NCBI GenBank assembly: GCA_964646765.1
Contig: CAZYIA010000003.1
Span: 66,815 to 130,814 of the forward strand
DNA: 64,000 bases
Origin: an uncultured Candidatus Saccharibacteria bacterium
GTDB lineage: Bacteria > Patescibacteriota > Minisyncoccia > Phycocordibacterales > UBA9973
Direction of reading: 5' to 3'
Shown here: positions 1 through 64,000 of the stretch, one piece after another
Position numbering within the stretch: position 1 is the stretch's first letter
Layout: each line of letters starts with the position of its first letter
Notes under the pieces: model-generated
Told to the model about the DNA's origin: nothing
What the model saw: the letters and a program-made list of their open reading frames with translations, nothing else
Databases searched by the model: none
Made by a program: the position numbers and the translations under genes

Positions 1-5
1 TTGTT

Positions 6-701
6 GTGCACGGCGACGGCAAGGCAGATTTTGAAACTCTCGCTGATCTCGTAGCAATGAATCGGCCGGAAATGCTCGGAGTAGGGGAACCTCTGGTTAT
101 TGGCGAAATAACTATCCCACGACCAGGAATTGTGCACCGACTCGATAAAGAAACTTCTGGCGTAATGATTCTAGCGAAAACCCACGAAGCTTTTTCATTG
201 CTTAAGTCTGCATTCGCCGATCGCGAAGTTCAGAAGGTATACCATGCGTTTACCTACGGCGCGATAAAAAATTCCGAAGGAGTAATTGATACGCCAATCG
301 GTCGTTCGTCAGGCGATATTCGCAAATGGGCTGTAGCTCGCGGTGCTCGTGGTGAGCTTCGAGAAGCAGTTACTGAATATACTGTTCTTGCTCGCCTCGG
401 ACTTCCAGAAGGGAAAGAGAGAGGTAGCACAGAACCAGGAACCTACTCATATATAGAAGCGCGACCAAAGACTGGCCGAACCCACCAAATCCGAGTGCAT
501 ATGCGCTCGATTAACCATCCAATTATTTGCGACGCCCTCTATGCCCCAGGCCGAGAGGGAGGACTTGGTTTTTCACGATTAGCGCTTCACGCTCGTTCGC
601 TTACCTTAACGCTTCCAAATGGTACAGAGCAGACTTTTACAGCTCCATTTCCGGCTGATTTTATAGAAGCTCGAAAAGTTGCGGGATGCGAAAACGTGTG
701 A
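6..701 (+). CDS. RluA-family pseudouridine synthase (window-truncated at the 5' end)
   Basis: Catalytic HRLDKETSG motif and a conserved C-terminal [10 protein letters not shown] block. The N-terminal S4 / early core is missing, so the gene probably starts upstream of the window. Confidence 0.8.
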
Positions 702-718
702 TAGAGTAAGCCCCGTTA

Positions 719-1110
719 TGAAATTGGGTATCAAACTCTCTCCAGCTGAGACTGACGAGCGCAAGAAGCTCGCTTTTTCTTCTGGTGACACGCTCCGCGT
801 ATGGTCAAAAGTGAAGGATAAGGATAAGTTCCGTCTCCAAGCTTTTGAAGGTATTGTTCTTGCTCGTAAACATGGGGCAACTGCTGGGGCAACTTTTACT
901 GTTCGCAAAATATCAAATGGTGTTGGTGTTGAACGTATTTTCCCGCTCTACTCACCAATGATCGATAAGATTGAAGTAGTCCGCCAGGCTCGCGCTCGTC
1001 GTTCGAAGCTCTACTACGTTCGAGAAAAAGCTGTTCGCGATATTCGTCGCAAGATGAAGAGCGTTACAGTTACAACTACTGACGAAGCAGAAGCAACTGC
1101 AACTGAATAA
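719..1110 (+). CDS. rplS: 50S ribosomal protein L19
   Basis: FRxGDTxRVxxKVxExxKxRxQxFEGxVxARK...[30 protein letters not shown] matches L19 along its whole length. ATG at 719 chosen over the longer track ORF. Confidence 0.9.
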
Positions 1111-1114
1111 CTAG

Positions 1115-1139
1115 AAAAATCCCGCTTGGCGGGATTTTT
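1115..1139 (+). terminator. Rho-independent terminator after rplS
   Basis: AAAAATCCCGC-ttg-GCGGGATTTTT hairpin followed by a T run. Confidence 0.7.
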
Positions 1140-1156
1140 CGTTGGTCAGAAAATAC

Positions 1157-1185
1157 TTGAAAAATAAGATAAGTTTGGGTATAGT
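1157..1185 (+). promoter_or_regulatory. Candidate sigma70-type promoter for tRNA-Leu
   Basis: TTGAAA (1157-1162), 17-nt spacer, TATAGT (1180-1185), about 21 nt upstream of the mature tRNA 5' end. Confidence 0.45.
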
Positions 1186-1206
1186 GGGGCACGCACTACT
1201 ATATAT

Positions 1207-1290
1207 GCGCGGGTGGCGAAATTGGTAGACGCACTACCTTGAGGTGGTAGCGGCCGCAAGGCTGTGGAAGTTCAAATCTTCTCCCGCGCA
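1207..1290 (+). tRNA. tRNA-Leu (anticodon GAG), class II with long variable arm
   Basis: Cloverleaf folded by hand. Acceptor GCGCGGG/CCCGCGC, anticodon stem CTACC/GGTAG with loop TTGAGGT, a 15-nt variable arm, T-loop TTCAAAT, discriminator A. CCA is not encoded. Confidence 0.85.
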
Positions 1291-1299
1291 CATGATACA

Positions 1300-1326
1300 A
1301 AAAAGGCGACTGCTCGCCTTTTTTGT
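1300..1326 (+). terminator. Rho-independent terminator after tRNA-Leu
   Basis: GGCGAC-tgc-TCGCC hairpin followed by TTTTTTG. Confidence 0.7.
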
Positions 1327-1332
1327 TTACAT

Positions 1333-1560
1333 GGGCGAGGCGGAGTGATGTTTTGCGAGCACGCAAAACCACGAGCCGGGGTCGCGGAATTGTATGAGCG
1401 ACGGCGAATACAATATCCGTGACCACAAGTAAAAGACGAGCGAAGGCTCGTCTTTTACTATGCGCGGGAAGTGAGCAGCCTGCGTTGCTCACGTGGAGAT
1501 TTGAACGCCGGAGCGATATTCGGCTAGCAAGCCGAATCGCGAGGCGGTGCCCAGACAAAG
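1333..1560 (+). ncRNA. Unclassified structured RNA-like element, copy A of a tRNA-adjacent conserved element
   Basis: A core of about 75 nt (1333-1405) is roughly 80 % identical to 19328-19401. It contains stem GTTTTGCG-agcac-CGCAAAAC (1350-1369), whose two variant positions covary in copy B. Further perfect hairpins follow: GACGAGC-gaag-GCTCGTC, GTGAGCA...TGCTCAC and GCGATATTCGGC...GCCGAATCGC. 1461-1510 carries tRNA-Leu-derived fragments: TATGCGCGGG repeats the tRNA 5' end, and the minus strand reads like a tRNA-Leu T-loop plus 3' acceptor interrupted by a hairpin. There is no credible ORF; the 119-aa antisense track ORF is rejected. Confidence 0.4.
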
Positions 1561-1681
1561 GCGAGTGACGATGAGCCTTTAGTTGCGGGCAAATCTTCTT
1601 GTTATGCTTGTTAACTTGTAACCCAAGAAACTATTCCCAGTTTCTGGAGGTTTTTTAGTATACATACGATATACTTGTCTC

Positions 1682-4600
1682 ATGTTACCAATTGCGATTG
1701 CTCGATCATTCCGAGCCACAGTGTTTTCTCTGGTCGTACTTTTCTCATTAACGGCAGTACCGGTATTTGCCGCTCCTCCAACGTTGGCAAATTATACGTA
1801 CGCAACAACAGCAACAACAACGAGTGCGACAGCTGACTACACATTTACTTTTACAACAGCAACTGAGGTTACTAACGCTAGTGAAATGATTTTCAAAGGA
1901 GATTTTGGATCTTCGTTTGATCTCTCATCAAGTACAGCTGCTGTTACTGTTGGCGGCACTCCTATAACAGTTGGAGAATTTTGGAATGGAGGAGGAAGTG
2001 GCAATGTATATATTCGGTTAACTGATACAGTACCCGCAGGCTCAAACGTTGTAGTTACCATTTCAAATATTGTTAATCCAAGTTCAGCAGGGTACTACAC
2101 TATTGACTCGGTTGGGACAGGGGACAGTGGACGAAACACTATTGATGCTGTGCCGTATACAACAACATTTACTATTGGTGATCCTACGCCAATTTTTGAT
2201 GGTGGTGATGGATCTGATGGATCACCATTTTTAATCAGTACATGTTTACAACTACAAGGAATATCGCACGATCTTACTGCTACAGCTCACTATAAACTTA
2301 CGACCGATGTTGATTGTTCAGAAACATCGTCGTGGAATGGTGGTAAAGGATTTACACCACTTGGTGATGGAGGTCATCCATTCATGGGGACATTCTTGGG
2401 TAATGGTCACATAATTTCAAATCTCTATATTAATGATGCAGCTTCTGCGTATGCTGGTTTATTTGGTAATGCCTATGGTGGAGCTGTTATCCGAGGCGTT
2501 CAACTGAGTGGCGCCACCGTTATTGGTGGAACGAGCGTTGGTTCTCTTGTTGGGAGCATGGCTGGCGTTACATTTGAATATAACAGTGTAATAACTGCAA
2601 CGGTAACTGCTTCAAATGGCGCAGGATCCGCTGGAGGACTCATTGGGTATGCGGGAGAAGCGAACAATATTCATGATTCCTACTCACAAGACGCAACCAT
2701 AAACGGAGGCACAAGCGCCGGTGGTGTTATTGGTTGGCTTAATGATGGAGTATACAGTTTAGTTTCTAATCTTTATTTTGCTGGCACCAACCTTACTGCT
2801 GGTGACTTCGCCGGACCAATTGCAGGAAGTTCAAACAATACAGTTTCAAATTCGTTTTATGATCATGATCTATACGGAAGTGATAATGGGGTTGGAACAG
2901 CTAAGACAACCGGTGAGATGCAAACTGAATCAACATTCACTGATGCCACTTGGGATTTTGAAGATGTCTGGGTGCTTAATGTAGAAAGTTATCCAACACT
3001 GCGATGGACAGAGCCGGTAACAGCAACCTATGGTGGAGGCGATGGCTCGGAAGGTAGTCCGTTTCAGATAAGTTCGTGCGATCAGTTGCAGTACATGTCT
3101 CATGATCTTACCGCACATTATATTTTGACCGGAGATGTAGATTGTTCAGGAATTACCAACTTCAAGCCAGTTGGTACGATTGATACTCCGTTTACTGGTG
3201 GATTTGATGGAGATCATCACACTATTTCAAATCTCAATATTAACCGACCACTTCGTGACACGGGTGTTGGTTTGTTCGGCGCAATTCAAGGAGTTGCCAT
3301 CACAGATCTTGTTTTAAACACCAACATAAATATCTCAGGTCATGATTATGTAGGTTCTCTCGTTGGTAACGCTGTTAACAGTCAGATAACAAATGTGACT
3401 GCAACTGCAACAGTTAGTGGCCACGGACAAGTTGGTGGACTGATCGGAGCAATCAATGGTGGAACAAATGTTACGCATTCCTCAGTGCTAAATGGAACCA
3501 CCGTGAGTGGATCCTCAGCTGTTGGTGGTTTGATTGGGTTGGAAGCTTCATCAACATATGGAGTGTTTTATGTGACACAGTCATCCGCGGCAGCTACAAC
3601 CGTGAGCGGTGATAATGGAAACATTGGTGGCTTGATCGGGTATGTTTCAACTGGAGGTATTGCCGATTCATACTCTCAATCAAATATAAGTCTTGGAGGC
3701 ATTGCCGTTTCTCAGGTTGGTGGTCTTATCGGTGGTATGAGTCATGGCATGTTGCTTCGAACCTATGCAGCAGGAACTGTTTCGACAAATAGTACTAATG
3801 CCACTACCGCTGGCTTAGTTGGAGGAGCATTCTTTAGAGGATCAATTACCGACTCATTTAGTGCGGTCCATAACTCTGGTATTGGTGCAAGTTTCGTGTA
3901 TGGATTGTATGGATCATTTAGTCTGGATACTGGTGATGGCTTTGCACTTTCCAATAACTTTTATGACGGAAGTCAAAATGACAGCAACGCATGTTATGCA
4001 AGTGGTCCTGATAGTGAATTAAACTGTGTGCAAATCAATCCAATTGATCCCGCAACATATTGGAAGCAGGTAATTAACAGTCCAATTGCAGTGTGGGATA
4101 CCACTACTGTTTGGAATGTTGCTACCAGTGGTTCAAATTGGCCTGAACTTTATGCAGAAGGTGAGCACGCCCCAACAGTGTTTGCTGGAACAGGTACCAC
4201 AAACGATCCATATCAAATCGGTAGTTGTGGTCAGCTTCAGGCAATGAACGAACACCTCGACTCACACTTTATTCTTTTAAGTGATATTAATTGTTCTGAA
4301 ACTTCAGCTTGGAACAGCGGTCTTGGCTTTTCACCAGTAGGAGATCAGACGGATAGATTCCAGGGAGAACTCAACGGTGACGGTCATACTATTAGCGGTT
4401 TGACGATTAACCGTCCTGCTCAAGTTGATGTTGGTTTGTTTGGATATACAGATGGTGCGCTTATAAAAAATATATCTTTAACCACCGCAACAATTACTGG
4501 TCTTACGTATGTTGGAGCACTGGCAGGTTTTATCCGCGATACGACTCTCAATGATGTATCTATTAGTGCAACCGTGAGTGGTGAAAGTAATATAGGTGCG

Positions 4601-5914
4601 CTTGCCGGAATTATTACAGAATCAACAGTTGAAGACTCAAATTCGGAAGGAACTGTCACCAGTTCTGCTAGTCTTGCTGGTGGTTTTGCTGGGGAGACAG
4701 CTTGCGGATCAGAATTCTCACGTGATTTTTCTACAGCAACTGTGAGCGGCGAAACAGATATTGGTGGATTTACCGGATTTGATGGTTGTGAAGGACCTGG
4801 ATCAATATTTAATGAAGTGTATGCAACTGGTAGTGTGACTGGGACAAATAAAGGCATAGGAGGATTGATTGGTCATGCAGTTCAATCGACAGTTCAAAAT
4901 GCGTATGCGAGTGGTGATGTACACGGATCTGACTTAGTTGGTGGTCTTGTTGGAAACGGAATGGATGGTACCTATGCAAAAGTATATGCTCGAGGCCATG
5001 TAACCGGAACTACAGGAAATGTTGGTGGATTATTTGGTAAATTAGCTGGCCAAGAAATTACCATCTCTAATACCGATACTTTTTTTGACGCAACTATTAT
5101 GTCTAACGATCCTGGAACTTGGGGGACAGGGAAGACAACAGCGCAAATGAATTCTAATGGAACATTTATTACTGCTGGTTGGGATTTTGAAGAAGTGTGG
5201 GCTCGCCGTGATGTGCACAATGATGGCTACCCATACTTTAAGTGGCAGTTTGAAGAAACAGACACAACAGCCCCAGTTATCATTTTGACTTCACAACCTC
5301 CACGAAATACAACTACTTCAAATGTCATTTGGGCATTTCAAACAAATGAAGCTTGTGAGGTGATTGCCGAACCAATAGTTGCATCTCCAGCATATGAGGC
5401 TGAGCTTCTCTTTGAAGAAGTTCAGGTTGGTACTAATGTTCATGGAACACTACAACCAGTTCAAACAGGGGAAACATACACTATTACATTTAGTTGTCGC
5501 GATAACGCAGGTAATGTTTCAAATGAGCTCACCGTCGGACCATTTACTGTTGGGAATGGCTCAGGTCCTGTTCTTATCACCACTCCTATCCCAGGATATG
5601 GAGGAGTTCCGCCACTTAATTCTTCTACGGGCACTCCTGGATTAAATGGTGGAATCTCAAACACTGAAATTTTCACGCACGATCTCGGCTTTGGTATGAC
5701 TGATCCTGATGTGAAGCGTCTCCAAGAGTACCTTAACAGCCACAATGCTCAAATTGCTAAATCTGGTCCTGGATCTCCAGGAAAAGAAACTACCCGATTT
5801 GGTTCTCTCACGAGAAGCGCTCTTAAGAAATTTCAGAAAGCACACGGCATTACCCCAACAACTGGTTACTTTGGACCAAAGACCCGAAAGTGGGTGAATG
5901 AGCACTGGAATTAG
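1682..5914 (+). CDS. Giant secreted GLUG-repeat surface protein with C-terminal peptidoglycan-binding domain (1410 aa)
   Basis: N-terminal signal peptide (FSLVVLFSLTAVPVFAAPP). Three copies of a roughly 280-aa module (GDGSxGSPFxIxxCxQLQxxxHDLxxHYxLxxDxDCSxT...GHxISNLxIN) followed by arrays of GGLIG/GGLVG (GLUG) motifs. The C-terminal 60 aa form a PG_binding_1-like domain (LQEYLN...GPGSPGKETTRFGSLTRSALKKFQKAHGITPTTGYFGPKTR). Confidence 0.85.
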   Translation: MLPIAIARSFRATVFSLVVLFSLTAVPVFAAPPTLANYTYATTATTTSATADYTFTFTTATEVTNASEMIFKGDFGSSFDLSSSTAAVTVGGTPITVGEFWNGGGSGNVYIRLTDTVPAGSNVVVTISNIVNPSSAGYYTIDSVGTGDSGRNTIDAVPYTTTFTIGDPTPIFDGGDGSDGSPFLISTCLQLQGISHDLTATAHYKLTTDVDCSETSSWNGGKGFTPLGDGGHPFMGTFLGNGHIISNLYINDAASAYAGLFGNAYGGAVIRGVQLSGATVIGGTSVGSLVGSMAGVTFEYNSVITATVTASNGAGSAGGLIGYAGEANNIHDSYSQDATINGGTSAGGVIGWLNDGVYSLVSNLYFAGTNLTAGDFAGPIAGSSNNTVSNSFYDHDLYGSDNGVGTAKTTGEMQTESTFTDATWDFEDVWVLNVESYPTLRWTEPVTATYGGGDGSEGSPFQISSCDQLQYMSHDLTAHYILTGDVDCSGITNFKPVGTIDTPFTGGFDGDHHTISNLNINRPLRDTGVGLFGAIQGVAITDLVLNTNINISGHDYVGSLVGNAVNSQITNVTATATVSGHGQVGGLIGAINGGTNVTHSSVLNGTTVSGSSAVGGLIGLEASSTYGVFYVTQSSAAATTVSGDNGNIGGLIGYVSTGGIADSYSQSNISLGGIAVSQVGGLIGGMSHGMLLRTYAAGTVSTNSTNATTAGLVGGAFFRGSITDSFSAVHNSGIGASFVYGLYGSFSLDTGDGFALSNNFYDGSQNDSNACYASGPDSELNCVQINPIDPATYWKQVINSPIAVWDTTTVWNVATSGSNWPELYAEGEHAPTVFAGTGTTNDPYQIGSCGQLQAMNEHLDSHFILLSDINCSETSAWNSGLGFSPVGDQTDRFQGELNGDGHTISGLTINRPAQVDVGLFGYTDGALIKNISLTTATITGLTYVGALAGFIRDTTLNDVSISATVSGESNIGALAGIITESTVEDSNSEGTVTSSASLAGGFAGETACGSEFSRDFSTATVSGETDIGGFTGFDGCEGPGSIFNEVYATGSVTGTNKGIGGLIGHAVQSTVQNAYASGDVHGSDLVGGLVGNGMDGTYAKVYARGHVTGTTGNVGGLFGKLAGQEITISNTDTFFDATIMSNDPGTWGTGKTTAQMNSNGTFITAGWDFEEVWARRDVHNDGYPYFKWQFEETDTTAPVIILTSQPPRNTTTSNVIWAFQTNEACEVIAEPIVASPAYEAELLFEEVQVGTNVHGTLQPVQTGETYTITFSCRDNAGNVSNELTVGPFTVGNGSGPVLITTPIPGYGGVPPLNSSTGTPGLNGGISNTEIFTHDLGFGMTDPDVKRLQEYLNSHNAQIAKSGPGSPGKETTRFGSLTRSALKKFQKAHGITPTTGYFGPKTRKWVNEHWN
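5693..5905 (+). repeat. Shared C-terminal PG-binding cassette, nucleotide-level repeat (partner at 11861-12075; diverged copy at about 9430-9640)
   Basis: 5693-5737 and 11861-11905 match at 41 of 44 nt (GGyATGACTGAyCCTGATGTGAAGCGTCTCCAAGAGTAyCTTAA). Similarity continues through GGATCTCCAGGA...TTTGGACCAAAGAC, about 80 % identity over roughly 200 nt. Confidence 0.7.
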
Positions 5915-5945
5915 GTCTCAGTACTACAAATTTATCCACACATAT

Positions 5946-5978
5946 AGTAAAGGGAGCCAAGTCTTGGCTCCCTTTACT
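5946..5978 (+). terminator. Perfect 16-bp inverted repeat between surface-protein genes 1 and 2
   Basis: AGTAAAGGGAGCCAAG-tc-TTGGCTCCCTTTACT. There is no T tract, so it could be a terminator, an attenuator or an RNA processing/protein-binding site. Confidence 0.5.
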
Positions 5979-5993
5979 ATATACTTAGAGCAT

Positions 5994-8900
5994 ATGTTTA
6001 TATCACGACGTCTTTTTTCAGTCGTTTTCTTTGCGATTGCTATTGTACTAGTATCGGGAGTTTCATTTCCAACCATCGTTCATGCCGCGGCAACCGATGT
6101 TACTTCGTGTGCAGATTTTGAAAATATCAATAACAGTCTTGATGGTGATTATGTTCTAACCACTAACATTGATTGTACCGACGAAGGTAACGCGATCATG
6201 GTAGGCACTGACGGTAGTCCGTTCACTGGTACATTTGATGGCCAAGGTCATAAAATTACCGTAAACATTAATGTTACAGGTAGTGATTATGTCGGTCTCT
6301 TCCGAGCAATTTCAGATCCGGGTACTCGTGTAGAAAATTTGTGGGTTTCTGGCACAATCGCCGTTACCAACCAACATGGTACTGGTGCGGTAGTTGGAGA
6401 AACAAAAAGTAACTCCACTGTTTCAGAAGTAGTTAGCGATGCAACCATTACTTCTAATTATTACAACGTCGGTGGTCTCATTGGCGAAATGACCGGAAAT
6501 TCTCTTCTGGCTGATTCCTACTTCGTTGGTTCAGTCACGGCAAACATTAATATTGGGGGACTGGTTGGTTCGGCGGCAAATGCAGAAATTACTACTTCAT
6601 ATGCTGCGGGAGAAATTCACACAGACTATTTTCATAATTGGGCTGGTGGGTTAGTGGGTCATACATTCAACAGTGCTGTCTATATTATTTACTCTTTCAA
6701 CGCGAGCTCGATGGACACCAACGGCGGCGGTTTGATCGGTTATAGAGATGATACGCTCAGCGTCAGTGATAGTTACTACGATGCCACTATTTCTGGAGCC
6801 ACTGCCTGCGATCATGAAGACGTCGGTGGATCACTCACAGGTTGTACGGCTATTGTTGGTAATTCAGGTTATTTTAAAGATGACGTAACAAGCACCGCAC
6901 CATTTGCAGGCGGTACTTGGAATTTCACCGACACATGGGAGATTGCTACCAATGACTACCCACGACTCAAAGTGTTTGAAGCACTTTACCCAGTTCCGAC
7001 ATACGCAGGCGGAGTTGGCACACCAGAAAATCCATATCAAATCACTACTTGTGCGGGTATTGAAGATATCGACAACCATCTTTCAGCCTCATATGTGCTT
7101 AACAGTGATATCGATTGTACTTCAGCGCAAAATGACATTATTGTCCGAGGCCAATTCTCCGGAACGTTCAATGGTAATGGTCACACCATCACACTTTATA
7201 TAGACACGACAGATGACGGCATCGGTTTGTTTGAAATACTCTACGGTGCACACGTCAAAAATCTGCATCTTAGTGGTCAAATCATGGGAGGTGGTCTTGA
7301 AGGCGCGCTCGCTGGTACAGCAGATAATGGAACAATCATCCAATATGTAGGCAGTGATGTAAGCGTGTCTACACATACTGGTTCAAACCTGACTGGCGGC
7401 CTTGTTGGATTGCTGACACAGCACTCGTTAATTTCAAATTCGTTTAGCACTGGAGAAATTACAGCAGATGGATACGCAACCGGCGGTTTAGTAGGTTCAC
7501 TCTTTTATAGCGGAAGTATTGATCGTTCGTATGCTTCAGGCGCGGTTCATGGCGGGACAGATACAGGTGGCCTCGTTGGTAAGGGTGATACGCAGGCAGG
7601 ATCAATCACTCAAAGTTTCCAAGCCGGCCATGTGGACGGCGGACCGAATACTGGAAGTATTATTGGAGAAAGAGCGGCAGCAACATTGGCTGATGATTAC
7701 TTTGACGCAGACATAAATGGTCTCGGTGCTGTTTGTGCTGGAGATGCAAGTAACGCATGTACTTTTGTGAATGGCGAGGGAAGTAATCCGAATTATTTCA
7801 TTAACAATAGTGAGAATCCTCCGTTTCCTGAATGGGACTTCAATAACGTATGGATAACCAGCACAGGGAAGCTGCCATATTTGCGGACACCAGTTACCGC
7901 TTCGATGGCATACTATCCGCTCGATGATATCAGCGGTTCGTTTACTCAAACTACTCCAGATCTTACAGGGTTTCGTGATGCAACACTGCACGGTGCTACA
8001 CTCCCATCTCGTGTTACGGGCAACTTCCAGCATGCCCTGTCGTTTAACGGATCAAACTATGCAAGTACCTCACTTCCATTTTCTCAAAGCGGCACAATAT
8101 CGCTCTGGGCATACCCAACGACAACAGGTGCTGGCATAAGTCCTGCAGGTTGGAAGCTCACAGGTCCAGGTAATGGTTATGTGCTTTTGGATGAAGGCGA
8201 TGGAAGTCATTGGCGCGCAAATTTTCAGCCGGATATTGATGGTGCGAGTGGAGTAGTAGTAGAAGATTTAAGTTCAATTGCTACCAATCAATGGAACCAT
8301 TTAGTGATGACGTGGTCATATAATTCAATTGCAAATGAGACCACAGTTCATTTGTACGTAAACGGAGTTGATAAAGGCTCAGAGATTTGGGCTGGCACAC
8401 CAGGTGCTAATGGCCTCGGCGGATTCAATATCGGAAAGTCAGGAGATTCTAATGGCGATTACTTCACTGGTAAAATTGATGAAGTCCGCGTATACGATTA
8501 TGCCCTCGGCGCCGGAGAGGTTGCGGATCTCGCCGGTCTCGCTGTTGATCATGTGAGCGGCGTGCCAACCGTCACTGCTACAAGTCCGGAAGACGGCGCA
8601 ACTGGAGTACAAACTAATCATGAAATGAGCGGCACGATTACTTTCTCGGAGGCGATGAATCCGAACCTAAGCGAACTTTCATTTGCTCCATGTGCTTCTA
8701 CATGTCCAACCGCGGTTCTTGGTTGGGACAATGGTGATACCGTACTTGGGTTCTTGATTAATGATCCAAATCCACTCGCCCCAAATACTGAGTATACCGT
8801 TATTGTACGTGGCCAAAGTGTTGAAGGCGTATTAATGGCTTCACCATATTCGTTCTCATTTACTACTGAAGATACAGTTACGGAAACTCCAATCATGGAA

Positions 8901-9665
8901 ATTACCGCTCCACAGTCAGGTAGTTCTTATAAAACCAATGAAACGATGCATTTTAATTTCACACTTCCAGAGTTAATGTCTGCCGATACTTTGTCTATCA
9001 CATTTACGCGAACTGACACAGATGCCTCCGATATTGTTCTCAATATGAAGGATGCAAATGCAGAACAAGAAAATATCTTTGATTTACCTCTCAATAATCT
9101 AGCTGGTGCAGAAGAAGTAGTACTTGCTCACGTGATGCAGGATACGGTAAACAATATTCCTGCTGGAACCTATACCATTACGCTTTCGTACCAAGATGCT
9201 GCAGGAAATCCTGCTGCTACGGCTTCAATTTCAAATATTGTTATTGCTGAACCGACAGTCACTTCGCACAACGTTACTCTTATTCCTTCAGGCCCTGGTA
9301 GTATTGGACACTTTGTTTCATCTTCAGGTACGAACGCATCCGACTGCCAACCAGGATTTCTTGTTTCGCCAAATACGGGGCAATCCTGTATCCAGGAGCA
9401 ACAGCCCACAGCTATCTTCCTCAAGGACCTCAAAAAGGGAATGGTTGATCCCGACGTCTCTAAACTTCAACACTACCTTGATCTCGCTGGTTTCCCAGTA
9501 GCACTTACTGGCCCAGGCTCGCTTAACCATGAAACTACGACTTTTGGGTCAAAAACAGTGATAGCTTTAAAGAAATTTCAGAAAGCTCATGGTATTCCAG
9601 CAACTGGTTTCTTTGGACCAAAAACGAGAGCCTATGTTAATGCTCATCTCGATATACTCAAATAA
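5994..9665 (+). CDS. Giant secreted GLUG-repeat protein with LamG (concanavalin-like) lectin domain and C-terminal peptidoglycan-binding domain
   Basis: ATG at 5994 gives a signal peptide (MFISRRLFSVVFFAIAIVLVSGVSFPTIVHAAA), whereas the track start at 5898 overlaps gene 1. GLUG motifs are present (VGGLIGEMTG, IGGLVGSAAN, TGGLVGKGD). A Laminin_G_3-like block spans LHGATLPS...GTISLWAYP...NQWNHLVMTW...LYVNGV...GKIDEVRVYDYAL. The C-terminus is PG_binding_1-like (DVSKLQHYLD...FQKAHGIPATGFFGPKTRAYV). Confidence 0.85.
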   Translation: MFISRRLFSVVFFAIAIVLVSGVSFPTIVHAAATDVTSCADFENINNSLDGDYVLTTNIDCTDEGNAIMVGTDGSPFTGTFDGQGHKITVNINVTGSDYVGLFRAISDPGTRVENLWVSGTIAVTNQHGTGAVVGETKSNSTVSEVVSDATITSNYYNVGGLIGEMTGNSLLADSYFVGSVTANINIGGLVGSAANAEITTSYAAGEIHTDYFHNWAGGLVGHTFNSAVYIIYSFNASSMDTNGGGLIGYRDDTLSVSDSYYDATISGATACDHEDVGGSLTGCTAIVGNSGYFKDDVTSTAPFAGGTWNFTDTWEIATNDYPRLKVFEALYPVPTYAGGVGTPENPYQITTCAGIEDIDNHLSASYVLNSDIDCTSAQNDIIVRGQFSGTFNGNGHTITLYIDTTDDGIGLFEILYGAHVKNLHLSGQIMGGGLEGALAGTADNGTIIQYVGSDVSVSTHTGSNLTGGLVGLLTQHSLISNSFSTGEITADGYATGGLVGSLFYSGSIDRSYASGAVHGGTDTGGLVGKGDTQAGSITQSFQAGHVDGGPNTGSIIGERAAATLADDYFDADINGLGAVCAGDASNACTFVNGEGSNPNYFINNSENPPFPEWDFNNVWITSTGKLPYLRTPVTASMAYYPLDDISGSFTQTTPDLTGFRDATLHGATLPSRVTGNFQHALSFNGSNYASTSLPFSQSGTISLWAYPTTTGAGISPAGWKLTGPGNGYVLLDEGDGSHWRANFQPDIDGASGVVVEDLSSIATNQWNHLVMTWSYNSIANETTVHLYVNGVDKGSEIWAGTPGANGLGGFNIGKSGDSNGDYFTGKIDEVRVYDYALGAGEVADLAGLAVDHVSGVPTVTATSPEDGATGVQTNHEMSGTITFSEAMNPNLSELSFAPCASTCPTAVLGWDNGDTVLGFLINDPNPLAPNTEYTVIVRGQSVEGVLMASPYSFSFTTEDTVTETPIMEITAPQSGSSYKTNETMHFNFTLPELMSADTLSITFTRTDTDASDIVLNMKDANAEQENIFDLPLNNLAGAEEVVLAHVMQDTVNNIPAGTYTITLSYQDAAGNPAATASISNIVIAEPTVTSHNVTLIPSGPGSIGHFVSSSGTNASDCQPGFLVSPNTGQSCIQEQQPTAIFLKDLKKGMVDPDVSKLQHYLDLAGFPVALTGPGSLNHETTTFGSKTVIALKKFQKAHGIPATGFFGPKTRAYVNAHLDILK

Positions 9666-9681
9666 ATAATAGAACTTTACT

Positions 9682-9718
9682 AAAAAAAACCAGAACAAAT
9701 CCTCGTTCTGGTTTTTTT
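9682..9718 (+). terminator. Rho-independent terminator after surface-protein gene 2
   Basis: A8-CCAGAAC-aaatcctc-GTTCTGG-T7. Confidence 0.8.
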
Positions 9719-9784
9719 AGTTTTACTAACCGTTACCTGAAACCGTGATATACTTCAAATACTAGTAATAACGTTTTTTTGCAT

Positions 9785-12082
9785 ATGGTAAAGAAAATCC
9801 TGTTTCCGGTCGCTTTTATTTTTCTTAGTTTTGCTGTAGCTGGTGGCCTGTCGGCTAAAGTTGCTTTTGCTGCACCACAGTGTCATGCCATTGCTACGGG
9901 TAATTGGAGCGACCCTGCCATCTGGAGCAACTGTCATGGTGTTGGTGGTCTTCCAGACGCAACCGATATTGTAAGTATTTCTACTGATTCAATAGTTACT
10001 GTTGACGTCTCTAATGCTGTAGCCCGATCATTATATGTTTATGATTCTGTAAATGCTTCACGTGGCTATACGTTTACCCCCTCAGGAGTTCTTACGGTTA
10101 CCGATTACGCTACCCTTTCTGGATCAAGTGGTTCAGGGTCACAATTCATAAACGTTGGCGACGGTACTCTTATTCTCGGGGGAAATCTTCGTATAGATGG
10201 AGGGATTCTTGGTACAGCAACCGTAACTGTTAACAATGGCACTCTTACTGTTGGAGGAAGTATTCTGATGTCAGGTGGCCTAAATGCAAGTCTAGTTTCA
10301 ACTGGAACGAGTACTATCAATGTTGGAGGAGACTTAACCAATGGAGTGTTAACAACCTCAGGAACTGGAACGATAAATTTTAATGGAACTGGGGCCCAGG
10401 AGGTTTCTCCATATGCTACTTTTAATAACGTTATCATCTCGAATACTGGTGGTACTGTAACCATTGATTCAGGAGCCACTGTTATTGGCGGGGACTTATC
10501 TGTTACCTCTGGAGATCTTTATCTTGATGGTGGAACACTTGATGTTTTAGGAGATACCACAATTTCGAGTGGTGCTACATGGAGTGAAGGACCAGGTATG
10601 GCGGTTACTTTTGCTGGGAATCTCGAAAATGAAGGAACGTTTACTGCTGATACTGGTAACCATACGTTTACTGGGACTGGTAAAACAATTAGTGGAGGAA
10701 GTGGAATAGATATTCCTAATTTAGTTATTAGTGGAACTATTACTAACCACAATACTCATGCCCTCACAGCATCTTCCAGCCTATCAGGCGCCGGCACCCT
10801 CACTAATGCTAGTAGTGCAATCTTAGAAATTGGTGGAGATCTTACTATTACTACACTTGTTGCCTCTATTCCTGGTAACTTTGTGAAATACACTAAAGCG
10901 GGTGATCAAACAATTCGGGCGATCGAGTACAGCCTCCTTGCGGTGAAAAATGGGGGAGTGAAAACTATTCCTTCTGGTATTACTGTTGATTTTGCTCTAG
11001 TTATCAATGTGGGAAATGTCGTTGATTTGACGGGAACAACAACCACTCAGGTTCTGTATATGAATAATGCTAGCCAAGATGTTGGCTCTTGGGGTGCGAC
11101 TGGATCAGGGGCTGCAAATATTAACGACACCTTCTTTTCTGGAACCGGAACGGTTAATGTCACTGGTCTGACGGCAACCATTACTATCGACAGTATTTCA
11201 AATGATACCGGCGTTTCTTCGTCTGATTTTATTACCAAAACTGCAGGACAAACAGTGAATGTAACGATGAGTTTCCCCTATATTTCTGGAGAAACAGTTG
11301 AAGGTTCTGTTGATGGAGGAGCAACCTATACTAATATCAGCAGCATGGCTTCTGGAACGTCGGTTGTTTGGACTGGAGTGACATTGGCTAGTGGAACAAA
11401 CACGCTGAAAGTACGAGTTACACTTGCTCCTTCAGATATTTCTGGAACACAGGTTTATACACTTGATACTGATGCTCCAGGAACTATCGCAGCGACACCG
11501 AGCGCTGGGACATTTTCGTCATCTCAGAGCGTAACGCTCAGTTCCTCAGGAGCTACGACTGTGTACTATACGACTGATGGCACTTCTCCTTCGTGCTCAT
11601 CAGGTACACTATACTCTGGGCCGATCACTGTTTCTTCATCCGAAACTATAAACGCGATTGCTTGTGATGATGCTGGTAATGAAACGACTGGATCGTTTAC
11701 CTATACGATACACACTGGTGGGGGATCAGTATTTCTTATTCCTACTTTGCCAGTCATATCAGCTAACCTTTTAGGAAATTTGACTCAGCCACAAACCACT
11801 ACAGGTAGAGCAGGTGAACAGAATACTTCAAAAGAGTTATTCCCAAAGAATTTGTATAAAGGCATGACTGACCCTGATGTGAAGCGTCTCCAAGAGTATC
11901 TTAATGGCACATCATTTATGGTTGCGAAAACCGGCCCAGGATCTCCAGGACATGAAACTTCTCGCTTTGGTCCTGCTACGGCAAAGGCGTTAATGCTCTT
12001 CCAAAAGAGTATCGGTATTACACCGGCAACTGGTGGTTTTGGACCAAAGACGAGAGCGTACGTAAACACACATTCTCACTAA
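9785..12082 (+). CDS. Secreted beta-helix-repeat surface protein with chitobiase/hexosaminidase C-terminal-like domain and C-terminal peptidoglycan-binding domain
   Basis: Signal peptide (MVKKILFPVAFIFLSFAVAGGLSAKVAFAAP). Gly/Thr-rich parallel beta-helix-like repeats. TVYYTTDGTSPSCSSGTLYSGPITVSSSETINAIACDDAGNETTGSF resembles the CHB_HEX_C_1 fold. The C-terminus is PG_binding_1-like (DVKRLQEYLN...FQKSIGITPATGGFGPKTRAYV). Confidence 0.8.
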   Translation: MVKKILFPVAFIFLSFAVAGGLSAKVAFAAPQCHAIATGNWSDPAIWSNCHGVGGLPDATDIVSISTDSIVTVDVSNAVARSLYVYDSVNASRGYTFTPSGVLTVTDYATLSGSSGSGSQFINVGDGTLILGGNLRIDGGILGTATVTVNNGTLTVGGSILMSGGLNASLVSTGTSTINVGGDLTNGVLTTSGTGTINFNGTGAQEVSPYATFNNVIISNTGGTVTIDSGATVIGGDLSVTSGDLYLDGGTLDVLGDTTISSGATWSEGPGMAVTFAGNLENEGTFTADTGNHTFTGTGKTISGGSGIDIPNLVISGTITNHNTHALTASSSLSGAGTLTNASSAILEIGGDLTITTLVASIPGNFVKYTKAGDQTIRAIEYSLLAVKNGGVKTIPSGITVDFALVINVGNVVDLTGTTTTQVLYMNNASQDVGSWGATGSGAANINDTFFSGTGTVNVTGLTATITIDSISNDTGVSSSDFITKTAGQTVNVTMSFPYISGETVEGSVDGGATYTNISSMASGTSVVWTGVTLASGTNTLKVRVTLAPSDISGTQVYTLDTDAPGTIAATPSAGTFSSSQSVTLSSSGATTVYYTTDGTSPSCSSGTLYSGPITVSSSETINAIACDDAGNETTGSFTYTIHTGGGSVFLIPTLPVISANLLGNLTQPQTTTGRAGEQNTSKELFPKNLYKGMTDPDVKRLQEYLNGTSFMVAKTGPGSPGHETSRFGPATAKALMLFQKSIGITPATGGFGPKTRAYVNTHSH

Positions 12083-12089
12083 ATGAAAA

Positions 12090-12122
12090 TAAAAAAACTG
12101 GAGCCAAGGCTCCAGTTTTTTT
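12090..12122. terminator. Bidirectional rho-independent terminator between convergent genes
   Basis: A7-CTGGAGCC-aa-GGCTCCAG-T7. Confidence 0.8.
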
Positions 12123-12123
12123 A

Positions 12124-12531
12124 TTAGTCTTTCTTTTTAAGAATTTCAAGAATCTTATCTAGTTTTTCAACTTCAATACTATTTAACCGAACCTGAAGCG
12201 CCTCGATTTCCTTCTTTGCTTCAAGGTTTGTTTGAAAATCTTCAAGTGCCTGAGCCCGGTCACGCTCATTCTGGCGGTTCTGCGCCATCATAATAATTGG
12301 CGCCGCGTAGGCAGCTTGTGTTGAAAAGAGAAGGTTGAGAAGAATAAATGGATACGGGTCCCAGTGGTGGGTATAGCCATAGAGGTTGAGCCCCATCCAG
12401 AGTATGACAAAAAGGGTTTGGCTGATAATGAAACCCCACGATCCCATACCGTTAGCAACAGCATCGGCAATTTTTTGGCCGATGGTGAGCGTTTCTCGAT
12501 GCTTCTCGTGCCATGTTTTTTCTCTTTTCAT
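12124..12531 (-). CDS. DUF1003-family membrane protein
   Basis: GSWxFIIxQTxxxxxWMxLN...LLNLxxSxQAAYAAPIIMMAQNRQxxRD followed by a coiled-coil tail. Start taken at the internal Met (MKREKTW) to avoid overlap with the divergent ABC gene. Confidence 0.7.
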   Translation of the reverse strand: MKREKTWHEKHRETLTIGQKIADAVANGMGSWGFIISQTLFVILWMGLNLYGYTHHWDPYPFILLNLLFSTQAAYAAPIIMMAQNRQNERDRAQALEDFQTNLEAKKEIEALQVRLNSIEVEKLDKILEILKKKD

Positions 12532-12599
12532 ATATCTTGAAGTATAGCGTGCAAAAGCTTGAGGCTCCAACATGTTATACTACAAAGGCTTTTCTCTCT

Positions 12600-14402
12600 A
12601 TGTCGAAAGATTATGTCCACTTAAATCGCGGGTTGGTGCTCTCCTATTTTTGGAAGGTAATTCGTCAGTTTCCGCGAACCTTTTATTCTGTCGTTTTTTG
12701 CACCATCATTGTCGGTGTTTTGGATGTCTATATTCCATTTCAGTATTTAAAGCTTTGGAACATTCTTTCGGGAGTAACTTCCGGTGGAGCTCACGCTGCT
12801 CGTAATATTATTTTCTATATTTTGGCTTGGAATATTGTTCGACACCTTTTTCGTCGGTACGTTACTTTCGCGAATGATTACTTTCAAGCAGGAGTTATGG
12901 CAGGGCTTCGAAAGCAAGCCTTTGGATATATGATCGGGCATTCGCACGCGTTTTTTGCTTCATCATTTGGCGGCAGCTTAGTCCAAAAAGTAAATAAATA
13001 CGCGCGAGCATTTGAAAAACTGATGGACAAGTTTGTCACGGAAGGACTTCCGCTGTTAGTAAAAAGCGTTGGTACAGTTATTGCTATCTACACCTTAAGT
13101 CACACGTATGCCTTCATTATTACGATTTTCACCTCCATTTTTATTCTAACCGGATTTATTTATACTCGGTTTAAATTAAAATACGATGTTATTGCCGCAG
13201 AAAGCGATACGCATACCACTGGAGCACTTGCTGATTCCATTACTAACCACGCATCTATTCAACTATTCACAGGGCATACTTATGAGCGTACTCGCGTCGG
13301 AGAGGTAATTGAAGAGCAGCGCCAAGCAACTGTCTTTAACTGGTATTTGTGGGATGGATTGAATGCTATCCAAGCAAGTTATATTGTCGCCACAGAATTT
13401 ATATTAATGTGGATTGCTATTGGTGATTGGGAGAATGGGATAACAACTGTTGCAGTATTCGTACTTCTTCAAAACTATTTTATCCGACTGGGTGAAAATC
13501 TCTGGAACTTCTCAAGTCTTGTGCGAGCATTTTATGACTCCTTTGCTGATGCCCAAGAAATGGTACAGATTTTTGAAAAACCATACAGTGTGGATGATGA
13601 ACACGCAGCGAAAAAATTAAAAACGGTTTCAGGCACGGTTGCCTTTAATGACGTTACCTATATTTACGATAGCAATACTCGGCCAGTTATTGATCATCTC
13701 TCAATTACTATTCCTCAAGGTCAAAAAATTGCCCTTGTTGGAACTTCAGGAGCAGGGAAGTCAACTTTCGTTCGTCTTATTATGCGCCTTTTTGATGTAA
13801 CCCGTGGCAGTATTACGATAGATGGTATTGATATTCGCACCGTTACCCAAGAAAGTCTCCGTGAACAAATAGCTTTTGTGCCGCAAGATCCAGTGCTCTT
13901 CCATCGAACACTGACCGAAAATATTCGCTACGGTCGTCGCGATGCAACTGACGAAGAAGTTCGCCGAGCTGCGACGCTTGCTCACTGTGATGAATTTATT
14001 GATAGGTTACCACTTGGCTATGATACATACGTAGGTGAGCGTGGTATCAAACTTTCAGGTGGAGAACGTCAGCGTATTGCCATTGCTCGGGCTATTTTAA
14101 AAAATGCTCCGATCTTGGTGCTCGACGAAGCAACCAGTTCGCTCGATTCGCATTCAGAAGTACTTATTCAGGATGCGCTTCATACGCTTATTCAAGGAAA
14201 AACAACGATTGTCATTGCTCATCGACTTTCTACTATTCGAGAAATGGATCGTATCATTGTGCTCGAAAACGGTCGCATACTTGAAGAGGGAACTCATGAT
14301 AGTTTACTTCGCAAGCGCACCAGTCAGTATAAGAAGCTCTGGGACATTCAAGCGAAAGGATTTTCGAAAAAGCGAGAGATGACTGACTCCGTTCTAGTAT
14401 GA
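12600..14402 (+). CDS. ABC transporter, fused permease/ATPase (MsbA/exporter type)
   Basis: Six-TM N-terminal domain. Walker A GTSGAGKST, ABC signature LSGGERQRIAIARA, Walker B ILVLDEATSSLD, H-loop IAHRLST. Confidence 0.9.
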   Translation: MSKDYVHLNRGLVLSYFWKVIRQFPRTFYSVVFCTIIVGVLDVYIPFQYLKLWNILSGVTSGGAHAARNIIFYILAWNIVRHLFRRYVTFANDYFQAGVMAGLRKQAFGYMIGHSHAFFASSFGGSLVQKVNKYARAFEKLMDKFVTEGLPLLVKSVGTVIAIYTLSHTYAFIITIFTSIFILTGFIYTRFKLKYDVIAAESDTHTTGALADSITNHASIQLFTGHTYERTRVGEVIEEQRQATVFNWYLWDGLNAIQASYIVATEFILMWIAIGDWENGITTVAVFVLLQNYFIRLGENLWNFSSLVRAFYDSFADAQEMVQIFEKPYSVDDEHAAKKLKTVSGTVAFNDVTYIYDSNTRPVIDHLSITIPQGQKIALVGTSGAGKSTFVRLIMRLFDVTRGSITIDGIDIRTVTQESLREQIAFVPQDPVLFHRTLTENIRYGRRDATDEEVRRAATLAHCDEFIDRLPLGYDTYVGERGIKLSGGERQRIAIARAILKNAPILVLDEATSSLDSHSEVLIQDALHTLIQGKTTIVIAHRLSTIREMDRIIVLENGRILEEGTHDSLLRKRTSQYKKLWDIQAKGFSKKREMTDSVLV

Positions 14403-15289
14403 ACGACGCTCGTGCAAAGCAGGGAATAGTGTACGCAGTACTTTCAAATATCCTCTGGGCATTTTTTCCAGTACTGACACTCGTAACTTACCGGGCATTT
14501 CCTTCATTGCTTGCGCTTGCCGTTACAACCGGAATTGCTGCCGTGTTTTTTCTGCTCGTCATGCTTACTCGTAACAAGATGCATGAACTGCGCACACCAA
14601 AACTTTTCTACTATATTTTTTTCATCACTCTTTTTATTGCAATTGGCGGCTACGGATTTTATTACTGGGGGCTTACCTATACGTCGCCCGGAAATGCCGG
14701 CATAATTGGACTATTTGAAGTCTTTACCTCATTTTTATTTTTCAATCTTTTTCATAAGGAAGCATTCTCAAAGGTTCACATGATCGGAGCTTTCTGTATG
14801 ATCCTCGGTGCGCTTGTTGTGCTTTTGCCGAAATCTGGCGGCGGAGTGAGTGCAGGTTCGCTCCTTATTCTGGTTTCAACGATGATTGCTCCGTTTGGTA
14901 ACCGATTTCAGCAAAAAGCTCGCGCCATTGCTTCTGGCGAAACAATTATGTTTCTGCGAAATACTTTTGCGACTCTCGTCTTTCTAGTTCTCGCGTTTCT
15001 TTTTAAACAAACAACTCTCTCAGGCCCTCTTACGAGCACGGTTATCATTGCTCTTTTTGCTAATGCCGTACTTATTTTCGGAATTTCAAAACTGTTTTTT
15101 ATTGAGGCGATCCATAGACTTACTGTCACTCGGGTGATTGCCATTTCCAGTTTGGCGCCGTTCATCACCCTCTTTGTTGCATGGTGGTTTCTTCAAATTA
15201 AGCCTGAACCGATCCAGTTTCTAGCTCTTCTGCCGTTAGCGCTTGGTGTGCTATTGCTCACCGATCAGTTTCCACTTCAAAAAACATAG
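14399..15289 (+). CDS. DMT/EamA-like 10-TM transporter
   Basis: Two halves of five TM helices each, overlapping the ABC gene stop (ATGA). Family assignment from topology only. Confidence 0.55.
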   Translation: MNDARAKQGIVYAVLSNILWAFFPVLTLVTYRAFPSLLALAVTTGIAAVFFLLVMLTRNKMHELRTPKLFYYIFFITLFIAIGGYGFYYWGLTYTSPGNAGIIGLFEVFTSFLFFNLFHKEAFSKVHMIGAFCMILGALVVLLPKSGGGVSAGSLLILVSTMIAPFGNRFQQKARAIASGETIMFLRNTFATLVFLVLAFLFKQTTLSGPLTSTVIIALFANAVLIFGISKLFFIEAIHRLTVTRVIAISSLAPFITLFVAWWFLQIKPEPIQFLALLPLALGVLLLTDQFPLQKT

Positions 15290-15325
15290 CTTCCTACTTT
15301 AGGATCGTGGTAGAATAAAACCACT

Positions 15326-17074
15326 ATGATCCATCAGGAACTTCTCTTTTACGTAAAAGAACAGCAAAAGCGTGGCGTGCCAAACGCTTCAATTAAAGAA
15401 GTACTCATGCGTGAAGGCGGCTGGAATGAAGCTGATATTGATGAAGTGTTTCGTTTTGCGGTTGCTCCGACAACTCCTCTTCAACCAGCATCCGTTCAAA
15501 CGTCCACTGTTTCTTCGGTGGCACCAGCTACAAGCACCACAACCACTGCGCCTATTTCTCAACCAGTTAGTAGTGTTGCTCAAAAGCCAGCCGAGCTTGT
15601 ACCATCACAGCCGGTAACTCCCATTTCAACGACTATTGGATCAGCAGCAACTATAGCGGCTCCACTCGTACCGTCAATGAATGAGCCAAAACCAATGATG
15701 TCATCGCCATATGCACCTACAAAAGCAGGAGCAGTACCAGCATTTTCGGGAATGGAAACTAAGGTGATGCTTGAAAAAGCTAAGCCGCGAAAAAGTCGCG
15801 CAGGAATATTTGCCGTTATTTTGGTAGTTATTCTTCTGGGAGGAGCTGGTGCCTACGCCTATACGAACTATGTAAGTCCATCACCAAATGTGGCCTTTGC
15901 TCGAGGAGCTTCAGCATTTGCAAAACAATCAACATTCCGTTTTTCATTTGACGCCACATCACCAAATCTTTCACCAGCACTCTTCTCGTTTTTGCCAGCC
16001 GAAGCAACTCCAACTGAAACAGCTAACCAGGAAGTTGCCGTTGATACGTCGTCGAAACTTTCTCTTTCGGGGACAGTTGCTCCTAGTGGTACACCCAAAT
16101 ATACACTTACTGGGTCACTTGTAACTCCCTCAGTTCCAGTAACTGTTTCTGTACAAGCAAAAACAGGGGATGGAGGTGTCCTTTTCCAATTTCCTAATCT
16201 CGGCTACTTTATTGAGCGTTTCAATTTACCAAATGATACTCAAGCAGAAACTTGGTATAAGGCAACTGGAGCTGATATAGAAGAAGCAATCAATCCAGGA
16301 TTTGTAGCTCTCCGTGCTCTCGCTCCACTTATTACTCCAGGAGCTAATACTCTGGCAAGTGTTTCAAATCTCCTTGCTAAATATCCAATTCTTGTCCCAA
16401 CAACTTCACTACCACGAGGAACTGATGACGGTTCTTCATATCTCCGTTACCAAGTCACGGTAAGTAAAGAAGCTCTCCGTGCTCTATCACTTGAAGTAAT
16501 TAAACAAGGACAAGGAACAGCGGCAACGGCAGAGCAAACCGCAAGTGTAGATCAGATGCTCGAGAATCTCACATTCTCAAATGGAGAACTCTGGCTCGCC
16601 CCATTTACTTTTTTGCCACATCGTCTTTCTTTAACCATAACCTCTAAAGCGGGTTCAGGACTCCCGTTCGATAGTATCAATACTATGCTGACACTGTCTG
16701 GTTACGGCGATGCATTCCCAGTTGAAGCTACGCCAGCATCTACTACTTCAGTCAGAGATGTCATAGATAGTGCTGTTACAAAGCAGAAAGATGCTAGTGT
16801 TCAATCACTTATGTCTCAGTCACGAGTAGAAGCTGAAATGTTTTATGGTAAGCGTCGCTCTTACTACAACTTATGTAAGGGATCAACGGAACTTGTTGGA
16901 ACTTTTGCCGAAATTAAAACTATTACCGGCACTGACCCAACTTGTGTCGCTACTGCGCGTGCGTATGCGATTGCAACGCCGCTTCCAAGTGATACTACGA
17001 AGATTGCCTGTGTTGATAGTTCTGGAACTAATGGTACGGTGTCTTCTGTTCCAACAAAGACGGTATGCCAGTAA
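15326..17074 (+). CDS. Hypothetical membrane-anchored protein (cytosolic N-domain, Ser/Thr/Pro-rich linker, single TM, large extracytoplasmic domain)
   Basis: TM segment IFAVILVVILLGGAGAYAY after a low-complexity linker. No family recognised. Confidence 0.5.
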   Translation: MIHQELLFYVKEQQKRGVPNASIKEVLMREGGWNEADIDEVFRFAVAPTTPLQPASVQTSTVSSVAPATSTTTTAPISQPVSSVAQKPAELVPSQPVTPISTTIGSAATIAAPLVPSMNEPKPMMSSPYAPTKAGAVPAFSGMETKVMLEKAKPRKSRAGIFAVILVVILLGGAGAYAYTNYVSPSPNVAFARGASAFAKQSTFRFSFDATSPNLSPALFSFLPAEATPTETANQEVAVDTSSKLSLSGTVAPSGTPKYTLTGSLVTPSVPVTVSVQAKTGDGGVLFQFPNLGYFIERFNLPNDTQAETWYKATGADIEEAINPGFVALRALAPLITPGANTLASVSNLLAKYPILVPTTSLPRGTDDGSSYLRYQVTVSKEALRALSLEVIKQGQGTAATAEQTASVDQMLENLTFSNGELWLAPFTFLPHRLSLTITSKAGSGLPFDSINTMLTLSGYGDAFPVEATPASTTSVRDVIDSAVTKQKDASVQSLMSQSRVEAEMFYGKRRSYYNLCKGSTELVGTFAEIKTITGTDPTCVATARAYAIATPLPSDTTKIACVDSSGTNGTVSSVPTKTVCQ

Positions 17075-17256
17075 TTGGTTCGCTCCAAGAAACAGTCACC
17101 CTTCGCTTAATGATTCTTTGCGGAATCGCTCTTGTAGTTTTTGGAATTTTTCTTTCGCAACAGGTAACTATTCTGGCTGCAGATATTGCGTATCATCAGA
17201 CAGAAAATGAACATGCGTTAAACGAAACAGGAACTATAAAAAATCTCACCCAATGA
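17065..17256 (+). CDS. Small single-TM protein, translationally coupled (ATGCCAGTAA overlap) to the upstream gene
   Basis: 63 aa with one hydrophobic helix. Start and stop overlap the flanking genes. Confidence 0.35.
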   Translation: MPVIGSLQETVTLRLMILCGIALVVFGIFLSQQVTILAADIAYHQTENEHALNETGTIKNLTQ

Positions 17257-17597
17257 GCCTCTCAAACAAAAAATGTGTTCCGTGTGAGGACCCAAACAAA
17301 AGTTATTTACTCTCTCAAGATGCGCAAACCAACCTGCTTAATGAACTTACTGGCTGGAGCGTAGATGGTGATGGAAAAAGTATCAGTAAGGAGTATCACT
17401 TCTCAGATTTTGTCCACGCCCTTTCATTTGTAAACCAGGTAGGGGATGTTGCTGAAGGAGAAGGGCATCATCCGGATATTGCCATATGGTACAATCGAGT
17501 ACGCCTCACTCTTACCACGCATTCACAAGGGGGACTTACTGAAAACGATTTTATTGTAGCTAGCAAGATTGATACGATAACTGAAGCGCTCGCCTAA
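17253..17597 (+). CDS. Pterin-4a-carbinolamine dehydratase (PCD/DCoH)
   Basis: EGHHPDIAIWYNRVRLTLTTHSxGGLTENDFIxASKID matches the PCD signature ([EDKH]HHP...W..V.L.TH). Confidence 0.85.
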   Translation: MSLSNKKCVPCEDPNKSYLLSQDAQTNLLNELTGWSVDGDGKSISKEYHFSDFVHALSFVNQVGDVAEGEGHHPDIAIWYNRVRLTLTTHSQGGLTENDFIVASKIDTITEALA

Positions 17598-17608
17598 TTG
17601 TAGTTTCT

Positions 17609-18607
17609 ATGTATATTCTTCTTGATTCCGCATCACTTGTACTTGGCCTCATGGGCTTCGGTATTGCTCAGCATATTTATGGTAAAAAGCGAAGCGGTAA
17701 GACCCTCGTTTGTCCACTTCGATCAAATTGCAATCTCGTCATTAACTCTGACTATTCCAAATTTTTTGGTATCCCAGTTGAGATTCTTGGCATGGTGTAT
17801 TATGGCACCGTCGTTGTATACCATCTTGCTCATATTCTTTTTCCGGAAATACTAGGTTCCTCTGTTATTCTCGCGGCACTTGCCTTCTCTACTATTGCTT
17901 TTCTTTTTTCCATGTACCTCACCGCAGTACAGGCTTTTATTCTTAAGCAGTGGTGCGCGTGGTGTTTAACTTCTGCTGGCCTCTCGCTCTCCATATTCCT
18001 GCTCACTATTTTTGCGACACCCATACCAATTGCAGTATTGCTTGGAGAGCATACCCGTTTGTTTACTATTTTACATTTGGCTGGGGTTGCCATCGGTGTT
18101 GGGTCGGCAACAGTTACCGACGTCTTATTCTTTCGATTTTTGCATGATTACCGCATCTCTTTAGAGGAAAGTAGCGTCATGCAGGTACTCTCTCAGGTTA
18201 TTTGGGCAGCTCTGGTTATCTTGATCCTTTCCGGTATCTCTCTCTTTATTCCTTCATCTGAACGTTTGCTCGATTCTGGAAAATTTATCACTAAAATGAT
18301 AGGGATTGGCGTTTTGATTATCAACGGATTTGTCTTAAATGGCATTATCGCGCCTAAACTCGTACAGATTTCTTTTGCCGACGAAAATAGTCCAGAACTT
18401 CGCCGTATGCGCAAATTAGCATTTGCCTGCGGAGCAATTTCTATCACTACTTGGTATTTTGTCTTCATTCTTGGAGCCCTTCGTGGGGTTACATTCCCGT
18501 TTCTTCCTTTGTTTTTATTGTATATTGTTCTTTTCCTATTTGCAGTTACTGGAAGCCAGATTGCTGAGTATCTGGTTTCTAAAAAACAGTTTCCAGGAAT
18601 GGAGTAA
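17609..18607 (+). CDS. VKOR (vitamin K epoxide reductase) domain membrane protein fused to an extra C-terminal polytopic domain
   Basis: Loop cysteine pair CPLRSNC, then GIPVEILGMVYY, then the active-site CxxC (KQWCAWCLTSAG) at the start of a TM helix. About 170 additional C-terminal residues add 4-5 more TM helices. Confidence 0.7.
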   Translation: MYILLDSASLVLGLMGFGIAQHIYGKKRSGKTLVCPLRSNCNLVINSDYSKFFGIPVEILGMVYYGTVVVYHLAHILFPEILGSSVILAALAFSTIAFLFSMYLTAVQAFILKQWCAWCLTSAGLSLSIFLLTIFATPIPIAVLLGEHTRLFTILHLAGVAIGVGSATVTDVLFFRFLHDYRISLEESSVMQVLSQVIWAALVILILSGISLFIPSSERLLDSGKFITKMIGIGVLIINGFVLNGIIAPKLVQISFADENSPELRRMRKLAFACGAISITTWYFVFILGALRGVTFPFLPLFLLYIVLFLFAVTGSQIAEYLVSKKQFPGME

Positions 18608-18612
18608 AAGTT

Positions 18613-19113
18613 TTATTCGCTCTTTTCGGTTCCGGCGGCTTTCTCATTAATACTGTCCTCGGCAAGTTCTGAAAGGCGTTCGTCGCCACTTTTTTCTTCT
18701 TCCAATGTTTCACTAAGAAGTTCGTGTGCACGGGCGTGATCCATTGCTTTTGCCCAACTTGAAGCGGTGCCGTAGAGGGCTATTTCTAAATGTTCAATAG
18801 CTTGCACCGAAGCAATAATGATTGCATCGCGCAACGAAAGATCTTCTATCTCAAGTGATGGCTCACTTTCCTCTAGTAGGACATCGAGCGGGGGAAAGGG
18901 AATGCCGTTCGGTTCTTCCCCAAATGATTCAAGAAGTTCACCAACTCGCTCCAATTGTTTTTTGGTTTCTTCGAGATGAGACTCAAGAGCATCTTTTAGT
19001 TCTGAGTCCCGAGCATGTTCAATTCGTCTGGGAACTCGCTTAATGAGTTCTTCCTCAATGTAGTACAGAATATGTAGTTTTTCGATAAAAAGTTTATGAA
19101 ATGTTTCGTTCAT
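18613..19113 (-). CDS. DUF892/YciE-like ferritin-like protein
   Basis: Four-helix-bundle pattern with H..E...L...ET..QLERV and Glu/His ligand spacing as in YciE/YciF. Start at MNETFHK. Confidence 0.65.
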   Translation of the reverse strand: MNETFHKLFIEKLHILYYIEEELIKRVPRRIEHARDSELKDALESHLEETKKQLERVGELLESFGEEPNGIPFPPLDVLLEESEPSLEIEDLSLRDAIIIASVQAIEHLEIALYGTASSWAKAMDHARAHELLSETLEEEKSGDERLSELAEDSINEKAAGTEKSE

Positions 19114-19221
19114 GGTGTAGATATAAAATAGATACAAAGATAGTGAGGAAAGCAAAAACTAGATTTTCCTCGCTATTTTTGGTATAACGAGCACGCTTCA
19201 CCTTGCGTGACGCAGTAGCAT

Positions 19222-19296
19222 GGTGCCCATGGTGTAACGGTTAACACAGAGGTTTGTGGAACCTTTAATTCGAGTTCGATTCTCGATGGGCACCCA
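19222..19296 (+). tRNA. tRNA-His (anticodon GTG) with genome-encoded G-1
   Basis: G-1 plus acceptor GTGCCCA/TGGGCAC, discriminator C. Anticodon stem GAGGT/ACCTT with loop TTGTGGA. T-arm TCGAG-TTCGATT-CTCGA. Confidence 0.85.
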
Positions 19297-19305
19297 AGAC
19301 GAAAC

Positions 19306-19330
19306 AAACGGCAACTACTTGCCGTTTTTT
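19306..19330 (+). terminator. Rho-independent terminator after tRNA-His
   Basis: GGCAA-ctact-TTGCC followed by T6. Confidence 0.7.
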
Positions 19331-19500
19331 CGTACTTGGGTGAGCCGGAGCCATGTTTCGCGAGCACGCGAAACCGGCGAGGCGGGGTCGCGAGCAAAAT
19401 TGCTCGACGGAGCAGTTTTGACTTGTGACCCCAAGGCTAGTGCCCAAGTGACTGGCGAGCCAAGAGTCGCGGACGATTCTCGATGGGCGATGATACTTTT
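19328..19500 (+). ncRNA. Unclassified structured RNA-like element, copy B of the tRNA-adjacent conserved element
   Basis: Core 19328-19401 is homologous to 1333-1405. Stem GTTTCGCG-agcac-CGCGAAAC (19345-19364) differs from copy A by a compensatory pair (U.A to C.G). A second hairpin CGAGCA-aaat-TGCTCG follows. The element ends with CGATTCTCGATGGGC (19474-19488), a 15-nt direct repeat of the tRNA-His T-arm/acceptor 3' end (19277-19291). Confidence 0.4.
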
Positions 19501-19515
19501 GCTACACTATAGTTC

Positions 19516-19875
19516 ATGAAAATCATCTTCATTGCCGGCCCAGTTCGTGGGGACGGCTCGCTTGAATCAAAGCGAAAAAATATTGAGAGTGCTCGCGTAC
19601 TTATACGCGAGTGTATTACCCAGGGGATCCCATTTTATTCACCACATTTAAATGTGGATCAGGAAAGTATCGAAATGATAGGGGATCTTGGTCAATTTGC
19701 TTGGAATTTAAATGCTGAAATGCTTCGCCGCTCAGATGCTCTCGCAGTTCTTCCAGGATTTGAAGATTCGGTTGGTACAAAAAAAGAAATTTCAATTGCT
19801 ACAGATAGCGGGAAACCAGTGTTTTATCTTCCTAACGATTTTGCCAAAATTGTAAGTTGGCTTTCAGAATCGTAA
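19516..19875 (+). CDS. DUF4406-like protein (nucleoside 2-deoxyribosyltransferase-like fold)
   Basis: MKIIFIAGP...DALAVLPGFEDSVGTKKEISIATDSGKPVFY follows the DUF4406 pattern (Y/FIAGP ... D..v.L.gWe.S.G...E...A...gkpV). Confidence 0.5.
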   Translation: MKIIFIAGPVRGDGSLESKRKNIESARVLIRECITQGIPFYSPHLNVDQESIEMIGDLGQFAWNLNAEMLRRSDALAVLPGFEDSVGTKKEISIATDSGKPVFYLPNDFAKIVSWLSES

Positions 19876-20133
19876 AAGTGTGAGAAGAAAAATACATACA
19901 ATACTAAACAGAGAACCTGTTAGCGTTGCTAAAATATCAAGGAGCTCTACATTTCCTCCTGTCACGGAGTCGTAGGCTTCTTTGCTTATAGCTGAGAAAA
20001 TCCCAAGGAGAAGCGCTATCGTTATACTCTCGATTGGGGAGTGTCCGAATAGAAAAAAAGACAGGATCCAAGAGAAAAGCGTAATACTAAAACCAGCGAG
20101 GAGGTGTTTCTGTTTATCTTCTGGGAAAAACAT
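19864..20133 (-). CDS. Small hypothetical membrane protein (3 TM)
   Basis: Hydrophobic helices. Start taken at the internal Met. No family recognised. Confidence 0.35.
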   Translation of the reverse strand: MFFPEDKQKHLLAGFSITLFSWILSFFLFGHSPIESITIALLLGIFSAISKEAYDSVTGGNVELLDILATLTGSLFSIVCIFLLTLLRF

Positions 20134-20248
20134 AATTATATTCCAGCACACCTGTTACAAAAATCAATATTTTACGCGTCACGGGATAGAGAACACTCCC
20201 GTTATTTCTTGAGGTCGATTTAGTAAATCTACTAGATATTCTTACGCT

Positions 20249-20905
20249 ATGAAAAAAATTCTAACATTTATGGTTGGCGCTGCATTTATTATTGCTGCTG
20301 TTGTTCTCTCAGGAGCACAGGCAAAGGCGCAGACTTTTCCGTCTGGTTGTTCTTCGTCTAGCGGTTATAGTACGACAACAGGTGTAGCATGTAATGGCAC
20401 AACAAGTTATCCAGCAGGATGTATCTCTTCATCTGGATATAGTTCGATAAGTGGTGTTCCATGTAACGGAATGGCGCTTGGTGCAAATGGCGGCTCACCA
20501 ACAATATATGGTTGTTCAGCTGGATACACGTATAGTGTCTATACCGGTGCACCATGTAATGGAGCAACTGGGCCAAACGTTGGTTCCCCTGGTGTTACCT
20601 ACTATGTCGCTGGTTGTACTTCTGCAACAGGCTATAGTTCAGTCTCAGGACTTTCCTGTGGCACCGTAGCAAGCTCTCCTGGATCGGTTAATGGTTACGC
20701 CATTCTTCCAGGTTGTGCTAATGCAGCGAGTGGATACAGTGTTGTAACAGGCCAATCATGTTATATTGCCGCGGCGAATATTAATACAGGTACGGTACCG
20801 GGAGTCCCAAATACTGATGGTGACCCAATTCGTCTTGTAGCACTTATTCTCGCAGGACTTTCTCTCTTCGGTATTGCGTATAGTATGAAACGTGTACTTG
20901 CGTAG
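20249..20905 (+). CDS. Secreted cysteine-rich repeat protein with C-terminal hydrophobic anchor / candidate sorting signal
   Basis: Signal peptide, then five tandem copies of GC-x(3-5)-GYS-x(3)-G-x(2)-C-NG (for example GCSSSSGYSTTTGVACNG, GCISSSGYSSISGVPCNG). The C-terminus is VPNTDGD-PIRLVALILAGLSLFGIAYS-MKRVLA: an LPxTG-like pentapeptide (VPNTD), a hydrophobic span and a basic tail. Confidence 0.7.
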   Translation: MKKILTFMVGAAFIIAAVVLSGAQAKAQTFPSGCSSSSGYSTTTGVACNGTTSYPAGCISSSGYSSISGVPCNGMALGANGGSPTIYGCSAGYTYSVYTGAPCNGATGPNVGSPGVTYYVAGCTSATGYSSVSGLSCGTVASSPGSVNGYAILPGCANAASGYSVVTGQSCYIAAANINTGTVPGVPNTDGDPIRLVALILAGLSLFGIAYSMKRVLA

Positions 20906-20912
20906 TTCTTAA

Positions 20913-20947
20913 CAAAAACGGATACCGAAAACGGGTATCCGTTTTTG
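20913..20947 (+). terminator. Rho-independent terminator
   Basis: AAAAACGGATACC-gaaaa-CGGGTATCCGTTTTTG. Confidence 0.65.
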
Positions 20948-20957
20948 TGTCGATAGT

Positions 20958-21593
20958 ATGAAAAAAAATTTTCTCATTTTTATATGTTTCCTGCTCATTA
21001 TCTTTATTGGAAGTGTGTGGTACATTCGCACTTCATCAGACCAGGAAGAAGCTATCCAGGCACCACTTATGGTGGTTTCTAGTCCTAGTGATGTGACCCA
21101 GCCACTCCCACAAAATACTTCGGTACTTCCGCAAGATACAACTGATACGACACTTCCCACACAGCTATCTATTCCTACTATTGGCGTAGAAACTTCTATA
21201 CAACAAGTTGGAGTAACCACGAGCGGCAATATGGCTACGCCGACAAATTATACGGATGTTGGTTGGTATAAGTATGGACCGCGGCCTGGTGAAATGGGAA
21301 GCGCCGTTATTGCTGGTCACCGTCGAAATGCAGCTTTTCTCCCTGCAGTTTTTTATCACATTAAAGATCTTGCGATAGGTGACGAAATTTTTATAACACG
21401 AAAGGATGGTACAAAACTCCGATTTAAAGTTATTCGGAGTGAGTTTTATAACTATGAAGATGTGCCAACACGACAATTATTTTTGGAAACTGGTGCCGCG
21501 TATCTAAAATTGGTTACCTGCGAAGGTGAGTGGCGAGAAGTTGATCGGACTGCTCGTGAGCGCCGAATTATAACCGCGATTCTAGAATCCTAG
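20958..21593 (+). CDS. Class F-like sortase (transpeptidase)
   Basis: N-terminal TM anchor and Pro/Thr-rich linker. Sortase core LSIPTIGVETSIQQVG...GSAVIAGHR (catalytic His) ... LVTCEG (TLxTC-type Cys) ... R (catalytic Arg). Confidence 0.8.
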   Translation: MKKNFLIFICFLLIIFIGSVWYIRTSSDQEEAIQAPLMVVSSPSDVTQPLPQNTSVLPQDTTDTTLPTQLSIPTIGVETSIQQVGVTTSGNMATPTNYTDVGWYKYGPRPGEMGSAVIAGHRRNAAFLPAVFYHIKDLAIGDEIFITRKDGTKLRFKVIRSEFYNYEDVPTRQLFLETGAAYLKLVTCEGEWREVDRTARERRIITAILES

Positions 21594-21845
21594 ACCAGAA
21601 TCATTGGTGATCGCATTGATCTGACTGTAGTTTGAAAGGAAACTTGGAATAGCGAGAGCAAGACCAATAAGCGGAAGAATAAAAAGTGCCACAGTGATAA
21701 TTGCCGACCAGAGAAAATATTTTCTGGTTTTTTCAACCGATTGGTAGATTTGATCAATCTTTTGCTCTAACGCGGCCAAGCGCTCTTCGGTGCTTTGCAT
21801 ACTAAAAGTGTACCACAGAAAAAATTTGTTTTTTAAATCACGCAA
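21582..21845 (-). CDS. Small hypothetical membrane protein
   Basis: 87 aa with a coiled-coil N-terminus and one or two TM helices. Confidence 0.35.
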   Translation of the reverse strand: MRDLKNKFFLWYTFSMQSTEERLAALEQKIDQIYQSVEKTRKYFLWSAIITVALFILPLIGLALAIPSFLSNYSQINAITNDSGLGF

Positions 21846-21868
21846 AAATCCCCAAAAGGGGATTTTTG
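21845..21868 (-). terminator. Rho-independent terminator after the DUF1328 gene
   Basis: AAAAATCCCC-aaaa-GGGGATTTTT. Confidence 0.6.
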
Positions 21869-21874
21869 TTGTAG

Positions 21875-22060
21875 TTACTTCAATGCGTTCTTAGCTCCGC
21901 CGACAAAGGCTCCTCCGGCAATGAGTGTAACAAGGAAGAGTACTAAGAAGACATAAAAGAGAACTTTAGCGATTGCAATTGAAGCACCAGCGATCGTTGT
22001 AAAACCAAAAATTGCAGCAACAATAGCAACAACTAAGAAAATTAAACTCCATTTAAGCAT
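21875..22060 (-). CDS. DUF1328/YtjA-like small membrane protein
   Basis: [47 protein letters not shown] matches the UPF0391 pattern. Confidence 0.6.
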
Positions 22061-22201
22061 AGCGTAACTCATATATAACTAAGCTCTAATAACCTGGTAC
22101 GCATCTTTTAAGGGTTGTACCCCCTCCTAAAGCTAACGATTTCTTAAAAAGTGCTGTGACAGTGCATTTTTGAAACAAATAAAATCTGATATAGTCCTCG
22201 T

Positions 22202-22576
22202 ATGAAAGAAGGGTCCAAGGGAAGAGTTATTGCTTTTGACTTTGATGGAGTGATTGCGCACTACGCGGGATTTGTGGCAAAAGATCATGTGCGTGAGCCT
22301 AATGAACAGGTTGTAGAAGCAATGAGAACACTTCAAAAAGATGGTTATAAAATCCTCGTGCACTCAACTCGCGGCGAGGCGTTCCTAAAATCATATTGCG
22401 AGAAGTTTGGTATTCCACACGATTACATAAATCGCCGACCTGACCGAGAAGGTGAAAATCCTGGTAAACCAATTGCCTACGTATATATTGATGATAACTC
22501 TATTTGTTATCACGGCCAGAGTGCTGGTGAGTTGGTCCAGCAGATTGAGGAGTTTAAGCCGTACTGGAGAAGTTAA
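22202..22576 (+). CDS. Small HAD-like phosphatase
   Basis: VIAFDFDGVIA (DxDG nucleophile motif) ... YVYIDDNS. Confidence 0.45.
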   Translation: MKEGSKGRVIAFDFDGVIAHYAGFVAKDHVREPNEQVVEAMRTLQKDGYKILVHSTRGEAFLKSYCEKFGIPHDYINRRPDREGENPGKPIAYVYIDDNSICYHGQSAGELVQQIEEFKPYWRS

Positions 22577-22578
22577 GT

Positions 22579-22914
22579 ATGGATCAGATTTCGTGGAACG
22601 ATTTTGAAAAAGTAGAACTTCGAGTTGGTACGGTACTTGCTGTTGATGATTTCCCGGAAGCTCGTAAACCAGCTTGGAAATTGACTATTGATTTTGGTCA
22701 ATTTGGTATAAAGCGTTCTAGTGCTCAGATTACCAAGCACTATACCAAAGAGAATCTCGTGGGAACTCAGGTGCTTGCCGTTATTAATTTCCCGGCCAAA
22801 CAAGTTGGTCCATTCATGTCAGAGTGTCTCACCACGGGGTTTGCTGATGACCAAGGAGATATCGTTCTTGCTCGACCAGAAAAACCAGTACCTAATGGGA
22901 CAAAGCTCCTCTAG
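22579..22914 (+). CDS. csaA: tRNA-binding protein CsaA/Trbp111-like
   Basis: F.KVELRVGTV...FPEARKPAWKLTIDFG...SSAQIT..Y..E.L.G.QV.AV.NFP.KQ. Confidence 0.8.
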   Translation: MDQISWNDFEKVELRVGTVLAVDDFPEARKPAWKLTIDFGQFGIKRSSAQITKHYTKENLVGTQVLAVINFPAKQVGPFMSECLTTGFADDQGDIVLARPEKPVPNGTKLL

Positions 22915-22938
22915 CCCTCTTCGTGGTACTATAGTGAT

Positions 22939-23529
22939 ATGTTTCAAGAAGGCGTGTATTACCGTTTTGGCAAGAAAACACTTACTCTTGCTCTTTCTCG
23001 ATCATTCTCTTTTCTCATCTTTGCGGTTCTTGCATTCATGGTACTTTTTTTTGCCCGAGGGAAAGTCGCTCTTCTTTCGATCGCTCACCAGGGAACATTT
23101 CTTACGCTCTTTGATTCAATCTTAAAAAACATTACCTTTTACGGAATGATTGCTCTCGGGATTATTTTTGTCATTCTTGTTTTTTCAGCGTGGCTTGATT
23201 ATCAAAGTCGTGAGTTTATGCTCGATCAGTATGCTTTACGAATCAGAAGCGGTATATTTTCCCGCCATGAAATTACGATTCCTTACGGAGAAATTCAGAA
23301 CGTGAACATGAATGAAACTTTTTCTGGTCGGATGATGGGAGTCGTTGAGTTGTTGGTGCTCACCGCTGGTCACGAGGACAAAGGAGAAGAGTCCTCAGGA
23401 ATATTCCAGATGATTGATCGAAATGTTGCTACTAATCTTCAGGATGAATTATTGCGTCGAGCCAGTGCTTCTAATTTTCATTTTGGGTCCGGAGCTCCCG
23501 CTTCCTCTATACCATCGCATGTCGAATGA
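22939..23529 (+). CDS. Membrane protein with bacterial PH domain (YdbS/bPH_2-like)
   Basis: Two N-terminal TM helices, then YALRIRSGIFSRHEITIPYGEIQNVNMNETFSGRMMGVVELLVLTAG. Confidence 0.6.
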   Translation: MFQEGVYYRFGKKTLTLALSRSFSFLIFAVLAFMVLFFARGKVALLSIAHQGTFLTLFDSILKNITFYGMIALGIIFVILVFSAWLDYQSREFMLDQYALRIRSGIFSRHEITIPYGEIQNVNMNETFSGRMMGVVELLVLTAGHEDKGEESSGIFQMIDRNVATNLQDELLRRASASNFHFGSGAPASSIPSHVE

Positions 23530-24886
23530 TTTTCTTAAAAAAATAGTTAGTGAGCCAGCTGAACTACTCGAAAAGGGGATAGAAGTGGCAGAACAAGCTG
23601 AGCATACTGTCGCCTCAAAGAAGACAGTAGCGAAAATTTCAGGTTACTTGAATGCGCTGGGTCCTGGGCTTATTACCGGAGCAGCTGATGATGATCCTTC
23701 TGGTATTGCTACCTACTCACAAACAGGGGCTCAGTTCGGTTTTCAATTTATTTGGCTTTCGCTTTTTACGTTTCCCTTGATGGCGGTGGTACAAGAAATG
23801 TGTGCACGTATCGGACTCTCTACTGGCAGGGGATTAGCCGCAAATGTCCGTATGCATTTCCCAAAATGGTTTCTGTATGGTTCCACTTTTTTTCTTGTCG
23901 TAGCAAACACTTTTAATATTGCTGCTGACCTAGGAGCTATGGCAGAAGCAACGAAGCTTGTATTTGCAGGAGCCTCATTTACACTCCTCGTGGTATTTTT
24001 TGCCTTAGCATCGTTACTGCTTCAGATTTTTACTACGTATCAAACGTACGCCCGATACCTAAAATATCTTACGTTCATCCTTTTTTCGTACGTTGCAGTT
24101 GTTTTTTTTATCCATATCAATTGGCATGATCTTTTTATTCACTTAGTTGTTCCAACTATTTCGTTTACCAAAGACGAGCTACTTATTGTTTGTGCTGTGT
24201 TGGGAACTACAATCTCACCATACCTTTTCTTCTGGCAAAGTTCACAAGAAGTAGAGGAGGAGGTGCTTCACGGAAAAACTACTGTTACTCTTCGCAAAGA
24301 AGCAGTTGAACCAACCATGATTCGAGATATGCGTCTTGATGTCTGGAGTGGCATGTTGGTTTCAAATGTAGTGATGTTCTTTATTATTGCTGCATGTGGA
24401 GCAACACTTCATCAGGCAGGTATAACAACGATACAGACAGCAGGGGACGCGGCTCTAGCTTTAAAGCCGTTCGCCGGAAATTTTGCTTTTACACTTTTCG
24501 CTTTAGGTATTATCGGTACTGGCATGCTTGCAACCCCAGTGCTTGCTGGAGCATCATCGTATGCAGTCTCTGAAACTTTTCGTTTTAAAGAAGGACTCTA
24601 TCGAAAATTAAAAGATGCCTACGCATTCTACGGGGTGATTATTATTGGCATGGTGCTCGGGATTCTCTTAAACTTTGTTGGCCTTGATCCAATTAGAATG
24701 CTTTTGTATGCCGCTGTACTTAATGGATTAGTTGCGCCGCTTATTCTTGTTGCCATTGTCTATCTAGCTTCAAATAAAAAAGTTATGGGAGTCTGGGTAA
24801 ATCGCAAGGGAACGTCGCTTCTTGGTTGGTTCATCATTATTATGATGGTTATCTCAGGTACGTGTGCGGTAGTTGCTCTGTTTTAA
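23519..24886 (+). CDS. Nramp-family divalent metal cation transporter
   Basis: LGPGLITGAADDDPSGIATYSQTGAQFGF...LMAVVQEMCARIGLSTGRGLA matches the Nramp consensus. 11-12 TM helices. Start at MSNDFLKK. Confidence 0.8.
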   Translation: MSNDFLKKIVSEPAELLEKGIEVAEQAEHTVASKKTVAKISGYLNALGPGLITGAADDDPSGIATYSQTGAQFGFQFIWLSLFTFPLMAVVQEMCARIGLSTGRGLAANVRMHFPKWFLYGSTFFLVVANTFNIAADLGAMAEATKLVFAGASFTLLVVFFALASLLLQIFTTYQTYARYLKYLTFILFSYVAVVFFIHINWHDLFIHLVVPTISFTKDELLIVCAVLGTTISPYLFFWQSSQEVEEEVLHGKTTVTLRKEAVEPTMIRDMRLDVWSGMLVSNVVMFFIIAACGATLHQAGITTIQTAGDAALALKPFAGNFAFTLFALGIIGTGMLATPVLAGASSYAVSETFRFKEGLYRKLKDAYAFYGVIIIGMVLGILLNFVGLDPIRMLLYAAVLNGLVAPLILVAIVYLASNKKVMGVWVNRKGTSLLGWFIIIMMVISGTCAVVALF

Positions 24887-24928
24887 GCATTTGTCTCTAC
24901 TACATACTCTCGGTATACTCTACGATAT

Positions 24929-25897
24929 ATGTCTACTGGAACGCTTATTGCTACTATTACGGCCTTAGTTGCCGTTTTTCTCTTTGCGATAACAAAATTT
25001 TCTCATCAAATTGAACGTAATGCTGGTCCAAAATTTCGCTCGTTCATTCATCATGTTACCGGAACACCCATTACGGGAGCATTGGCCGGATTTGTAACCT
25101 CCGCAGTTTCTCAATCGAGTAGTGTAACCTCAGTATTGGCTGTCTCTTTAGCTGAAGCAGGAATGCTCTCTTTTAGCGGGAGCCTCGGGGTTATTATTGG
25201 AGCCAATGTTGGCACCACGATTACGTCGCAACTCGTAGCTTTCAAGCTTACGGCGATTGCTCCGTATTTTGTTATTTTAGGCCTCGTGCTTCACTATACG
25301 CCAAGCTCTTTTAGACGATATGGCAAGCCCATTTTTTATTTTGGGTTACTTTTCTTCACGTTGTTTCTCATGCAAGATAAGCTTGCTACTCTCGCGCAGA
25401 CCCCTTTTATGGTTCGTTTTCTTACCCTCTCAAGCGCTCCTATCTTAGCTGCGTTGGTTGGAGCCTTTGCTGCCTTAATTTTTCAATCAAGCACGCTCGT
25501 AACCACGATTGCTATTCTTTTAGTTGGTTCAGGCGGTATCCCATTTTCTCAAGCGTTGCCGATTATTCTTGGTGCTAATGTTGGTACAACTTCAACTGCG
25601 ATTATTGCGTCGTTGCCGCTATCTGCCCGTGCACGAGAGGTTGCTGTTGCGCACGCCATTTTTAACGTTGTTGGTTCTGTTGTGTTCATGTTTATTTTGA
25701 ATCCATTTTCAAAACTTATTTATTTTATTGGCGGTACTCCTGAGCAGTATGTTGCTAATGCGCATCTCATCTTTAATGCAACATGTGCTATCGTTGCGTT
25801 ACTTCTCTTTCCTCTTTATGAACGCGCAACACGATTTATATCAGTTTGGTTTGAAAAAGTAGTTGCTCCCTTGCCACGTAATCACGAATTGTCATAA
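24929..25897 (+). CDS. Na/Pi-cotransporter family protein (NptA/YjbB-like)
   Basis: Duplicated GANVGTT motifs (GANVGTTITSQ and GANVGTTSTAIIAS) in a polytopic membrane protein. Confidence 0.75.
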   Translation: MSTGTLIATITALVAVFLFAITKFSHQIERNAGPKFRSFIHHVTGTPITGALAGFVTSAVSQSSSVTSVLAVSLAEAGMLSFSGSLGVIIGANVGTTITSQLVAFKLTAIAPYFVILGLVLHYTPSSFRRYGKPIFYFGLLFFTLFLMQDKLATLAQTPFMVRFLTLSSAPILAALVGAFAALIFQSSTLVTTIAILLVGSGGIPFSQALPIILGANVGTTSTAIIASLPLSARAREVAVAHAIFNVVGSVVFMFILNPFSKLIYFIGGTPEQYVANAHLIFNATCAIVALLLFPLYERATRFISVWFEKVVAPLPRNHELS

Positions 25898-25952
25898 AGT
25901 GAAATGTGCGCATGTGATATACTAATGCTTGTAAGTAACTAATGTTAATTCT

Positions 25953-26735
25953 ATGGCCAACGACACTGTCGCAAAAAAAATAGTTGAAGGAACAGATCTT
26001 CCAACTCATGTTCCACTCCAAGATTTTCGTAAAACACCAACCACTGGTTTAGTTCCAGAAGAAATAAAAAAAATTTGTCGTGGTCTTGCCCCAAAAGATC
26101 GCGAGAAGCAACTTCTCTGTGTGATTGAAGAAGAAACGAAGCAGGGATTTGAGTTTCTAAAACAGTATCCACGTATCGTTACTATTTTGGGTTCAGCTCG
26201 AACACCAGAAGGGGATATGTACTACGAAGCTGCTCGAGAATGCGGTCGCCGCCTTGTTGAAGATTTTGGTGTTGCGGTTGCTACTGGTGGTGGTCCCGGC
26301 ATTATGGAAGCAGCAAATCGTGGAGCAAAAGAGGCAAACGGTAAGTCTCTCGGTATTGCTATTGCGCTTCCACATGAACAAGCAACCAATCCCTACGTTA
26401 CTGATTCACTAACATTTCACTTTTTCTTTACCCGTAAAGTGATTATGAGTTATGCCGCTAAAGCATATATCTTTTTCCCTGGTGGTTTTGGGACACTCAA
26501 TGAACTTTTTGAATTTTTGACTTTAGTTCAAACAGAAAAGGTTCCGCCAATGCCAATTTTCCTTTTTGGTAGCGAATATTGGAATCCACTCCTCTCCCTT
26601 GTTGAAGATGAACTTCGCGGCAGACGTTATATCGATCCAAAAGATGAGCACCTTTTTGTTATTTCTGACTCTCTTGATGAGATCATGGAGAGCCTCTCCC
26701 ACTTTTTGAAGCGAGAAGAGGGGAATGCTCTCTAA
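25953..26735 (+). CDS. LOG-family (TIGR00730) nucleotide 5'-monophosphate phosphoribohydrolase
   Basis: VTILGSAR...GVAVATGGGPGIMEAANRGA...PGGFGTLNELFE. Confidence 0.8.
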   Translation: MANDTVAKKIVEGTDLPTHVPLQDFRKTPTTGLVPEEIKKICRGLAPKDREKQLLCVIEEETKQGFEFLKQYPRIVTILGSARTPEGDMYYEAARECGRRLVEDFGVAVATGGGPGIMEAANRGAKEANGKSLGIAIALPHEQATNPYVTDSLTFHFFFTRKVIMSYAAKAYIFFPGGFGTLNELFEFLTLVQTEKVPPMPIFLFGSEYWNPLLSLVEDELRGRRYIDPKDEHLFVISDSLDEIMESLSHFLKREEGNAL

Positions 26736-26774
26736 ACAGGTAAAAAATTTTTTCCATCATAGTATTTTTCTTTT

Positions 26775-26800
26775 AAAAAGAGCTCTCCGGAGCTCTTTTT
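26775..26800 (+). terminator. Rho-independent terminator after the LOG gene
   Basis: AAAAAGAGCTC-tccg-GAGCTCTTTTT. Confidence 0.75.
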
Positions 26801-27064
26801 AAAGCGTCGTTTGGCGTGCATATTGACCCCTGCGAGAGACCATGTCCAAAGCCCCAAAAAAGTACTTTTCCACTATTAAACCCGACCTCGCCACGTGCTA
26901 AAATCTGACTCCAACCGAGGTAGGCTGGGAAAAACGAGGATACGCAGCTCCCAAAAAAGCGCGTTCTTTCCTCTCCACGGAAAGGTACATCTTCTCATTG
27001 GCATGGTAGCCACACGTGAGTACAGAGAACACCTCTCCTTTATAAAGTAAGCGAGAAATATTTT

Positions 27065-29761
27065 ATGACAACCAGTATCACCAAGCGTGACGGCACAAAA
27101 GAAGAGTTCAATGCCGACCGTATCAACCGTTCAATTGAACGTGCTTGTTACGGAATTCAAAATCCGATCGAAAAGGTGACACAGATTGCTTCTGAAACTC
27201 AGCTTACCCTCTACGAAGGTATTACCACTGAAGAAATGGATCAGGCTACCATCAATGCTGCTCTTCAAAATGCTCAGTACGACCTCGACTACGATAAAAT
27301 TGCTACCCGCCTCCTCCTCAAAACTATTTACAAGCGTGTACTTGGTGACTATGAAACCAAAGAAGAGCTTGTAACGATGCACAAAGGTCACTTCAAACAC
27401 TATATTCGTCTTGGTATTGAACTTGGATTGCTCGATAAAAAACTACAGAGCAAGTTTGATCTTGATGAACTCGGCAAGCACTTAAAACTTGATCGTGATG
27501 AGCTCTACAAATATTCTGGTGTGTCGACAATGCTCGATCGTTATCTCATTAAAGATGAGAAGCGTCACCCCCTTGAAGCGCCGCAGTATTTTTGGATGCG
27601 TGTAGCGATGACGATGGCGCTTCCTGAAAAGAATCCAACCGAATGGGCAAAAAAGTTTTACGACAAAATGTCTCGTCTCGAGTATCTTTCAGCAGGAAGT
27701 ACAAACGTAAACGCGGGAACAAACTCACCATCATTCTCAAATTGTTACTTGATGCAGGTTGAAGATGACATGGATCATATTGGGAAGACGGTACGCGATG
27801 TGCTCATGCTCTCAAAAGCAACCGGTGGTATTGGTTTGGCAGTCACCAAACTTCGTGCATCGGGATCTCTCCTTCGTTCATCAAATACTGTTTCCTCTGG
27901 TCCAATTCCGTTCCTGCACATTATCGACTCAGCAATCAGAGCAGTGCAGCGTGGTGGAAAAAAACTTGGTGCCCTCTGTTTCTATATGGAAAACTGGCAC
28001 CTTGATTTCCAGGACTTCCTCGATTTGAAGCAAAATGCTGGTGATGACTACCGTCGAACCCGCACTGCCAATATCGCCGTCTACCTTTCTGATGAATTTA
28101 TGGCTCGTGTCCGTGACGATAAAGACTGGTACCTCTTTGATCCAAAAGAAACCCCTGACCTCGTTGAGCTTTACGGTAAGGCTTTCTCGAAGCGTTACCA
28201 AGAGTACTGCGACCTTGCCGAAAAAGGAGAAATTACTCTCTGGAAGAAGCTTCCAGCTCGTCAACAATATAAAAATATCTTAGTTTCTCTGCAGACTACT
28301 TCTCACCCATGGCTTACCTGGAAGGATACTATTAATGTTCGCGCACTAAATAACAACACCGGCACTATTCACTGTTCAAACCTTTGTACCGAAGTAACAC
28401 TTCCTCAGAACAAAGATAATGTGGCCGTCTGTAACCTGATTTCTGTAAACCTGCCGAAACACTTAGTAGGGAAGCAGATGGACTGGATGCGTCTCGAAGA
28501 ATCAGTTCGTCTTTCAATTCGCCAGCTCGATAACTTGATCGATATTAACCAACCGCCAATCCCTGAAGCAAAGCGTGCTGACAGTGAGAATCGCGCTGTT
28601 GGTCTTGGTCTCATGGGTCTCTCTGACACGATTGAACAACTTGGATATTCATATGAAGATACGGCCGCTCACGACTTCGTCGATAAAGTTTTTGAGTTCA
28701 TGAGTTATATGGCAATCGACGAGAGTGCTAAACTCGCTGAAGAACGCGGAGCGTACAAAAATTTTGATGGTTCAGGGTGGAGTAAGGGAATGGTTCCAAT
28801 GGATACACTTTCTAAACTGGCAGCTGATCGTGGTATTGAGCTCGCTATTCCAACTGGCCCAGTCGGTGGAATTCCAGAACTTGATTGGGAAGCACTTCGC
28901 AAGAAGGTGCGCAAAGGTGTACGTAATGCAACTGTGATGGCAATTGCTCCAAACGCAAACATTGGTTTGGTTGCTGGAACTTCTCCTGGTATTGATCCTC
29001 GTTTTGCTCAGATGTTCTCCCGCAACAAGATTTCTGGTAAGTATCTCGAAGTGAACTCAAACTTGGTAAATGACTTGAAAGAAGAAGGTCTTTGGGAAAA
29101 ATATCAAAGTGAAATTCTGGAAAACCATGGAGATATCCAAAACATTGCTGGTATCCCAGAATCTCTTAAGCGAATTTATAAAACTTCATTTTCTACTTCA
29201 CCATACGCGTTCATTGAAATAGCCGCTCGTGCTCAGAAATGGGTAGACCAAGCAATTTCTCGCAACATGTATCTTGATGTGCGTGATATCGACGAAGTGA
29301 TGAATATTTACAGTTCGGCATGGGAGAAGGGTTTGAAAACTACGTACTATCTCCACATGAAGCCAAAGCATACCGTTGAGCAATCAACTGTTGCCGTTAA
29401 TAAAGCAGCAGCTATGGGTAAGAAAGGTTTCTCCTCACTCTTTAATACTGCTCCAAAATCTGATACTCAAGCTACAGCTGTAGTTGTTGAAGAAGTCGTG
29501 AAAGTAGAAACGACTGAATCAACTCCATCACCAGTCATTATCGAGGCAACTGTCGCGGTTGCTGCTGCTCCTGTTATAGAACCTATCCAGGTAAAAGAGG
29601 AAGCAGTGCAGCAAAAACCTCAGCTTGAGAAACGAAAAGCCGCCTTTGCTCCACTTTCAGAACTCGCGAACGTTGCCAAAGCAGTGGATCGAAAACCAAA
29701 AGTAGTCATTCATGGTCCTGTGGACCCAAATGATGCCCTCTTGTGTGAAGGCTGTCAGTAG
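27065..29761 (+). CDS. nrdA: Ribonucleoside-diphosphate reductase alpha subunit (class I, with ATP-cone)
   Basis: N-terminal ATP-cone (ITKRDGTKEEFNADRINRSI). Active-site NLCTEV. C-terminal CEGCQ redox cysteines. Confidence 0.9.
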   Translation: MTTSITKRDGTKEEFNADRINRSIERACYGIQNPIEKVTQIASETQLTLYEGITTEEMDQATINAALQNAQYDLDYDKIATRLLLKTIYKRVLGDYETKEELVTMHKGHFKHYIRLGIELGLLDKKLQSKFDLDELGKHLKLDRDELYKYSGVSTMLDRYLIKDEKRHPLEAPQYFWMRVAMTMALPEKNPTEWAKKFYDKMSRLEYLSAGSTNVNAGTNSPSFSNCYLMQVEDDMDHIGKTVRDVLMLSKATGGIGLAVTKLRASGSLLRSSNTVSSGPIPFLHIIDSAIRAVQRGGKKLGALCFYMENWHLDFQDFLDLKQNAGDDYRRTRTANIAVYLSDEFMARVRDDKDWYLFDPKETPDLVELYGKAFSKRYQEYCDLAEKGEITLWKKLPARQQYKNILVSLQTTSHPWLTWKDTINVRALNNNTGTIHCSNLCTEVTLPQNKDNVAVCNLISVNLPKHLVGKQMDWMRLEESVRLSIRQLDNLIDINQPPIPEAKRADSENRAVGLGLMGLSDTIEQLGYSYEDTAAHDFVDKVFEFMSYMAIDESAKLAEERGAYKNFDGSGWSKGMVPMDTLSKLAADRGIELAIPTGPVGGIPELDWEALRKKVRKGVRNATVMAIAPNANIGLVAGTSPGIDPRFAQMFSRNKISGKYLEVNSNLVNDLKEEGLWEKYQSEILENHGDIQNIAGIPESLKRIYKTSFSTSPYAFIEIAARAQKWVDQAISRNMYLDVRDIDEVMNIYSSAWEKGLKTTYYLHMKPKHTVEQSTVAVNKAAAMGKKGFSSLFNTAPKSDTQATAVVVEEVVKVETTESTPSPVIIEATVAVAAAPVIEPIQVKEEAVQQKPQLEKRKAAFAPLSELANVAKAVDRKPKVVIHGPVDPNDALLCEGCQ

Positions 29762-29835
29762 GATAGTCTCCCGTTAGTCACTATTAGCCCGTCAGGATTG
29801 TCGCCTGGCGCAGTACTTCTAACCCTCAATTATTT

Positions 29836-30837
29836 ATGCTCGTCGGAAAAGCTACCCCTGAAGACACAAGTCTTCACCCAATGCACTATAAGTGGGCCTA
29901 TGATCTCTATAACCAAGCAGTGCGCAACACCTGGTTCCCACACGAAATTCCACTCGGTGAAGATCTCAAAGACTGGAACGAAATGACCCAAGATGAACGC
30001 CATGCGGTGAAGTTCTTGATGTCATTTTTTAACCCAGCCGAACTTATCGTGAATCGTTCACTCGCACTTGGCGTATACCCATACATCAAATCGCCAGAGT
30101 GTCACCTCTATCTCGCGAAGCAAATGTGGGAAGAAGCAAACCACTGCGTGGCTTTTGAATACGTACTTGAAACATTTCCGATGGATCGCGATACCATCTA
30201 TAAAATTCACACCGAAACTGAATCGATGGTAAAGAAAGAGGCCTTCATCACGAAATACTTGAAGCGCATGACCGAAGATCTTCTTGATATTGATACACCA
30301 GAAGGGAAGAAGGACTTTATCCGAAACCTTGTTGCTACCAACATTGTGATGGAAGGTATCTGGTTCTACTCAGGATTCATGGTGGTGCTTTCATTCCGCC
30401 AGCGCAACAAATTGCGAAACTTTGCTTCGATGGTGAACTGGGTAATTCGTGATGAATCGCTCCACCTTAAATTCGGTATGAGTCTTATCATGAACATTCT
30501 TGAAGAAAATCCAGAACTTCTTACCCAAGAATTTGCTGAAGAACTTCGCAATATTGTGATTGAAGGAGTTGATCTTGAAGTAGCCTACAACAAAGATCTC
30601 TTCCCAACAGGTATTCTTGGTTTGAATGCTGAATACGTAAACCAGTATGTGAAGTACGTTGCTGATCGTCGTCTCGAAGAGCTCGGCATGCCAAAACACT
30701 ACGGTGCAACGAACCCAGCAAAGTGGATGAGTACTGCAACCGACGTCTACGAATTGGTGAATTTCTTCGAAGCCCAGAACACCGCCTACGAAGTGGACGC
30801 CCACGGCCACTCAAAAAAGGACGGAGAAAAGAAATAA
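29836..30837 (+). CDS. nrdB: Ribonucleoside-diphosphate reductase beta subunit
   Basis: Di-iron ligand motifs EEANHCVAFEYV and VIRDESLHLKFG. C-terminal Tyr/Glu-rich tail. Confidence 0.9.
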   Translation: MLVGKATPEDTSLHPMHYKWAYDLYNQAVRNTWFPHEIPLGEDLKDWNEMTQDERHAVKFLMSFFNPAELIVNRSLALGVYPYIKSPECHLYLAKQMWEEANHCVAFEYVLETFPMDRDTIYKIHTETESMVKKEAFITKYLKRMTEDLLDIDTPEGKKDFIRNLVATNIVMEGIWFYSGFMVVLSFRQRNKLRNFASMVNWVIRDESLHLKFGMSLIMNILEENPELLTQEFAEELRNIVIEGVDLEVAYNKDLFPTGILGLNAEYVNQYVKYVADRRLEELGMPKHYGATNPAKWMSTATDVYELVNFFEAQNTAYEVDAHGHSKKDGEKK

Positions 30838-30848
30838 TCTCTCTGCGA

Positions 30849-30873
30849 CAAACCCGCCTGTACGGCGGGTTTT
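30849..30873 (+). terminator. Rho-independent terminator after nrdB
   Basis: AAACCCGCC-tgtac-GGCGGGTTTT. Confidence 0.75.
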
Positions 30874-30892
30874 AGCGTGCTAGAATCGCTCT

Positions 30893-32632
30893 ATGACCGA
30901 AAGCCGAAACTGCCAGAACTGTAAGGCTACTTTTACTATTTATCCGGAAGACGTTCTGTTTTACGAGCGAATTTCAGTTCCAAAACCAACTTTTTGCCCT
31001 GATTGTCGGATGGCTCGAAGAATGAGTTTCCGGAATCTTCGAAGTTTATATCGTCGAGTATGTGGTTTGTGCGCAAGAGCAATTATTACGATGTATCATA
31101 CTGATGATCCGGCTCCGGTTTTTTGTAATGAGTGCTGGCTCAGTGATGGATGGGATGGGTCAGAATACGCCCAAGATATTGACTGGTCTCGGCCGTTCTT
31201 AGCCCAGTGGCACGAGCTTTATCAAAAAGTGCCACGATATGCGCTTTGGAAACCTGGGGGCGCAATGCAAAATTCTGAATATACAAATTATTCTATAGAT
31301 AACAAAAATTGTTATTTGTCGTACTCTGTTGTTCGATGCGAAGATGTTGCATATTCTGAAAACATTGACGATTCAAAAGAATGCCTGGATTGTTTGTATA
31401 TGAAAGGCGGAGAACTCTGTTATGAGAACATTGAGAGTAGTAAGAATTCTCGTTGTCGATATACCTTCCAATGTCGTGATTCAATAGATTCGTGGTTTAT
31501 CTATGACTGTGCCAATTGCCAGGATTGTTTTATGTCCGCTAATCTTCGCAATAATCGATATGTTTTCCGCGGTGAACAGCTTTCGCGAGAAGAATACCAA
31601 AAAAGAATGGCAAACATTGATACTGAGGATCAGGAAGTTATTAATTCCCTAAGAGAGGAATTTCGTGCACTCATACAGTCAAGTATTCATCGTTTTGCTA
31701 ATATTTTGCAGAGTCCGGACGCAACCGGAGAACAGATCCAAAACGCTCGCAGTGTCTTTCGGTCGTTTGGTGTTTACAATGCCGAGTACGTCCGTTATGG
31801 TGCCCGTGTTTTATCAGGGTCAGATCTTTTCGATGTCTATGGAATTTCTGAAACTGAACTTGCCTACGAATCCATGGCGACATCGTTCGGTATGCAAAAC
31901 AGTAAGTGCTCTTTTTTGTGTGATAATACAACGAGTGATATTACCTATTGTGTTCTTTCAAAAGGCCTTTCGAATTGTTTTGGTTGCATTGGTTTAAAGA
32001 AAAAATCATATTCAATTTTGAACAAGCAATATTCCCAAGAAGAATATGAAATTCTTGTACCGAAACTCATTGAGCATATGAATGTGATGCCATATATCGA
32101 TAGAAAAGGACATGAGTACAAGTATGGAGAGTTTTTCCCATTTGAATTTTCCCCGTTTGCATATAACGAAACTGTCGCCCATGATTATTTCCCGATAACA
32201 GAGGTAGGAGCTGACAGTTTTGGATATCTATGGAAAGGGAAAGAAGAGCGAGACTATAAAATAACTATTCCTATGGGATCGTTTGCTGCTACCCCAAGTG
32301 AAATGGATGAGGCTGTTACAAAGGAAGTTGTGGGGTGTGTAAATCAAGGAAGTTCTGAAACTCAATGTACAACAGCTTTCCGCATTACGTCGGATGAACT
32401 GCTACTGCTGCAACGTCTGAAATTACCATTTCCTAAAAAATGCCCAAACTGTCGTCATTATGAGCGACTAGCAATACGCGCACCGATGTGTCTTAACCAG
32501 GGAAGTTGTATGTGCGAAGTAAAAACTCATAACCACGGTGATGTTTGTGGTAAGAATTTTGAAACTCCATGGAATCCGGGCAAAATCTCAAAACTCTACT
32601 GTGAACCTTGTTACCAACAAGAAGTAAGTTAA
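30893..32632 (+). CDS. Hypothetical cysteine-rich (about 27 Cys) protein with N- and C-terminal zinc-ribbon-like CxxC pairs and internal Cys-led repeats
   Basis: N-terminus CQNC...CPDCR...CGLC...CNEC. Middle region has repeated approximately 20-aa units each beginning with Cys (CYLSYSVVRCEDVAYSENIDDSKECLDCLYMKGGELCYENIESSKNSRCRYTFQCRDSIDS...). C-terminus CPNCRHYE...CMCE...CGKN...CEPC. No family recognised. Confidence 0.5.
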   Translation: MTESRNCQNCKATFTIYPEDVLFYERISVPKPTFCPDCRMARRMSFRNLRSLYRRVCGLCARAIITMYHTDDPAPVFCNECWLSDGWDGSEYAQDIDWSRPFLAQWHELYQKVPRYALWKPGGAMQNSEYTNYSIDNKNCYLSYSVVRCEDVAYSENIDDSKECLDCLYMKGGELCYENIESSKNSRCRYTFQCRDSIDSWFIYDCANCQDCFMSANLRNNRYVFRGEQLSREEYQKRMANIDTEDQEVINSLREEFRALIQSSIHRFANILQSPDATGEQIQNARSVFRSFGVYNAEYVRYGARVLSGSDLFDVYGISETELAYESMATSFGMQNSKCSFLCDNTTSDITYCVLSKGLSNCFGCIGLKKKSYSILNKQYSQEEYEILVPKLIEHMNVMPYIDRKGHEYKYGEFFPFEFSPFAYNETVAHDYFPITEVGADSFGYLWKGKEERDYKITIPMGSFAATPSEMDEAVTKEVVGCVNQGSSETQCTTAFRITSDELLLLQRLKLPFPKKCPNCRHYERLAIRAPMCLNQGSCMCEVKTHNHGDVCGKNFETPWNPGKISKLYCEPCYQQEVS

Positions 32633-32711
32633 AAATGTATATATACACTCCACGTCAGGGGTGAGAAATGTATATAAAGACAAAAAGGGCTTACTTTGCT
32701 ATAGTTTTTTC

Positions 32712-33035
32712 ATGGAAAACCCTAATGTGCAGCATGAGCAAGCAACTGCCCACGTGTCTTATAAAGAAACTCGAGAGCTTTTAGATGAACTTCGGGTTGA
32801 CCGGTTAGCGAACCAATTTTCAAATCGAGTAGCCACATTGGTGATTGCTTCACTTGGTTTAACTACTGCGCTTGCTTGGGACGATACCCTTCGTGGAATT
32901 TTCCATGCCATCTTCGGCGCTAGTGAGTCGCTTGGTGAAAAAATTCTCTATTCGGTTTTAGTTACTCTATGCGCGGTTATCATTACCATTGTTCTGGCTC
33001 GCTCGATTCGCCGGAAAGATAAAATAAAGGAATAA
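32712..33035 (+). CDS. Small hypothetical 2-TM membrane protein
   Basis: Two hydrophobic helices. Start at MENPN. Confidence 0.35.
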   Translation: MENPNVQHEQATAHVSYKETRELLDELRVDRLANQFSNRVATLVIASLGLTTALAWDDTLRGIFHAIFGASESLGEKILYSVLVTLCAVIITIVLARSIRRKDKIKE

Positions 33036-33907
33036 TGATTCTCACTACTAAACCAGAAAAAGACTACGAACTACTCGATAGTGGTAGCGGCTTAAAACTC
33101 GAACGTTACGGCTCGTTCGTTCTTTCTCGTCCTGATCCGCAGGCATTGTGGCAGCCGCTTTTGAAAGGCGAGTGGCAAACTGCCGATGCAACGTTTATTC
33201 GGAAAGGGAAACATGTTGAGTGGAAAAAGAAAAAAACTTTTCCGGCTGCTTGGCCGATACAGTTTGGTGGACTCACGTTTGAAATCAGACCATCTTCATT
33301 TAAGCATACCGGCTTATTTCCTGAGCATCTTTCGAGTTGGCAATGGATGGCCTGGAAGATAGAGCAAAGAACAACCCCAGTAAAGGTATTGAATCTTTTT
33401 GGCTATACCGGCGGAGCAACTCTCGCGTGTGCCAAGGCAGGTGGAGAAGTGACTCATGTTGATGGCTCAAAAATGGCCATTGCTTGGGCGCGCAAAAATC
33501 AAGAACTCTCAGGTCTTTCTGAAAAACCAATTCGCTGGATTCTTGATGACGCTGTGCAGTTTCTAAAACGTGAAGTAAAGCGTGGAAACAAATACGACGG
33601 TATCGTGATGGATCCACCAGCTTTTGGGCATGGAGCGAAAGGGGAAGTGTGGAAAATTGAAGAGAATTTCCAAGAACTAATGAGCTTATGTTTCCAAGTT
33701 CTCTCGGATAAACCGCTGTTCTTTTTGATCAACGGTTATGCTTCCGGCTATTCACCGATTGCGTACCAAAACAATCTTTTGCCGCTTACTGAAAAGTTCG
33801 GTGGCATAGTCGAAACAGGGGAATTAGCTATCGAAGAATCAAACAAAACGTCTGGTAACCTAGGCCGGCTGTTGCCGTGTGGTATTTTTGCCCGTTGGAG
33901 CAAATAG
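33035..33907 (+). CDS. Class I SAM-dependent methyltransferase (RlmI/YccW-like rRNA methyltransferase core)
   Basis: Rossmann SAM motif LNLFGYTGGATLACAKAGG and DPPAFG catalytic motif. Confidence 0.65.
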   Translation: MILTTKPEKDYELLDSGSGLKLERYGSFVLSRPDPQALWQPLLKGEWQTADATFIRKGKHVEWKKKKTFPAAWPIQFGGLTFEIRPSSFKHTGLFPEHLSSWQWMAWKIEQRTTPVKVLNLFGYTGGATLACAKAGGEVTHVDGSKMAIAWARKNQELSGLSEKPIRWILDDAVQFLKREVKRGNKYDGIVMDPPAFGHGAKGEVWKIEENFQELMSLCFQVLSDKPLFFLINGYASGYSPIAYQNNLLPLTEKFGGIVETGELAIEESNKTSGNLGRLLPCGIFARWSK

Positions 33908-33999
33908 TTGCTTCTCTATAAAAAGGGTTTACACTGTACATAACAGATCACTTTTTAAAGTTTGATCACTGAAAATTTCATACACAAAACCTACTTTCT

Positions 34000-34269
34000 A
34001 TGGCTAGGAAAACGAAATTCTATTACCGGATTGAAGGGGAATTTCATCAAAGAAAGTACGCTCCGTTTGAATTTGAATTCTATGCAGAAACACACCGAAC
34101 CCTTGAAAGCCTGGGTATCGCAGATATTCTCGATATTCTTACCCAGATATCTCCCCAAGATAGTATTGGGGCAGAAGAAGTAAAAGGATGGTCGTTTGAG
34201 CCCATTACCAAAAAAGAATTTAAATCACAGGATGCAACTTTTATTATTCCCGTACCACAAACAAAGTGA
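34000..34269 (+). CDS. Hypothetical protein
   Basis: 89-aa ORF. No family recognised. Confidence 0.3.
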   Translation: MARKTKFYYRIEGEFHQRKYAPFEFEFYAETHRTLESLGIADILDILTQISPQDSIGAEEVKGWSFEPITKKEFKSQDATFIIPVPQTK

Positions 34270-34336
34270 AACTGAGCGGTATATATAGTATCGCTCTTTT
34301 TCTAATTTCATTTGACGCCCATGCTATAGTGAACGT

Positions 34337-34963
34337 ATGGGGTTTTTAGACAAACTGAATTGGCGCTACGCTGTCAAAAAATTCAATACCCAAGTTGTTT
34401 CAGAGGATGCTCTTACAAAGATTATTGAGGCTATTCGTATGGCTCCATCGGCTTCAGGGCTCCAGCCGTACCATATTACCGTGGTTCGTGATCAGGCACT
34501 CCGCGAAAAGTTGTTTGAACACGCCAAAGGTAATCCAAAAATTTTGAATTGCTCACATTTATTTGTGTTTTCTTCCCGAGTAGATTTTCCAAAACGTGTC
34601 GAAGATTTTATTGCCGAAGTAAAAAAGACTCGAAATCAAACTGATGAAGATGTCCTACTCTATCGAGAGAGTCTTTTAAAAGGTGTTACTGTAAAAACTC
34701 CTGACGAGCTTCGGGTATGGGCAGGGAAGCAAACCTACCTTGCGTTAGGTTTTGGGTTAGCAGCGGCAGCAGAACTTGGCGTTGATTCTGGCCCGATGGA
34801 AGGATTCAAAAAAGACGAATTCAAACGAGTGCTCGAGCTTCCAGACTATATGTATCCAGAAGCACTTATGGCTATTGGTTATCGCGATCCAACTGACGAG
34901 AATCAGCCAGAATTTCGTAAAAAAGTACGGTTCCAAAAAGATGAGCTTTTTGATTTTCGCTAA
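34337..34963 (+). CDS. Nitroreductase-family NAD(P)H flavin oxidoreductase
   Basis: RYAVKKF...IEAIRMAPSASGLQPYHITVV at the N-terminus and a nitroreductase C-terminal fold. Confidence 0.75.
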   Translation: MGFLDKLNWRYAVKKFNTQVVSEDALTKIIEAIRMAPSASGLQPYHITVVRDQALREKLFEHAKGNPKILNCSHLFVFSSRVDFPKRVEDFIAEVKKTRNQTDEDVLLYRESLLKGVTVKTPDELRVWAGKQTYLALGFGLAAAAELGVDSGPMEGFKKDEFKRVLELPDYMYPEALMAIGYRDPTDENQPEFRKKVRFQKDELFDFR

Positions 34964-35196
34964 GCTATTGATGTGGAAAAGAGATTTTGCTCTTACCAGT
35001 CGAGTGCTACCATAGGTGTATGACACTTACGCAAATTTGGAACGGTATCGCGCTCGCCATTAATAATATTGGTGTTGTCTTGTTTCTCATTCTTCTCCTT
35101 ATTGATGCCGTTCTGTGGCGAATTCACCCGGTACTCGGTACTTTAGGAGCACTCTTTATTTTCGCGCTTCTTTTTGGCCTTATTCACATTTAAGTC

Positions 35197-35793
35197 ATGC
35201 GACACGTTTCTCGCGAGAACTTAATAACCGTTCTCGCTCTCTCGATCATTTTCTCTCTGATTCTTGGAGTGAGTACTTTTTGGTTTGCGCCAACAGGACT
35301 TACTTATAGCAAAGCATCCTTTATTAATTTTGCTTGGTTAGTATTTGGGCTTGGTCTCGCAAGGTTTTTTGCTCGAGATACTCTAGAGTCAATTCATCTT
35401 TCAAAAATTGGAAGCCTTCTTATTATTTGTGTGAGTATAACAGCAGTCATTCTTGCCTTTTTTGCCGGTGATCCTATGACTCGGGCAATTAAGCTTTTAG
35501 AAATCTTATTTCAAGATTTGGTGATTGCTGGTGTTCTTGTGTCTCTGTTTCCGGTACTCGAAAAAACTAAAGAACGTTTAGTATTAGCATTTTCTTTTGC
35601 AGCAATTCATCTGCCTTTAATCGCTGTTGCTCCACTTGCTCATGCTGGGGTGGTGGTTATTGCTTCATATATTGTGGCGTATCTCACACCGCACTGGTTT
35701 GTGCAGTCAAAACGGGATATGGCATTTATTATCGTGCCACACATTGTTTTCTATTTACTTTTCGGGAGCTACCTTGTTGGGATTACGTGGTAG
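35197..35793 (+). CDS. Hypothetical polytopic membrane protein
   Basis: Five or six TM helices. No firm family assignment; the CPBP motifs are not clearly present. Confidence 0.35.
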   Translation: MRHVSRENLITVLALSIIFSLILGVSTFWFAPTGLTYSKASFINFAWLVFGLGLARFFARDTLESIHLSKIGSLLIICVSITAVILAFFAGDPMTRAIKLLEILFQDLVIAGVLVSLFPVLEKTKERLVLAFSFAAIHLPLIAVAPLAHAGVVVIASYIVAYLTPHWFVQSKRDMAFIIVPHIVFYLLFGSYLVGITW

Positions 35794-36981
35794 TTAGACA
35801 ATGGTAAGTATTGCGACTTCAGGGTCTGTTCCGATACGGAGAAGCGGACCTGCAGTGCCGACTCCAACGGAAGTGAAACCAGCGGTTTCACCCAAGGTGT
35901 AGTGACCCTTTGTTTTCTTTTTATAAATTGCCTTCACAAACAACGTAAGAGGGAAAAATTGGCCGCTATGAGTGTGGCCTGAGATGATAAGTGAAATACC
36001 TGCCTCTGCCAGAGCCTCAGCGTTTTTAGGATCATGGAGAATGGCAATTGAAGGCTTATCGTTTTTAGTGAAGCCGGCACGACTTAGTCGTTCGCGTGTT
36101 GCTGTAAATTTTTCGTGAGCATAAATGAGGCCAACAATAGTTGTATCGTTTATCGTAACTGTTTGATCATTGAGTACCGTTACATGCTTACCTAAGGCCT
36201 GATAGTACGCTTCCTGATCACGGTTGTATTCATCGTGATTGCCGGCTGTATAGAAGGCACCAAAAGTACTTTTAAGTTCCGAGAGTGGTGCCAGTGCTTC
36301 TTCGTAGGGAATTACTGGACCATCGATGAGATCGCCAGCAATGAAAATAATATCCGGTTTTTCAGCATTCGTGAGATCAACCACTTTCTTCATGAACCGT
36401 TCGCGGCGTACCATGCCGAGGTGAACATCAGAAATTACTGCAATTTTTTTGCCACTCCACAGCGGTGAAAGAGTTGGTGCGGTAATTCTGTAGTGAACCG
36501 CATTTGGGGTGAGGGCATTATAAATACCATAGATAAGTAAAGCCGCAATTCCGAGAAGGGTTATTACTAGCGTAGTAACGAGCGGAAGATGAATTCCAAT
36601 CGTTATAGTAACGATATACAGAATAGTAAGTAGTGCTGATGCAAAGAAGAGATAAATTAGAATTGGTATCCAAAAAATGACGATACTATATACAAGTGCT
36701 AATGCCCCGTGGTAACGGAATCGGCCAAAAATCATTGTTGCTACAATGAAGAGTGGTCCAAAGAGCATCGTCATCTTAAGTGCTACAACGAGGGCAAGTA
36801 GCTTCCCTGAAGCAAAGGTTGTAACCGTTGTAAGGGTTACAAACGAACAGGCAGCAATAATAACTAAGAAGAGGATGATCGAAAAAAGATACATGCGGTT
36901 TAACATCCGAGTGAGTATAACATACCGCCCTAGAGTGATTGGAACACGGCCGTTCTTCATGTACAATACAAGCCTAATCAT
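35794..36981 (-). CDS. Membrane-anchored metallophosphoesterase (calcineurin-like, YkuE-type)
   Basis: Multiple N-terminal TM helices, then SDVHLG...DIIFIAGDLID...AGNHDEY...GHTHSGQ metal-ligand motifs. The true start may be an internal Met. Confidence 0.75.
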   Translation of the reverse strand: MIRLVLYMKNGRVPITLGRYVILTRMLNRMYLFSIILFLVIIAACSFVTLTTVTTFASGKLLALVVALKMTMLFGPLFIVATMIFGRFRYHGALALVYSIVIFWIPILIYLFFASALLTILYIVTITIGIHLPLVTTLVITLLGIAALLIYGIYNALTPNAVHYRITAPTLSPLWSGKKIAVISDVHLGMVRRERFMKKVVDLTNAEKPDIIFIAGDLIDGPVIPYEEALAPLSELKSTFGAFYTAGNHDEYNRDQEAYYQALGKHVTVLNDQTVTINDTTIVGLIYAHEKFTATRERLSRAGFTKNDKPSIAILHDPKNAEALAEAGISLIISGHTHSGQFFPLTLFVKAIYKKKTKGHYTLGETAGFTSVGVGTAGPLLRIGTDPEVAILTIV

Positions 36982-36995
36982 AAGTTGTACCTCGT

Positions 36996-37547
36996 ATGCA
37001 AAAATCTGACCTTGTATTTCCCATTGTTTTGATTATTGTATGTGCACTCGTGTTTGGTGGCATCTATTATGCTGCCTCTCGTGATAAGGGAACGACACAA
37101 TCTTCATCAACTAGTGGAGATTTATCAGCTAATAACAATCAATCTATGAGTACCGCAGAGAAGAATTTACAAGATGGTCAGGCTTTTTTGGCAGAAAATG
37201 GCAAGCGTTCGGAAGTGCATACAACCACTAGTGGACTTCAGTATGAAATTCTTCGTGAAGGAACTGGACCAAAGCCAACCAAAAATCAAACAGTTAAAGT
37301 TGATTACGAAGGAACATTAATTGACGGCACTGTTTTTGATAGTTCATACAAGCGAGGTGAACCGATCGAATTCGGTGTCACCCAGGTAATTGCGGGTTGG
37401 ACAGAAGCACTTCAGCTTATGCCAGTTGGTTCTAAATGGAAACTCTATATTCCATCCAATTTAGCCTATGGCCCATACGGGGCAGGTGGAGCAATTGGCC
37501 CGAATGAGACGCTTATTTTTACTGTCGAACTTCTTGGTGTCCGCTAA
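36996..37547 (+). CDS. FKBP-type peptidyl-prolyl cis-trans isomerase
   Basis: [12 protein letters not shown]...[40 protein letters not shown]...[10 protein letters not shown]. Confidence 0.85.
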
Positions 37548-37556
37548 ATAGCATAT

Positions 37557-39116
37557 ATGCGTCGTACAGGAGATTTTTTTGCCCACCTCGGAGGATGGAT
37601 ATGGGCTCATAAATGGAAAAGTGTCGGAGTTCTTATTCTTATTGCCGTCATTCTTTTTAGTGTTCTTTCACCAAAAAAACCAAAAACACCGATTGTCTTT
37701 GAATCAGTGAAAGAGGGAAACTTGAAAGCAACCGTGCTTGCAACAGGAACGGTTACGTCGGTTACCGACCTCGCACTCTCATTTCCAGCTTCAGATATTC
37801 TTCGGAAACTCTCTGTGGTTGTTGGCGATAAAGTAAAATCAGGTACCATACTCGCAACTCTTGATAATCGTGACGAGCGAGCCGCTCTTACTTCTGCGCA
37901 AGGAGCCGTGGCTTCTGCAGAAGCTGCTAAGCAAAAACTTATTGAGGGAGCTTCAAACGAAGAAATTAAAGTTGCTCAAACAGCAGTTGATAATGCTCAA
38001 GCTGAACTTACTCAGACAACTAAAGAACAGAATCAGCTTGTTGAAAATGCTCACCGGGCTCTCTTAAGTGGGGGGCTTGCAGCAATTCCTGTCGATACCA
38101 AGACAACCATACCAGCTCCAACAATTTCTGGAACATATACAAGTAGCCAAGAAGGTACATATACGATCGATATCTCGAGTACTGGAGGCGGAGGCCAATT
38201 CTCAATTTCTGGGCTCGAGACCGGTGGAGGATTGGTTTCGACAACCGCTCCAGTTGCACTTGGTACTCGAGGACTTTTTATAGAGTTTCCATCGAACTTT
38301 ACTGCAGTTTCTGGTACTTCTTGGACTGTTCAAATTCCAAATACCCAAGCTTCCGTTTATGCTGCTAACTACAATGCGTATCAAGCCGCAATACAAATGC
38401 GTGAAAGTGCCCTCGTTTCTGCTCAAGCAGTTGTAAATGCACGACAAGCTGACCTCGCTCTAAAGCAGGCAGATGCTCGCCCAGCTGAAATTGCAGCTGC
38501 TGAAGCTGATATCCTTTCTGCCCGCGGCAAGCTTGAAGCTGCTCAGGTTGCATACGACAATACACTCCTTCGGGCTCCAGCGTCCGGCACTATTACCGCT
38601 GTTGATGTAAAACTTGGCGAGCAGGTAACGGCACAGAAACCAGTTATTACACTCGAAGATGTATCAAATATTTATATTGAGGCAAATATTAATGAGTCTG
38701 ATATTCCTCGCGTTGTTGTAGGACAAAAAGTAAATGTGACCTTTGATGCGTTTGGTCCAGAAAAAGTTTACGATGCAACAGTCTCAAGTATTGATCCTTC
38801 TTCAACGACGGTTTCAGGAGTGGTTAACTATAAAGTTAAAGCGACCTTAGCTGACAGTACTGGAGTCTTGCCAGGTATGACCGCAAATATGACTATTGTG
38901 ACGGGCGAAAAAGATACTGTTCTCTATATACCCAAAGCCGCTATCCATACTGATGGGGTAGGGTCATTTGTGTATGTTGTCACTGATCAAAAAGGAAATA
39001 AGTATGAACGGCGCGCTGTAACAACTGGTTTTGTGGGTGACGGTAATCAAGTTGAAATTACAACTGGGCTAACAGAAAATGATCGGGTAATTGTCTCCGA
39101 TATCAGTACTCTATGA
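37557..39116 (+). CDS. Efflux-system periplasmic adaptor (HlyD/MacA-like membrane fusion protein)
   Basis: N-terminal TM helix, biotinyl-lipoyl-like hairpin, long coiled coil, beta-barrel (LLRAPASGTITAVDVKLGEQV). Confidence 0.8.
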   Translation: MRRTGDFFAHLGGWIWAHKWKSVGVLILIAVILFSVLSPKKPKTPIVFESVKEGNLKATVLATGTVTSVTDLALSFPASDILRKLSVVVGDKVKSGTILATLDNRDERAALTSAQGAVASAEAAKQKLIEGASNEEIKVAQTAVDNAQAELTQTTKEQNQLVENAHRALLSGGLAAIPVDTKTTIPAPTISGTYTSSQEGTYTIDISSTGGGGQFSISGLETGGGLVSTTAPVALGTRGLFIEFPSNFTAVSGTSWTVQIPNTQASVYAANYNAYQAAIQMRESALVSAQAVVNARQADLALKQADARPAEIAAAEADILSARGKLEAAQVAYDNTLLRAPASGTITAVDVKLGEQVTAQKPVITLEDVSNIYIEANINESDIPRVVVGQKVNVTFDAFGPEKVYDATVSSIDPSSTTVSGVVNYKVKATLADSTGVLPGMTANMTIVTGEKDTVLYIPKAAIHTDGVGSFVYVVTDQKGNKYERRAVTTGFVGDGNQVEITTGLTENDRVIVSDISTL

Positions 39117-40390
39117 ACGCCCGTTCTCGCGTTGAAAATTCATTCTCTCAAAACATAAAAGTGGGATGGTTTTTGGCGTCTCGAGATATTAAACGAGCGA
39201 ATATTTGGACAACACTCCTTATTACCTTGGTGATGACGCTTACTTTCCTTAACCTTGTAGTAGTCTCAGGAATTCTTGTCGGTCTTATTCAAGGTTCAGA
39301 AGATGCTGAAAAAAAATATGCCATTGGTGATTTAGTTATTTCGCCTTTTCTCAACAAAGTTGCCATTGATGAAACACCAGATGTCGTTAATATTGTTAAA
39401 ACAATTCCAGGATATAAGAATCACACCGTCCGCTATACAGGAAGTGCTCGAGTTGAATCAAATTATCGCACTACTATTGCTCCAGATGAAATTCGTGATG
39501 GAGCAGGGGCTGCGTTTTTAGGCATCGATCCTATTCAAGAAGAAAAATTTTCCGGACTTTCAAAATTTGTTATCCGAGGATCGTACTTATCGCCTGAAGA
39601 TCAAGATAGTATTTTGATTGGGAAAAATTTGCTGTATGAATTTACGCCAATTGAAGCTCCAGGCTTTCAAACTCTCAAAAATGTTGCAATCGGCTCACGA
39701 ATAAAAATAACTGTCGGGGATGTTTCAAAGGAATACGTCCTTAAGGGGATTATCTCAAGTAAGGTTGATACCTTTGATACTTCTGTTATTGCTCTCTCAT
39801 CTGAAGTTCGTAAAATGACCGGACGAAGTGATTTAGATGCTGGCACTATTGCGATTCAGCTTTTACCAGATACAACGCCTGAGTCAGCCCAGCAATTTCT
39901 GATTGCCAATGGTGTCGATCGTTTAGCGCGAATACAAACCGCGGAGGAAGCTTTTCCAAAGTTTTTGAAGGATATTAAAGCCACGTTTAATATTTTAGGT
40001 GTGGCGATTTCAAGTATTGGTTTAGTGGTTGCTTCCATCACTATTTTTATTGTGATTTTCGTCAATGCTATTACCCGTCGTCGCTTCATTGGTATTTTGA
40101 AGGGAATCGGTATCCATCAAAAGGCCATTTTATATTCGTATATTATGCAAGCGCTCATCTATGCGTTTCTAGGAACGGCGATTGGTCTTGTTTTAGTATT
40201 CTTTTTGATTAAGCCGTATTTTGCAGCACACCCAATTAATTTTCCATTCTCTGATGGTATTCTCGTAGCAACGCTCTCTGGTACCTTTATTCGTGCAGGA
40301 GTCCTCATGCTTGCAACACTGATTGCCGGCTATATTCCTGCCCGTATTGTTATTAAGCAAAATACGTTAAGTGCCATCCTTGGCCGATAG
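39113..40390 (+). CDS. ABC transporter permease (FtsX/MacB-type)
   Basis: N-terminal TM helix, large extracytoplasmic domain, C-terminal FtsX-like four-TM bundle. Confidence 0.8.
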   Translation: MNARSRVENSFSQNIKVGWFLASRDIKRANIWTTLLITLVMTLTFLNLVVVSGILVGLIQGSEDAEKKYAIGDLVISPFLNKVAIDETPDVVNIVKTIPGYKNHTVRYTGSARVESNYRTTIAPDEIRDGAGAAFLGIDPIQEEKFSGLSKFVIRGSYLSPEDQDSILIGKNLLYEFTPIEAPGFQTLKNVAIGSRIKITVGDVSKEYVLKGIISSKVDTFDTSVIALSSEVRKMTGRSDLDAGTIAIQLLPDTTPESAQQFLIANGVDRLARIQTAEEAFPKFLKDIKATFNILGVAISSIGLVVASITIFIVIFVNAITRRRFIGILKGIGIHQKAILYSYIMQALIYAFLGTAIGLVLVFFLIKPYFAAHPINFPFSDGILVATLSGTFIRAGVLMLATLIAGYIPARIVIKQNTLSAILGR

Positions 40391-40394
40391 GAAT

Positions 40395-41072
40395 ATGATT
40401 AAAGCCGAAGCATTACGAAAAGAATTTCAAAGTGGCGACACAAAAATTGTTGCCGTGAATAGTCTTTCATTTGATATTCCCAAAGGACAGTTTTTAACTG
40501 TAACGGGAAAGTCAGGATCCGGTAAATCAACTCTTTTGTACCAGCTTGGTCTTCTTGATACTCCCACTTCAGGTGAAGTTTTTATTGATGGAGAGGAGGT
40601 TATCAATATTCCTGAAAAGGAACGTACGATGATTCGGCTAAATGAGTTAGGTTATATATTCCAAGACTATGCCATTATTCCATCACTTACTGCTCTTGAA
40701 AATACACTCGTTCCGCTTTTAATGCAGGGATATGCAACAAGCACTGCAGAGAAAAAGGCAAAAGTAGCTCTTGGGCGAGTAGGACTTACTGATCGCATGC
40801 ATAACTTACCGAGTCAGCTTTCTGGTGGTCAGCAACAACGAGTTGCAATCGCGCGAGCAATTGCTCACGAACCAAAAATTATTTTTGCCGACGAGCCGAC
40901 AGCAAACCTCGACTCAGAAACATCTGATCAAGTTATCAACGCTTTTCTTGATTTAAATAGGGAAGGACAAACCATTGTTATGGTGACGCATGAACCTGAG
41001 TATGCTGCTCTCGCTCACCGTACATTCGTAATGGCGGACGGCTCAATTATTAACGATATTGTAAATCGCTAG
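40395..41072 (+). CDS. ABC transporter ATP-binding protein (MacB/LolD-type)
   Basis: Walker A GKSGSGKST, signature LSGGQQQRVAIARA, Walker B IIFADEPTANLD. Confidence 0.9.
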   Translation: MIKAEALRKEFQSGDTKIVAVNSLSFDIPKGQFLTVTGKSGSGKSTLLYQLGLLDTPTSGEVFIDGEEVINIPEKERTMIRLNELGYIFQDYAIIPSLTALENTLVPLLMQGYATSTAEKKAKVALGRVGLTDRMHNLPSQLSGGQQQRVAIARAIAHEPKIIFADEPTANLDSETSDQVINAFLDLNREGQTIVMVTHEPEYAALAHRTFVMADGSIINDIVNR

Positions 41073-41073
41073 T

Positions 41074-42108
41074 ATGTTGTATCGAGGTCTACGCACGATT
41101 CTGTTCTGGTTTAACCCAGAAGATGTGCACTATGTGACGTTGTATATATTTCGTAGTGTGCGCCGTGTTCCAGTACTAGGAGCGCTCGTAAAGCGGATGA
41201 TTGGTGTTTCGAATATTACAAAACCAATCCAAGCGCTTGGTCTGACATTTAAAAACCAGGTTGGTCTTGCCGCTGGTTTCGACAAAGACGCTCGCTTTAT
41301 TCCTGAATTTGCTGAACTAGGTTTTGGGTTTATTGAAGTGGGGACGGTAACACCACTCGCACAGTCAGGAAATCCGAAGCCACGATTGTTTCGGTTGCCA
41401 AAAGATCAGGCGATTATTAATCGAATGGGATTTAATAATGCCGGCGCAGACGAAATGGCAAAACGTTTACAAAAAAAACCAGCAGGAATTATTGTCGGTG
41501 TTAATATTGGGAAAAATAAAGTTACTCCTAATGAAGAAGCTCTCCACGATTACGAAATGTGCTTCACAACATTGTACGATGGTGCTGACTATTTTGTGAT
41601 TAATGTAAGTTCCCCTAATACTCCGGGTCTTCGGGCATTACAAGATAAAGAACCGCTTCGAAAACTTTTGGAGCACATACTCTCTCTTCGAGTGAAAGAG
41701 GTCCAGGCAGGAAAAATACAAAAGCCGGTACTCTTAAAAATTGCTCCTGATCTTTCACAACCAGAGCTCGACGACGTTATTGACTTAGTACTTGAAACTA
41801 AAATTGATGGTATCGTGGCAACCAACACCACTATTTCACGAGCTGACTTAATAACCGAAACACAGGAGATTGAAGGTATCGGTGCTGGTGGACTTTCAGG
41901 GAAACCACTCTTTAATCGAGCAACAGACGTCGTTCGCTATATTTCTGAAAAAAGTGGAGGAAAGATTTTCATTATTGGTGTCGGTGGCATTTTTTCTGCT
42001 CTCGATGCCAAAGCAAAATTTGCCGCAGGGGCAAGTCTTGTACAACTATACTCTGGTTTTATTTATCAAGGACCTGGGCTTATCAGAGACATTCTTGAGT
42101 CACAGTAA
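41074..42108 (+). CDS. pyrD: Dihydroorotate dehydrogenase, class 2 (quinone-dependent type)
   Basis: N-terminal membrane-association extension; GLTFKNQVGLAAGFDKD...GFIEVGTVTP...NPKPRLFRL...NRMGFNN. Confidence 0.85.
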   Translation: MLYRGLRTILFWFNPEDVHYVTLYIFRSVRRVPVLGALVKRMIGVSNITKPIQALGLTFKNQVGLAAGFDKDARFIPEFAELGFGFIEVGTVTPLAQSGNPKPRLFRLPKDQAIINRMGFNNAGADEMAKRLQKKPAGIIVGVNIGKNKVTPNEEALHDYEMCFTTLYDGADYFVINVSSPNTPGLRALQDKEPLRKLLEHILSLRVKEVQAGKIQKPVLLKIAPDLSQPELDDVIDLVLETKIDGIVATNTTISRADLITETQEIEGIGAGGLSGKPLFNRATDVVRYISEKSGGKIFIIGVGGIFSALDAKAKFAAGASLVQLYSGFIYQGPGLIRDILESQ

Positions 42109-42406
42109 CTATTCCTTGACTTGGAAGGGGAGAACGATACTATTGAGATATGGCGCAGCACGAACTGTATAATTTTGGGGAGTCGAACGATCACGATAAT
42201 CCACTCTTGAAACATATCTTGAAAGGGATGAATCTCACCAAAGAAAGCCAGGAAGAACAAGCCCAAAAAATAAAAAAGGCCCTTGAAGAAAAAGCAAAGC
42301 GGGAGCAGCTCTTTCAAGAGGGGAAACAGGGAGAAATCAACTTTCCTAATAAGCTTTCGTAAGAAAAAGTACCGTCGTTCGTCATTAGTAGTGTTAAAAG
42401 TTAAGT

Positions 42407-43222
42407 ATGCAAACTATGTTTGGAGACTATACGCCACGTGTGGCAAAAATGTCAGCGACCCTCTTAGCGGTCCTCGCTGTTTTTTTCGTTTTTAAAACGA
42501 TAACTGTTATTAAGCAACTTCCGTTTATTGCCAGTGGTACCACGGCAACGAACACCATCGCCGTTTCTGGAGAAGGTGAGGCGTTTGCTGTACCAGATAT
42601 TGCCCAAATTACGGCAACTATTGAGAAGGATGGAAAATCTGCAAAAGATGCGCAGACTACCGTAAGTGCACAAGAAAAAGCATTGCTCTCGTACCTTAAG
42701 AGTGCGGGGATTGCTGATAAGGATATTAAGACAACCAACTACAGTTCATATCCAAAGTATGAATGGCAGGAAGGTGGCGTGGTTACCTGTGCCCTAAACA
42801 CAGCTTGTCCACCACGACCAGGAAAAAATGTCTTAACCGGATACACGGTGAGCGAAACAATTACGATTAAAGTTCGTGACACTGATAAGGCAGGTGATAT
42901 CGTTGACGGCATTGCAAAGGCTGGTATTAATCAAGTCTCTGGTCCTGACTACACTGTTGATGACGATACTGCAATCCAAGCGCAGGCTCGTGATAAAGCA
43001 ATTGCTGACGCAAAAACTAAGGCAGAAGCTTTAGCTAAATCACTCGGTGTTCACATCGTTCGCATTGTAAACTTTAGTGAAAATGGTGGTGGTTACCCAA
43101 TGCCAATGTACGCCAAAATGGAGTTTGCTTCCGCTGACAGTGGCGGCTCATCTGCTCCATCACTTCCAAAAGGAGAAAATAAGTACACGTCCAACGTTAC
43201 TATTACCTACGAAATTCGTTAA
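42407..43222 (+). CDS. SIMPL/DUF541 (YggE-like) periplasmic protein
   Basis: N-terminal TM helix, then IAVSGEGEAFAVPDIAQITATIEKDGKSAKDAQ matching the SIMPL family. Confidence 0.7.
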   Translation: MQTMFGDYTPRVAKMSATLLAVLAVFFVFKTITVIKQLPFIASGTTATNTIAVSGEGEAFAVPDIAQITATIEKDGKSAKDAQTTVSAQEKALLSYLKSAGIADKDIKTTNYSSYPKYEWQEGGVVTCALNTACPPRPGKNVLTGYTVSETITIKVRDTDKAGDIVDGIAKAGINQVSGPDYTVDDDTAIQAQARDKAIADAKTKAEALAKSLGVHIVRIVNFSENGGGYPMPMYAKMEFASADSGGSSAPSLPKGENKYTSNVTITYEIR

Positions 43223-43235
43223 ATTTTCTTGTTAG

Positions 43236-43272
43236 AACAAGCGCCAAACCTAAAAGTTTGGCGCTTGTTTCT
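43236..43272 (+). terminator. Rho-independent terminator
   Basis: AACAAGCGCCAAAC-ctaaaa-GTTTGGCGCTTGTT. Confidence 0.7.
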
Positions 43273-43358
43273 TACTTGCAGGGTTTCTGGAAGCGTGGTA
43301 ATCTTACGACAGACGTCCCTCGCGGGCGTTTTAAATTAGCCAAAATACGTTTATCTAT

Positions 43359-43544
43359 ATGTCTATTACCTCATATCTTAAAGAAACACGTGCTGAACTC
43401 TCTCAAGTAACGTGGCCAACTTGGAACCAGGCAGTTCTCTTTACTGTTGCTGTTATTGTTATTTCACTTGCAGTCGCGTATTTTCTTGGCTTCTTTGATT
43501 TCCTCTTCTCACTCGGTCTTGGCAAACTCCTACAGCTCCGCTAA
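43359..43544 (+). CDS. secE: Preprotein translocase subunit SecE
   Basis: KETRAELSQVTWPTW...single TM helix. Conserved position upstream of nusG. Confidence 0.85.
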   Translation: MSITSYLKETRAELSQVTWPTWNQAVLFTVAVIVISLAVAYFLGFFDFLFSLGLGKLLQLR

Positions 43545-43578
43545 CGACCGTCTACGTTACTAACTAACTCTAGAATTT

Positions 43579-44127
43579 ATGGCAAAACAAGAACTCCAAG
43601 GTGAGCGAAACTGGTATGCAGTGCATACCTATGCTGGATACGAAAATGCAGTGCAGCGTAACTTAAAGCAGCGTATCGAATCGCTCGGCATGCAAGACAA
43701 AATTTTTAATGTCGTCGTGCCAACCGAAAAGAAAATCAAAATCAAAGCAGGGAAGCGCGTAGAAGTTGAAGAAAAAGTCTACCCAGGTTACGTACTCGTT
43801 GATATGGTGGTAACTGATGACTCCTGGTATGTTGTGCGTAACACCCCACGCGTAACCGGTTTCGTTGGTGCCGGTGTAAATCCAGTGCCGCTTAATAAGG
43901 ACGAAATGGCGATGCTCTTTAAATCAATGGATGATACTCAGACAGCTCGTCACAACATTGATCTCGTTACCGGTGAAATTGTTCGCATTGCAGACGGTCC
44001 GTTTAAGGATCTCGAAGGCAAAGTAGACGCAGTAGACCAAGAGCGTGGCAAGGTTCGAGTACTTGTTTCAATGTTCGGTCGCGAAACCCCGGTAGAACTT
44101 GATTTCTTACAGGTAAAAAAGATTTAG
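43579..44127 (+). CDS. nusG: Transcription termination/antitermination factor NusG
   Basis: NWYAVHTYAGYENAV (NGN domain) ... GEIVRIADGPFKDLEGKV (KOW domain). Confidence 0.9.
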   Translation: MAKQELQGERNWYAVHTYAGYENAVQRNLKQRIESLGMQDKIFNVVVPTEKKIKIKAGKRVEVEEKVYPGYVLVDMVVTDDSWYVVRNTPRVTGFVGAGVNPVPLNKDEMAMLFKSMDDTQTARHNIDLVTGEIVRIADGPFKDLEGKVDAVDQERGKVRVLVSMFGRETPVELDFLQVKKI

Positions 44128-44232
44128 TTTACAAGGTTTTTAAACCGTGCTAAAGTAATGCCCGTTACGCTTTCCAATTAAGAAATTAGACAGCTTCTAC
44201 GTTCTAATTTCTAGTATCTAAATTCTAAATTT

Positions 44233-44661
44233 ATGGCCGCAAAGAAAGTAACAAAAAAAGTAAAAGTTCGCGTTATAGGGGGCAAAGCTACCCCAGCGCC
44301 ACCACTTGGTCCAGCTCTTGGTCAGGCGGGTGTAAACATCGGTGACTTCGTACAGAAGTTTAACGCCGCTTCTCAGCAATTTGTTGGAGAAACTGTCGGT
44401 GTTGTTATCTCTGTCTACGAAGATCGAACCTATGATTTCGTCATTAAGACTCCACCGGTAATTAATTACCTTACGAAAGCCGCTGGAATTGAAAAAGGTT
44501 CAGGTAAGCCAAACACATCGAAAGTAGGCAAGATTACGAGAGCTCAGCTTAAGGAAATCGCCGAAAAGAAAATGCCTGATCTTAATGCTAATGACATCGA
44601 AGCCGCAATGAAAATCATCGCTGGCTCCGCTCGTCAGGCAGGTATCACGATCGTTGACTAA
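44233..44661 (+). CDS. rplK: 50S ribosomal protein L11
   Basis: [35 protein letters not shown]. Confidence 0.9.
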
Positions 44662-44677
44662 GTCTCTTGTTTTCAAA

Positions 44678-44702
44678 CAAAACCCCCAGAAAGGGGGTTT
44701 TG
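44678..44702 (+). terminator. Rho-independent terminator immediately after rplK
   Basis: AAAACCCCC-agaa-AGGGGGTTTTG. Confidence 0.75.
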
Positions 44703-44717
44703 TGTTATAGTGCCCAC

Positions 44718-45368
44718 ATGCAAAATCTCACCCAGCGCGATTATACAAAGCTTTTTATTTGTCTCACGCTCTATATTACGGCTCTTATTGCTTCAAATAC
44801 TTTAGGCATTAAGGTCATGCCATTTCTTTTTGGAACCCATCTTTCAGTTTCGGTATTTTACTTTCCAATCGTATTTTTGATGACTGACATTATCGGGGAA
44901 GTGTATGGTAAAGAGTGGGCTCGCCGCTTTGTGCTCGCTGGTTTTATTTCGGTGCTTGCCTTTCTCTTGTTTAATATTCTCTCAGTTATTACACCGTGGT
45001 CGGGGGCTGGGGCATGGGCGCATACTGCGTACAATACGCTCTACAGCGTTTCAATGCGAATCTCTGTTGCTTCAGTGCTCGCGTTCGTCATCGGCGAATA
45101 CCAAGATGTTTTTACTTTTTTCTTTTTTAAGGCAAAACAAGGAGACAAATATTTTTGGCTGCGTTCAAATCTTTCTAATATCTGGAGCCAATTTCTTGAC
45201 ACGGTGATCTTCATGACTGTGGCTTTTGCTGGGGTGTATTCTTGGCCAACACTTTTTATGATGATTATTCCGTGGTGGATATATAAAGTACTCATGGGTG
45301 TAGCTTTCACTCCGCTTTCATACCTAGGACTCGCCTTATTAAAGAGAGATGAAACCAAGCAAGCCTAA
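44718..45368 (+). CDS. YhhQ-family queuosine-precursor transporter
   Basis: FPIVFLMTDIIGEVYGKEWARRFV matches the YhhQ signature. Six TM helices. Confidence 0.7.
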   Translation: MQNLTQRDYTKLFICLTLYITALIASNTLGIKVMPFLFGTHLSVSVFYFPIVFLMTDIIGEVYGKEWARRFVLAGFISVLAFLLFNILSVITPWSGAGAWAHTAYNTLYSVSMRISVASVLAFVIGEYQDVFTFFFFKAKQGDKYFWLRSNLSNIWSQFLDTVIFMTVAFAGVYSWPTLFMMIIPWWIYKVLMGVAFTPLSYLGLALLKRDETKQA

Positions 45369-45873
45369 ATTAAAGACTCACTTTGTTGCCTATGTGGCAG
45401 CAAGTATAGATGGCCGCATTTCACTCGACGAAAAAACTGTGCCTGATTGGACAAGTAAAGAAGACTGGAAATTTTTTCAAAAAGGTCTTTCAAAAGCAGA
45501 TGCAGTTATTGCTGGCCGAAATACCTATCTAGCCGCACAAAAGAGGTTAGACAAAAGAAATACGTTTGTTTTTACAAGTACAGTGACGAAGTTAAGCAAA
45601 AAAGGTAACGTCATGTTTCTAAATCCGAAACATACAAACCTAAGTCAGCTGTTTCAAGAATATACAACCGTTGTTATTGTCGGTGGTGCACGAGTATATC
45701 AAACAATGCTTGAGCATAACATGCTTGATGAGCTGTTTGTTACTATCGAACCTTTAGTATTTGGCCGTGGCCAAACAATGTTTAGTAATGGAACAAAAAA
45801 TAGTAGACTCAAACTCAAAAATGTTCGAAAGTTAAATAAAAAAGGGACTCTACTTCTTCACTATGTACGTTAA
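45349..45873 (+). CDS. RibD C-terminal-domain / dihydrofolate-reductase-family protein
   Basis: HFVAYVAASIDGRISLDEKT...FKNAGLSKADAVIAGRNTY...VVIVGGARVYQ. Confidence 0.7.
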   Translation: MKPSKPKLKTHFVAYVAASIDGRISLDEKTVPDWTSKEDWKFFQKGLSKADAVIAGRNTYLAAQKRLDKRNTFVFTSTVTKLSKKGNVMFLNPKHTNLSQLFQEYTTVVIVGGARVYQTMLEHNMLDELFVTIEPLVFGRGQTMFSNGTKNSRLKLKNVRKLNKKGTLLLHYVR

Positions 45874-46561
45874 AGCAATTACAACAAAAGTTTTTCAGGA
45901 AAAAGAAAATCTTAACGATTTTATTCTCAAGTATCTTCCTCGTGTTTCTGAAGGTTCAGTTATTGTGGTGACCTCAAAAATTGTCGCCTTGGCTGAAGGG
46001 CGAACGGCTGTTTTTAAAAATCAAAAAGAAAAAGAAGTTCTCATCAAGAAAGAAAGTACTTTTGCCATCAAAACACCATTGGTGTGGCTCACTATTAAGG
46101 ATGGCACAGTTATGGCGAATGCTGGGGTAGACGAGTCAAATGCTCAGGGGAAAATTATTCTTTTGCCACAAGATAGTTTCCAGGCTGCAGAAAAACTGCG
46201 AATAGCACTTAAAAAGCATTACAAGGTTAAAAAGCTTGGCATCTTAATTACCGATTCTCGTCTTATGCCGCTCAGAGCTGGAGTGGTTGGTGTGGCGCTT
46301 GGGTACGCAGGATTTCAGGGATTAAAAAATTATGTTGGCAAAAAAGATATTTTTGGTCGGAAATTTAAATTTGAACAAACGGATATTGCTGATAGTTTAG
46401 CTACGGCCGCAGTGCTTACGATGGGTGAGGGTGCAGAACAAAAACCGTTAGCTCTTATAATAGAGGCTCCAGTTACCTTTACTAACCAAGTAAACAAAAA
46501 AGAGCTTCGCATTGATCCTAAGAAGGATCTCTATGCTCCTTTATTTAAGAAATTGAAATAA
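45863..46561 (+). CDS. CofE-like (F420-0:gamma-glutamyl ligase family) protein
   Basis: VIVVTSKIVALAEGR...GTVMANAGVDESNA...ITDSRLMPLRAGVVGVALGYAGF follows the CofE/F420_ligase fold. Confidence 0.65.
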   Translation: MYVKAITTKVFQEKENLNDFILKYLPRVSEGSVIVVTSKIVALAEGRTAVFKNQKEKEVLIKKESTFAIKTPLVWLTIKDGTVMANAGVDESNAQGKIILLPQDSFQAAEKLRIALKKHYKVKKLGILITDSRLMPLRAGVVGVALGYAGFQGLKNYVGKKDIFGRKFKFEQTDIADSLATAAVLTMGEGAEQKPLALIIEAPVTFTNQVNKKELRIDPKKDLYAPLFKKLK

Positions 46562-46563
46562 GT

Positions 46564-47568
46564 ATGGCAGTTCCACTACTTTCAAAAATTTTACCTCGCA
46601 TTGCTAAAAAAATCGGAGCTACAGTAGTTGTTGAACCAAAGTACGGTTATGTAGGTCAGATTATTTTTAAAAACGGCAAAAAGAAATATTTTCGGGTTTC
46701 TACTCTTGATATTAATACGGTTGGCTCTGTCGACATTGCTAAAGACAAAGGTTACGCCAAATTTTTTATGGAGCGAATGGGATATCCGGTAGCAGAAGGG
46801 AAAGTATTTTTTCGACCAAATTTTGCCAAAGCGATTGGTTCCCGAGAGAGTATTGAAGCTGCTTGGCGCTATGCTAAAAAACGAGGCGTACCGGTTATCG
46901 TTAAACCCAATAGTTTAAGTATGGGATTTGGTGTCGCTAAAGTTTCCACCAAGCAATCGTTTTTCCGTGCTGCGCGAGAAATTTTTAAAGCCGATCGCGT
47001 CATGCTTGTTGAAGAAGTGCTCATCGGTCGCGATTATCGCATTGTAGTGCTCGACAATAATGTTATTTCTGCCTACGAGCGCATGCCACTTGCAGTAATT
47101 GGTGATGGTAAAAGCAGTATCCGAGCGCTGCTAAAAAGATTACAGCAAGAGTTTGTGGCTAATGATCGTGATACAGTGATAAAAATGGACGACCCGCGAA
47201 TGCGCGAGGTACTTCTTCGGAGCAAAAAAACTTTTGCATCAGTTCCAAAGAAAGGGGAGCGCGTACAACTTCTTGATAACGCGAATCTTTCAACCGGAGG
47301 CAAAGCAATTGATGTAACTTCCGAGCTTCATCCTTCAATCAAAAAACTAGCCATCAAACTCACCAAAGATATGGGTCTCCGAATTTGCGGTGTTGATTTG
47401 ATGCTTTCGGAAAATGCAAAAGTTTCGCTCTCACAACAAAAGTACTGGGTTATTGAAGTAAACGGAGCTCCAGGACTTGACCACTATTTTGAAACAGGTA
47501 AGAAGCAACAAAAAATTGTTGAAGCGATGTATCTCAAAGTACTGAAAGCAATGGAGAAAGGCGCCTAG
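46564..47568 (+). CDS. ATP-grasp ligase (RimK/CofF/MptN-like)
   Basis: GVPVIVKPNSLSMGFGV (ATP-binding loop) ... RIVVLDNNVISAYERMP ... GVDLMLS ... EVNGAPG. Confidence 0.7.
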   Translation: MAVPLLSKILPRIAKKIGATVVVEPKYGYVGQIIFKNGKKKYFRVSTLDINTVGSVDIAKDKGYAKFFMERMGYPVAEGKVFFRPNFAKAIGSRESIEAAWRYAKKRGVPVIVKPNSLSMGFGVAKVSTKQSFFRAAREIFKADRVMLVEEVLIGRDYRIVVLDNNVISAYERMPLAVIGDGKSSIRALLKRLQQEFVANDRDTVIKMDDPRMREVLLRSKKTFASVPKKGERVQLLDNANLSTGGKAIDVTSELHPSIKKLAIKLTKDMGLRICGVDLMLSENAKVSLSQQKYWVIEVNGAPGLDHYFETGKKQQKIVEAMYLKVLKAMEKGA

Positions 47569-48158
47569 CGACTATTCATGTTTTTGAAAATGGTATAGAG
47601 CGGACCAGAACAAGTTGGGTTTTTTGCGGCAACTGCTGTTTCAAATACTTTTTGAAAAGCGTTCTGGAATGAGAGAGTGTTGTCGTAAGTGCACGTGAGA
47701 TCTTGGTTTACCCAAGCAGGGTTAGCAACTTCTGTGTAGCGAAAAGTAACTTGGCAGCCACCTGATACTTTTTTCACAATGGTTAATTTTTCGCCGCCGA
47801 GGCCTGAAACGGTCGTGGTGACAGTCGCCGGGGAACATGTTTTGAAATTTTCCTCAAAGCAGCTTTGTGTTCCACAGGTTACTGTTGAAGTTACTGACCC
47901 TTCGTATGAAATGTTTGCGTGTAACGTACCAACCTGTTGATCATCTTGGGTTGTGAGCGGGTAGTCGTTTTCTACTTTTGTAGAAACAGATTCAGTGGTT
48001 GTTATAGGGGAGTCACTAACTAGAGTGGGTGGTGGAGTAAACTCAGTTTCAGGAGGCGTTGCTATTTTTGGCTGTGACTCGAAAAAGATTCCCAAAGCAA
48101 TTATGGCTATAAGGCCAAAACCGAGAATCCCCAAAGCAAATACTTTTGGTGACATATG
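47565..48158 (-). CDS. Hypothetical secreted/membrane-anchored protein
   Basis: Signal-anchor MSPKVFALGILGFGLIAIIALGIFF, a Pro/Thr linker, a Cys-containing globular domain. Confidence 0.4.
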   Translation of the reverse strand, partial: HMSPKVFALGILGFGLIAIIALGIFFESQPKIATPPETEFTPPPTLVSDSPITTTESVSTKVENDYPLTTQDDQQVGTLHANISYEGSVTSTVTCGTQSCFEENFKTCSPATVTTTVSGLGGEKLTIVKKVSGGCQVTFRYTEVANPAWVNQDLTCTYDNTLSFQNAFQKVFETAVAAKNPTCSGPLYTIFKNMNSR

Positions 48159-48210
48159 GCAAAGTATACCACTGTAGCCCCTCGTTCGCTCTTTTGCTAT
48201 GCTAGGAGCT

Positions 48211-48699
48211 ATGATGTCTGACGTACATAAACGCCCTTCTTGGGATGAATACTTTATGGGTATTGCCAAGATGGTGGCTACTCGAGCTACTTGTGATCGT
48301 GGCCGCTCTGGTGCTGTAACTGTAATGGGTCATCACATTTTAACTACCGGCTATGTTGGTGCGCCGCCAGGCATTGCGCATTGTGATGATGTTGGTCATG
48401 AAATGTCGACGGTTATTGATGACGCAGGGAATGAATCCAAACACTGTATCCGCTCAACCCATGCCGAACAGAATGCTATTGTTCAAGCTGCTCGAAATGG
48501 AGTCACCCTTAAAGGAGCAACACTCTATTGTAAAATGACTCCATGCTATACCTGCGCCAAACTTATTATTACTGCTGGTATTGCGCGCGTTGTTGCCGAA
48601 AAAGATTATCATGTCGGGAATCGTACGAAGGAGGTCTTTAAAGAAGCTGGTATCCAGTTTGACCTTTTAGGAGAAATAGAAGCATATCCAAATCAATAA
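48211..48699 (+). CDS. dCMP deaminase / CMP-dCMP-type zinc deaminase
   Basis: HAEQNAI...PCYTCAKLI zinc-ligand motifs (HAE plus PCxxC). Confidence 0.85.
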   Translation: MMSDVHKRPSWDEYFMGIAKMVATRATCDRGRSGAVTVMGHHILTTGYVGAPPGIAHCDDVGHEMSTVIDDAGNESKHCIRSTHAEQNAIVQAARNGVTLKGATLYCKMTPCYTCAKLIITAGIARVVAEKDYHVGNRTKEVFKEAGIQFDLLGEIEAYPNQ

Positions 48700-48702
48700 T
48701 AT

Positions 48703-49035
48703 ATGTCAGTTGATCTCAAACAACTTCAAAAAGAAGTAATGCGCAACAAAATAGAGAAGGGTTTTAATACTCAAGATATGGCTCTTGAATTTTGTCGTGC
48801 ACACGAGGAACTATCCGAGGCATTTTCTAAATATAATAAAGCTGAAGCAGGCGTGGCAGAGGAATTTGCCGATGTCGCCATTTTTCTCTTGGGAATGTGT
48901 GAAACCCTTGGGTACGATTTGGAGGCTGAATTGGTTCGAAAAATTGAGATAAATAAAAAACGAAAATACCGTAAGGAAAAATCCCCCGATGGTAAAGACG
49001 TTTTCATTCGCGTAAAAACCGATGAAGATCCATGA
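48703..49035 (+). CDS. MazG-like nucleotide pyrophosphohydrolase
   Basis: EExxEAxxK...EEFADVAIFLLGM pattern (EExxE / ExxD metal motifs). Confidence 0.7.
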   Translation: MSVDLKQLQKEVMRNKIEKGFNTQDMALEFCRAHEELSEAFSKYNKAEAGVAEEFADVAIFLLGMCETLGYDLEAELVRKIEINKKRKYRKEKSPDGKDVFIRVKTDEDP

Positions 49036-49639
49036 TCCTATTGAAATAATTACTTTCGATTTTTTCGGAGTGCTTTGTGCCCCAATGTACGGGGGATTAT
49101 TACGCGATTTATTTCCTGGTGATCAGGTCGCGTGGAGAAAATGGATGGACCTTGTTGAGTTTGAAGTTGATATCGGAACAGTCACTGAAGATGCTTTTAT
49201 TGAGCTTCTTTCTAAAGAGTGCGGTGTTCCTGCGCCAGAATTAAAGAATCGTTCCTATGAATACGCAAAACTGAATGAATCACTCTTTGAGATTATTGCC
49301 GACCTTAAGCATTACTATCGTGTTGGTCTTTTAACTAACGCTCCACGAAGTATCATTGAGACAGCACTTAAGGAAAAATTGGAGCTTTTTAATACGGTGA
49401 CCATTTCAGGTGATATTGGCATTATCAAGCCGCACGCGGAAATTTACGAACAGTACATTAAAGCTTGTGCGCTGCCGGCGGACAGAATATTTTTTACTGA
49501 TGATAACGTACGAAATGTTGCCGCAGCTCGAGTTTCAGGAATAATTGCAACCCAGTATCTCACCATTCCTCAGTTTTTACTTGATCTTGAGCACGAGGGT
49601 GTTGTATTCCCCCGATACCAAACACTCGAGAGTATCTAA
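49022..49639 (+). CDS. HAD-superfamily hydrolase
   Basis: ITFDFFGVL (motif I) ... LLTNAP (motif II) ... FFTDDNVRN (motif IV). Confidence 0.7.
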   Translation: MKIHDPIEIITFDFFGVLCAPMYGGLLRDLFPGDQVAWRKWMDLVEFEVDIGTVTEDAFIELLSKECGVPAPELKNRSYEYAKLNESLFEIIADLKHYYRVGLLTNAPRSIIETALKEKLELFNTVTISGDIGIIKPHAEIYEQYIKACALPADRIFFTDDNVRNVAAARVSGIIATQYLTIPQFLLDLEHEGVVFPRYQTLESI

Positions 49640-50127
49640 AGGTGCTTCTCGTAGATTACAAATGAATAGGGATAGGCATGAGCTTCATCTGGAGCGTAAT
49701 CGTCTCGGAAGGCCTCTTTCCATTCTTGGTCAATTTCAGGAAAGAAAGCATCTGCGTCAAAAGAACTATTAACACGGGTAATATATAGCCGGTTAGCATA
49801 GGGGAGAAAGAGTTTATAAATTTGTGCTCCTCCAATGACAAAAATTTCTTCATCAGAATCCTTAAAAAGATTCAACGCTTCTTCAACACTGCTCACATTT
49901 TCACATCCCGGAGCTTGATAATTTTCAGTACTTCGAGAGAGGACAATGTTGCGGCGGTTAGGAAGTGGTCGGCCAATAGATTCGAACGTTTTACGGCCCA
50001 TAATTACCGGGTGGCCACTAGTAGTCTCCCGAAAATGTCGCATATCTGCTGGCAAATCCCACAGAAGCTTATTATCTTTCCCGAGTTCATTATTTATACC
50101 AATGGCTGCAATCAGAGAGAGAATCAT
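49636..50127 (-). CDS. folA: Dihydrofolate reductase
   Basis: ISLIAAIGINNELGKDNKLLWDLPADMRHFRETTSGHPVIMGRKTFESIG...FVIGGAQIY. Confidence 0.9.
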   Translation of the reverse strand: MILSLIAAIGINNELGKDNKLLWDLPADMRHFRETTSGHPVIMGRKTFESIGRPLPNRRNIVLSRSTENYQAPGCENVSSVEEALNLFKDSDEEIFVIGGAQIYKLFLPYANRLYITRVNSSFDADAFFPEIDQEWKEAFRDDYAPDEAHAYPYSFVIYEKHL

Positions 50128-50217
50128 AGAGAGAGTGTACCACGGATCATAAAAAGTTAATCCTCTGTTTAGAGTTTCATTAGCAGCGATTTTCTATAGT
50201 TTTAAAAACCGTTCCCA

Positions 50218-50850
50218 ATGAAAAATCTATATTTCCTTACGTTATTACTCATAGCAGTAATCCTCCCCACAGCACGTGCACAAGTTGGACCTTGCCTGCA
50301 CAATCCAATTTTTTCTGACACCTGCTGCCCAATTGTAATGAATGAAATCCTTCCTGAAGGCTACAGCGGCGAAACTTGGGTTGAACTGTATAATTGCAAC
50401 CCTGATACCGCTGTAGTTCTGGAAGGGTGGTTTCTTTCTCCAAAACCGGATAGTACTTTCTTTGTTCCGTTTCCTCTCGGATACACAGTCTTACCAAATT
50501 ATTATCGAGTATTTTCGCTTCCGTTTACCATTTCGCGGTCGTTTGGGTTACTACAACTCTTTCGGCCAGACTCAACACTCGCGTACGGCATTACCTTTGA
50601 TAATGTTGCTATCGGCGAGTCGGTTGGTTATTGCGATTTAATAATTACTCGACAAACTCCCACTCCTGGATTGCCAAATAGTTGTACGGTAACAAGTATT
50701 TCTGAAGTTCCTTATACGGAAGGGAAACAGACGTTTCTCTATGACCTACTTGGCCGTAGGGTTGCTAGCCCTGTGTCAGGAATCTTTATTTCAGTCACAG
50801 AAGAACGAGGACTACGTTTAGTTAAGAAACTAACTTTACTTCGCGAATAG
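50218..50850 (+). CDS. Secreted lamin-tail-domain (LTD) protein with T9SS-type C-terminal sorting domain
   Basis: Signal peptide. INEILPEGYSGETWVELYNCNPDTAVVLEGWFL matches LTD (iNEi...ewvElyN...v.L.gw.L). The C-terminus FLYDLLGRRVASPVSGIFISVTEERGLRLVKK resembles the Por_Secre_tail / T9SS type-A CTD. Confidence 0.6.
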   Translation: MKNLYFLTLLLIAVILPTARAQVGPCLHNPIFSDTCCPIVMNEILPEGYSGETWVELYNCNPDTAVVLEGWFLSPKPDSTFFVPFPLGYTVLPNYYRVFSLPFTISRSFGLLQLFRPDSTLAYGITFDNVAIGESVGYCDLIITRQTPTPGLPNSCTVTSISEVPYTEGKQTFLYDLLGRRVASPVSGIFISVTEERGLRLVKKLTLLRE

Positions 50851-50853
50851 AAC

Positions 50854-50876
50854 AAAACCCGGTACCTGCCGGGTTT
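50854..50876 (+). terminator. Rho-independent terminator
   Basis: AAAACCCGG-tacctg-CCGGGTTT. Confidence 0.65.
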
Positions 50877-50920
50877 CGCGCTGCTAAGCTAGCATTGACT
50901 CCATTTGTGCTTGTGGTGCA

Positions 50921-51370
50921 ATGAAGAAACAACCCTTTTATATGAGCAATAAAAATAATGATGTACAAGATAAGCTAAAAGAGAGGATTAGGGGAGTTAC
51001 CAATAATCCCAGCCTTCAAAGAAACATTTACAAAGATGTAAAAGAATACTCTGAGGGTGTTCAAATAAATTTCCTCTTCTTTTTAGAAGACCGTGAAGCC
51101 ATTATTAGACGACCACTCAAAGTTGAGTGCCATAAAGTTGATTTACCAGAAGATGACCCTCTATCATGGACAGAATTCTGCATTCCCGGAGATATTCTTT
51201 TGTCAGTTAATCGTTTCTGGTTTCAAGGTTTTCTAATAGATGGTCAGGAAAGCAACAAGGTATTTCCCGTTCTTTACTTCTATATAGAAAATTTTAGGTT
51301 ACCTTCTCTTCCTTATGGAAAAAGAATCCTCACTCGCTGTTTTCTCAGCGACTTCATCAAAGCAGTGTAA
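50921..51370 (+). CDS. Hypothetical protein in a low-GC islet
   Basis: 149-aa ORF. Local GC is lower than the surroundings. No family recognised. Confidence 0.3.
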   Translation: MKKQPFYMSNKNNDVQDKLKERIRGVTNNPSLQRNIYKDVKEYSEGVQINFLFFLEDREAIIRRPLKVECHKVDLPEDDPLSWTEFCIPGDILLSVNRFWFQGFLIDGQESNKVFPVLYFYIENFRLPSLPYGKRILTRCFLSDFIKAV

Positions 51371-51410
51371 ATAGCAGATTGCTTGTATATCCCACACGCG
51401 ATCTGTTTTT

Positions 51411-51836
51411 TTATTTACGTCGATTTTGAAAATACGCAACTGCTGGAAATGATGCTTTAGCGATAGGTGAGGGAAGCGCATTAAGTGAAAACCACTCCAG
51501 CGCCTCACATTTTTCTGGCTCCTGAATTTTTGGAACACCTCTAATAATTTTCGCCTTAAAAATATTAGTTACCCAATGTTGGCTTTCTTCAGGTAAAAGA
51601 ACCTCATAAGCTGGAAGTTGTTCTAGAATTTCAATAGCTACATCAAGCTCTTCTTTCACTTCGCGAATAGCGGTTTGTTTGAGTGTTTCGCTAAAATCAA
51701 CTGTACCGCCAGGCACGCTCCATGCACCAACCTCATTTTTTGATTTTACCCCGCGCTTCATGAGTAAAAGCTCATCTTTTTCATTGAAGATGAAAACACC
51801 AACACCAAGGCCAATATAATCAACGCCAGCTTTCAT
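51411..51836 (-). CDS. NUDIX hydrolase (MutT-like)
   Basis: Nudix box GGTVDFSETLKQTAIREVKEELDV, matching Gx5Ex7REUxEExGU. Confidence 0.8.
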   Translation of the reverse strand: MKAGVDYIGLGVGVFIFNEKDELLLMKRGVKSKNEVGAWSVPGGTVDFSETLKQTAIREVKEELDVAIEILEQLPAYEVLLPEESQHWVTNIFKAKIIRGVPKIQEPEKCEALEWFSLNALPSPIAKASFPAVAYFQNRRK

Positions 51837-51838
51837 AT

Positions 51839-52777
51839 TTATACTGCAATCGGTGCACGAATCCCTTCATGCGACGTGTAGTTTTCGAGCGTGAAGTCAT
51901 CGATAGTAAAGTCGGCGATATTTTTTACATTTGGATTTAATTTCATTGTTGGCATTGGGTAGAGAGAATCTTTTCGTGAAAGTTGCAGTTTAGCCTGTTC
52001 GATATGATTTGAATACAAGTGAACATCACCACCGGTCCACACAAAATCTCCTGGTTCGAGGCCGGTTACTTGTGCAACCATCATAACTAAAAGGGCATAC
52101 GAGGCGATATTAAATGGAACACCCAAGAAGGTATCGCAACTTCGCTGATAGAGCTGGCATGAAAGTTTTCCGTTCGCTACATAGAACTGAAAGAAACAGT
52201 GACATGGCGGCAGTCCTGCTTTTGCCATCTCATCGATGTCGGCAACATTCCATGCTGAAACAATTAATCGGCGAGAGTTCGGATTATTTTTGATGTCCTC
52301 AATAACTTTTCCAAGTTGGTCGATGTGTTTACCGTTCGGTGCTGGCCAACTTCGCCACTGGTATCCATAAATTGGGCCAAGGTTGCCATATTCTTTGGCA
52401 AATGCCGGATCGGTTTTTATTTTCTCTACGAACCCTTTCATTTGGCTGTTCCAGTCTTCACCATTCACTTCAGGAATCGGGAGATTGTTTCTTTGAAGAT
52501 ATGCCTTAAATGGCCACTCGTTCCAGATAGGGACATTGTTGTCGGCCAAGTATTTTAAATTAGTGTCACCACGAACAAACCAAATGAGTTCGTGAATAAT
52601 TGATTTCAGCGGTACTTTTTTTGTAGTGAGTAGGGGGAAGCCTTTAGAAAGATCAAATCGCATCTGGTATCCAAAGATGCTTTTTGTGCCGGTACCGGTG
52701 CGGTCACTTTTATCCGTGCCCTCGTTTATAAGCTTTTCGAGGAGAGGGAGGTACTCTCGGTCAACGTGATATTCCAT
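51839..52777 (-). CDS. thyA: Thymidylate synthase (ThyA)
   Basis: [30 protein letters not shown]...[32 protein letters not shown]...[26 protein letters not shown]. Start at the internal Met (MEYHVD); the track ORF extends 14 codons further. Confidence 0.9.
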
Positions 52778-52916
52778 AGGCCGATTATAGGGCAAAGTGC
52801 ACTCTTTTTCCATTTGCAAAAAATATAGGAGGAGTACAATGAAAATAAGTCCGGTCCTGTACCGTCCCCAAACTGAATATTTGTTATAACCCTTTTAAAA
52901 ACCAAAACTTAAGCAC

Positions 52917-53234
52917 ATGAAAGCTAAATTACTCATTGTGACTGTAGCTCTGCTGTTATGCCAGCTCTGTCACGCACAGCAAAACGTTTTAAACGCATCA
53001 AGCGAAGTAAAGATTTACCCCAATCCTGCTGCCGGTACGTTATATGTAGTTGTAGATACTGCATCTAAAGTAACTATCTTTAACCTATTGGGAGAACCGC
53101 TGCCTGCTGCGAATGACAAATTAGTCTCTGCTGGTCGCACCGGCTTTGATTTTACTGAAGTACCGCAAGGGTACTATCTGGTGCAAGTACTTTCGAGAGA
53201 TGAAAAGTACACAAAACGAATTTTGAAGGAATAA
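52917..53234 (+). CDS. Small secreted protein consisting of a signal peptide plus a T9SS C-terminal sorting domain (Por_Secre_tail-like)
   Basis: SP MKAKLLIVTVALLLCQLCHA. Then VKIYPNPAAGTLYVVVDTASKVTIFNLLGEPL...DFTEVPQGYYLVQVLSRDEKYTKRILKE, matching the KIYPNPA ... IFNLLG ... G.YLV.V ... K.LK CTD pattern typical of Bacteroidota. Confidence 0.6.
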   Translation: MKAKLLIVTVALLLCQLCHAQQNVLNASSEVKIYPNPAAGTLYVVVDTASKVTIFNLLGEPLPAANDKLVSAGRTGFDFTEVPQGYYLVQVLSRDEKYTKRILKE

Positions 53235-53431
53235 TTTTTACCCAACATGTTTTAAAAGATTAGCCCTGGCTTCCCGTCAGGTGCTTTTCTTACCTGGATG
53301 AGGGTTGACAAATACATATGGTTGTGTTAATTTTTAACTACCATTCTCACTTATACATAATCGGGAATGACGATTATGGAAATCAGCGTACGCAGTTGTT
53401 GTGTTAGTTCTGATTAGCCATACACAACAAT

Positions 53432-54889
53432 ATGCAGAATATGCACCGAAGTGGTGCGCGCGGTAAAAATCCGACGCGTACCGGAACTTCGCAGGGAGGG
53501 CGAAAACCCCGCTCTAGCGGAGGACATTTTAATAGAGACGTCCAGCACCATGGAGGAGCGTTTCGGGCCGAAGGCCCACGACCATCATTTGGTCGTCGTA
53601 TTCACGTGCCTGGCGAAAGTCTTGGGCAGGGCAGCGAAAGCCGTCAATCAAAGCCGCAAGGCTTCCGTAGCCACGGAAGCAGTACTTTTCGTGCTCCGCG
53701 AACCGGAGGCTTTCGTGGCCGCTCGCAGGGCGGTTTTCGTGGAGGTGGAAGTCGTGGTGGTAATCGAGGCGGTGGTCGCAGTCGCGGCGAACGCATTGAT
53801 TACAGTCGTTTTATTCGTAAGGCAGAACTCGTAGAAGTAAAACCATACGTAGCCCAGCATTCATTTGTTGATTTTCCTTTTGACGCTCGTCTTGCAAAAA
53901 ATATAGAAAAGAAAGGATACGAAAAACCAACGCCAATTCAAGATCAAGCGATTCCATTTAGTTTGCTTGGCCGTGACATTTTTGGTTTGGCTAATACAGG
54001 AACAGGTAAAACAGCAGCCTTTCTCTTGCCGCTCATTCAAAAAGTATTAAACAGTCGCAAAGAACAAGTTCTTATTCTTGCGCCAACACGTGAACTTGCT
54101 CTCCAAATTGAAAAAGAATTTATTGAGTTTACCTACGGCACCAGCTTGTTTTCTGTGTCAGCTGTTGGTGGTATGCCAATTTTCCGTCAGATTACGAAAC
54201 TTAAGCGCGGAGTTTCCTTTGTTATTGGAACCCCAGGCCGTGTAAAAGATCTGATTGATCGCAAAGCACTTAATCTGGGAACTTTCAAATCAATCGTGCT
54301 CGATGAAGCTGATCGCATGCTTGATATGGGATTCCGTGATGACATGGAGTTTGTGATGAATAAAATGGGGGAAGATCGCCAAACGCTCTTTTTCTCAGCA
54401 ACAATCTCGCCAGACATTCGTAAACTTTCTGAAAAGTATCTCAAGGATCCTGAGTTTATTTCAGTTGTTGTTCGCGAAACTTCAAAGAATATTGATCAGG
54501 ATGTTGTCCGAGTTCTTTCTCGTGACAAGAAAATTGATCAGCTCCACGATATTCTTATCGGTGAGCAGGACAGCAAGATTCTTATCTTTAGTGAAACTAA
54601 GCGTGATGTTGATCGCCTTGCACGTGAATTAGTCGCTCGCGGTTTCCGCGTTGGGGCTATTCACGGCGACAAGCGTAACCGTGAACGTGTACGCACTCTT
54701 GAAGATTTCAAAACTGGCCGCATCGGTATTTTGATTGCTACCGACGTTGCTGCTCGCGGACTTGATATCCCAGATGTGACACATGTTATTAACTACGATG
54801 TGCCGCAAACGTACGATACCTACGTACACCGCATTGGCCGAACTGGCCGCGCAGGGAAGACTGGAAAAGCGTTAACCTTCGTTCATTAG
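53432..54889 (+). CDS. DEAD-box ATP-dependent RNA helicase with N-terminal Arg/Gly-rich (RGG) extension
   Basis: Q-motif/PTPIQ, GTGKT (motif I), PTRELA, DEAD (LDEADRMLDMGF), SAT, HRIGRTGRAG. The N-terminal approximately 120 aa are RGG/FRG repeats. Confidence 0.9.
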   Translation: MQNMHRSGARGKNPTRTGTSQGGRKPRSSGGHFNRDVQHHGGAFRAEGPRPSFGRRIHVPGESLGQGSESRQSKPQGFRSHGSSTFRAPRTGGFRGRSQGGFRGGGSRGGNRGGGRSRGERIDYSRFIRKAELVEVKPYVAQHSFVDFPFDARLAKNIEKKGYEKPTPIQDQAIPFSLLGRDIFGLANTGTGKTAAFLLPLIQKVLNSRKEQVLILAPTRELALQIEKEFIEFTYGTSLFSVSAVGGMPIFRQITKLKRGVSFVIGTPGRVKDLIDRKALNLGTFKSIVLDEADRMLDMGFRDDMEFVMNKMGEDRQTLFFSATISPDIRKLSEKYLKDPEFISVVVRETSKNIDQDVVRVLSRDKKIDQLHDILIGEQDSKILIFSETKRDVDRLARELVARGFRVGAIHGDKRNRERVRTLEDFKTGRIGILIATDVAARGLDIPDVTHVINYDVPQTYDTYVHRIGRTGRAGKTGKALTFVH

Positions 54890-54894
54890 GACTA

Positions 54895-54930
54895 AAGTCA
54901 AAAAGCCGCCTAAAGGCGGCTTTTTGACTT
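54895..54930 (+). terminator. Rho-independent terminator
   Basis: AAGTCAAAAAGCCGCC-taaa-GGCGGCTTTTTGACTT, a perfect 16-bp stem. Confidence 0.8.
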
Positions 54931-55003
54931 TATCGGTATTTTTAGTACAGTTCGGATAACCTATAAAAACATTAAATATTTTTTTTAACCTCAATCAATT
55001 TTT

Positions 55004-55378
55004 ATGAAGCCACAAAACAGCAATGGCGTTACTTTGGTTAGCTATATTCGCCAAATAGCTATTTTACTTAGCAATGTTCTTTACTTATTCGATGCTCCCG
55101 AGCGCGAAAAACATAAGGACCATAGCGAGCCCCCGAAAGATAAGACCTTAGGCGGCAATATTCCGCACGCATCATGGGTATTACCTATCATCATCAATAT
55201 CCTTCGGAGCGTACCCGCCCCTGACATGGAGCAGGAACTAAAGTTCCTAACTGCCGACCTCGACCTGACCGTGGAGGATAATTTCAAAAAGTTGCAGGAT
55301 TTTGTGGCTAAGCTCAAAGCGTTTAACAGCGCCTTTTCGCAAACCAGCGACAAGTATGAAGAGCATATCCACGATTAA
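55004..55378 (+). CDS. Hypothetical protein in a compositionally atypical islet
   Basis: 124-aa ORF with GC-richer codons than its neighbours, followed by hairpin GTGCAG...CTGCAC plus a T run (55407-55446). No family recognised. Confidence 0.3.
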   Translation: MKPQNSNGVTLVSYIRQIAILLSNVLYLFDAPEREKHKDHSEPPKDKTLGGNIPHASWVLPIIINILRSVPAPDMEQELKFLTADLDLTVEDNFKKLQDFVAKLKAFNSAFSQTSDKYEEHIHD

Positions 55379-55546
55379 CCAATTCAGCCGGTTACAAAAT
55401 GAGAAGGTGCAGCTAAACTTTACGGTTTATCTGCACTTTTTCTTTTTATCTTTTTCAGTGTATGATGGGGGCACGTAACCTCGTTCAGGCTTATGGTATA
55501 ACGATTCCACAACGCTTTTCCTATTATTTCTTAAGCTTATTTTGCT

Positions 55547-56803
55547 ATGCACTATCTCGAACAAGACCCTGAAATTTTCGCCGCTTTAAAAGGTGAAGAA
55601 AAGCGCCAAAAAGAAGGCCTCGAACTTATTCCTTCGGAAAACTACGTTTCCAAAGCCGTGCTTGAAGCGAACGGTTCTATTTTCACCAACAAATACTCAG
55701 AAGGATATCCAGGTCGCCGTTACTATGGTGGACAAGAATTTACTGATGTTGTTGAGCGTTTAGCAATTGAGCGCATTTGTAAACTCTTTAACTGTAAATT
55801 TGCCAACGTTCAGCCGCACTCAGGTGCACCAGCAAACTTAGCTGTGTATGCCGCACTCCTTGAACCAGGCGACACTGTGCTTGGTATGGATCTCTCACAT
55901 GGCGGTCACTTAACGCACGGTCACCCAATGACGCTGCCTGCTAAGATCTACAAATTCGTCACCTACAAGATGAAAGATCCTGACACAGGTGAAATTGATT
56001 ACGATCATCTCCGTCAAATGACACTTGAACACAAACCAAAAATTATTTTGGCTGGTTTTTCTGCATACCCTCGCACTCTCGACTACAAAAAATTTGTTGA
56101 GATTGCTAAAGAAGTTGGGGCAATTACGATGGCTGACATGGCACACATCGCAGGTTTGATTGCTGGTAAGGCGCTCCGCAATCCATTTGATGATGGTTTT
56201 GATATCATCACGTCAACTACTCATAAAACTCTTCGTGGTCCACGCGGGGGGATCATTCTCACTCGAGAAAATGAAGAGATCGCCAAGAAAATCGACAAAT
56301 CTATTTTCCCTGGAATTCAAGGTGGTCCACACATGCACACTATCGCTGCGAAGGCCGTTGCCTTCGGCGAAGCATTAACGCCTGCGTATCAAACCTACGT
56401 ACAGCAGATTTTGAAAAATGCCAAGGCAATGGAAGCTGTGCTCAAAGAGAAAGGTGTTCGGATGATTGGTGGGGGAACCGATAACCACCTTATCCTCGCC
56501 GACGTATTTGGCTCACTTGGTGTTACTGGAAAAGAAGCGCAAACAGTACTCGACGAAGTTGGAATTACACTCAACATGAACTCAATTGCTGGTGACACGC
56601 GCAAGCCGCTCGATCCATCAGGTATTCGTTTTGGCACTCCAGCTATCACTACTCGTGGCTTTAAAGAAAAAGAATGTGCCGAAGTTGCCGAACTCTTGAT
56701 TGAAACACTCAAAAATAAAGACGACGCAGAAAAGAAAAAAGAAATTCGGGCAAAAGTTTTGGCACTTGCTGAAAAATTCCCGATTCCGGAGAAGTTTGTG
56801 TAG
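55547..56803 (+). CDS. glyA: Serine hydroxymethyltransferase
   Basis: YYGGQEFTDVVERLAIERI...VQPHSGAPANLAVY...LSHGGHLTHG...TTHKTLRGPRGG (PLP lysine region). Confidence 0.9.
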   Translation: MHYLEQDPEIFAALKGEEKRQKEGLELIPSENYVSKAVLEANGSIFTNKYSEGYPGRRYYGGQEFTDVVERLAIERICKLFNCKFANVQPHSGAPANLAVYAALLEPGDTVLGMDLSHGGHLTHGHPMTLPAKIYKFVTYKMKDPDTGEIDYDHLRQMTLEHKPKIILAGFSAYPRTLDYKKFVEIAKEVGAITMADMAHIAGLIAGKALRNPFDDGFDIITSTTHKTLRGPRGGIILTRENEEIAKKIDKSIFPGIQGGPHMHTIAAKAVAFGEALTPAYQTYVQQILKNAKAMEAVLKEKGVRMIGGGTDNHLILADVFGSLGVTGKEAQTVLDEVGITLNMNSIAGDTRKPLDPSGIRFGTPAITTRGFKEKECAEVAELLIETLKNKDDAEKKKEIRAKVLALAEKFPIPEKFV

Positions 56804-56807
56804 CTCT

Positions 56808-57506
56808 ATGTCGGCTACGAAGAAAAAAGGAAAATTAATTGTTATTGATGGAACTGACGGCTCGGGTAAAGCAACTCAAGCTGCGCTTTTGGCTGCGCAT
56901 TTAAAGAAAGCAGGCTATAAAGTAGCAACCATTGATTTTCCGCAATATGGCGATAATTTTTTTGGTGAATTTCTTGGACGTTGTCTGTCGCGTCAGTACT
57001 ATAACTTCGTGAAGGTCCACCCTAAAATTGCTTCAGTTTTGTATGCAGCAGACCGTTGGGAGTCAAAAGAAAAAATTGAAGGTTGGCTTAACAAAGGTTA
57101 CATCGTGATTGCTGATCGCTATGTGTCAGCAAACCAAATTCACCAAGGTGGAAAAATAACGAGCACTAAGAAGCGCCGAGACTTTTTGAAGTGGCTCGAT
57201 GAGATGGAATACAACGTATTTAAAATTCCACGACCAAACCTGGTACTATACTTGTCACTACCACTTACTACCATGCGCTCTCTGATTAAAGAGCGCAATA
57301 AAAAAGAAGTCCGTGCCTATCTTGGCAAGGGGAAGGACGTACACGAAAAAGACATGGCGCACTTAGCGAATGCTCGCGAGAGTGCACTCAAGTTAGTGAA
57401 AGAGCTCAACAATTTCAAAAAAATTGACTGTGCTCCTGAAGGTAACCTTTTACCACCACCAGTTATTCACGAAAAAGTTTTTGAAGAAGTCTCAAAAATT
57501 ATATGA
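56808..57506 (+). CDS. tmk: Thymidylate kinase (dTMP kinase)
   Basis: P-loop IVIDGTDGSGKATQ, DRY-like ADRYVSANQIHQGG, and a lid region. Confidence 0.85.
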   Translation: MSATKKKGKLIVIDGTDGSGKATQAALLAAHLKKAGYKVATIDFPQYGDNFFGEFLGRCLSRQYYNFVKVHPKIASVLYAADRWESKEKIEGWLNKGYIVIADRYVSANQIHQGGKITSTKKRRDFLKWLDEMEYNVFKIPRPNLVLYLSLPLTTMRSLIKERNKKEVRAYLGKGKDVHEKDMAHLANARESALKLVKELNNFKKIDCAPEGNLLPPPVIHEKVFEEVSKII

Positions 57507-58018
57507 ACGCACGCATTCCAGTCGTTAATGAACAAGATGAAGTAATTGGCTACCGTATTCGCCGAGAATTGCAACCTGGCGATATTTTTCGAGTCACTGG
57601 TCTTTGGATTTATGATACCGAAGGTACTATTTTACTAGCTCGTCGAGCGGAAACTAAAGCGCTCCATCCAGGTTTATGGGCCCTTGGCGTTGCCGGGACT
57701 GTTGAAGAAGGGGAAACATATGACAGTAATATCGTGAAAGAAATGGGAGAAGAAATTGGCCTTACAGGTTACACCCCAACGTTCTTAAATAAAGAATTAC
57801 GCGACACTCCAGTGAAGGGGCTTCGTCGGTTTGCTTCGCACTACGCGGTGACTATCCCGCACGATTACCCATTTAAATTAAAGGAAGATGAAGTGGCAGA
57901 AGTTAAATGGTTCACCCCATCTGAAATTGACCAAGCAGTAACCGAGCATCCTGAATTATTTGTGCCAACATTTGTTTTGTACTATAAAGATTTTCTCTAT
58001 GCGGATTCCCATCGTTAA
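57503..58018 (+). CDS. NUDIX-family hydrolase (paralog 1)
   Basis: IPVVNEQDEVIGY...LLARRAETKALHPGLWALGVAGTVEEGETYDSNIVKEMGEEIGL (Nudix box). Confidence 0.7.
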   Translation: MNARIPVVNEQDEVIGYRIRRELQPGDIFRVTGLWIYDTEGTILLARRAETKALHPGLWALGVAGTVEEGETYDSNIVKEMGEEIGLTGYTPTFLNKELRDTPVKGLRRFASHYAVTIPHDYPFKLKEDEVAEVKWFTPSEIDQAVTEHPELFVPTFVLYYKDFLYADSHR

Positions 58019-58553
58019 TGAACAAGATGAAATAATTGGAGAGGAGGAGCGCGCAGTCATTCACCGTGATGGTTTACGACATCGGGAGATTCACGTATGG
58101 CTCGTTACTCCTCAAAAAGAATTTATCTTCCAAAAACGAGGTCCTCATCAAGATACCTGGCCCGGATATTTAGACGTTACCGTTGGGGGACATGTTGATA
58201 CTAAAACTGAATCATACGAAGAGTGTGCGAAACGAGAACTGTATGAGGAGACAGGGACGAAACTACCGATTACTCTTATCATAAAGCGTTATTCAGAAAG
58301 TTATGATCCAAATACTCAAACCAAGAACCACGCTTTTCGTGCCGTATTCGGGGCGATTTATACGGGAGCATTACATGATTTAAAAGTTGAAGAGGGTAAT
58401 GGTCAAGGTTTTATAAAATATTCCCTCGAAGAATTGAAATCTCTATCAGAAGAAGATAGAAAGAAATTTATTCCGCGATATTTTACCGAAGCTTATTTTG
58501 ATTTATTTCAGAAAATTATAACTACTCTTTTTAGTCATGAATCTCAAAATTAA
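57999..58553 (+). CDS. NUDIX-family hydrolase (paralog 2, tandem duplicate)
   Basis: IPIVNEQDEIIGE...FQKRGPHQDTWPGYLDVTVGGHVDTKTESYEECAKRELYEETG (canonical Nudix box). Confidence 0.7.
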   Translation: MRIPIVNEQDEIIGEEERAVIHRDGLRHREIHVWLVTPQKEFIFQKRGPHQDTWPGYLDVTVGGHVDTKTESYEECAKRELYEETGTKLPITLIIKRYSESYDPNTQTKNHAFRAVFGAIYTGALHDLKVEEGNGQGFIKYSLEELKSLSEEDRKKFIPRYFTEAYFDLFQKIITTLFSHESQN

Positions 58554-58959
58554 AAAACTGAAACCGGAAGCTAAACTTCCTCGCTATGCGCATCCTGGCG
58601 ATGTTGGTTTGGATTTGTTTGCCATGGAAACAGTAACGATTGCTCCAGGCGAGCACTATCGTTTTTGGCACGGTTTCGCGCTTGAATTTCCAGAAGGTTT
58701 CGCCGCGTGTGTGATGGATAAATCGAGCATTTCAAAAGCAGGGCTTAAAACCATGGGCGGTGTATTTGATGCTGGCTACAGAGGTGAATACAATACACAC
58801 TTAGTAAACCTTGGAAAAGAAGCGTACACATTTGAAGCAGGTGATAAAGTTGCTCAATTAGTTATTTTCCCAGTTGCACAGGCCAACATTGAAGAGGTGA
58901 GTGAGCTCACAGAATCATCTCGTGGTGAGGGAAGCTTTGGTTCCACAGGGAAAAAATAA
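58537..58959 (+). CDS. dut: dUTP diphosphatase
   Basis: dUTPase motifs AHPGDVGLDL, GVFDAGYRGE, RxxQLV and the C-terminal SSRGEGSFGSTG motif V. Confidence 0.9.
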   Translation: MNLKIKKLKPEAKLPRYAHPGDVGLDLFAMETVTIAPGEHYRFWHGFALEFPEGFAACVMDKSSISKAGLKTMGGVFDAGYRGEYNTHLVNLGKEAYTFEAGDKVAQLVIFPVAQANIEEVSELTESSRGEGSFGSTGKK

Positions 58960-58980
58960 AAAGTCTGGTACAATTTAGGT

Positions 58981-61900
58981 ATGTCCAGTCTGTGGGGCGT
59001 CCTCGTTAGGTATAAAACACTCGTTGTTACTTTGAGTGTGGTTTTTCTGTATTCCGGAAGTGTCGCTCTTGCTGCAATGACGTATGTTGCACCCGGAGCA
59101 ACCACTGATCCTGCTGGAACTCCTGGGAACTATACTGTTGGCCCGCTTCTCTCTTACGGCTTTACCGCAACTTCGGGTCACAATAATGAAGCTCTCTACA
59201 TTGATGGGTCAGGAAACGTGGCAAGCGATCCGCTGTTCTATCGCTACTCAAGTACTGGTGATTTTGGTGTTGCTGGAAGTTTTGCAACGAATGAAATGGC
59301 CGCACTTAATTTAAATAGCAACAAGCAACAGGCTAGTTTAATGTATCAAAATACCGTAACTGGCGAACGAGCCCAGTATAGTGCAGGTGGCGGCGGATCT
59401 ATTGGTCTTGAGGCATCCTATGAAGACGGGGGGAACATGCTTAATACTTTTGACATGAACGCAAATGCTACGACACTTACCTGGGATCCAGATACTACTG
59501 ATGGTGTAACCACAAAAATTATTCAGTCGCAAAATGGGAGCGCATTTGCTGTTCCAGGAACATTTCTTTTATGGGACGATACAGCAGCAAATATTGAAGG
59601 GGCAATTGGGGTAGCTGATACTACAGCGCTGGGCGGTACACCAGGAACAGCCGCAATGACTAGTCGGAATACTGCAACGGGGAATATTGCTAGTTGGAAT
59701 ACAACCTATGATCCTGGACTCGGTGAAGCAGATGCTTCTGGGAGTGCTCAGAATGGTTCCACAATTGCCGTTATTGATTTAAATAGTACCCATTCAAATT
59801 TTGTTTTTTCAAACGATGGAGGTTCTACCTATTCATTAGTACAAGCTGAGGCAAGCAAGTCCTATATGGGGGTTAATACTGGTATTGCCCTATATCAGGC
59901 CATGATCAACTCATCAGGCAGTTTTAAAGTGAAAGATTCAGTACTCGACCAGCATGTGCTTGAGGCTAATGTTTCCAACTTTCATTTTGCAGTTGGAGAT
60001 CTCGATGAGGCAGTAAATAAAACTATGCTTACTCTCGATGACTTCAGTCGAGCAATTACATTTAGTTACGGTACAGGTACTCACGATTGGTATACATTCC
60101 CAGTTGGTGATGGAAATTCTGGCGAGGTATTAATGACTGACGGGAATGGACAGTTAAGTTGGGGAATCCCAGCAAGTAGCGGTTGGTCTCTTTCGGGTAA
60201 TACCGGAACAACTTATGGAACAAATTTTTTAGGAACAATTGATTCTGAAAATTTGCAGTTTCGAGTAAATAATCAACCATCTGGAATGATCGAGTGGCAG
60301 GGTACTTCTAATACTGGTTTTGGTTATTCAACCCTCACGAGTATTGTTTCGGGAGCTCAAAATGCGGCGTTTGGAATTTCGGCATTACAAAACAATCAGA
60401 ATGGTTTATTTAATTCAGCAATCGGAGCTTTTTCTTTATTCTCAAATACCGATGGTGATGAAAATACTGCAGTTGGTGCATATTCTCTCTATTCAAACCT
60501 TGCGGACTATAACGTTGCGGTAGGTCGATCAGCATTGACCACCAATACAACTGGTTCGAGCAACACAGCTATTGGACATCAAGCAGGGTATTCAATTACA
60601 TCTGGAAGTAATAATACTCTTGTTGGTTTTCATGCTGGTTACAATCAACAGACCGCTTCAAATAATATTGCTATCGGACGAGAAGCATTATTTGGATCCG
60701 GAACTCTCGCGAATAATACAGGAGCTTATAATATTGCAGTGGGATACCATTCTGGATATGCAAACTCTACAGGTAATTACAATCTATTTGCTGGATATAA
60801 TGCTGGTAGTGTAAATGATATAGGTTATGAAAACGTTTTTTTAGGGTATCAATCCGGATCGAATAATAGTAACGGTGGGCAAAATACATTTATAGGGCCT
60901 TCATCGGGTTATGCAAACACCTCGGGAAGTAATAACGTGTTTGTTGGAAATGGGGCTGGAAATGACAACAATAGTGGATTCTTTAATACCTACCTTGGAT
61001 CACAGGCGGGGAATCACACTACTTCTGGCTGGGAAAATACTGCAGTCGGAACATATGCAGGTGCCGCCAATACTACTGGAAAGACGAATATTTACGTAGG
61101 ATATCAGGCTGGTGCAAACGTTACCACCGGTAGTAGTAATATTATTATCGGACATGATATTAACGCTCCTTCTGCAACTACTGATGGCCAACTTTCAATT
61201 GGTAATCTCATTTTTGGTACCAATGTTGATGGTACCGGTACAACCATCTCAACCGGAAATGTTGGTATTGGTTTAAATAATCCGTCATATCGTCTTGATG
61301 TAAAAGCAAACTCTGGAGATGATGTTGCTCGATTCCAAGGTTCAACTGGCTCAGTTGCCTGTACGCTTTCTGGCGCAAACGGAATTATTAACTGTTCATC
61401 AGACCAACGACTAAAGAAAGATATAACATCCTTAGATACGACAACGCTCGGTAAGATTCTTTTACTCAACCCAGTAACATACCACTGGAATCAAGAAGAT
61501 TCTTCAGTAGCTCCTCATGCAGGTTTTATTGCTCAAGAAGTACAACAAGTATTTCCAGAACTTGTTGGGACAGATAAAGATACAGGATATCTCACGCTCT
61601 CTACCGTTGGGATGACGCCGTACATTGTTGAAGCAATTAAAGAAATCAATATGAAGATTAAACCTCTCGAAGATCTTCTATCTCAAGAAAATTCTTTTGC
61701 TGATCTACTGCGTACGTTCTTTGCAACAGCGGAGAATGGTATCGGTGATTTCTTTGCGAGCCGCGGGATGTTTAAAGAATCAATTTGTGTTGATGGAGAA
61801 TGTCTTACGAAAGACGATATTCATGCTCTTCTTCTACAAGCACGTGGAGGAACAACGGTAACTACAACGAACTCGGGAGGAGAGGAAGGAACAAACACTG

Positions 61901-62100
61901 ATAGTGGTAATACCACGGGAACTACTAATGGAGATGGCGGACAAGTCACTCCAACTGATACTGGAGGAACTACAGGAAATGATACTGACGTAACATCCAA
62001 CGATACAAGCTCTTCTGGAGATACTGGAATTTCTTCTGATACAGGTACTACTGGCGATACAGGAGGAGCGTCTCTTGATGGAGGTGAAGTAAGTTCATAG
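58981..62100 (+). CDS. Large secreted tail-fibre-like protein with repetitive fibre repeats and C-terminal peptidase-S74 intramolecular-chaperone (endosialidase chaperone) domain
   Basis: N-terminal signal-anchor. Long array of NTAxG/NNxxxG heptad-like fibre repeats (SNTAIGHQAGY...NNTLVGFHAGY...NNIAIGREAL...). Hallmark SDQRLKKDI ... GFIAQEVQQVFPELV chaperone motif. Thr/Gly/Asp-rich C-terminal tail. Confidence 0.75.
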   Translation: MSSLWGVLVRYKTLVVTLSVVFLYSGSVALAAMTYVAPGATTDPAGTPGNYTVGPLLSYGFTATSGHNNEALYIDGSGNVASDPLFYRYSSTGDFGVAGSFATNEMAALNLNSNKQQASLMYQNTVTGERAQYSAGGGGSIGLEASYEDGGNMLNTFDMNANATTLTWDPDTTDGVTTKIIQSQNGSAFAVPGTFLLWDDTAANIEGAIGVADTTALGGTPGTAAMTSRNTATGNIASWNTTYDPGLGEADASGSAQNGSTIAVIDLNSTHSNFVFSNDGGSTYSLVQAEASKSYMGVNTGIALYQAMINSSGSFKVKDSVLDQHVLEANVSNFHFAVGDLDEAVNKTMLTLDDFSRAITFSYGTGTHDWYTFPVGDGNSGEVLMTDGNGQLSWGIPASSGWSLSGNTGTTYGTNFLGTIDSENLQFRVNNQPSGMIEWQGTSNTGFGYSTLTSIVSGAQNAAFGISALQNNQNGLFNSAIGAFSLFSNTDGDENTAVGAYSLYSNLADYNVAVGRSALTTNTTGSSNTAIGHQAGYSITSGSNNTLVGFHAGYNQQTASNNIAIGREALFGSGTLANNTGAYNIAVGYHSGYANSTGNYNLFAGYNAGSVNDIGYENVFLGYQSGSNNSNGGQNTFIGPSSGYANTSGSNNVFVGNGAGNDNNSGFFNTYLGSQAGNHTTSGWENTAVGTYAGAANTTGKTNIYVGYQAGANVTTGSSNIIIGHDINAPSATTDGQLSIGNLIFGTNVDGTGTTISTGNVGIGLNNPSYRLDVKANSGDDVARFQGSTGSVACTLSGANGIINCSSDQRLKKDITSLDTTTLGKILLLNPVTYHWNQEDSSVAPHAGFIAQEVQQVFPELVGTDKDTGYLTLSTVGMTPYIVEAIKEINMKIKPLEDLLSQENSFADLLRTFFATAENGIGDFFASRGMFKESICVDGECLTKDDIHALLLQARGGTTVTTTNSGGEEGTNTDSGNTTGTTNGDGGQVTPTDTGGTTGNDTDVTSNDTSSSGDTGISSDTGTTGDTGGASLDGGEVSS

Positions 62101-62136
62101 TTCGACAGGGAAGCATCATCCTGTTACTATAATCGC

Positions 62137-63846
62137 GTGCAGGAACAACTCCGAAAATATCTTGAAGAAACCCTTACAACGCTTGCCATTTCTGCAGGTG
62201 ACTTTGTTATTGAGCATCCAGCTGATATGGCTCACGGTGACTACTCAACCAATGTGGCACTAGCGACCGCAAAAAAGGTTGGGAAAAATCCACGTGAACT
62301 TGCCCAAAAAATTACTGAGACGCTTATAGAAAAACAGTATCCGGAAATTAAAGACGTCTCAGTTGCCGGTCCTGGATTCATCAACATCACACTTACTCCA
62401 GAATTTTTCACTAACGCAACTAAAACTATTGTTGATGACGGTGTTACGTGGGGTCATAACAAAAAACTTTCAGGTAAGAAAATTATGGTTGAGTACACGG
62501 ATCCTAATCCGTTTAAACCATTTCATATTGGTCATTTGATGACGAACGCTATTGGCGAATCTCTTGCGCGTATTGTCGAATTTTCTGGTGCAACGACGGT
62601 GCGAGCAAACTACCAAGGTGATGTTGGCCAGCATGTGGCAAAAGCAATCTATGGACTCCAAAAAAATCCAATGCCAGAAGATATCACAACCGTTGCAAAA
62701 CAATCAGAATATATTGGTACTTGCTATGTGAAGGGGAGCGAGGCATACGAGAACGATCCAGAAGCAAAAAAAGAAATTGATCGTATTAACAAAGCAGTGT
62801 ACGAAAAGAGTGATCCGGAAATAAACAAGATGTATGACTGGGGAAGAAAAGTAACTCTCGAAGCGTTCGAAGACCTCTATGTTCTCCTAGGTACCAAGTT
62901 TAATCACTACTTTTTTGAGAGTGACATGGCGAAGAGCGGTACAGCTATTGTTCAAGCGAATGTTCCGAAAGTATTTGAAGAAAGCGATGGCGCTATTGTT
63001 TTTAAGGGAGAAAAGTATGATCCAAAGTTACATACTCGCGTTTTTATCAATGCAGCTGGCTTGCCAACGTATGAAACTAAAGAAATTGGTCTAACGAAAA
63101 CAAAATTTGAGAAGGAGCCTGATCTCGAGAAATCAATCGTTATTACTGCGGTTGAGCAGGGTGAGTACATGAAAGTTGTTACTAAAGCAATTTCACTACT
63201 CTATCCTGATATTGCGCCGCGCATGCAGCATATTACGCACGGCATGATGCGCTGGGCGCACGGGAAGATGAGTTCACGAAAAGGGAATGTGGTTACCGGT
63301 GAATCTCTTATTCATGACTCCTGCGAAATTATTTTTGAGAAAATTAAAGATCGTGAGTTTAGTGAAGAAACTCAGAAACATATTGCTGAGGCTGTTGGTA
63401 TTGGTGCAATTAAATATTCTATTCTTCGTCAGGCAATTGGCGGCGATATTATTTACGATATGGAGAAATCGTTTTCGTTTGAAGGTGATTCTGGCCCGTA
63501 TCTTCAGTATGCAACTGTTCGAGCAAAATCAATTTTAGAAAAAGCAAAAGTTGCTGGCATTACTCCGCTCGCTAAACCTCTCGATTGGCAAGTTACTTCT
63601 CTCGAGCGATACCTCTATCGTTTTCCTGAAGTTGTTGAGCGGGCACTTACAGACTTAGAACCCCATCATATTGCTACGTACTTAATTGAACTTTCAAGTT
63701 TGTTCAATGCTTTTTATGCTAATCACCAAATCATTAATGTGGAAGATGCGCATTCACCGTATAAGGTTGCTTTAACCAACGCTTTTGCCATTACGATGGA
63801 AAATGGTCTCAAACTCCTTGGTATTCGGGTGCCAACAGCAATGTAA
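62137..63846 (+). CDS. argS: Arginine--tRNA ligase
   Basis: Class I HIGH-type motif region (PNPFKPFHIGHL), KMSSR (KMSKS equivalent), and an anticodon-binding DALR domain at the C-terminus. Confidence 0.9.
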   Translation: MQEQLRKYLEETLTTLAISAGDFVIEHPADMAHGDYSTNVALATAKKVGKNPRELAQKITETLIEKQYPEIKDVSVAGPGFINITLTPEFFTNATKTIVDDGVTWGHNKKLSGKKIMVEYTDPNPFKPFHIGHLMTNAIGESLARIVEFSGATTVRANYQGDVGQHVAKAIYGLQKNPMPEDITTVAKQSEYIGTCYVKGSEAYENDPEAKKEIDRINKAVYEKSDPEINKMYDWGRKVTLEAFEDLYVLLGTKFNHYFFESDMAKSGTAIVQANVPKVFEESDGAIVFKGEKYDPKLHTRVFINAAGLPTYETKEIGLTKTKFEKEPDLEKSIVITAVEQGEYMKVVTKAISLLYPDIAPRMQHITHGMMRWAHGKMSSRKGNVVTGESLIHDSCEIIFEKIKDREFSEETQKHIAEAVGIGAIKYSILRQAIGGDIIYDMEKSFSFEGDSGPYLQYATVRAKSILEKAKVAGITPLAKPLDWQVTSLERYLYRFPEVVERALTDLEPHHIATYLIELSSLFNAFYANHQIINVEDAHSPYKVALTNAFAITMENGLKLLGIRVPTAM

Positions 63847-64000
63847 CAAGGCGTGAGATAGACTCGTTATATGTAGCAGAACAACGTTGTTCGTAAACAG
63901 GTTATGCCTTGTGAGCATAGCCTGTTTCTTGCTTTTTTACTCTTACTCCCTATACTTTAAGAAAGCGATACAGGAGCTATCACTCCTGTGCTCCGGAAAG

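Follow-up and report, generated by a model that had tools for sequence, protein, structure and literature searches.

What is a gene that reads like a phage tail fibre doing between dut and argS on the chromosome of a Patescibacteria (CPR) bacterium? A sequence-only reading of this locus had set two answers side by side, a domesticated fibre used as a cellular adhesin or the sole recognisable remnant of a prophage. From profile searches, structure prediction and comparison with related loci, centred on the 64,000-nucleotide stretch of DNA that we call the window, we judge it on balance probable that the product is a chromosomally encoded, Sec-exported surface fibre, derived from a phage tail fibre, matured by its S74 domain and a candidate for partner-cell attachment.

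Architecture of the fibre protein

The 1039-residue open reading frame lies exactly where it was first placed, at 58981..62100 on the forward strand; the identical frame is called on a public Logan contig, and entry P0001 of a public protein collection is identical to its product. No paralogue was found within the window. The gene and its borders divide into the following features.

58537..58959, + strand: dut (Pfam dUTPase), upstream border of a variable slot, with a 22-nt gap to the fibre gene
58981..62100, + strand: whole gene (ORF list; ATG start) for a putatively exported, phage-fibre-like protein of 1039 residues with a C-terminal S74 chaperone
58981..59073, + strand: leader, residues 1-31, a probable Sec signal peptide (hydropathy and sequence) with n-region R10/K12, h-region 13-28 and AxA site A29-L30-A31 followed by A32
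59074..59265, + strand: post-leader motif, residues 32-95 (TYV.PG..DPAG.PG.YTV ... GH.NE.LY.DGSG...SD..F.R), with 28 invariant columns in seven sequences
59266..60075, + strand: N-terminal beta-meander module, residues 96-365, with one TWDxDTTD unit (AF2), common to a virion fibre
60076..60300, + strand: junction motifs, residues 366-440 (FP.GDG..G.VL.TDG.G.LSW; WSLSGNTGT..NFLGTID...L.F.VNN), common in cellular S74 fibre proteins
60301..61200, + strand: shaft of about 16-17 copies of the 17-residue repeat N-[TIV]-x-[VIL]-G-x3-[AG]-x2-N-x-[ST]-G-x2, a predicted beta-solenoid (autocorrelation, AF2)
61201..61398, + strand: neck and distal tip of the putative mature fibre, residues 741-806, including GNVGIGLNNPSYRLDV and a Cys794/Cys805 hairpin just before the predicted cleavage site (sequence, AF2)
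61399..61695, + strand: S74 intramolecular chaperone and autoprotease, residues 807-905 (Pfam PF13884), with Ser807 at 61399-61401 and Lys812 at 61414-61416
61696..61845, + strand: subfamily-specific post-S74 extension, residues 906-955, continuing a long helix into a Cys936-x4-Cys941 beta-hairpin and a helix at 944-954 (AF2)
61846..62097, + strand: disordered, acidic tail rich in T, G, D and S and free of K and R, residues 956-1039 (composition, pLDDT)
62137..63846, + strand: argS (Pfam), downstream border of the variable slot

The chaperone is the best-defined part of the protein and its sole Pfam domain. At 66.7 bits (GA cutoff 22; E 2.3e-18), PF13884 (Peptidase_S74) matches residues 807-862 over profile positions 1-57 of 58, and the motif that had first drawn attention is there, with SDQRLKKDI starting at Ser807 and GFIAQEV at 848-854. 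The Ser-Lys dyad that the sequence-only reading had proposed to look for is present in the S-D-x3-K form (S807-D-Q-R-L-K812), and S807, K812 and A851 are invariant across an alignment of 35 family sequences. Residues 810-905 are modelled by AF2 with a pLDDT of 74-91, and Foldseek matches this region to the MyRF ICA domain 7dc3 (probability 1.00, TM 0.63, rmsd 2.5 Å) and to 3gw6 and 3gud (probability 0.90-0.99), in keeping with profile matches in the PDB to 6f45 (1e-18), 7dc3 (1.2e-14), 8jov (2.8e-14) and 3gud (4.3e-5).

The domain does not stand at the extreme C-terminus, as some 134-135 residues (906-1039) follow it, an architectural difference that does not argue against its identity as S74. 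From Ser807 to the end the protein counts 233 residues, compared with a median of 138 in relatives lacking an extension; the median is 210 in CPR-type members and 138 in other relatives. Of the 11 CPR-type members with an automatically located S74 site, 10 have a C-x(2-9)-C-[IVL]-[TND] motif in the extension, a motif that 34 other relatives all lack, and the extension matches no Pfam or NCBIfam model; the 1039-residue protein as a whole likewise has no NCBIfam match. The tail (G 26%, T 26%, D 14%, S 14%; pLDDT <50) has acidic or Pro-rich equivalents in other subfamily members.

The fibre repeats first reported are real. Identity autocorrelation reaches 0.345 at a lag of 17 residues and 0.27 at lag 34 over a background of about 0.08, with the copies, some 16-17 in all, spanning residues 454-736. 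No tandem repeat was found in the shaft DNA, which indicates that the repeat copies are old. AF2 places one strand in each repeat (pLDDT 70-92); of the trimeric beta-helix that had been envisaged, a predicted beta-solenoid shaft and an S74 fold resembling solved chaperones are seen in our models, all of which are monomers. Beyond the shaft, the neck (742-791) falls below a pLDDT of 50, and the tip forms a hairpin of strands 794-797 and 802-805; its Cys794/Cys805 pair is shared by six of 12 CPR-type members and missing from all seven Bacteroidota relatives inspected.

At the other end, the hydrophobic segment that had been read as a signal-anchor exists as the one N-terminal hydrophobic stretch, residues 13-28, but preceded by R10/K12 and followed by A29-L30-A31 it resembles a cleavable Sec signal peptide more closely, a probable assignment that reads the n-h-c layout and AxA site heuristically and leaves room for an uncleaved anchor. 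The same layout, AxA site included, recurs in 13 of 13 subfamily members examined. The post-leader motif, at about 60% identity far better kept than the adjacent module at about 30%, is a candidate envelope-attachment handle. In AF2, from a 20-sequence alignment, residues 96-365 fold into about 25 antiparallel strands (core pLDDT 85-96); against PDB folds the module has no close and no enzyme-like match, only weak matches to viral fibre, tail and baseplate proteins. The junction motifs are also seen in Bacteroidota relatives, and most of the 447 HMMER matches to an N-terminal query cover only its positions 330-398 or thereabouts. The conserved Cys pairs and a VKOR homologue encoded in the window would fit an extracytoplasmic protein. 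Searches for LPXTG, a lipobox, a C-terminal transmembrane segment or a wall-binding Pfam domain found no such anchor feature.

Probable phage ancestry and cellular setting

Both halves of the protein are related by sequence to phage fibres, which suggests a phage-fibre ancestry. Residues 431-1039 match 642 phage records, among them the tail structural protein of Roseobacter phage CRP-1 (31.5% over 85%), and two of the phage matches are annotated as 'endo n acetylneuraminidase'. PHROG matches are to tail, fibre and virion families, with the shaft matching virion-structural and tail-spike families at E 1e-30 to 1e-47 and phage tail proteins at 30-38% identity. Similarly, the N-terminal module is 31% identical to the fibre P0295, whose coding sequence (100%) is found on an IMG/VR contig of 32.8 kb, flanked there by tail-like ORFs and an endolysin; phage contig L003 has only the fibre in common with the CPR loci (GC 0.384 vs 0.429). 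A tblastn search of deposited phage genomes with the N-terminal module gave no match, and a viral-contig scan with the whole protein matched only the repeat region (contig L002). No confirmed relative emerged from scans of species-representative genomes with the whole protein and the N-terminal motif alignment, nor from a metagenome scan with that alignment. Virion-type relatives have no Sec-type leader.

The setting of the gene is cellular throughout. As the sequence-only reading had it, no phage structural gene flanks the fibre: all 40 flanking or window proteins are cellular by Pfam, across 59 kb upstream, as are the genes called in the 10 kb past the window end, which brings the inspected part of the genome to about 74 kb. 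ArgS places the genome in Patescibacteria. A signal scan found a promoter-like site at 62102-62130, a hairpin resembling a terminator at 63895-63927 and no terminator-like site in the dut-fibre gap. With a GC of 0.423, a GC3 of 0.278 and a synonymous-codon score of 0.125 (neighbours 0.054-0.172), the fibre gene shows no anomaly relative to its neighbours, and recent transfer is therefore unsupported.

Comparison of related genomes reveals what is fixed and what moves. The order thyA-DEAD-glyA-tmk-NUDIX-dut-argS-ileS is kept in four of them, and the slot between dut and argS holds a fibre in two, a 218-residue protein in one and nothing in the last. The thymidylate neighbourhood, which had been thought reminiscent of a phage nucleotide-metabolism module, is ordinary cellular synteny, present in two of the four genomes with no fibre in the slot. 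At the DNA level, 79% identity to locus L008 extends as far as the end of dut. One genome, 82% identical in ArgS, has a positional orthologue, an intact gene of 1010 residues with the same leader and S74; its leader (59% identity; codons 77% identical in DNA) and post-leader motif (about 59%) are kept and its body is swapped. Five other CPR-type fibre loci (P0002, P0046, P0041, P0060, P0269), one of them with a tandem paralogue, all lie amid housekeeping genes. Judged from these sequences, the locus appears to evolve by module replacement at a variable slot, with parts that occur in virion fibres as well. Neither this slot nor the post-S74 extension and phage-shared N-terminal module had been remarked on in the first reading.

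Known relatives and rival explanations

The closest experimentally characterised analogues appear to be the MAT adhesins of Bdellovibrio, chromosomal, signal-peptide-bearing trimeric surface fibres of which 13 of 21 end in S74 with SDxxxK (PMC10769870). Self-cleavage has been demonstrated for Bd3182, MAT fibres are located at the surface and bind prey glycans (Caulton et al. 2024, PMC10769870), and S74 processing chemistry of the kind that our protein carries was shown to be necessary for the prey-binding fibres. One element of the published definition, a signal peptide joined to a long fibre whose end is S74 (SDxxxK) or some other tip (PMC10769870), is seen in our protein. Like the S74 subgroup, for example Bd3182, it is chromosomal rather than prophage-borne and about 1000 residues long, and its probable signal peptide leads into a conserved N-terminal part, a position taken in MAT proteins by a domain, conserved and rich in beta structure, of about 130 residues directly after the signal peptide (PMC10769870) that is thought to hold the fibre on its producer. 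A long beta-rich shaft, a C-terminal S74 with SDxxxK and mosaic domain swapping, which in MAT is between paralogues, complete the likeness, drawn here between a Patescibacterium, tiny and probably dependent on a host, and a producer that lives by attaching to other bacteria. In contrast to MAT, the producer is not a diderm predator, the shaft is a 17-residue solenoid, the N-terminal module is common to a virion fibre, and S74 is followed by the Cys-hairpin extension and acidic tail. When all PDB chains were searched by single sequence and by profile, nothing from Bdellovibrio appeared at E <= 1, a result of little weight because variable tips make up most of the crystallised MAT constructs.

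Other relatives share parts of this plan. Phage fibres and spikes (3gw6 'Intramolecular Chaperone', 3gud neck appendage protein, 6f45 long tail fibre distal subunit, 8jov; tail proteins of Roseobacter CRP-1, Pelagibacter HTVC112P and Bacillus SPO1) have the same repeat-shaft and S74 layout (29-38% identity over 70-85% of residues 431-1039), dyad and fold, but are virion parts encoded in structural modules, carry no signal peptide and place S74 at the extreme C-terminus, whereas our protein starts with a leader of Sec type and continues past S74 into an extension, and its gene lies in a housekeeping context with native codon usage. Uncharacterised cellular 'tail fiber domain-containing proteins' of Bacteroidota (P0014 of Flavobacterium sp., P0018 of Bacteroidia, P0024) resemble our protein in having a signal peptide, NTA.G repeats, a C-terminal S74 and, at the junction, the motif WSL.GN.GT..NFIGT.D, but have another N-terminal domain and end some 100-160 residues past the catalytic Ser in a coiled coil. 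Neither the TWDxDTTD module nor the Cys pairs or the extension occur in them, and in some a T9SS sorting domain is present (PF18962: P0067, P0107, P0111). The eukaryotic MyRF ICA domain, to which the S74 region is structurally closest, likewise represents a phage chaperone and autoprotease recruited into a cellular, membrane-associated protein, but MyRF is a membrane-tethered transcription factor without a fibre shaft whose cleavage frees the N-terminal part to the nucleus. YadA-family trimeric autotransporter adhesins have the concept of a trimeric repetitive adhesin in common, but use a C-terminal beta-barrel anchor, whereas S74 would drive trimerisation here. Bacteroidota relatives are often labelled trimeric autotransporter adhesins at JGI, and one relative, P0009, has a weak YadA_head match (24.5 bits, cutoff 25); we rejected this label for our protein, which shows no YadA head or anchor in Pfam and no YadA profile match in the PDB.

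Four other explanations of the gene can be weighed against this background. Both halves of the protein are homologous to virion fibres and the slot is filled in some genomes only, as insertion sites are; yet it is highly improbable that the gene encodes the tail fibre of an ordinary prophage, or is all that is left of a decayed one, given the lack of any phage gene for 59 kb upstream and 10 kb downstream, the neighbour-like composition and codon usage, a leader kept in the subfamily and absent from virion-type relatives, the intact positional orthologue and four further relatives amid housekeeping genes. The prophage reading, including the lone remnant first put forward, is thus largely refuted. 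We also think it very unlikely that the fibre belongs to a phage-derived particle encoded elsewhere, such as a tailocin, an extracellular contractile injection system (eCIS) or a gene-transfer-agent-like element. Tail-fibre proteins, S74 domains among some of them, are employed by eCIS and tailocins (PMC12923769), and our view of the genome spans about 74 kb; against this, such fibres are assembled in the cytoplasm and need no Sec leader, which the subfamily always has, conserved Cys pairs point to extracytoplasmic folding, and none of six CPR loci examined has sheath, tube or baseplate genes.

Two further explanations accept export. A tailspike-like enzyme that is released and not tethered as a fibre, a polysaccharide depolymerase digesting glycans of the host or of biofilms, would accord with the first description of S74 in endosialidase tailspikes, the two neuraminidase-annotated phage matches and the want of a recognisable anchor if the leader is cleaved. 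We nonetheless consider it improbable, as Pfam, NCBIfam and PHROGs detect only fibre and virion-structural families and no catalytic domain, the shaft is a short-period (17-residue) solenoid and the N-terminal module has no enzyme-like fold match. A surface fibre with a role other than partner adhesion, either a structural, glycocalyx-like element of the envelope or a decoy or receptor mask against phages, seems rather unlikely. The module common to a virion fibre is the basis of the decoy idea, rapid module turnover at a fixed locus is also produced by phage-host arms races, and in comparison with P0002 conservation is highest (68-72%) in S74, the tip and the distal neck, whereas typical receptor-binding tips are the most variable. 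On the other hand, no PADLOC defence model matches the fibre protein or its post-S74 extension, and the cellular S74 fibres characterised so far are adhesins (PMC10769870). Domestication of a phage fibre, by comparison, is supported by S74, the phage-shared repeats, the Sec-type leader, the native composition and the five CPR housekeeping contexts. What stands of the first proposal is therefore a phage-type fibre used by the cell; its role as an adhesin we infer by analogy.

A proposed route from export to attachment

We suggest that the leader directs export and that, outside the membrane, the C-terminal S74 chaperone would bring three chains into register and nucleate folding of the neck and the beta-solenoid shaft, as homology with endosialidase, T5 pb1 and Bdellovibrio Bd3182 leads us to infer. 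The dyad observed at Ser807/Lys812 would then cut the chain at Ser807, freeing a 233-residue fragment made up of chaperone, Cys-hairpin extension and acidic tail and exposing what may be a disulfide-stapled hairpin tip. The mature fibre, of about 775 residues, would be held on the cell by its N-terminus, either through an uncleaved leader or through the post-leader motif and beta-meander module on a component of the envelope. Finally, by analogy with MAT fibres that bind prey and from the evolutionary behaviour of the locus, the fibre may bind the surface of a partner or host cell, or another substrate.

How ultrasmall CPR/Patescibacteria find and hold their hosts is largely unexplained, and the published work that we found credits host attachment of cultivated Patescibacteria to type IV pili; our literature search found no paper tying CPR to S74 fibres. 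The gene described here is a concrete second attachment candidate, a phage-type fibre exported by the cell, and its conserved handle, swapped body and variable locus follow an evolutionary pattern typical of recognition proteins. With it, reuse of the S74 chaperone by cells, known before from Bdellovibrio and MyRF, reaches a further major bacterial lineage, and an exchange of modules between phages and CPR genomes is indicated. Even if the fibre is only structural or a decoy, it shows clearly that an isolated 'tail fibre' gene in a MAG does not amount to a prophage. A bolder proposal, which we hold only tentatively and think doubtful as it stands, is that S74-matured trimeric fibres of phage origin serve Patescibacteria of this lineage as an organelle of host recognition. 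Their diversity would arise as it does in phage receptor-binding proteins, through cassette replacement at the fixed dut|argS slot and module exchange with phages, and the Cys-hairpin extension and acidic tail would be a new export or tethering device by which such fibres are put together on a monoderm-type envelope. If this host-recognition reading is true, the fibre repertoire, beyond type IV pili alone, would help to determine which partner cells the symbiont attaches to and so to set its partner range.

The fibre gene and its cellular neighbourhood

Our analysis finds a fibre gene of exactly the extent first read from the sequence (58981..62100, + strand, ATG start, 1039 aa) among genes of a CPR/Patescibacteria genome, an origin indicated by the adjacent ArgS, whose best named relatives (~62% identity) belong to 'Patescibacteria group bacterium', Candidatus Nomurabacteria and Candidatus Pacebacteria, and by a sortase, a VKOR homologue and giant PG_binding_1 surface proteins encoded in the same window. 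An identical protein, P0001, is present in public data from NCBI and Logan, where its longest contig measures 208,717 nt. All window proteins scanned are cellular. The fibre gene follows a dTMP-synthesis neighbourhood (49636-58959) of folA(-), NUDIX(-), thyA(-), a DEAD-box helicase, glyA, tmk, two more NUDIX genes and dut, and precedes argS; ribonucleotide reductase, pyrD, nusG, transporters, an FKBP isomerase and others are also present, and the 10 kb past the window end hold argS, ileS, an EamA transporter, a CYTH protein, a hydrolase, recO and a CLIPPER-like protein. Gaps of 22 nt from dut and 36 nt to argS lack terminator-like sites; a promoter-like site lies ahead of argS and a strong terminator-like hairpin after it. 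The GC (0.423), GC3 (0.278) and synonymous-codon score (0.125) of the fibre gene fall within the range of 20 neighbour genes (score range 0.054-0.172).

Other features of the window and of the contig running past its end (L001)
1682-12082 (+): a run of three giant secreted proteins (1410, 1255 and 767 aa), each with a PG_binding_1 domain at its end, and with GLUG, Peptidase_M26_N, Laminin_G_3, Big_5 and chitobiase C-terminal domains; probably further surface or adhesion proteins
17609-18607 (+): VKOR-family protein (extracytoplasmic disulfide formation)
20958-21593 (+): sortase
52917-53234 (+): secreted protein of 105 aa carrying Por_Secre_tail, the C-terminal sorting domain of T9SS (39.3 bits, cutoff 27); a sister genome has a 99-aa counterpart at the same place
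56700-56807: longest tmk ORF starts at TTG, overlapping the glyA end by ~100 nt; public calls begin ~36 codons later (232 aa), probably the true start
57503-58018: NUDIX protein weakly matching PADLOC candidate PDC-S07 (27.9 bits), a match that general resemblance among NUDIX proteins probably explains
L001 15169-18675, just past the window end: isoleucyl-tRNA synthetase with a His_Phos_1 (phosphoglycerate-mutase-like) domain inserted in its catalytic domain; the fusion is also in contigs L006, L008 and L009 and kept in all related genomes examined

T9SS is a Bacteroidota/FCB system, and its sorting domain is odd in a Patescibacteria genome.

Leader, shaft and S74 domain

The N-terminus of the target has one hydrophobic stretch only, in a classical n-h-c layout (R10/K12, 13-28, A29-L30-A31 followed by A32), and this pattern with its AxA site would suit either a cleaved signal or a membrane anchor. 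The fibre repeats first noticed in the sequence are real and recur with a strictly kept period of 17 residues (autocorrelation of identity: 0.345 at lag 17, 0.27 at lag 34, background ~0.08). Residues 454-736 contain ~16-17 units of the form N-[TIV]-x-[VIL]-G-x3-[AG]-x2-N-x-[ST]-G-x2, and the gene shows no tandem repeat at the DNA level. AlphaFold2 predicts a solenoid-like shaft with one strand per repeat (pLDDT 70-92) in models that are monomers, with a low-confidence neck (742-791).

The motifs S807-D-Q-R-L-K812-K-D-I and G848-F-I-A-Q-E-V, on which the sequence-only reading had based its S74 assignment, are in place, and Peptidase_S74 is the lone Pfam domain of the target (residues 807-862; 66.7 bits where the cutoff is 22, E 2.3e-18). 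Ser807 and Lys812, the expected dyad, are both invariant in an alignment of 35 family members, as is Ala851. The AlphaFold2 monomer built from this alignment models residues 810-905 confidently (pLDDT 74-91); in Foldseek searches of the PDB the S74 region matches the MyRF ICA domain 7dc3 (probability 1.00, TM 0.63, rmsd 2.5 A, 117 columns) and the intramolecular chaperones 3gw6 and 3gud (probability 0.90-0.99). The S74 domain is thus genuine and the target belongs to the S74 domain family, with all its testable defining features except terminal position.

Matches of the family profile to the PDB
6f45, long tail fibre distal subunit: E 1e-18
7dc3, MyRF: E 1.2e-14
8jov, putative tail fiber protein: E 2.8e-14
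3gud, neck appendage protein: E 4.3e-5

Beyond the S74 domain, the model prolongs its long helix (875-927) into a hairpin (934-943) with Cys936 and Cys941 and a helix (944-954), an extension matched by no Pfam or NCBIfam model, and then a disordered C-terminal tail. A second pair, Cys794/Cys805, closes a hairpin just before the predicted cleavage site and occurs in 6/12 CPR-type members and 0/7 Bacteroidota relatives inspected. The VKOR homologue and the sortase bear on how surface proteins with conserved Cys pairs could be matured here.

The target belongs to a distinct CPR-type subfamily. All 13 members inspected have an AxA-ending leader, and 11 carry the dyad by strict pattern; P0288 has only a looser S-D-x3-K, and P0290 is a truncated entry of 232 aa without a dyad. 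The pattern C-x(2-9)-C-[IVL]-[TND] lies in the post-S74 extension of 11/13 members, and an automated survey found it in 10/11 members with a locatable S74 site and 0/34 other relatives. From catalytic Ser to C-terminus the median is 210 residues in the subfamily versus 138 in other relatives, and the subfamily tails are K/R-poor and rich in T/S/G/D or Pro. Seven members share the post-leader motif (28 invariant columns). Some members have no 17-residue repeats at all, and in them the junction motif runs straight into S74. Several collection scans recovered no further relatives of the subfamily.

A variable slot between dut and argS

The shared gene order is thyA(-), a small Por_Secre_tail protein, DEAD, one further gene, glyA, tmk, NUDIX, NUDIX, dut, the slot, argS and ileS (the His_Phos_1 fusion), and thyA...dut-argS-ileS is kept in four genomes with differing slot contents.

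Contents of the slot (ArgS identity to the target genome)
Target genome: 1039-aa S74 fibre
L008 (82%): 1010-aa S74 protein identical to P0269, the positional orthologue
JGI sister genome (3300050046, contig 155,266 nt; 80%): 218-aa protein, no Pfam match
L009 (65%): 300 nt of non-coding DNA

In the JGI sister genome a pair of S74 fibres, P0002 and its neighbour of 1167 aa, is encoded elsewhere on that contig, after L10-L7/L12-purH. Between the target genome and L008, DNA identity is 79% to the dut end, 77% over leader codons 11-31 and 73% in argS, and the two fibre proteins align only at residues 1-226 (36%) and 731-944 (35%).

Identity of target regions to P0269
Leader: 59%
Post-leader motif: 59%
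N-module core: 28%
Repeat region: 26%; in P0269 this part contains four TWDxDTTD units and lacks 17-residue repeats
Neck: 21%
S74: 47%

From these regional identities, the members without repeats and the slot comparison, the gene has a conserved 5' handle, a replaceable body and a conserved 3' folding module, and the slot that it occupies varies while the housekeeping region around it is stable. Three more CPR-type relatives are likewise encoded in housekeeping surroundings, at three different sites.

Loci of further CPR-type relatives
P0046: between S30AE-FKBP and fmt-def-lepB-hisS-RNR
P0041: downstream of argS-ileS-recO-CLIPPER
P0060: between rpoB-rpoC-HEPN/MNT and leuS

Given the shared gene order, the slot variability and these other loci, the thymidylate genes, whose phage-like aspect had seemed notable, represent native synteny, and their juxtaposition with the fibre gene is neither conserved nor functional. 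Directly downstream of the 1778-aa fibre gene P0041, L006 carries a Y1 (IS200-type) transposase gene (15416-16084), a possible vehicle moving fibre genes within CPR genomes.

Phage ancestry and proposed cellular role

Both halves of the target have a phage-fibre ancestry. PHROG families labelled virion structural protein, tail spike and tail fibre match its shaft and S74 (E 1e-17 to 1e-47), and tblastn with aa 431-1039 matched 642 deposited phage genomes, among them Roseobacter phage CRP-1 ('tail structural protein', 31.5% across 85% of the query), Pelagibacter phage HTVC112P ('tail fiber') and Bacillus phage SPO1 ('tail spike'). When aa 33-430 were searched exhaustively with HMMER, 447 proteins came back at E <= 1e-3, only 8 of them at E <= 1e-30, and most matches are confined to the last ~65 query residues, a widespread junction motif. 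True N-module relatives comprise CPR-type proteins laid out as the target and proteins without leader or S74 that begin with a coiled-coil or collagen-like N-terminus. P0295, which belongs to the latter, is encoded at 100% identity on a 32.8-kb viral contig (IMGVR_UViG_3300020047_008020), with large ORFs upstream (one with a weak tail-protein match), HNH endonucleases further upstream and an endolysin or M23-type peptidase downstream; its identity to the target is 31% across two stretches (E 1e-11), and to the positional orthologue 32% across 379 residues (E 3.5e-31). The 757-aa fibre of this contig (L003; GC 0.384) is encoded at 10001-12271 and contains the TWDxDTTD beta-meander module that it shares with the CPR fibres, and a tRNA-Ile(TAT) lies at 17140-17212. 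The N-module is modelled from a 20-sequence alignment as ~25 antiparallel strands in succession (mean pLDDT 76.6, core 85-96) without a close solved homologue (best, engineered OspA sheets and VDAC barrels, TM <= 0.38); in a viral structure library its weak matches are mostly neck appendage, baseplate and tail-fibre proteins.

Such kinship is what a virion fibre or the last remnant of a prophage would display, and the sequence-only reading had offered the remnant as one of two explanations. We reject both forms of this idea on the cellular gene context and the leader: that reading's own remark that no phage structural genes flank the gene holds over ~74 kb (the window plus 10 kb), with 0 capsid, terminase, portal, tail, integrase or lysis genes, and GC and codon usage are native. 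A YadA-type autotransporter is likewise rejected, Pfam finding only S74 and the PDB profile search returning no YadA. The other explanation, a domesticated fibre serving as an adhesin, fares better: a cellular S74-matured fibre protein is supported, and its adhesive role is one that we infer.

Host attachment of cultivated Patescibacteria is credited to type IV pili, and our literature searches brought up no publication that connects CPR with surface proteins of the S74 or tail-fibre-like type. In function, the nearest precedent is the MAT family of Bdellovibrio, whose 21 members are encoded on the chromosome and carry signal peptides; a conserved domain at their N-terminus presumably binds the surface of the predator itself (PMC10769870). 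Thirteen of the 21 end in S74, self-cleavage has been demonstrated with an S782A control, and the fibres sit on the cell surface, where they bind glycans of the prey; MAT-like proteins listed in other organisms include 0 Patescibacteria (PMC10769870). By analogy the target would work like a MAT fibre, although PDB single-sequence and profile searches found no sequence link to MAT structures. We propose that, after Sec export, S74 would nucleate trimerisation and shaft folding, and self-cleavage at Ser807 would free a 233-residue chaperone-extension-tail fragment, two steps drawn from established knowledge of S74 in endosialidase, T5 pb1 and Bd3182 (PMC10769870 for Bd3182). The mature fibre of ~775 residues would then be held by its N-terminus and may bind a partner surface. 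Cellular S74-matured fibre proteins are a known kind, to which the target belongs, and what is distinctive here is its CPR host, its phage-shared N-module, its post-S74 extension and its variable slot.
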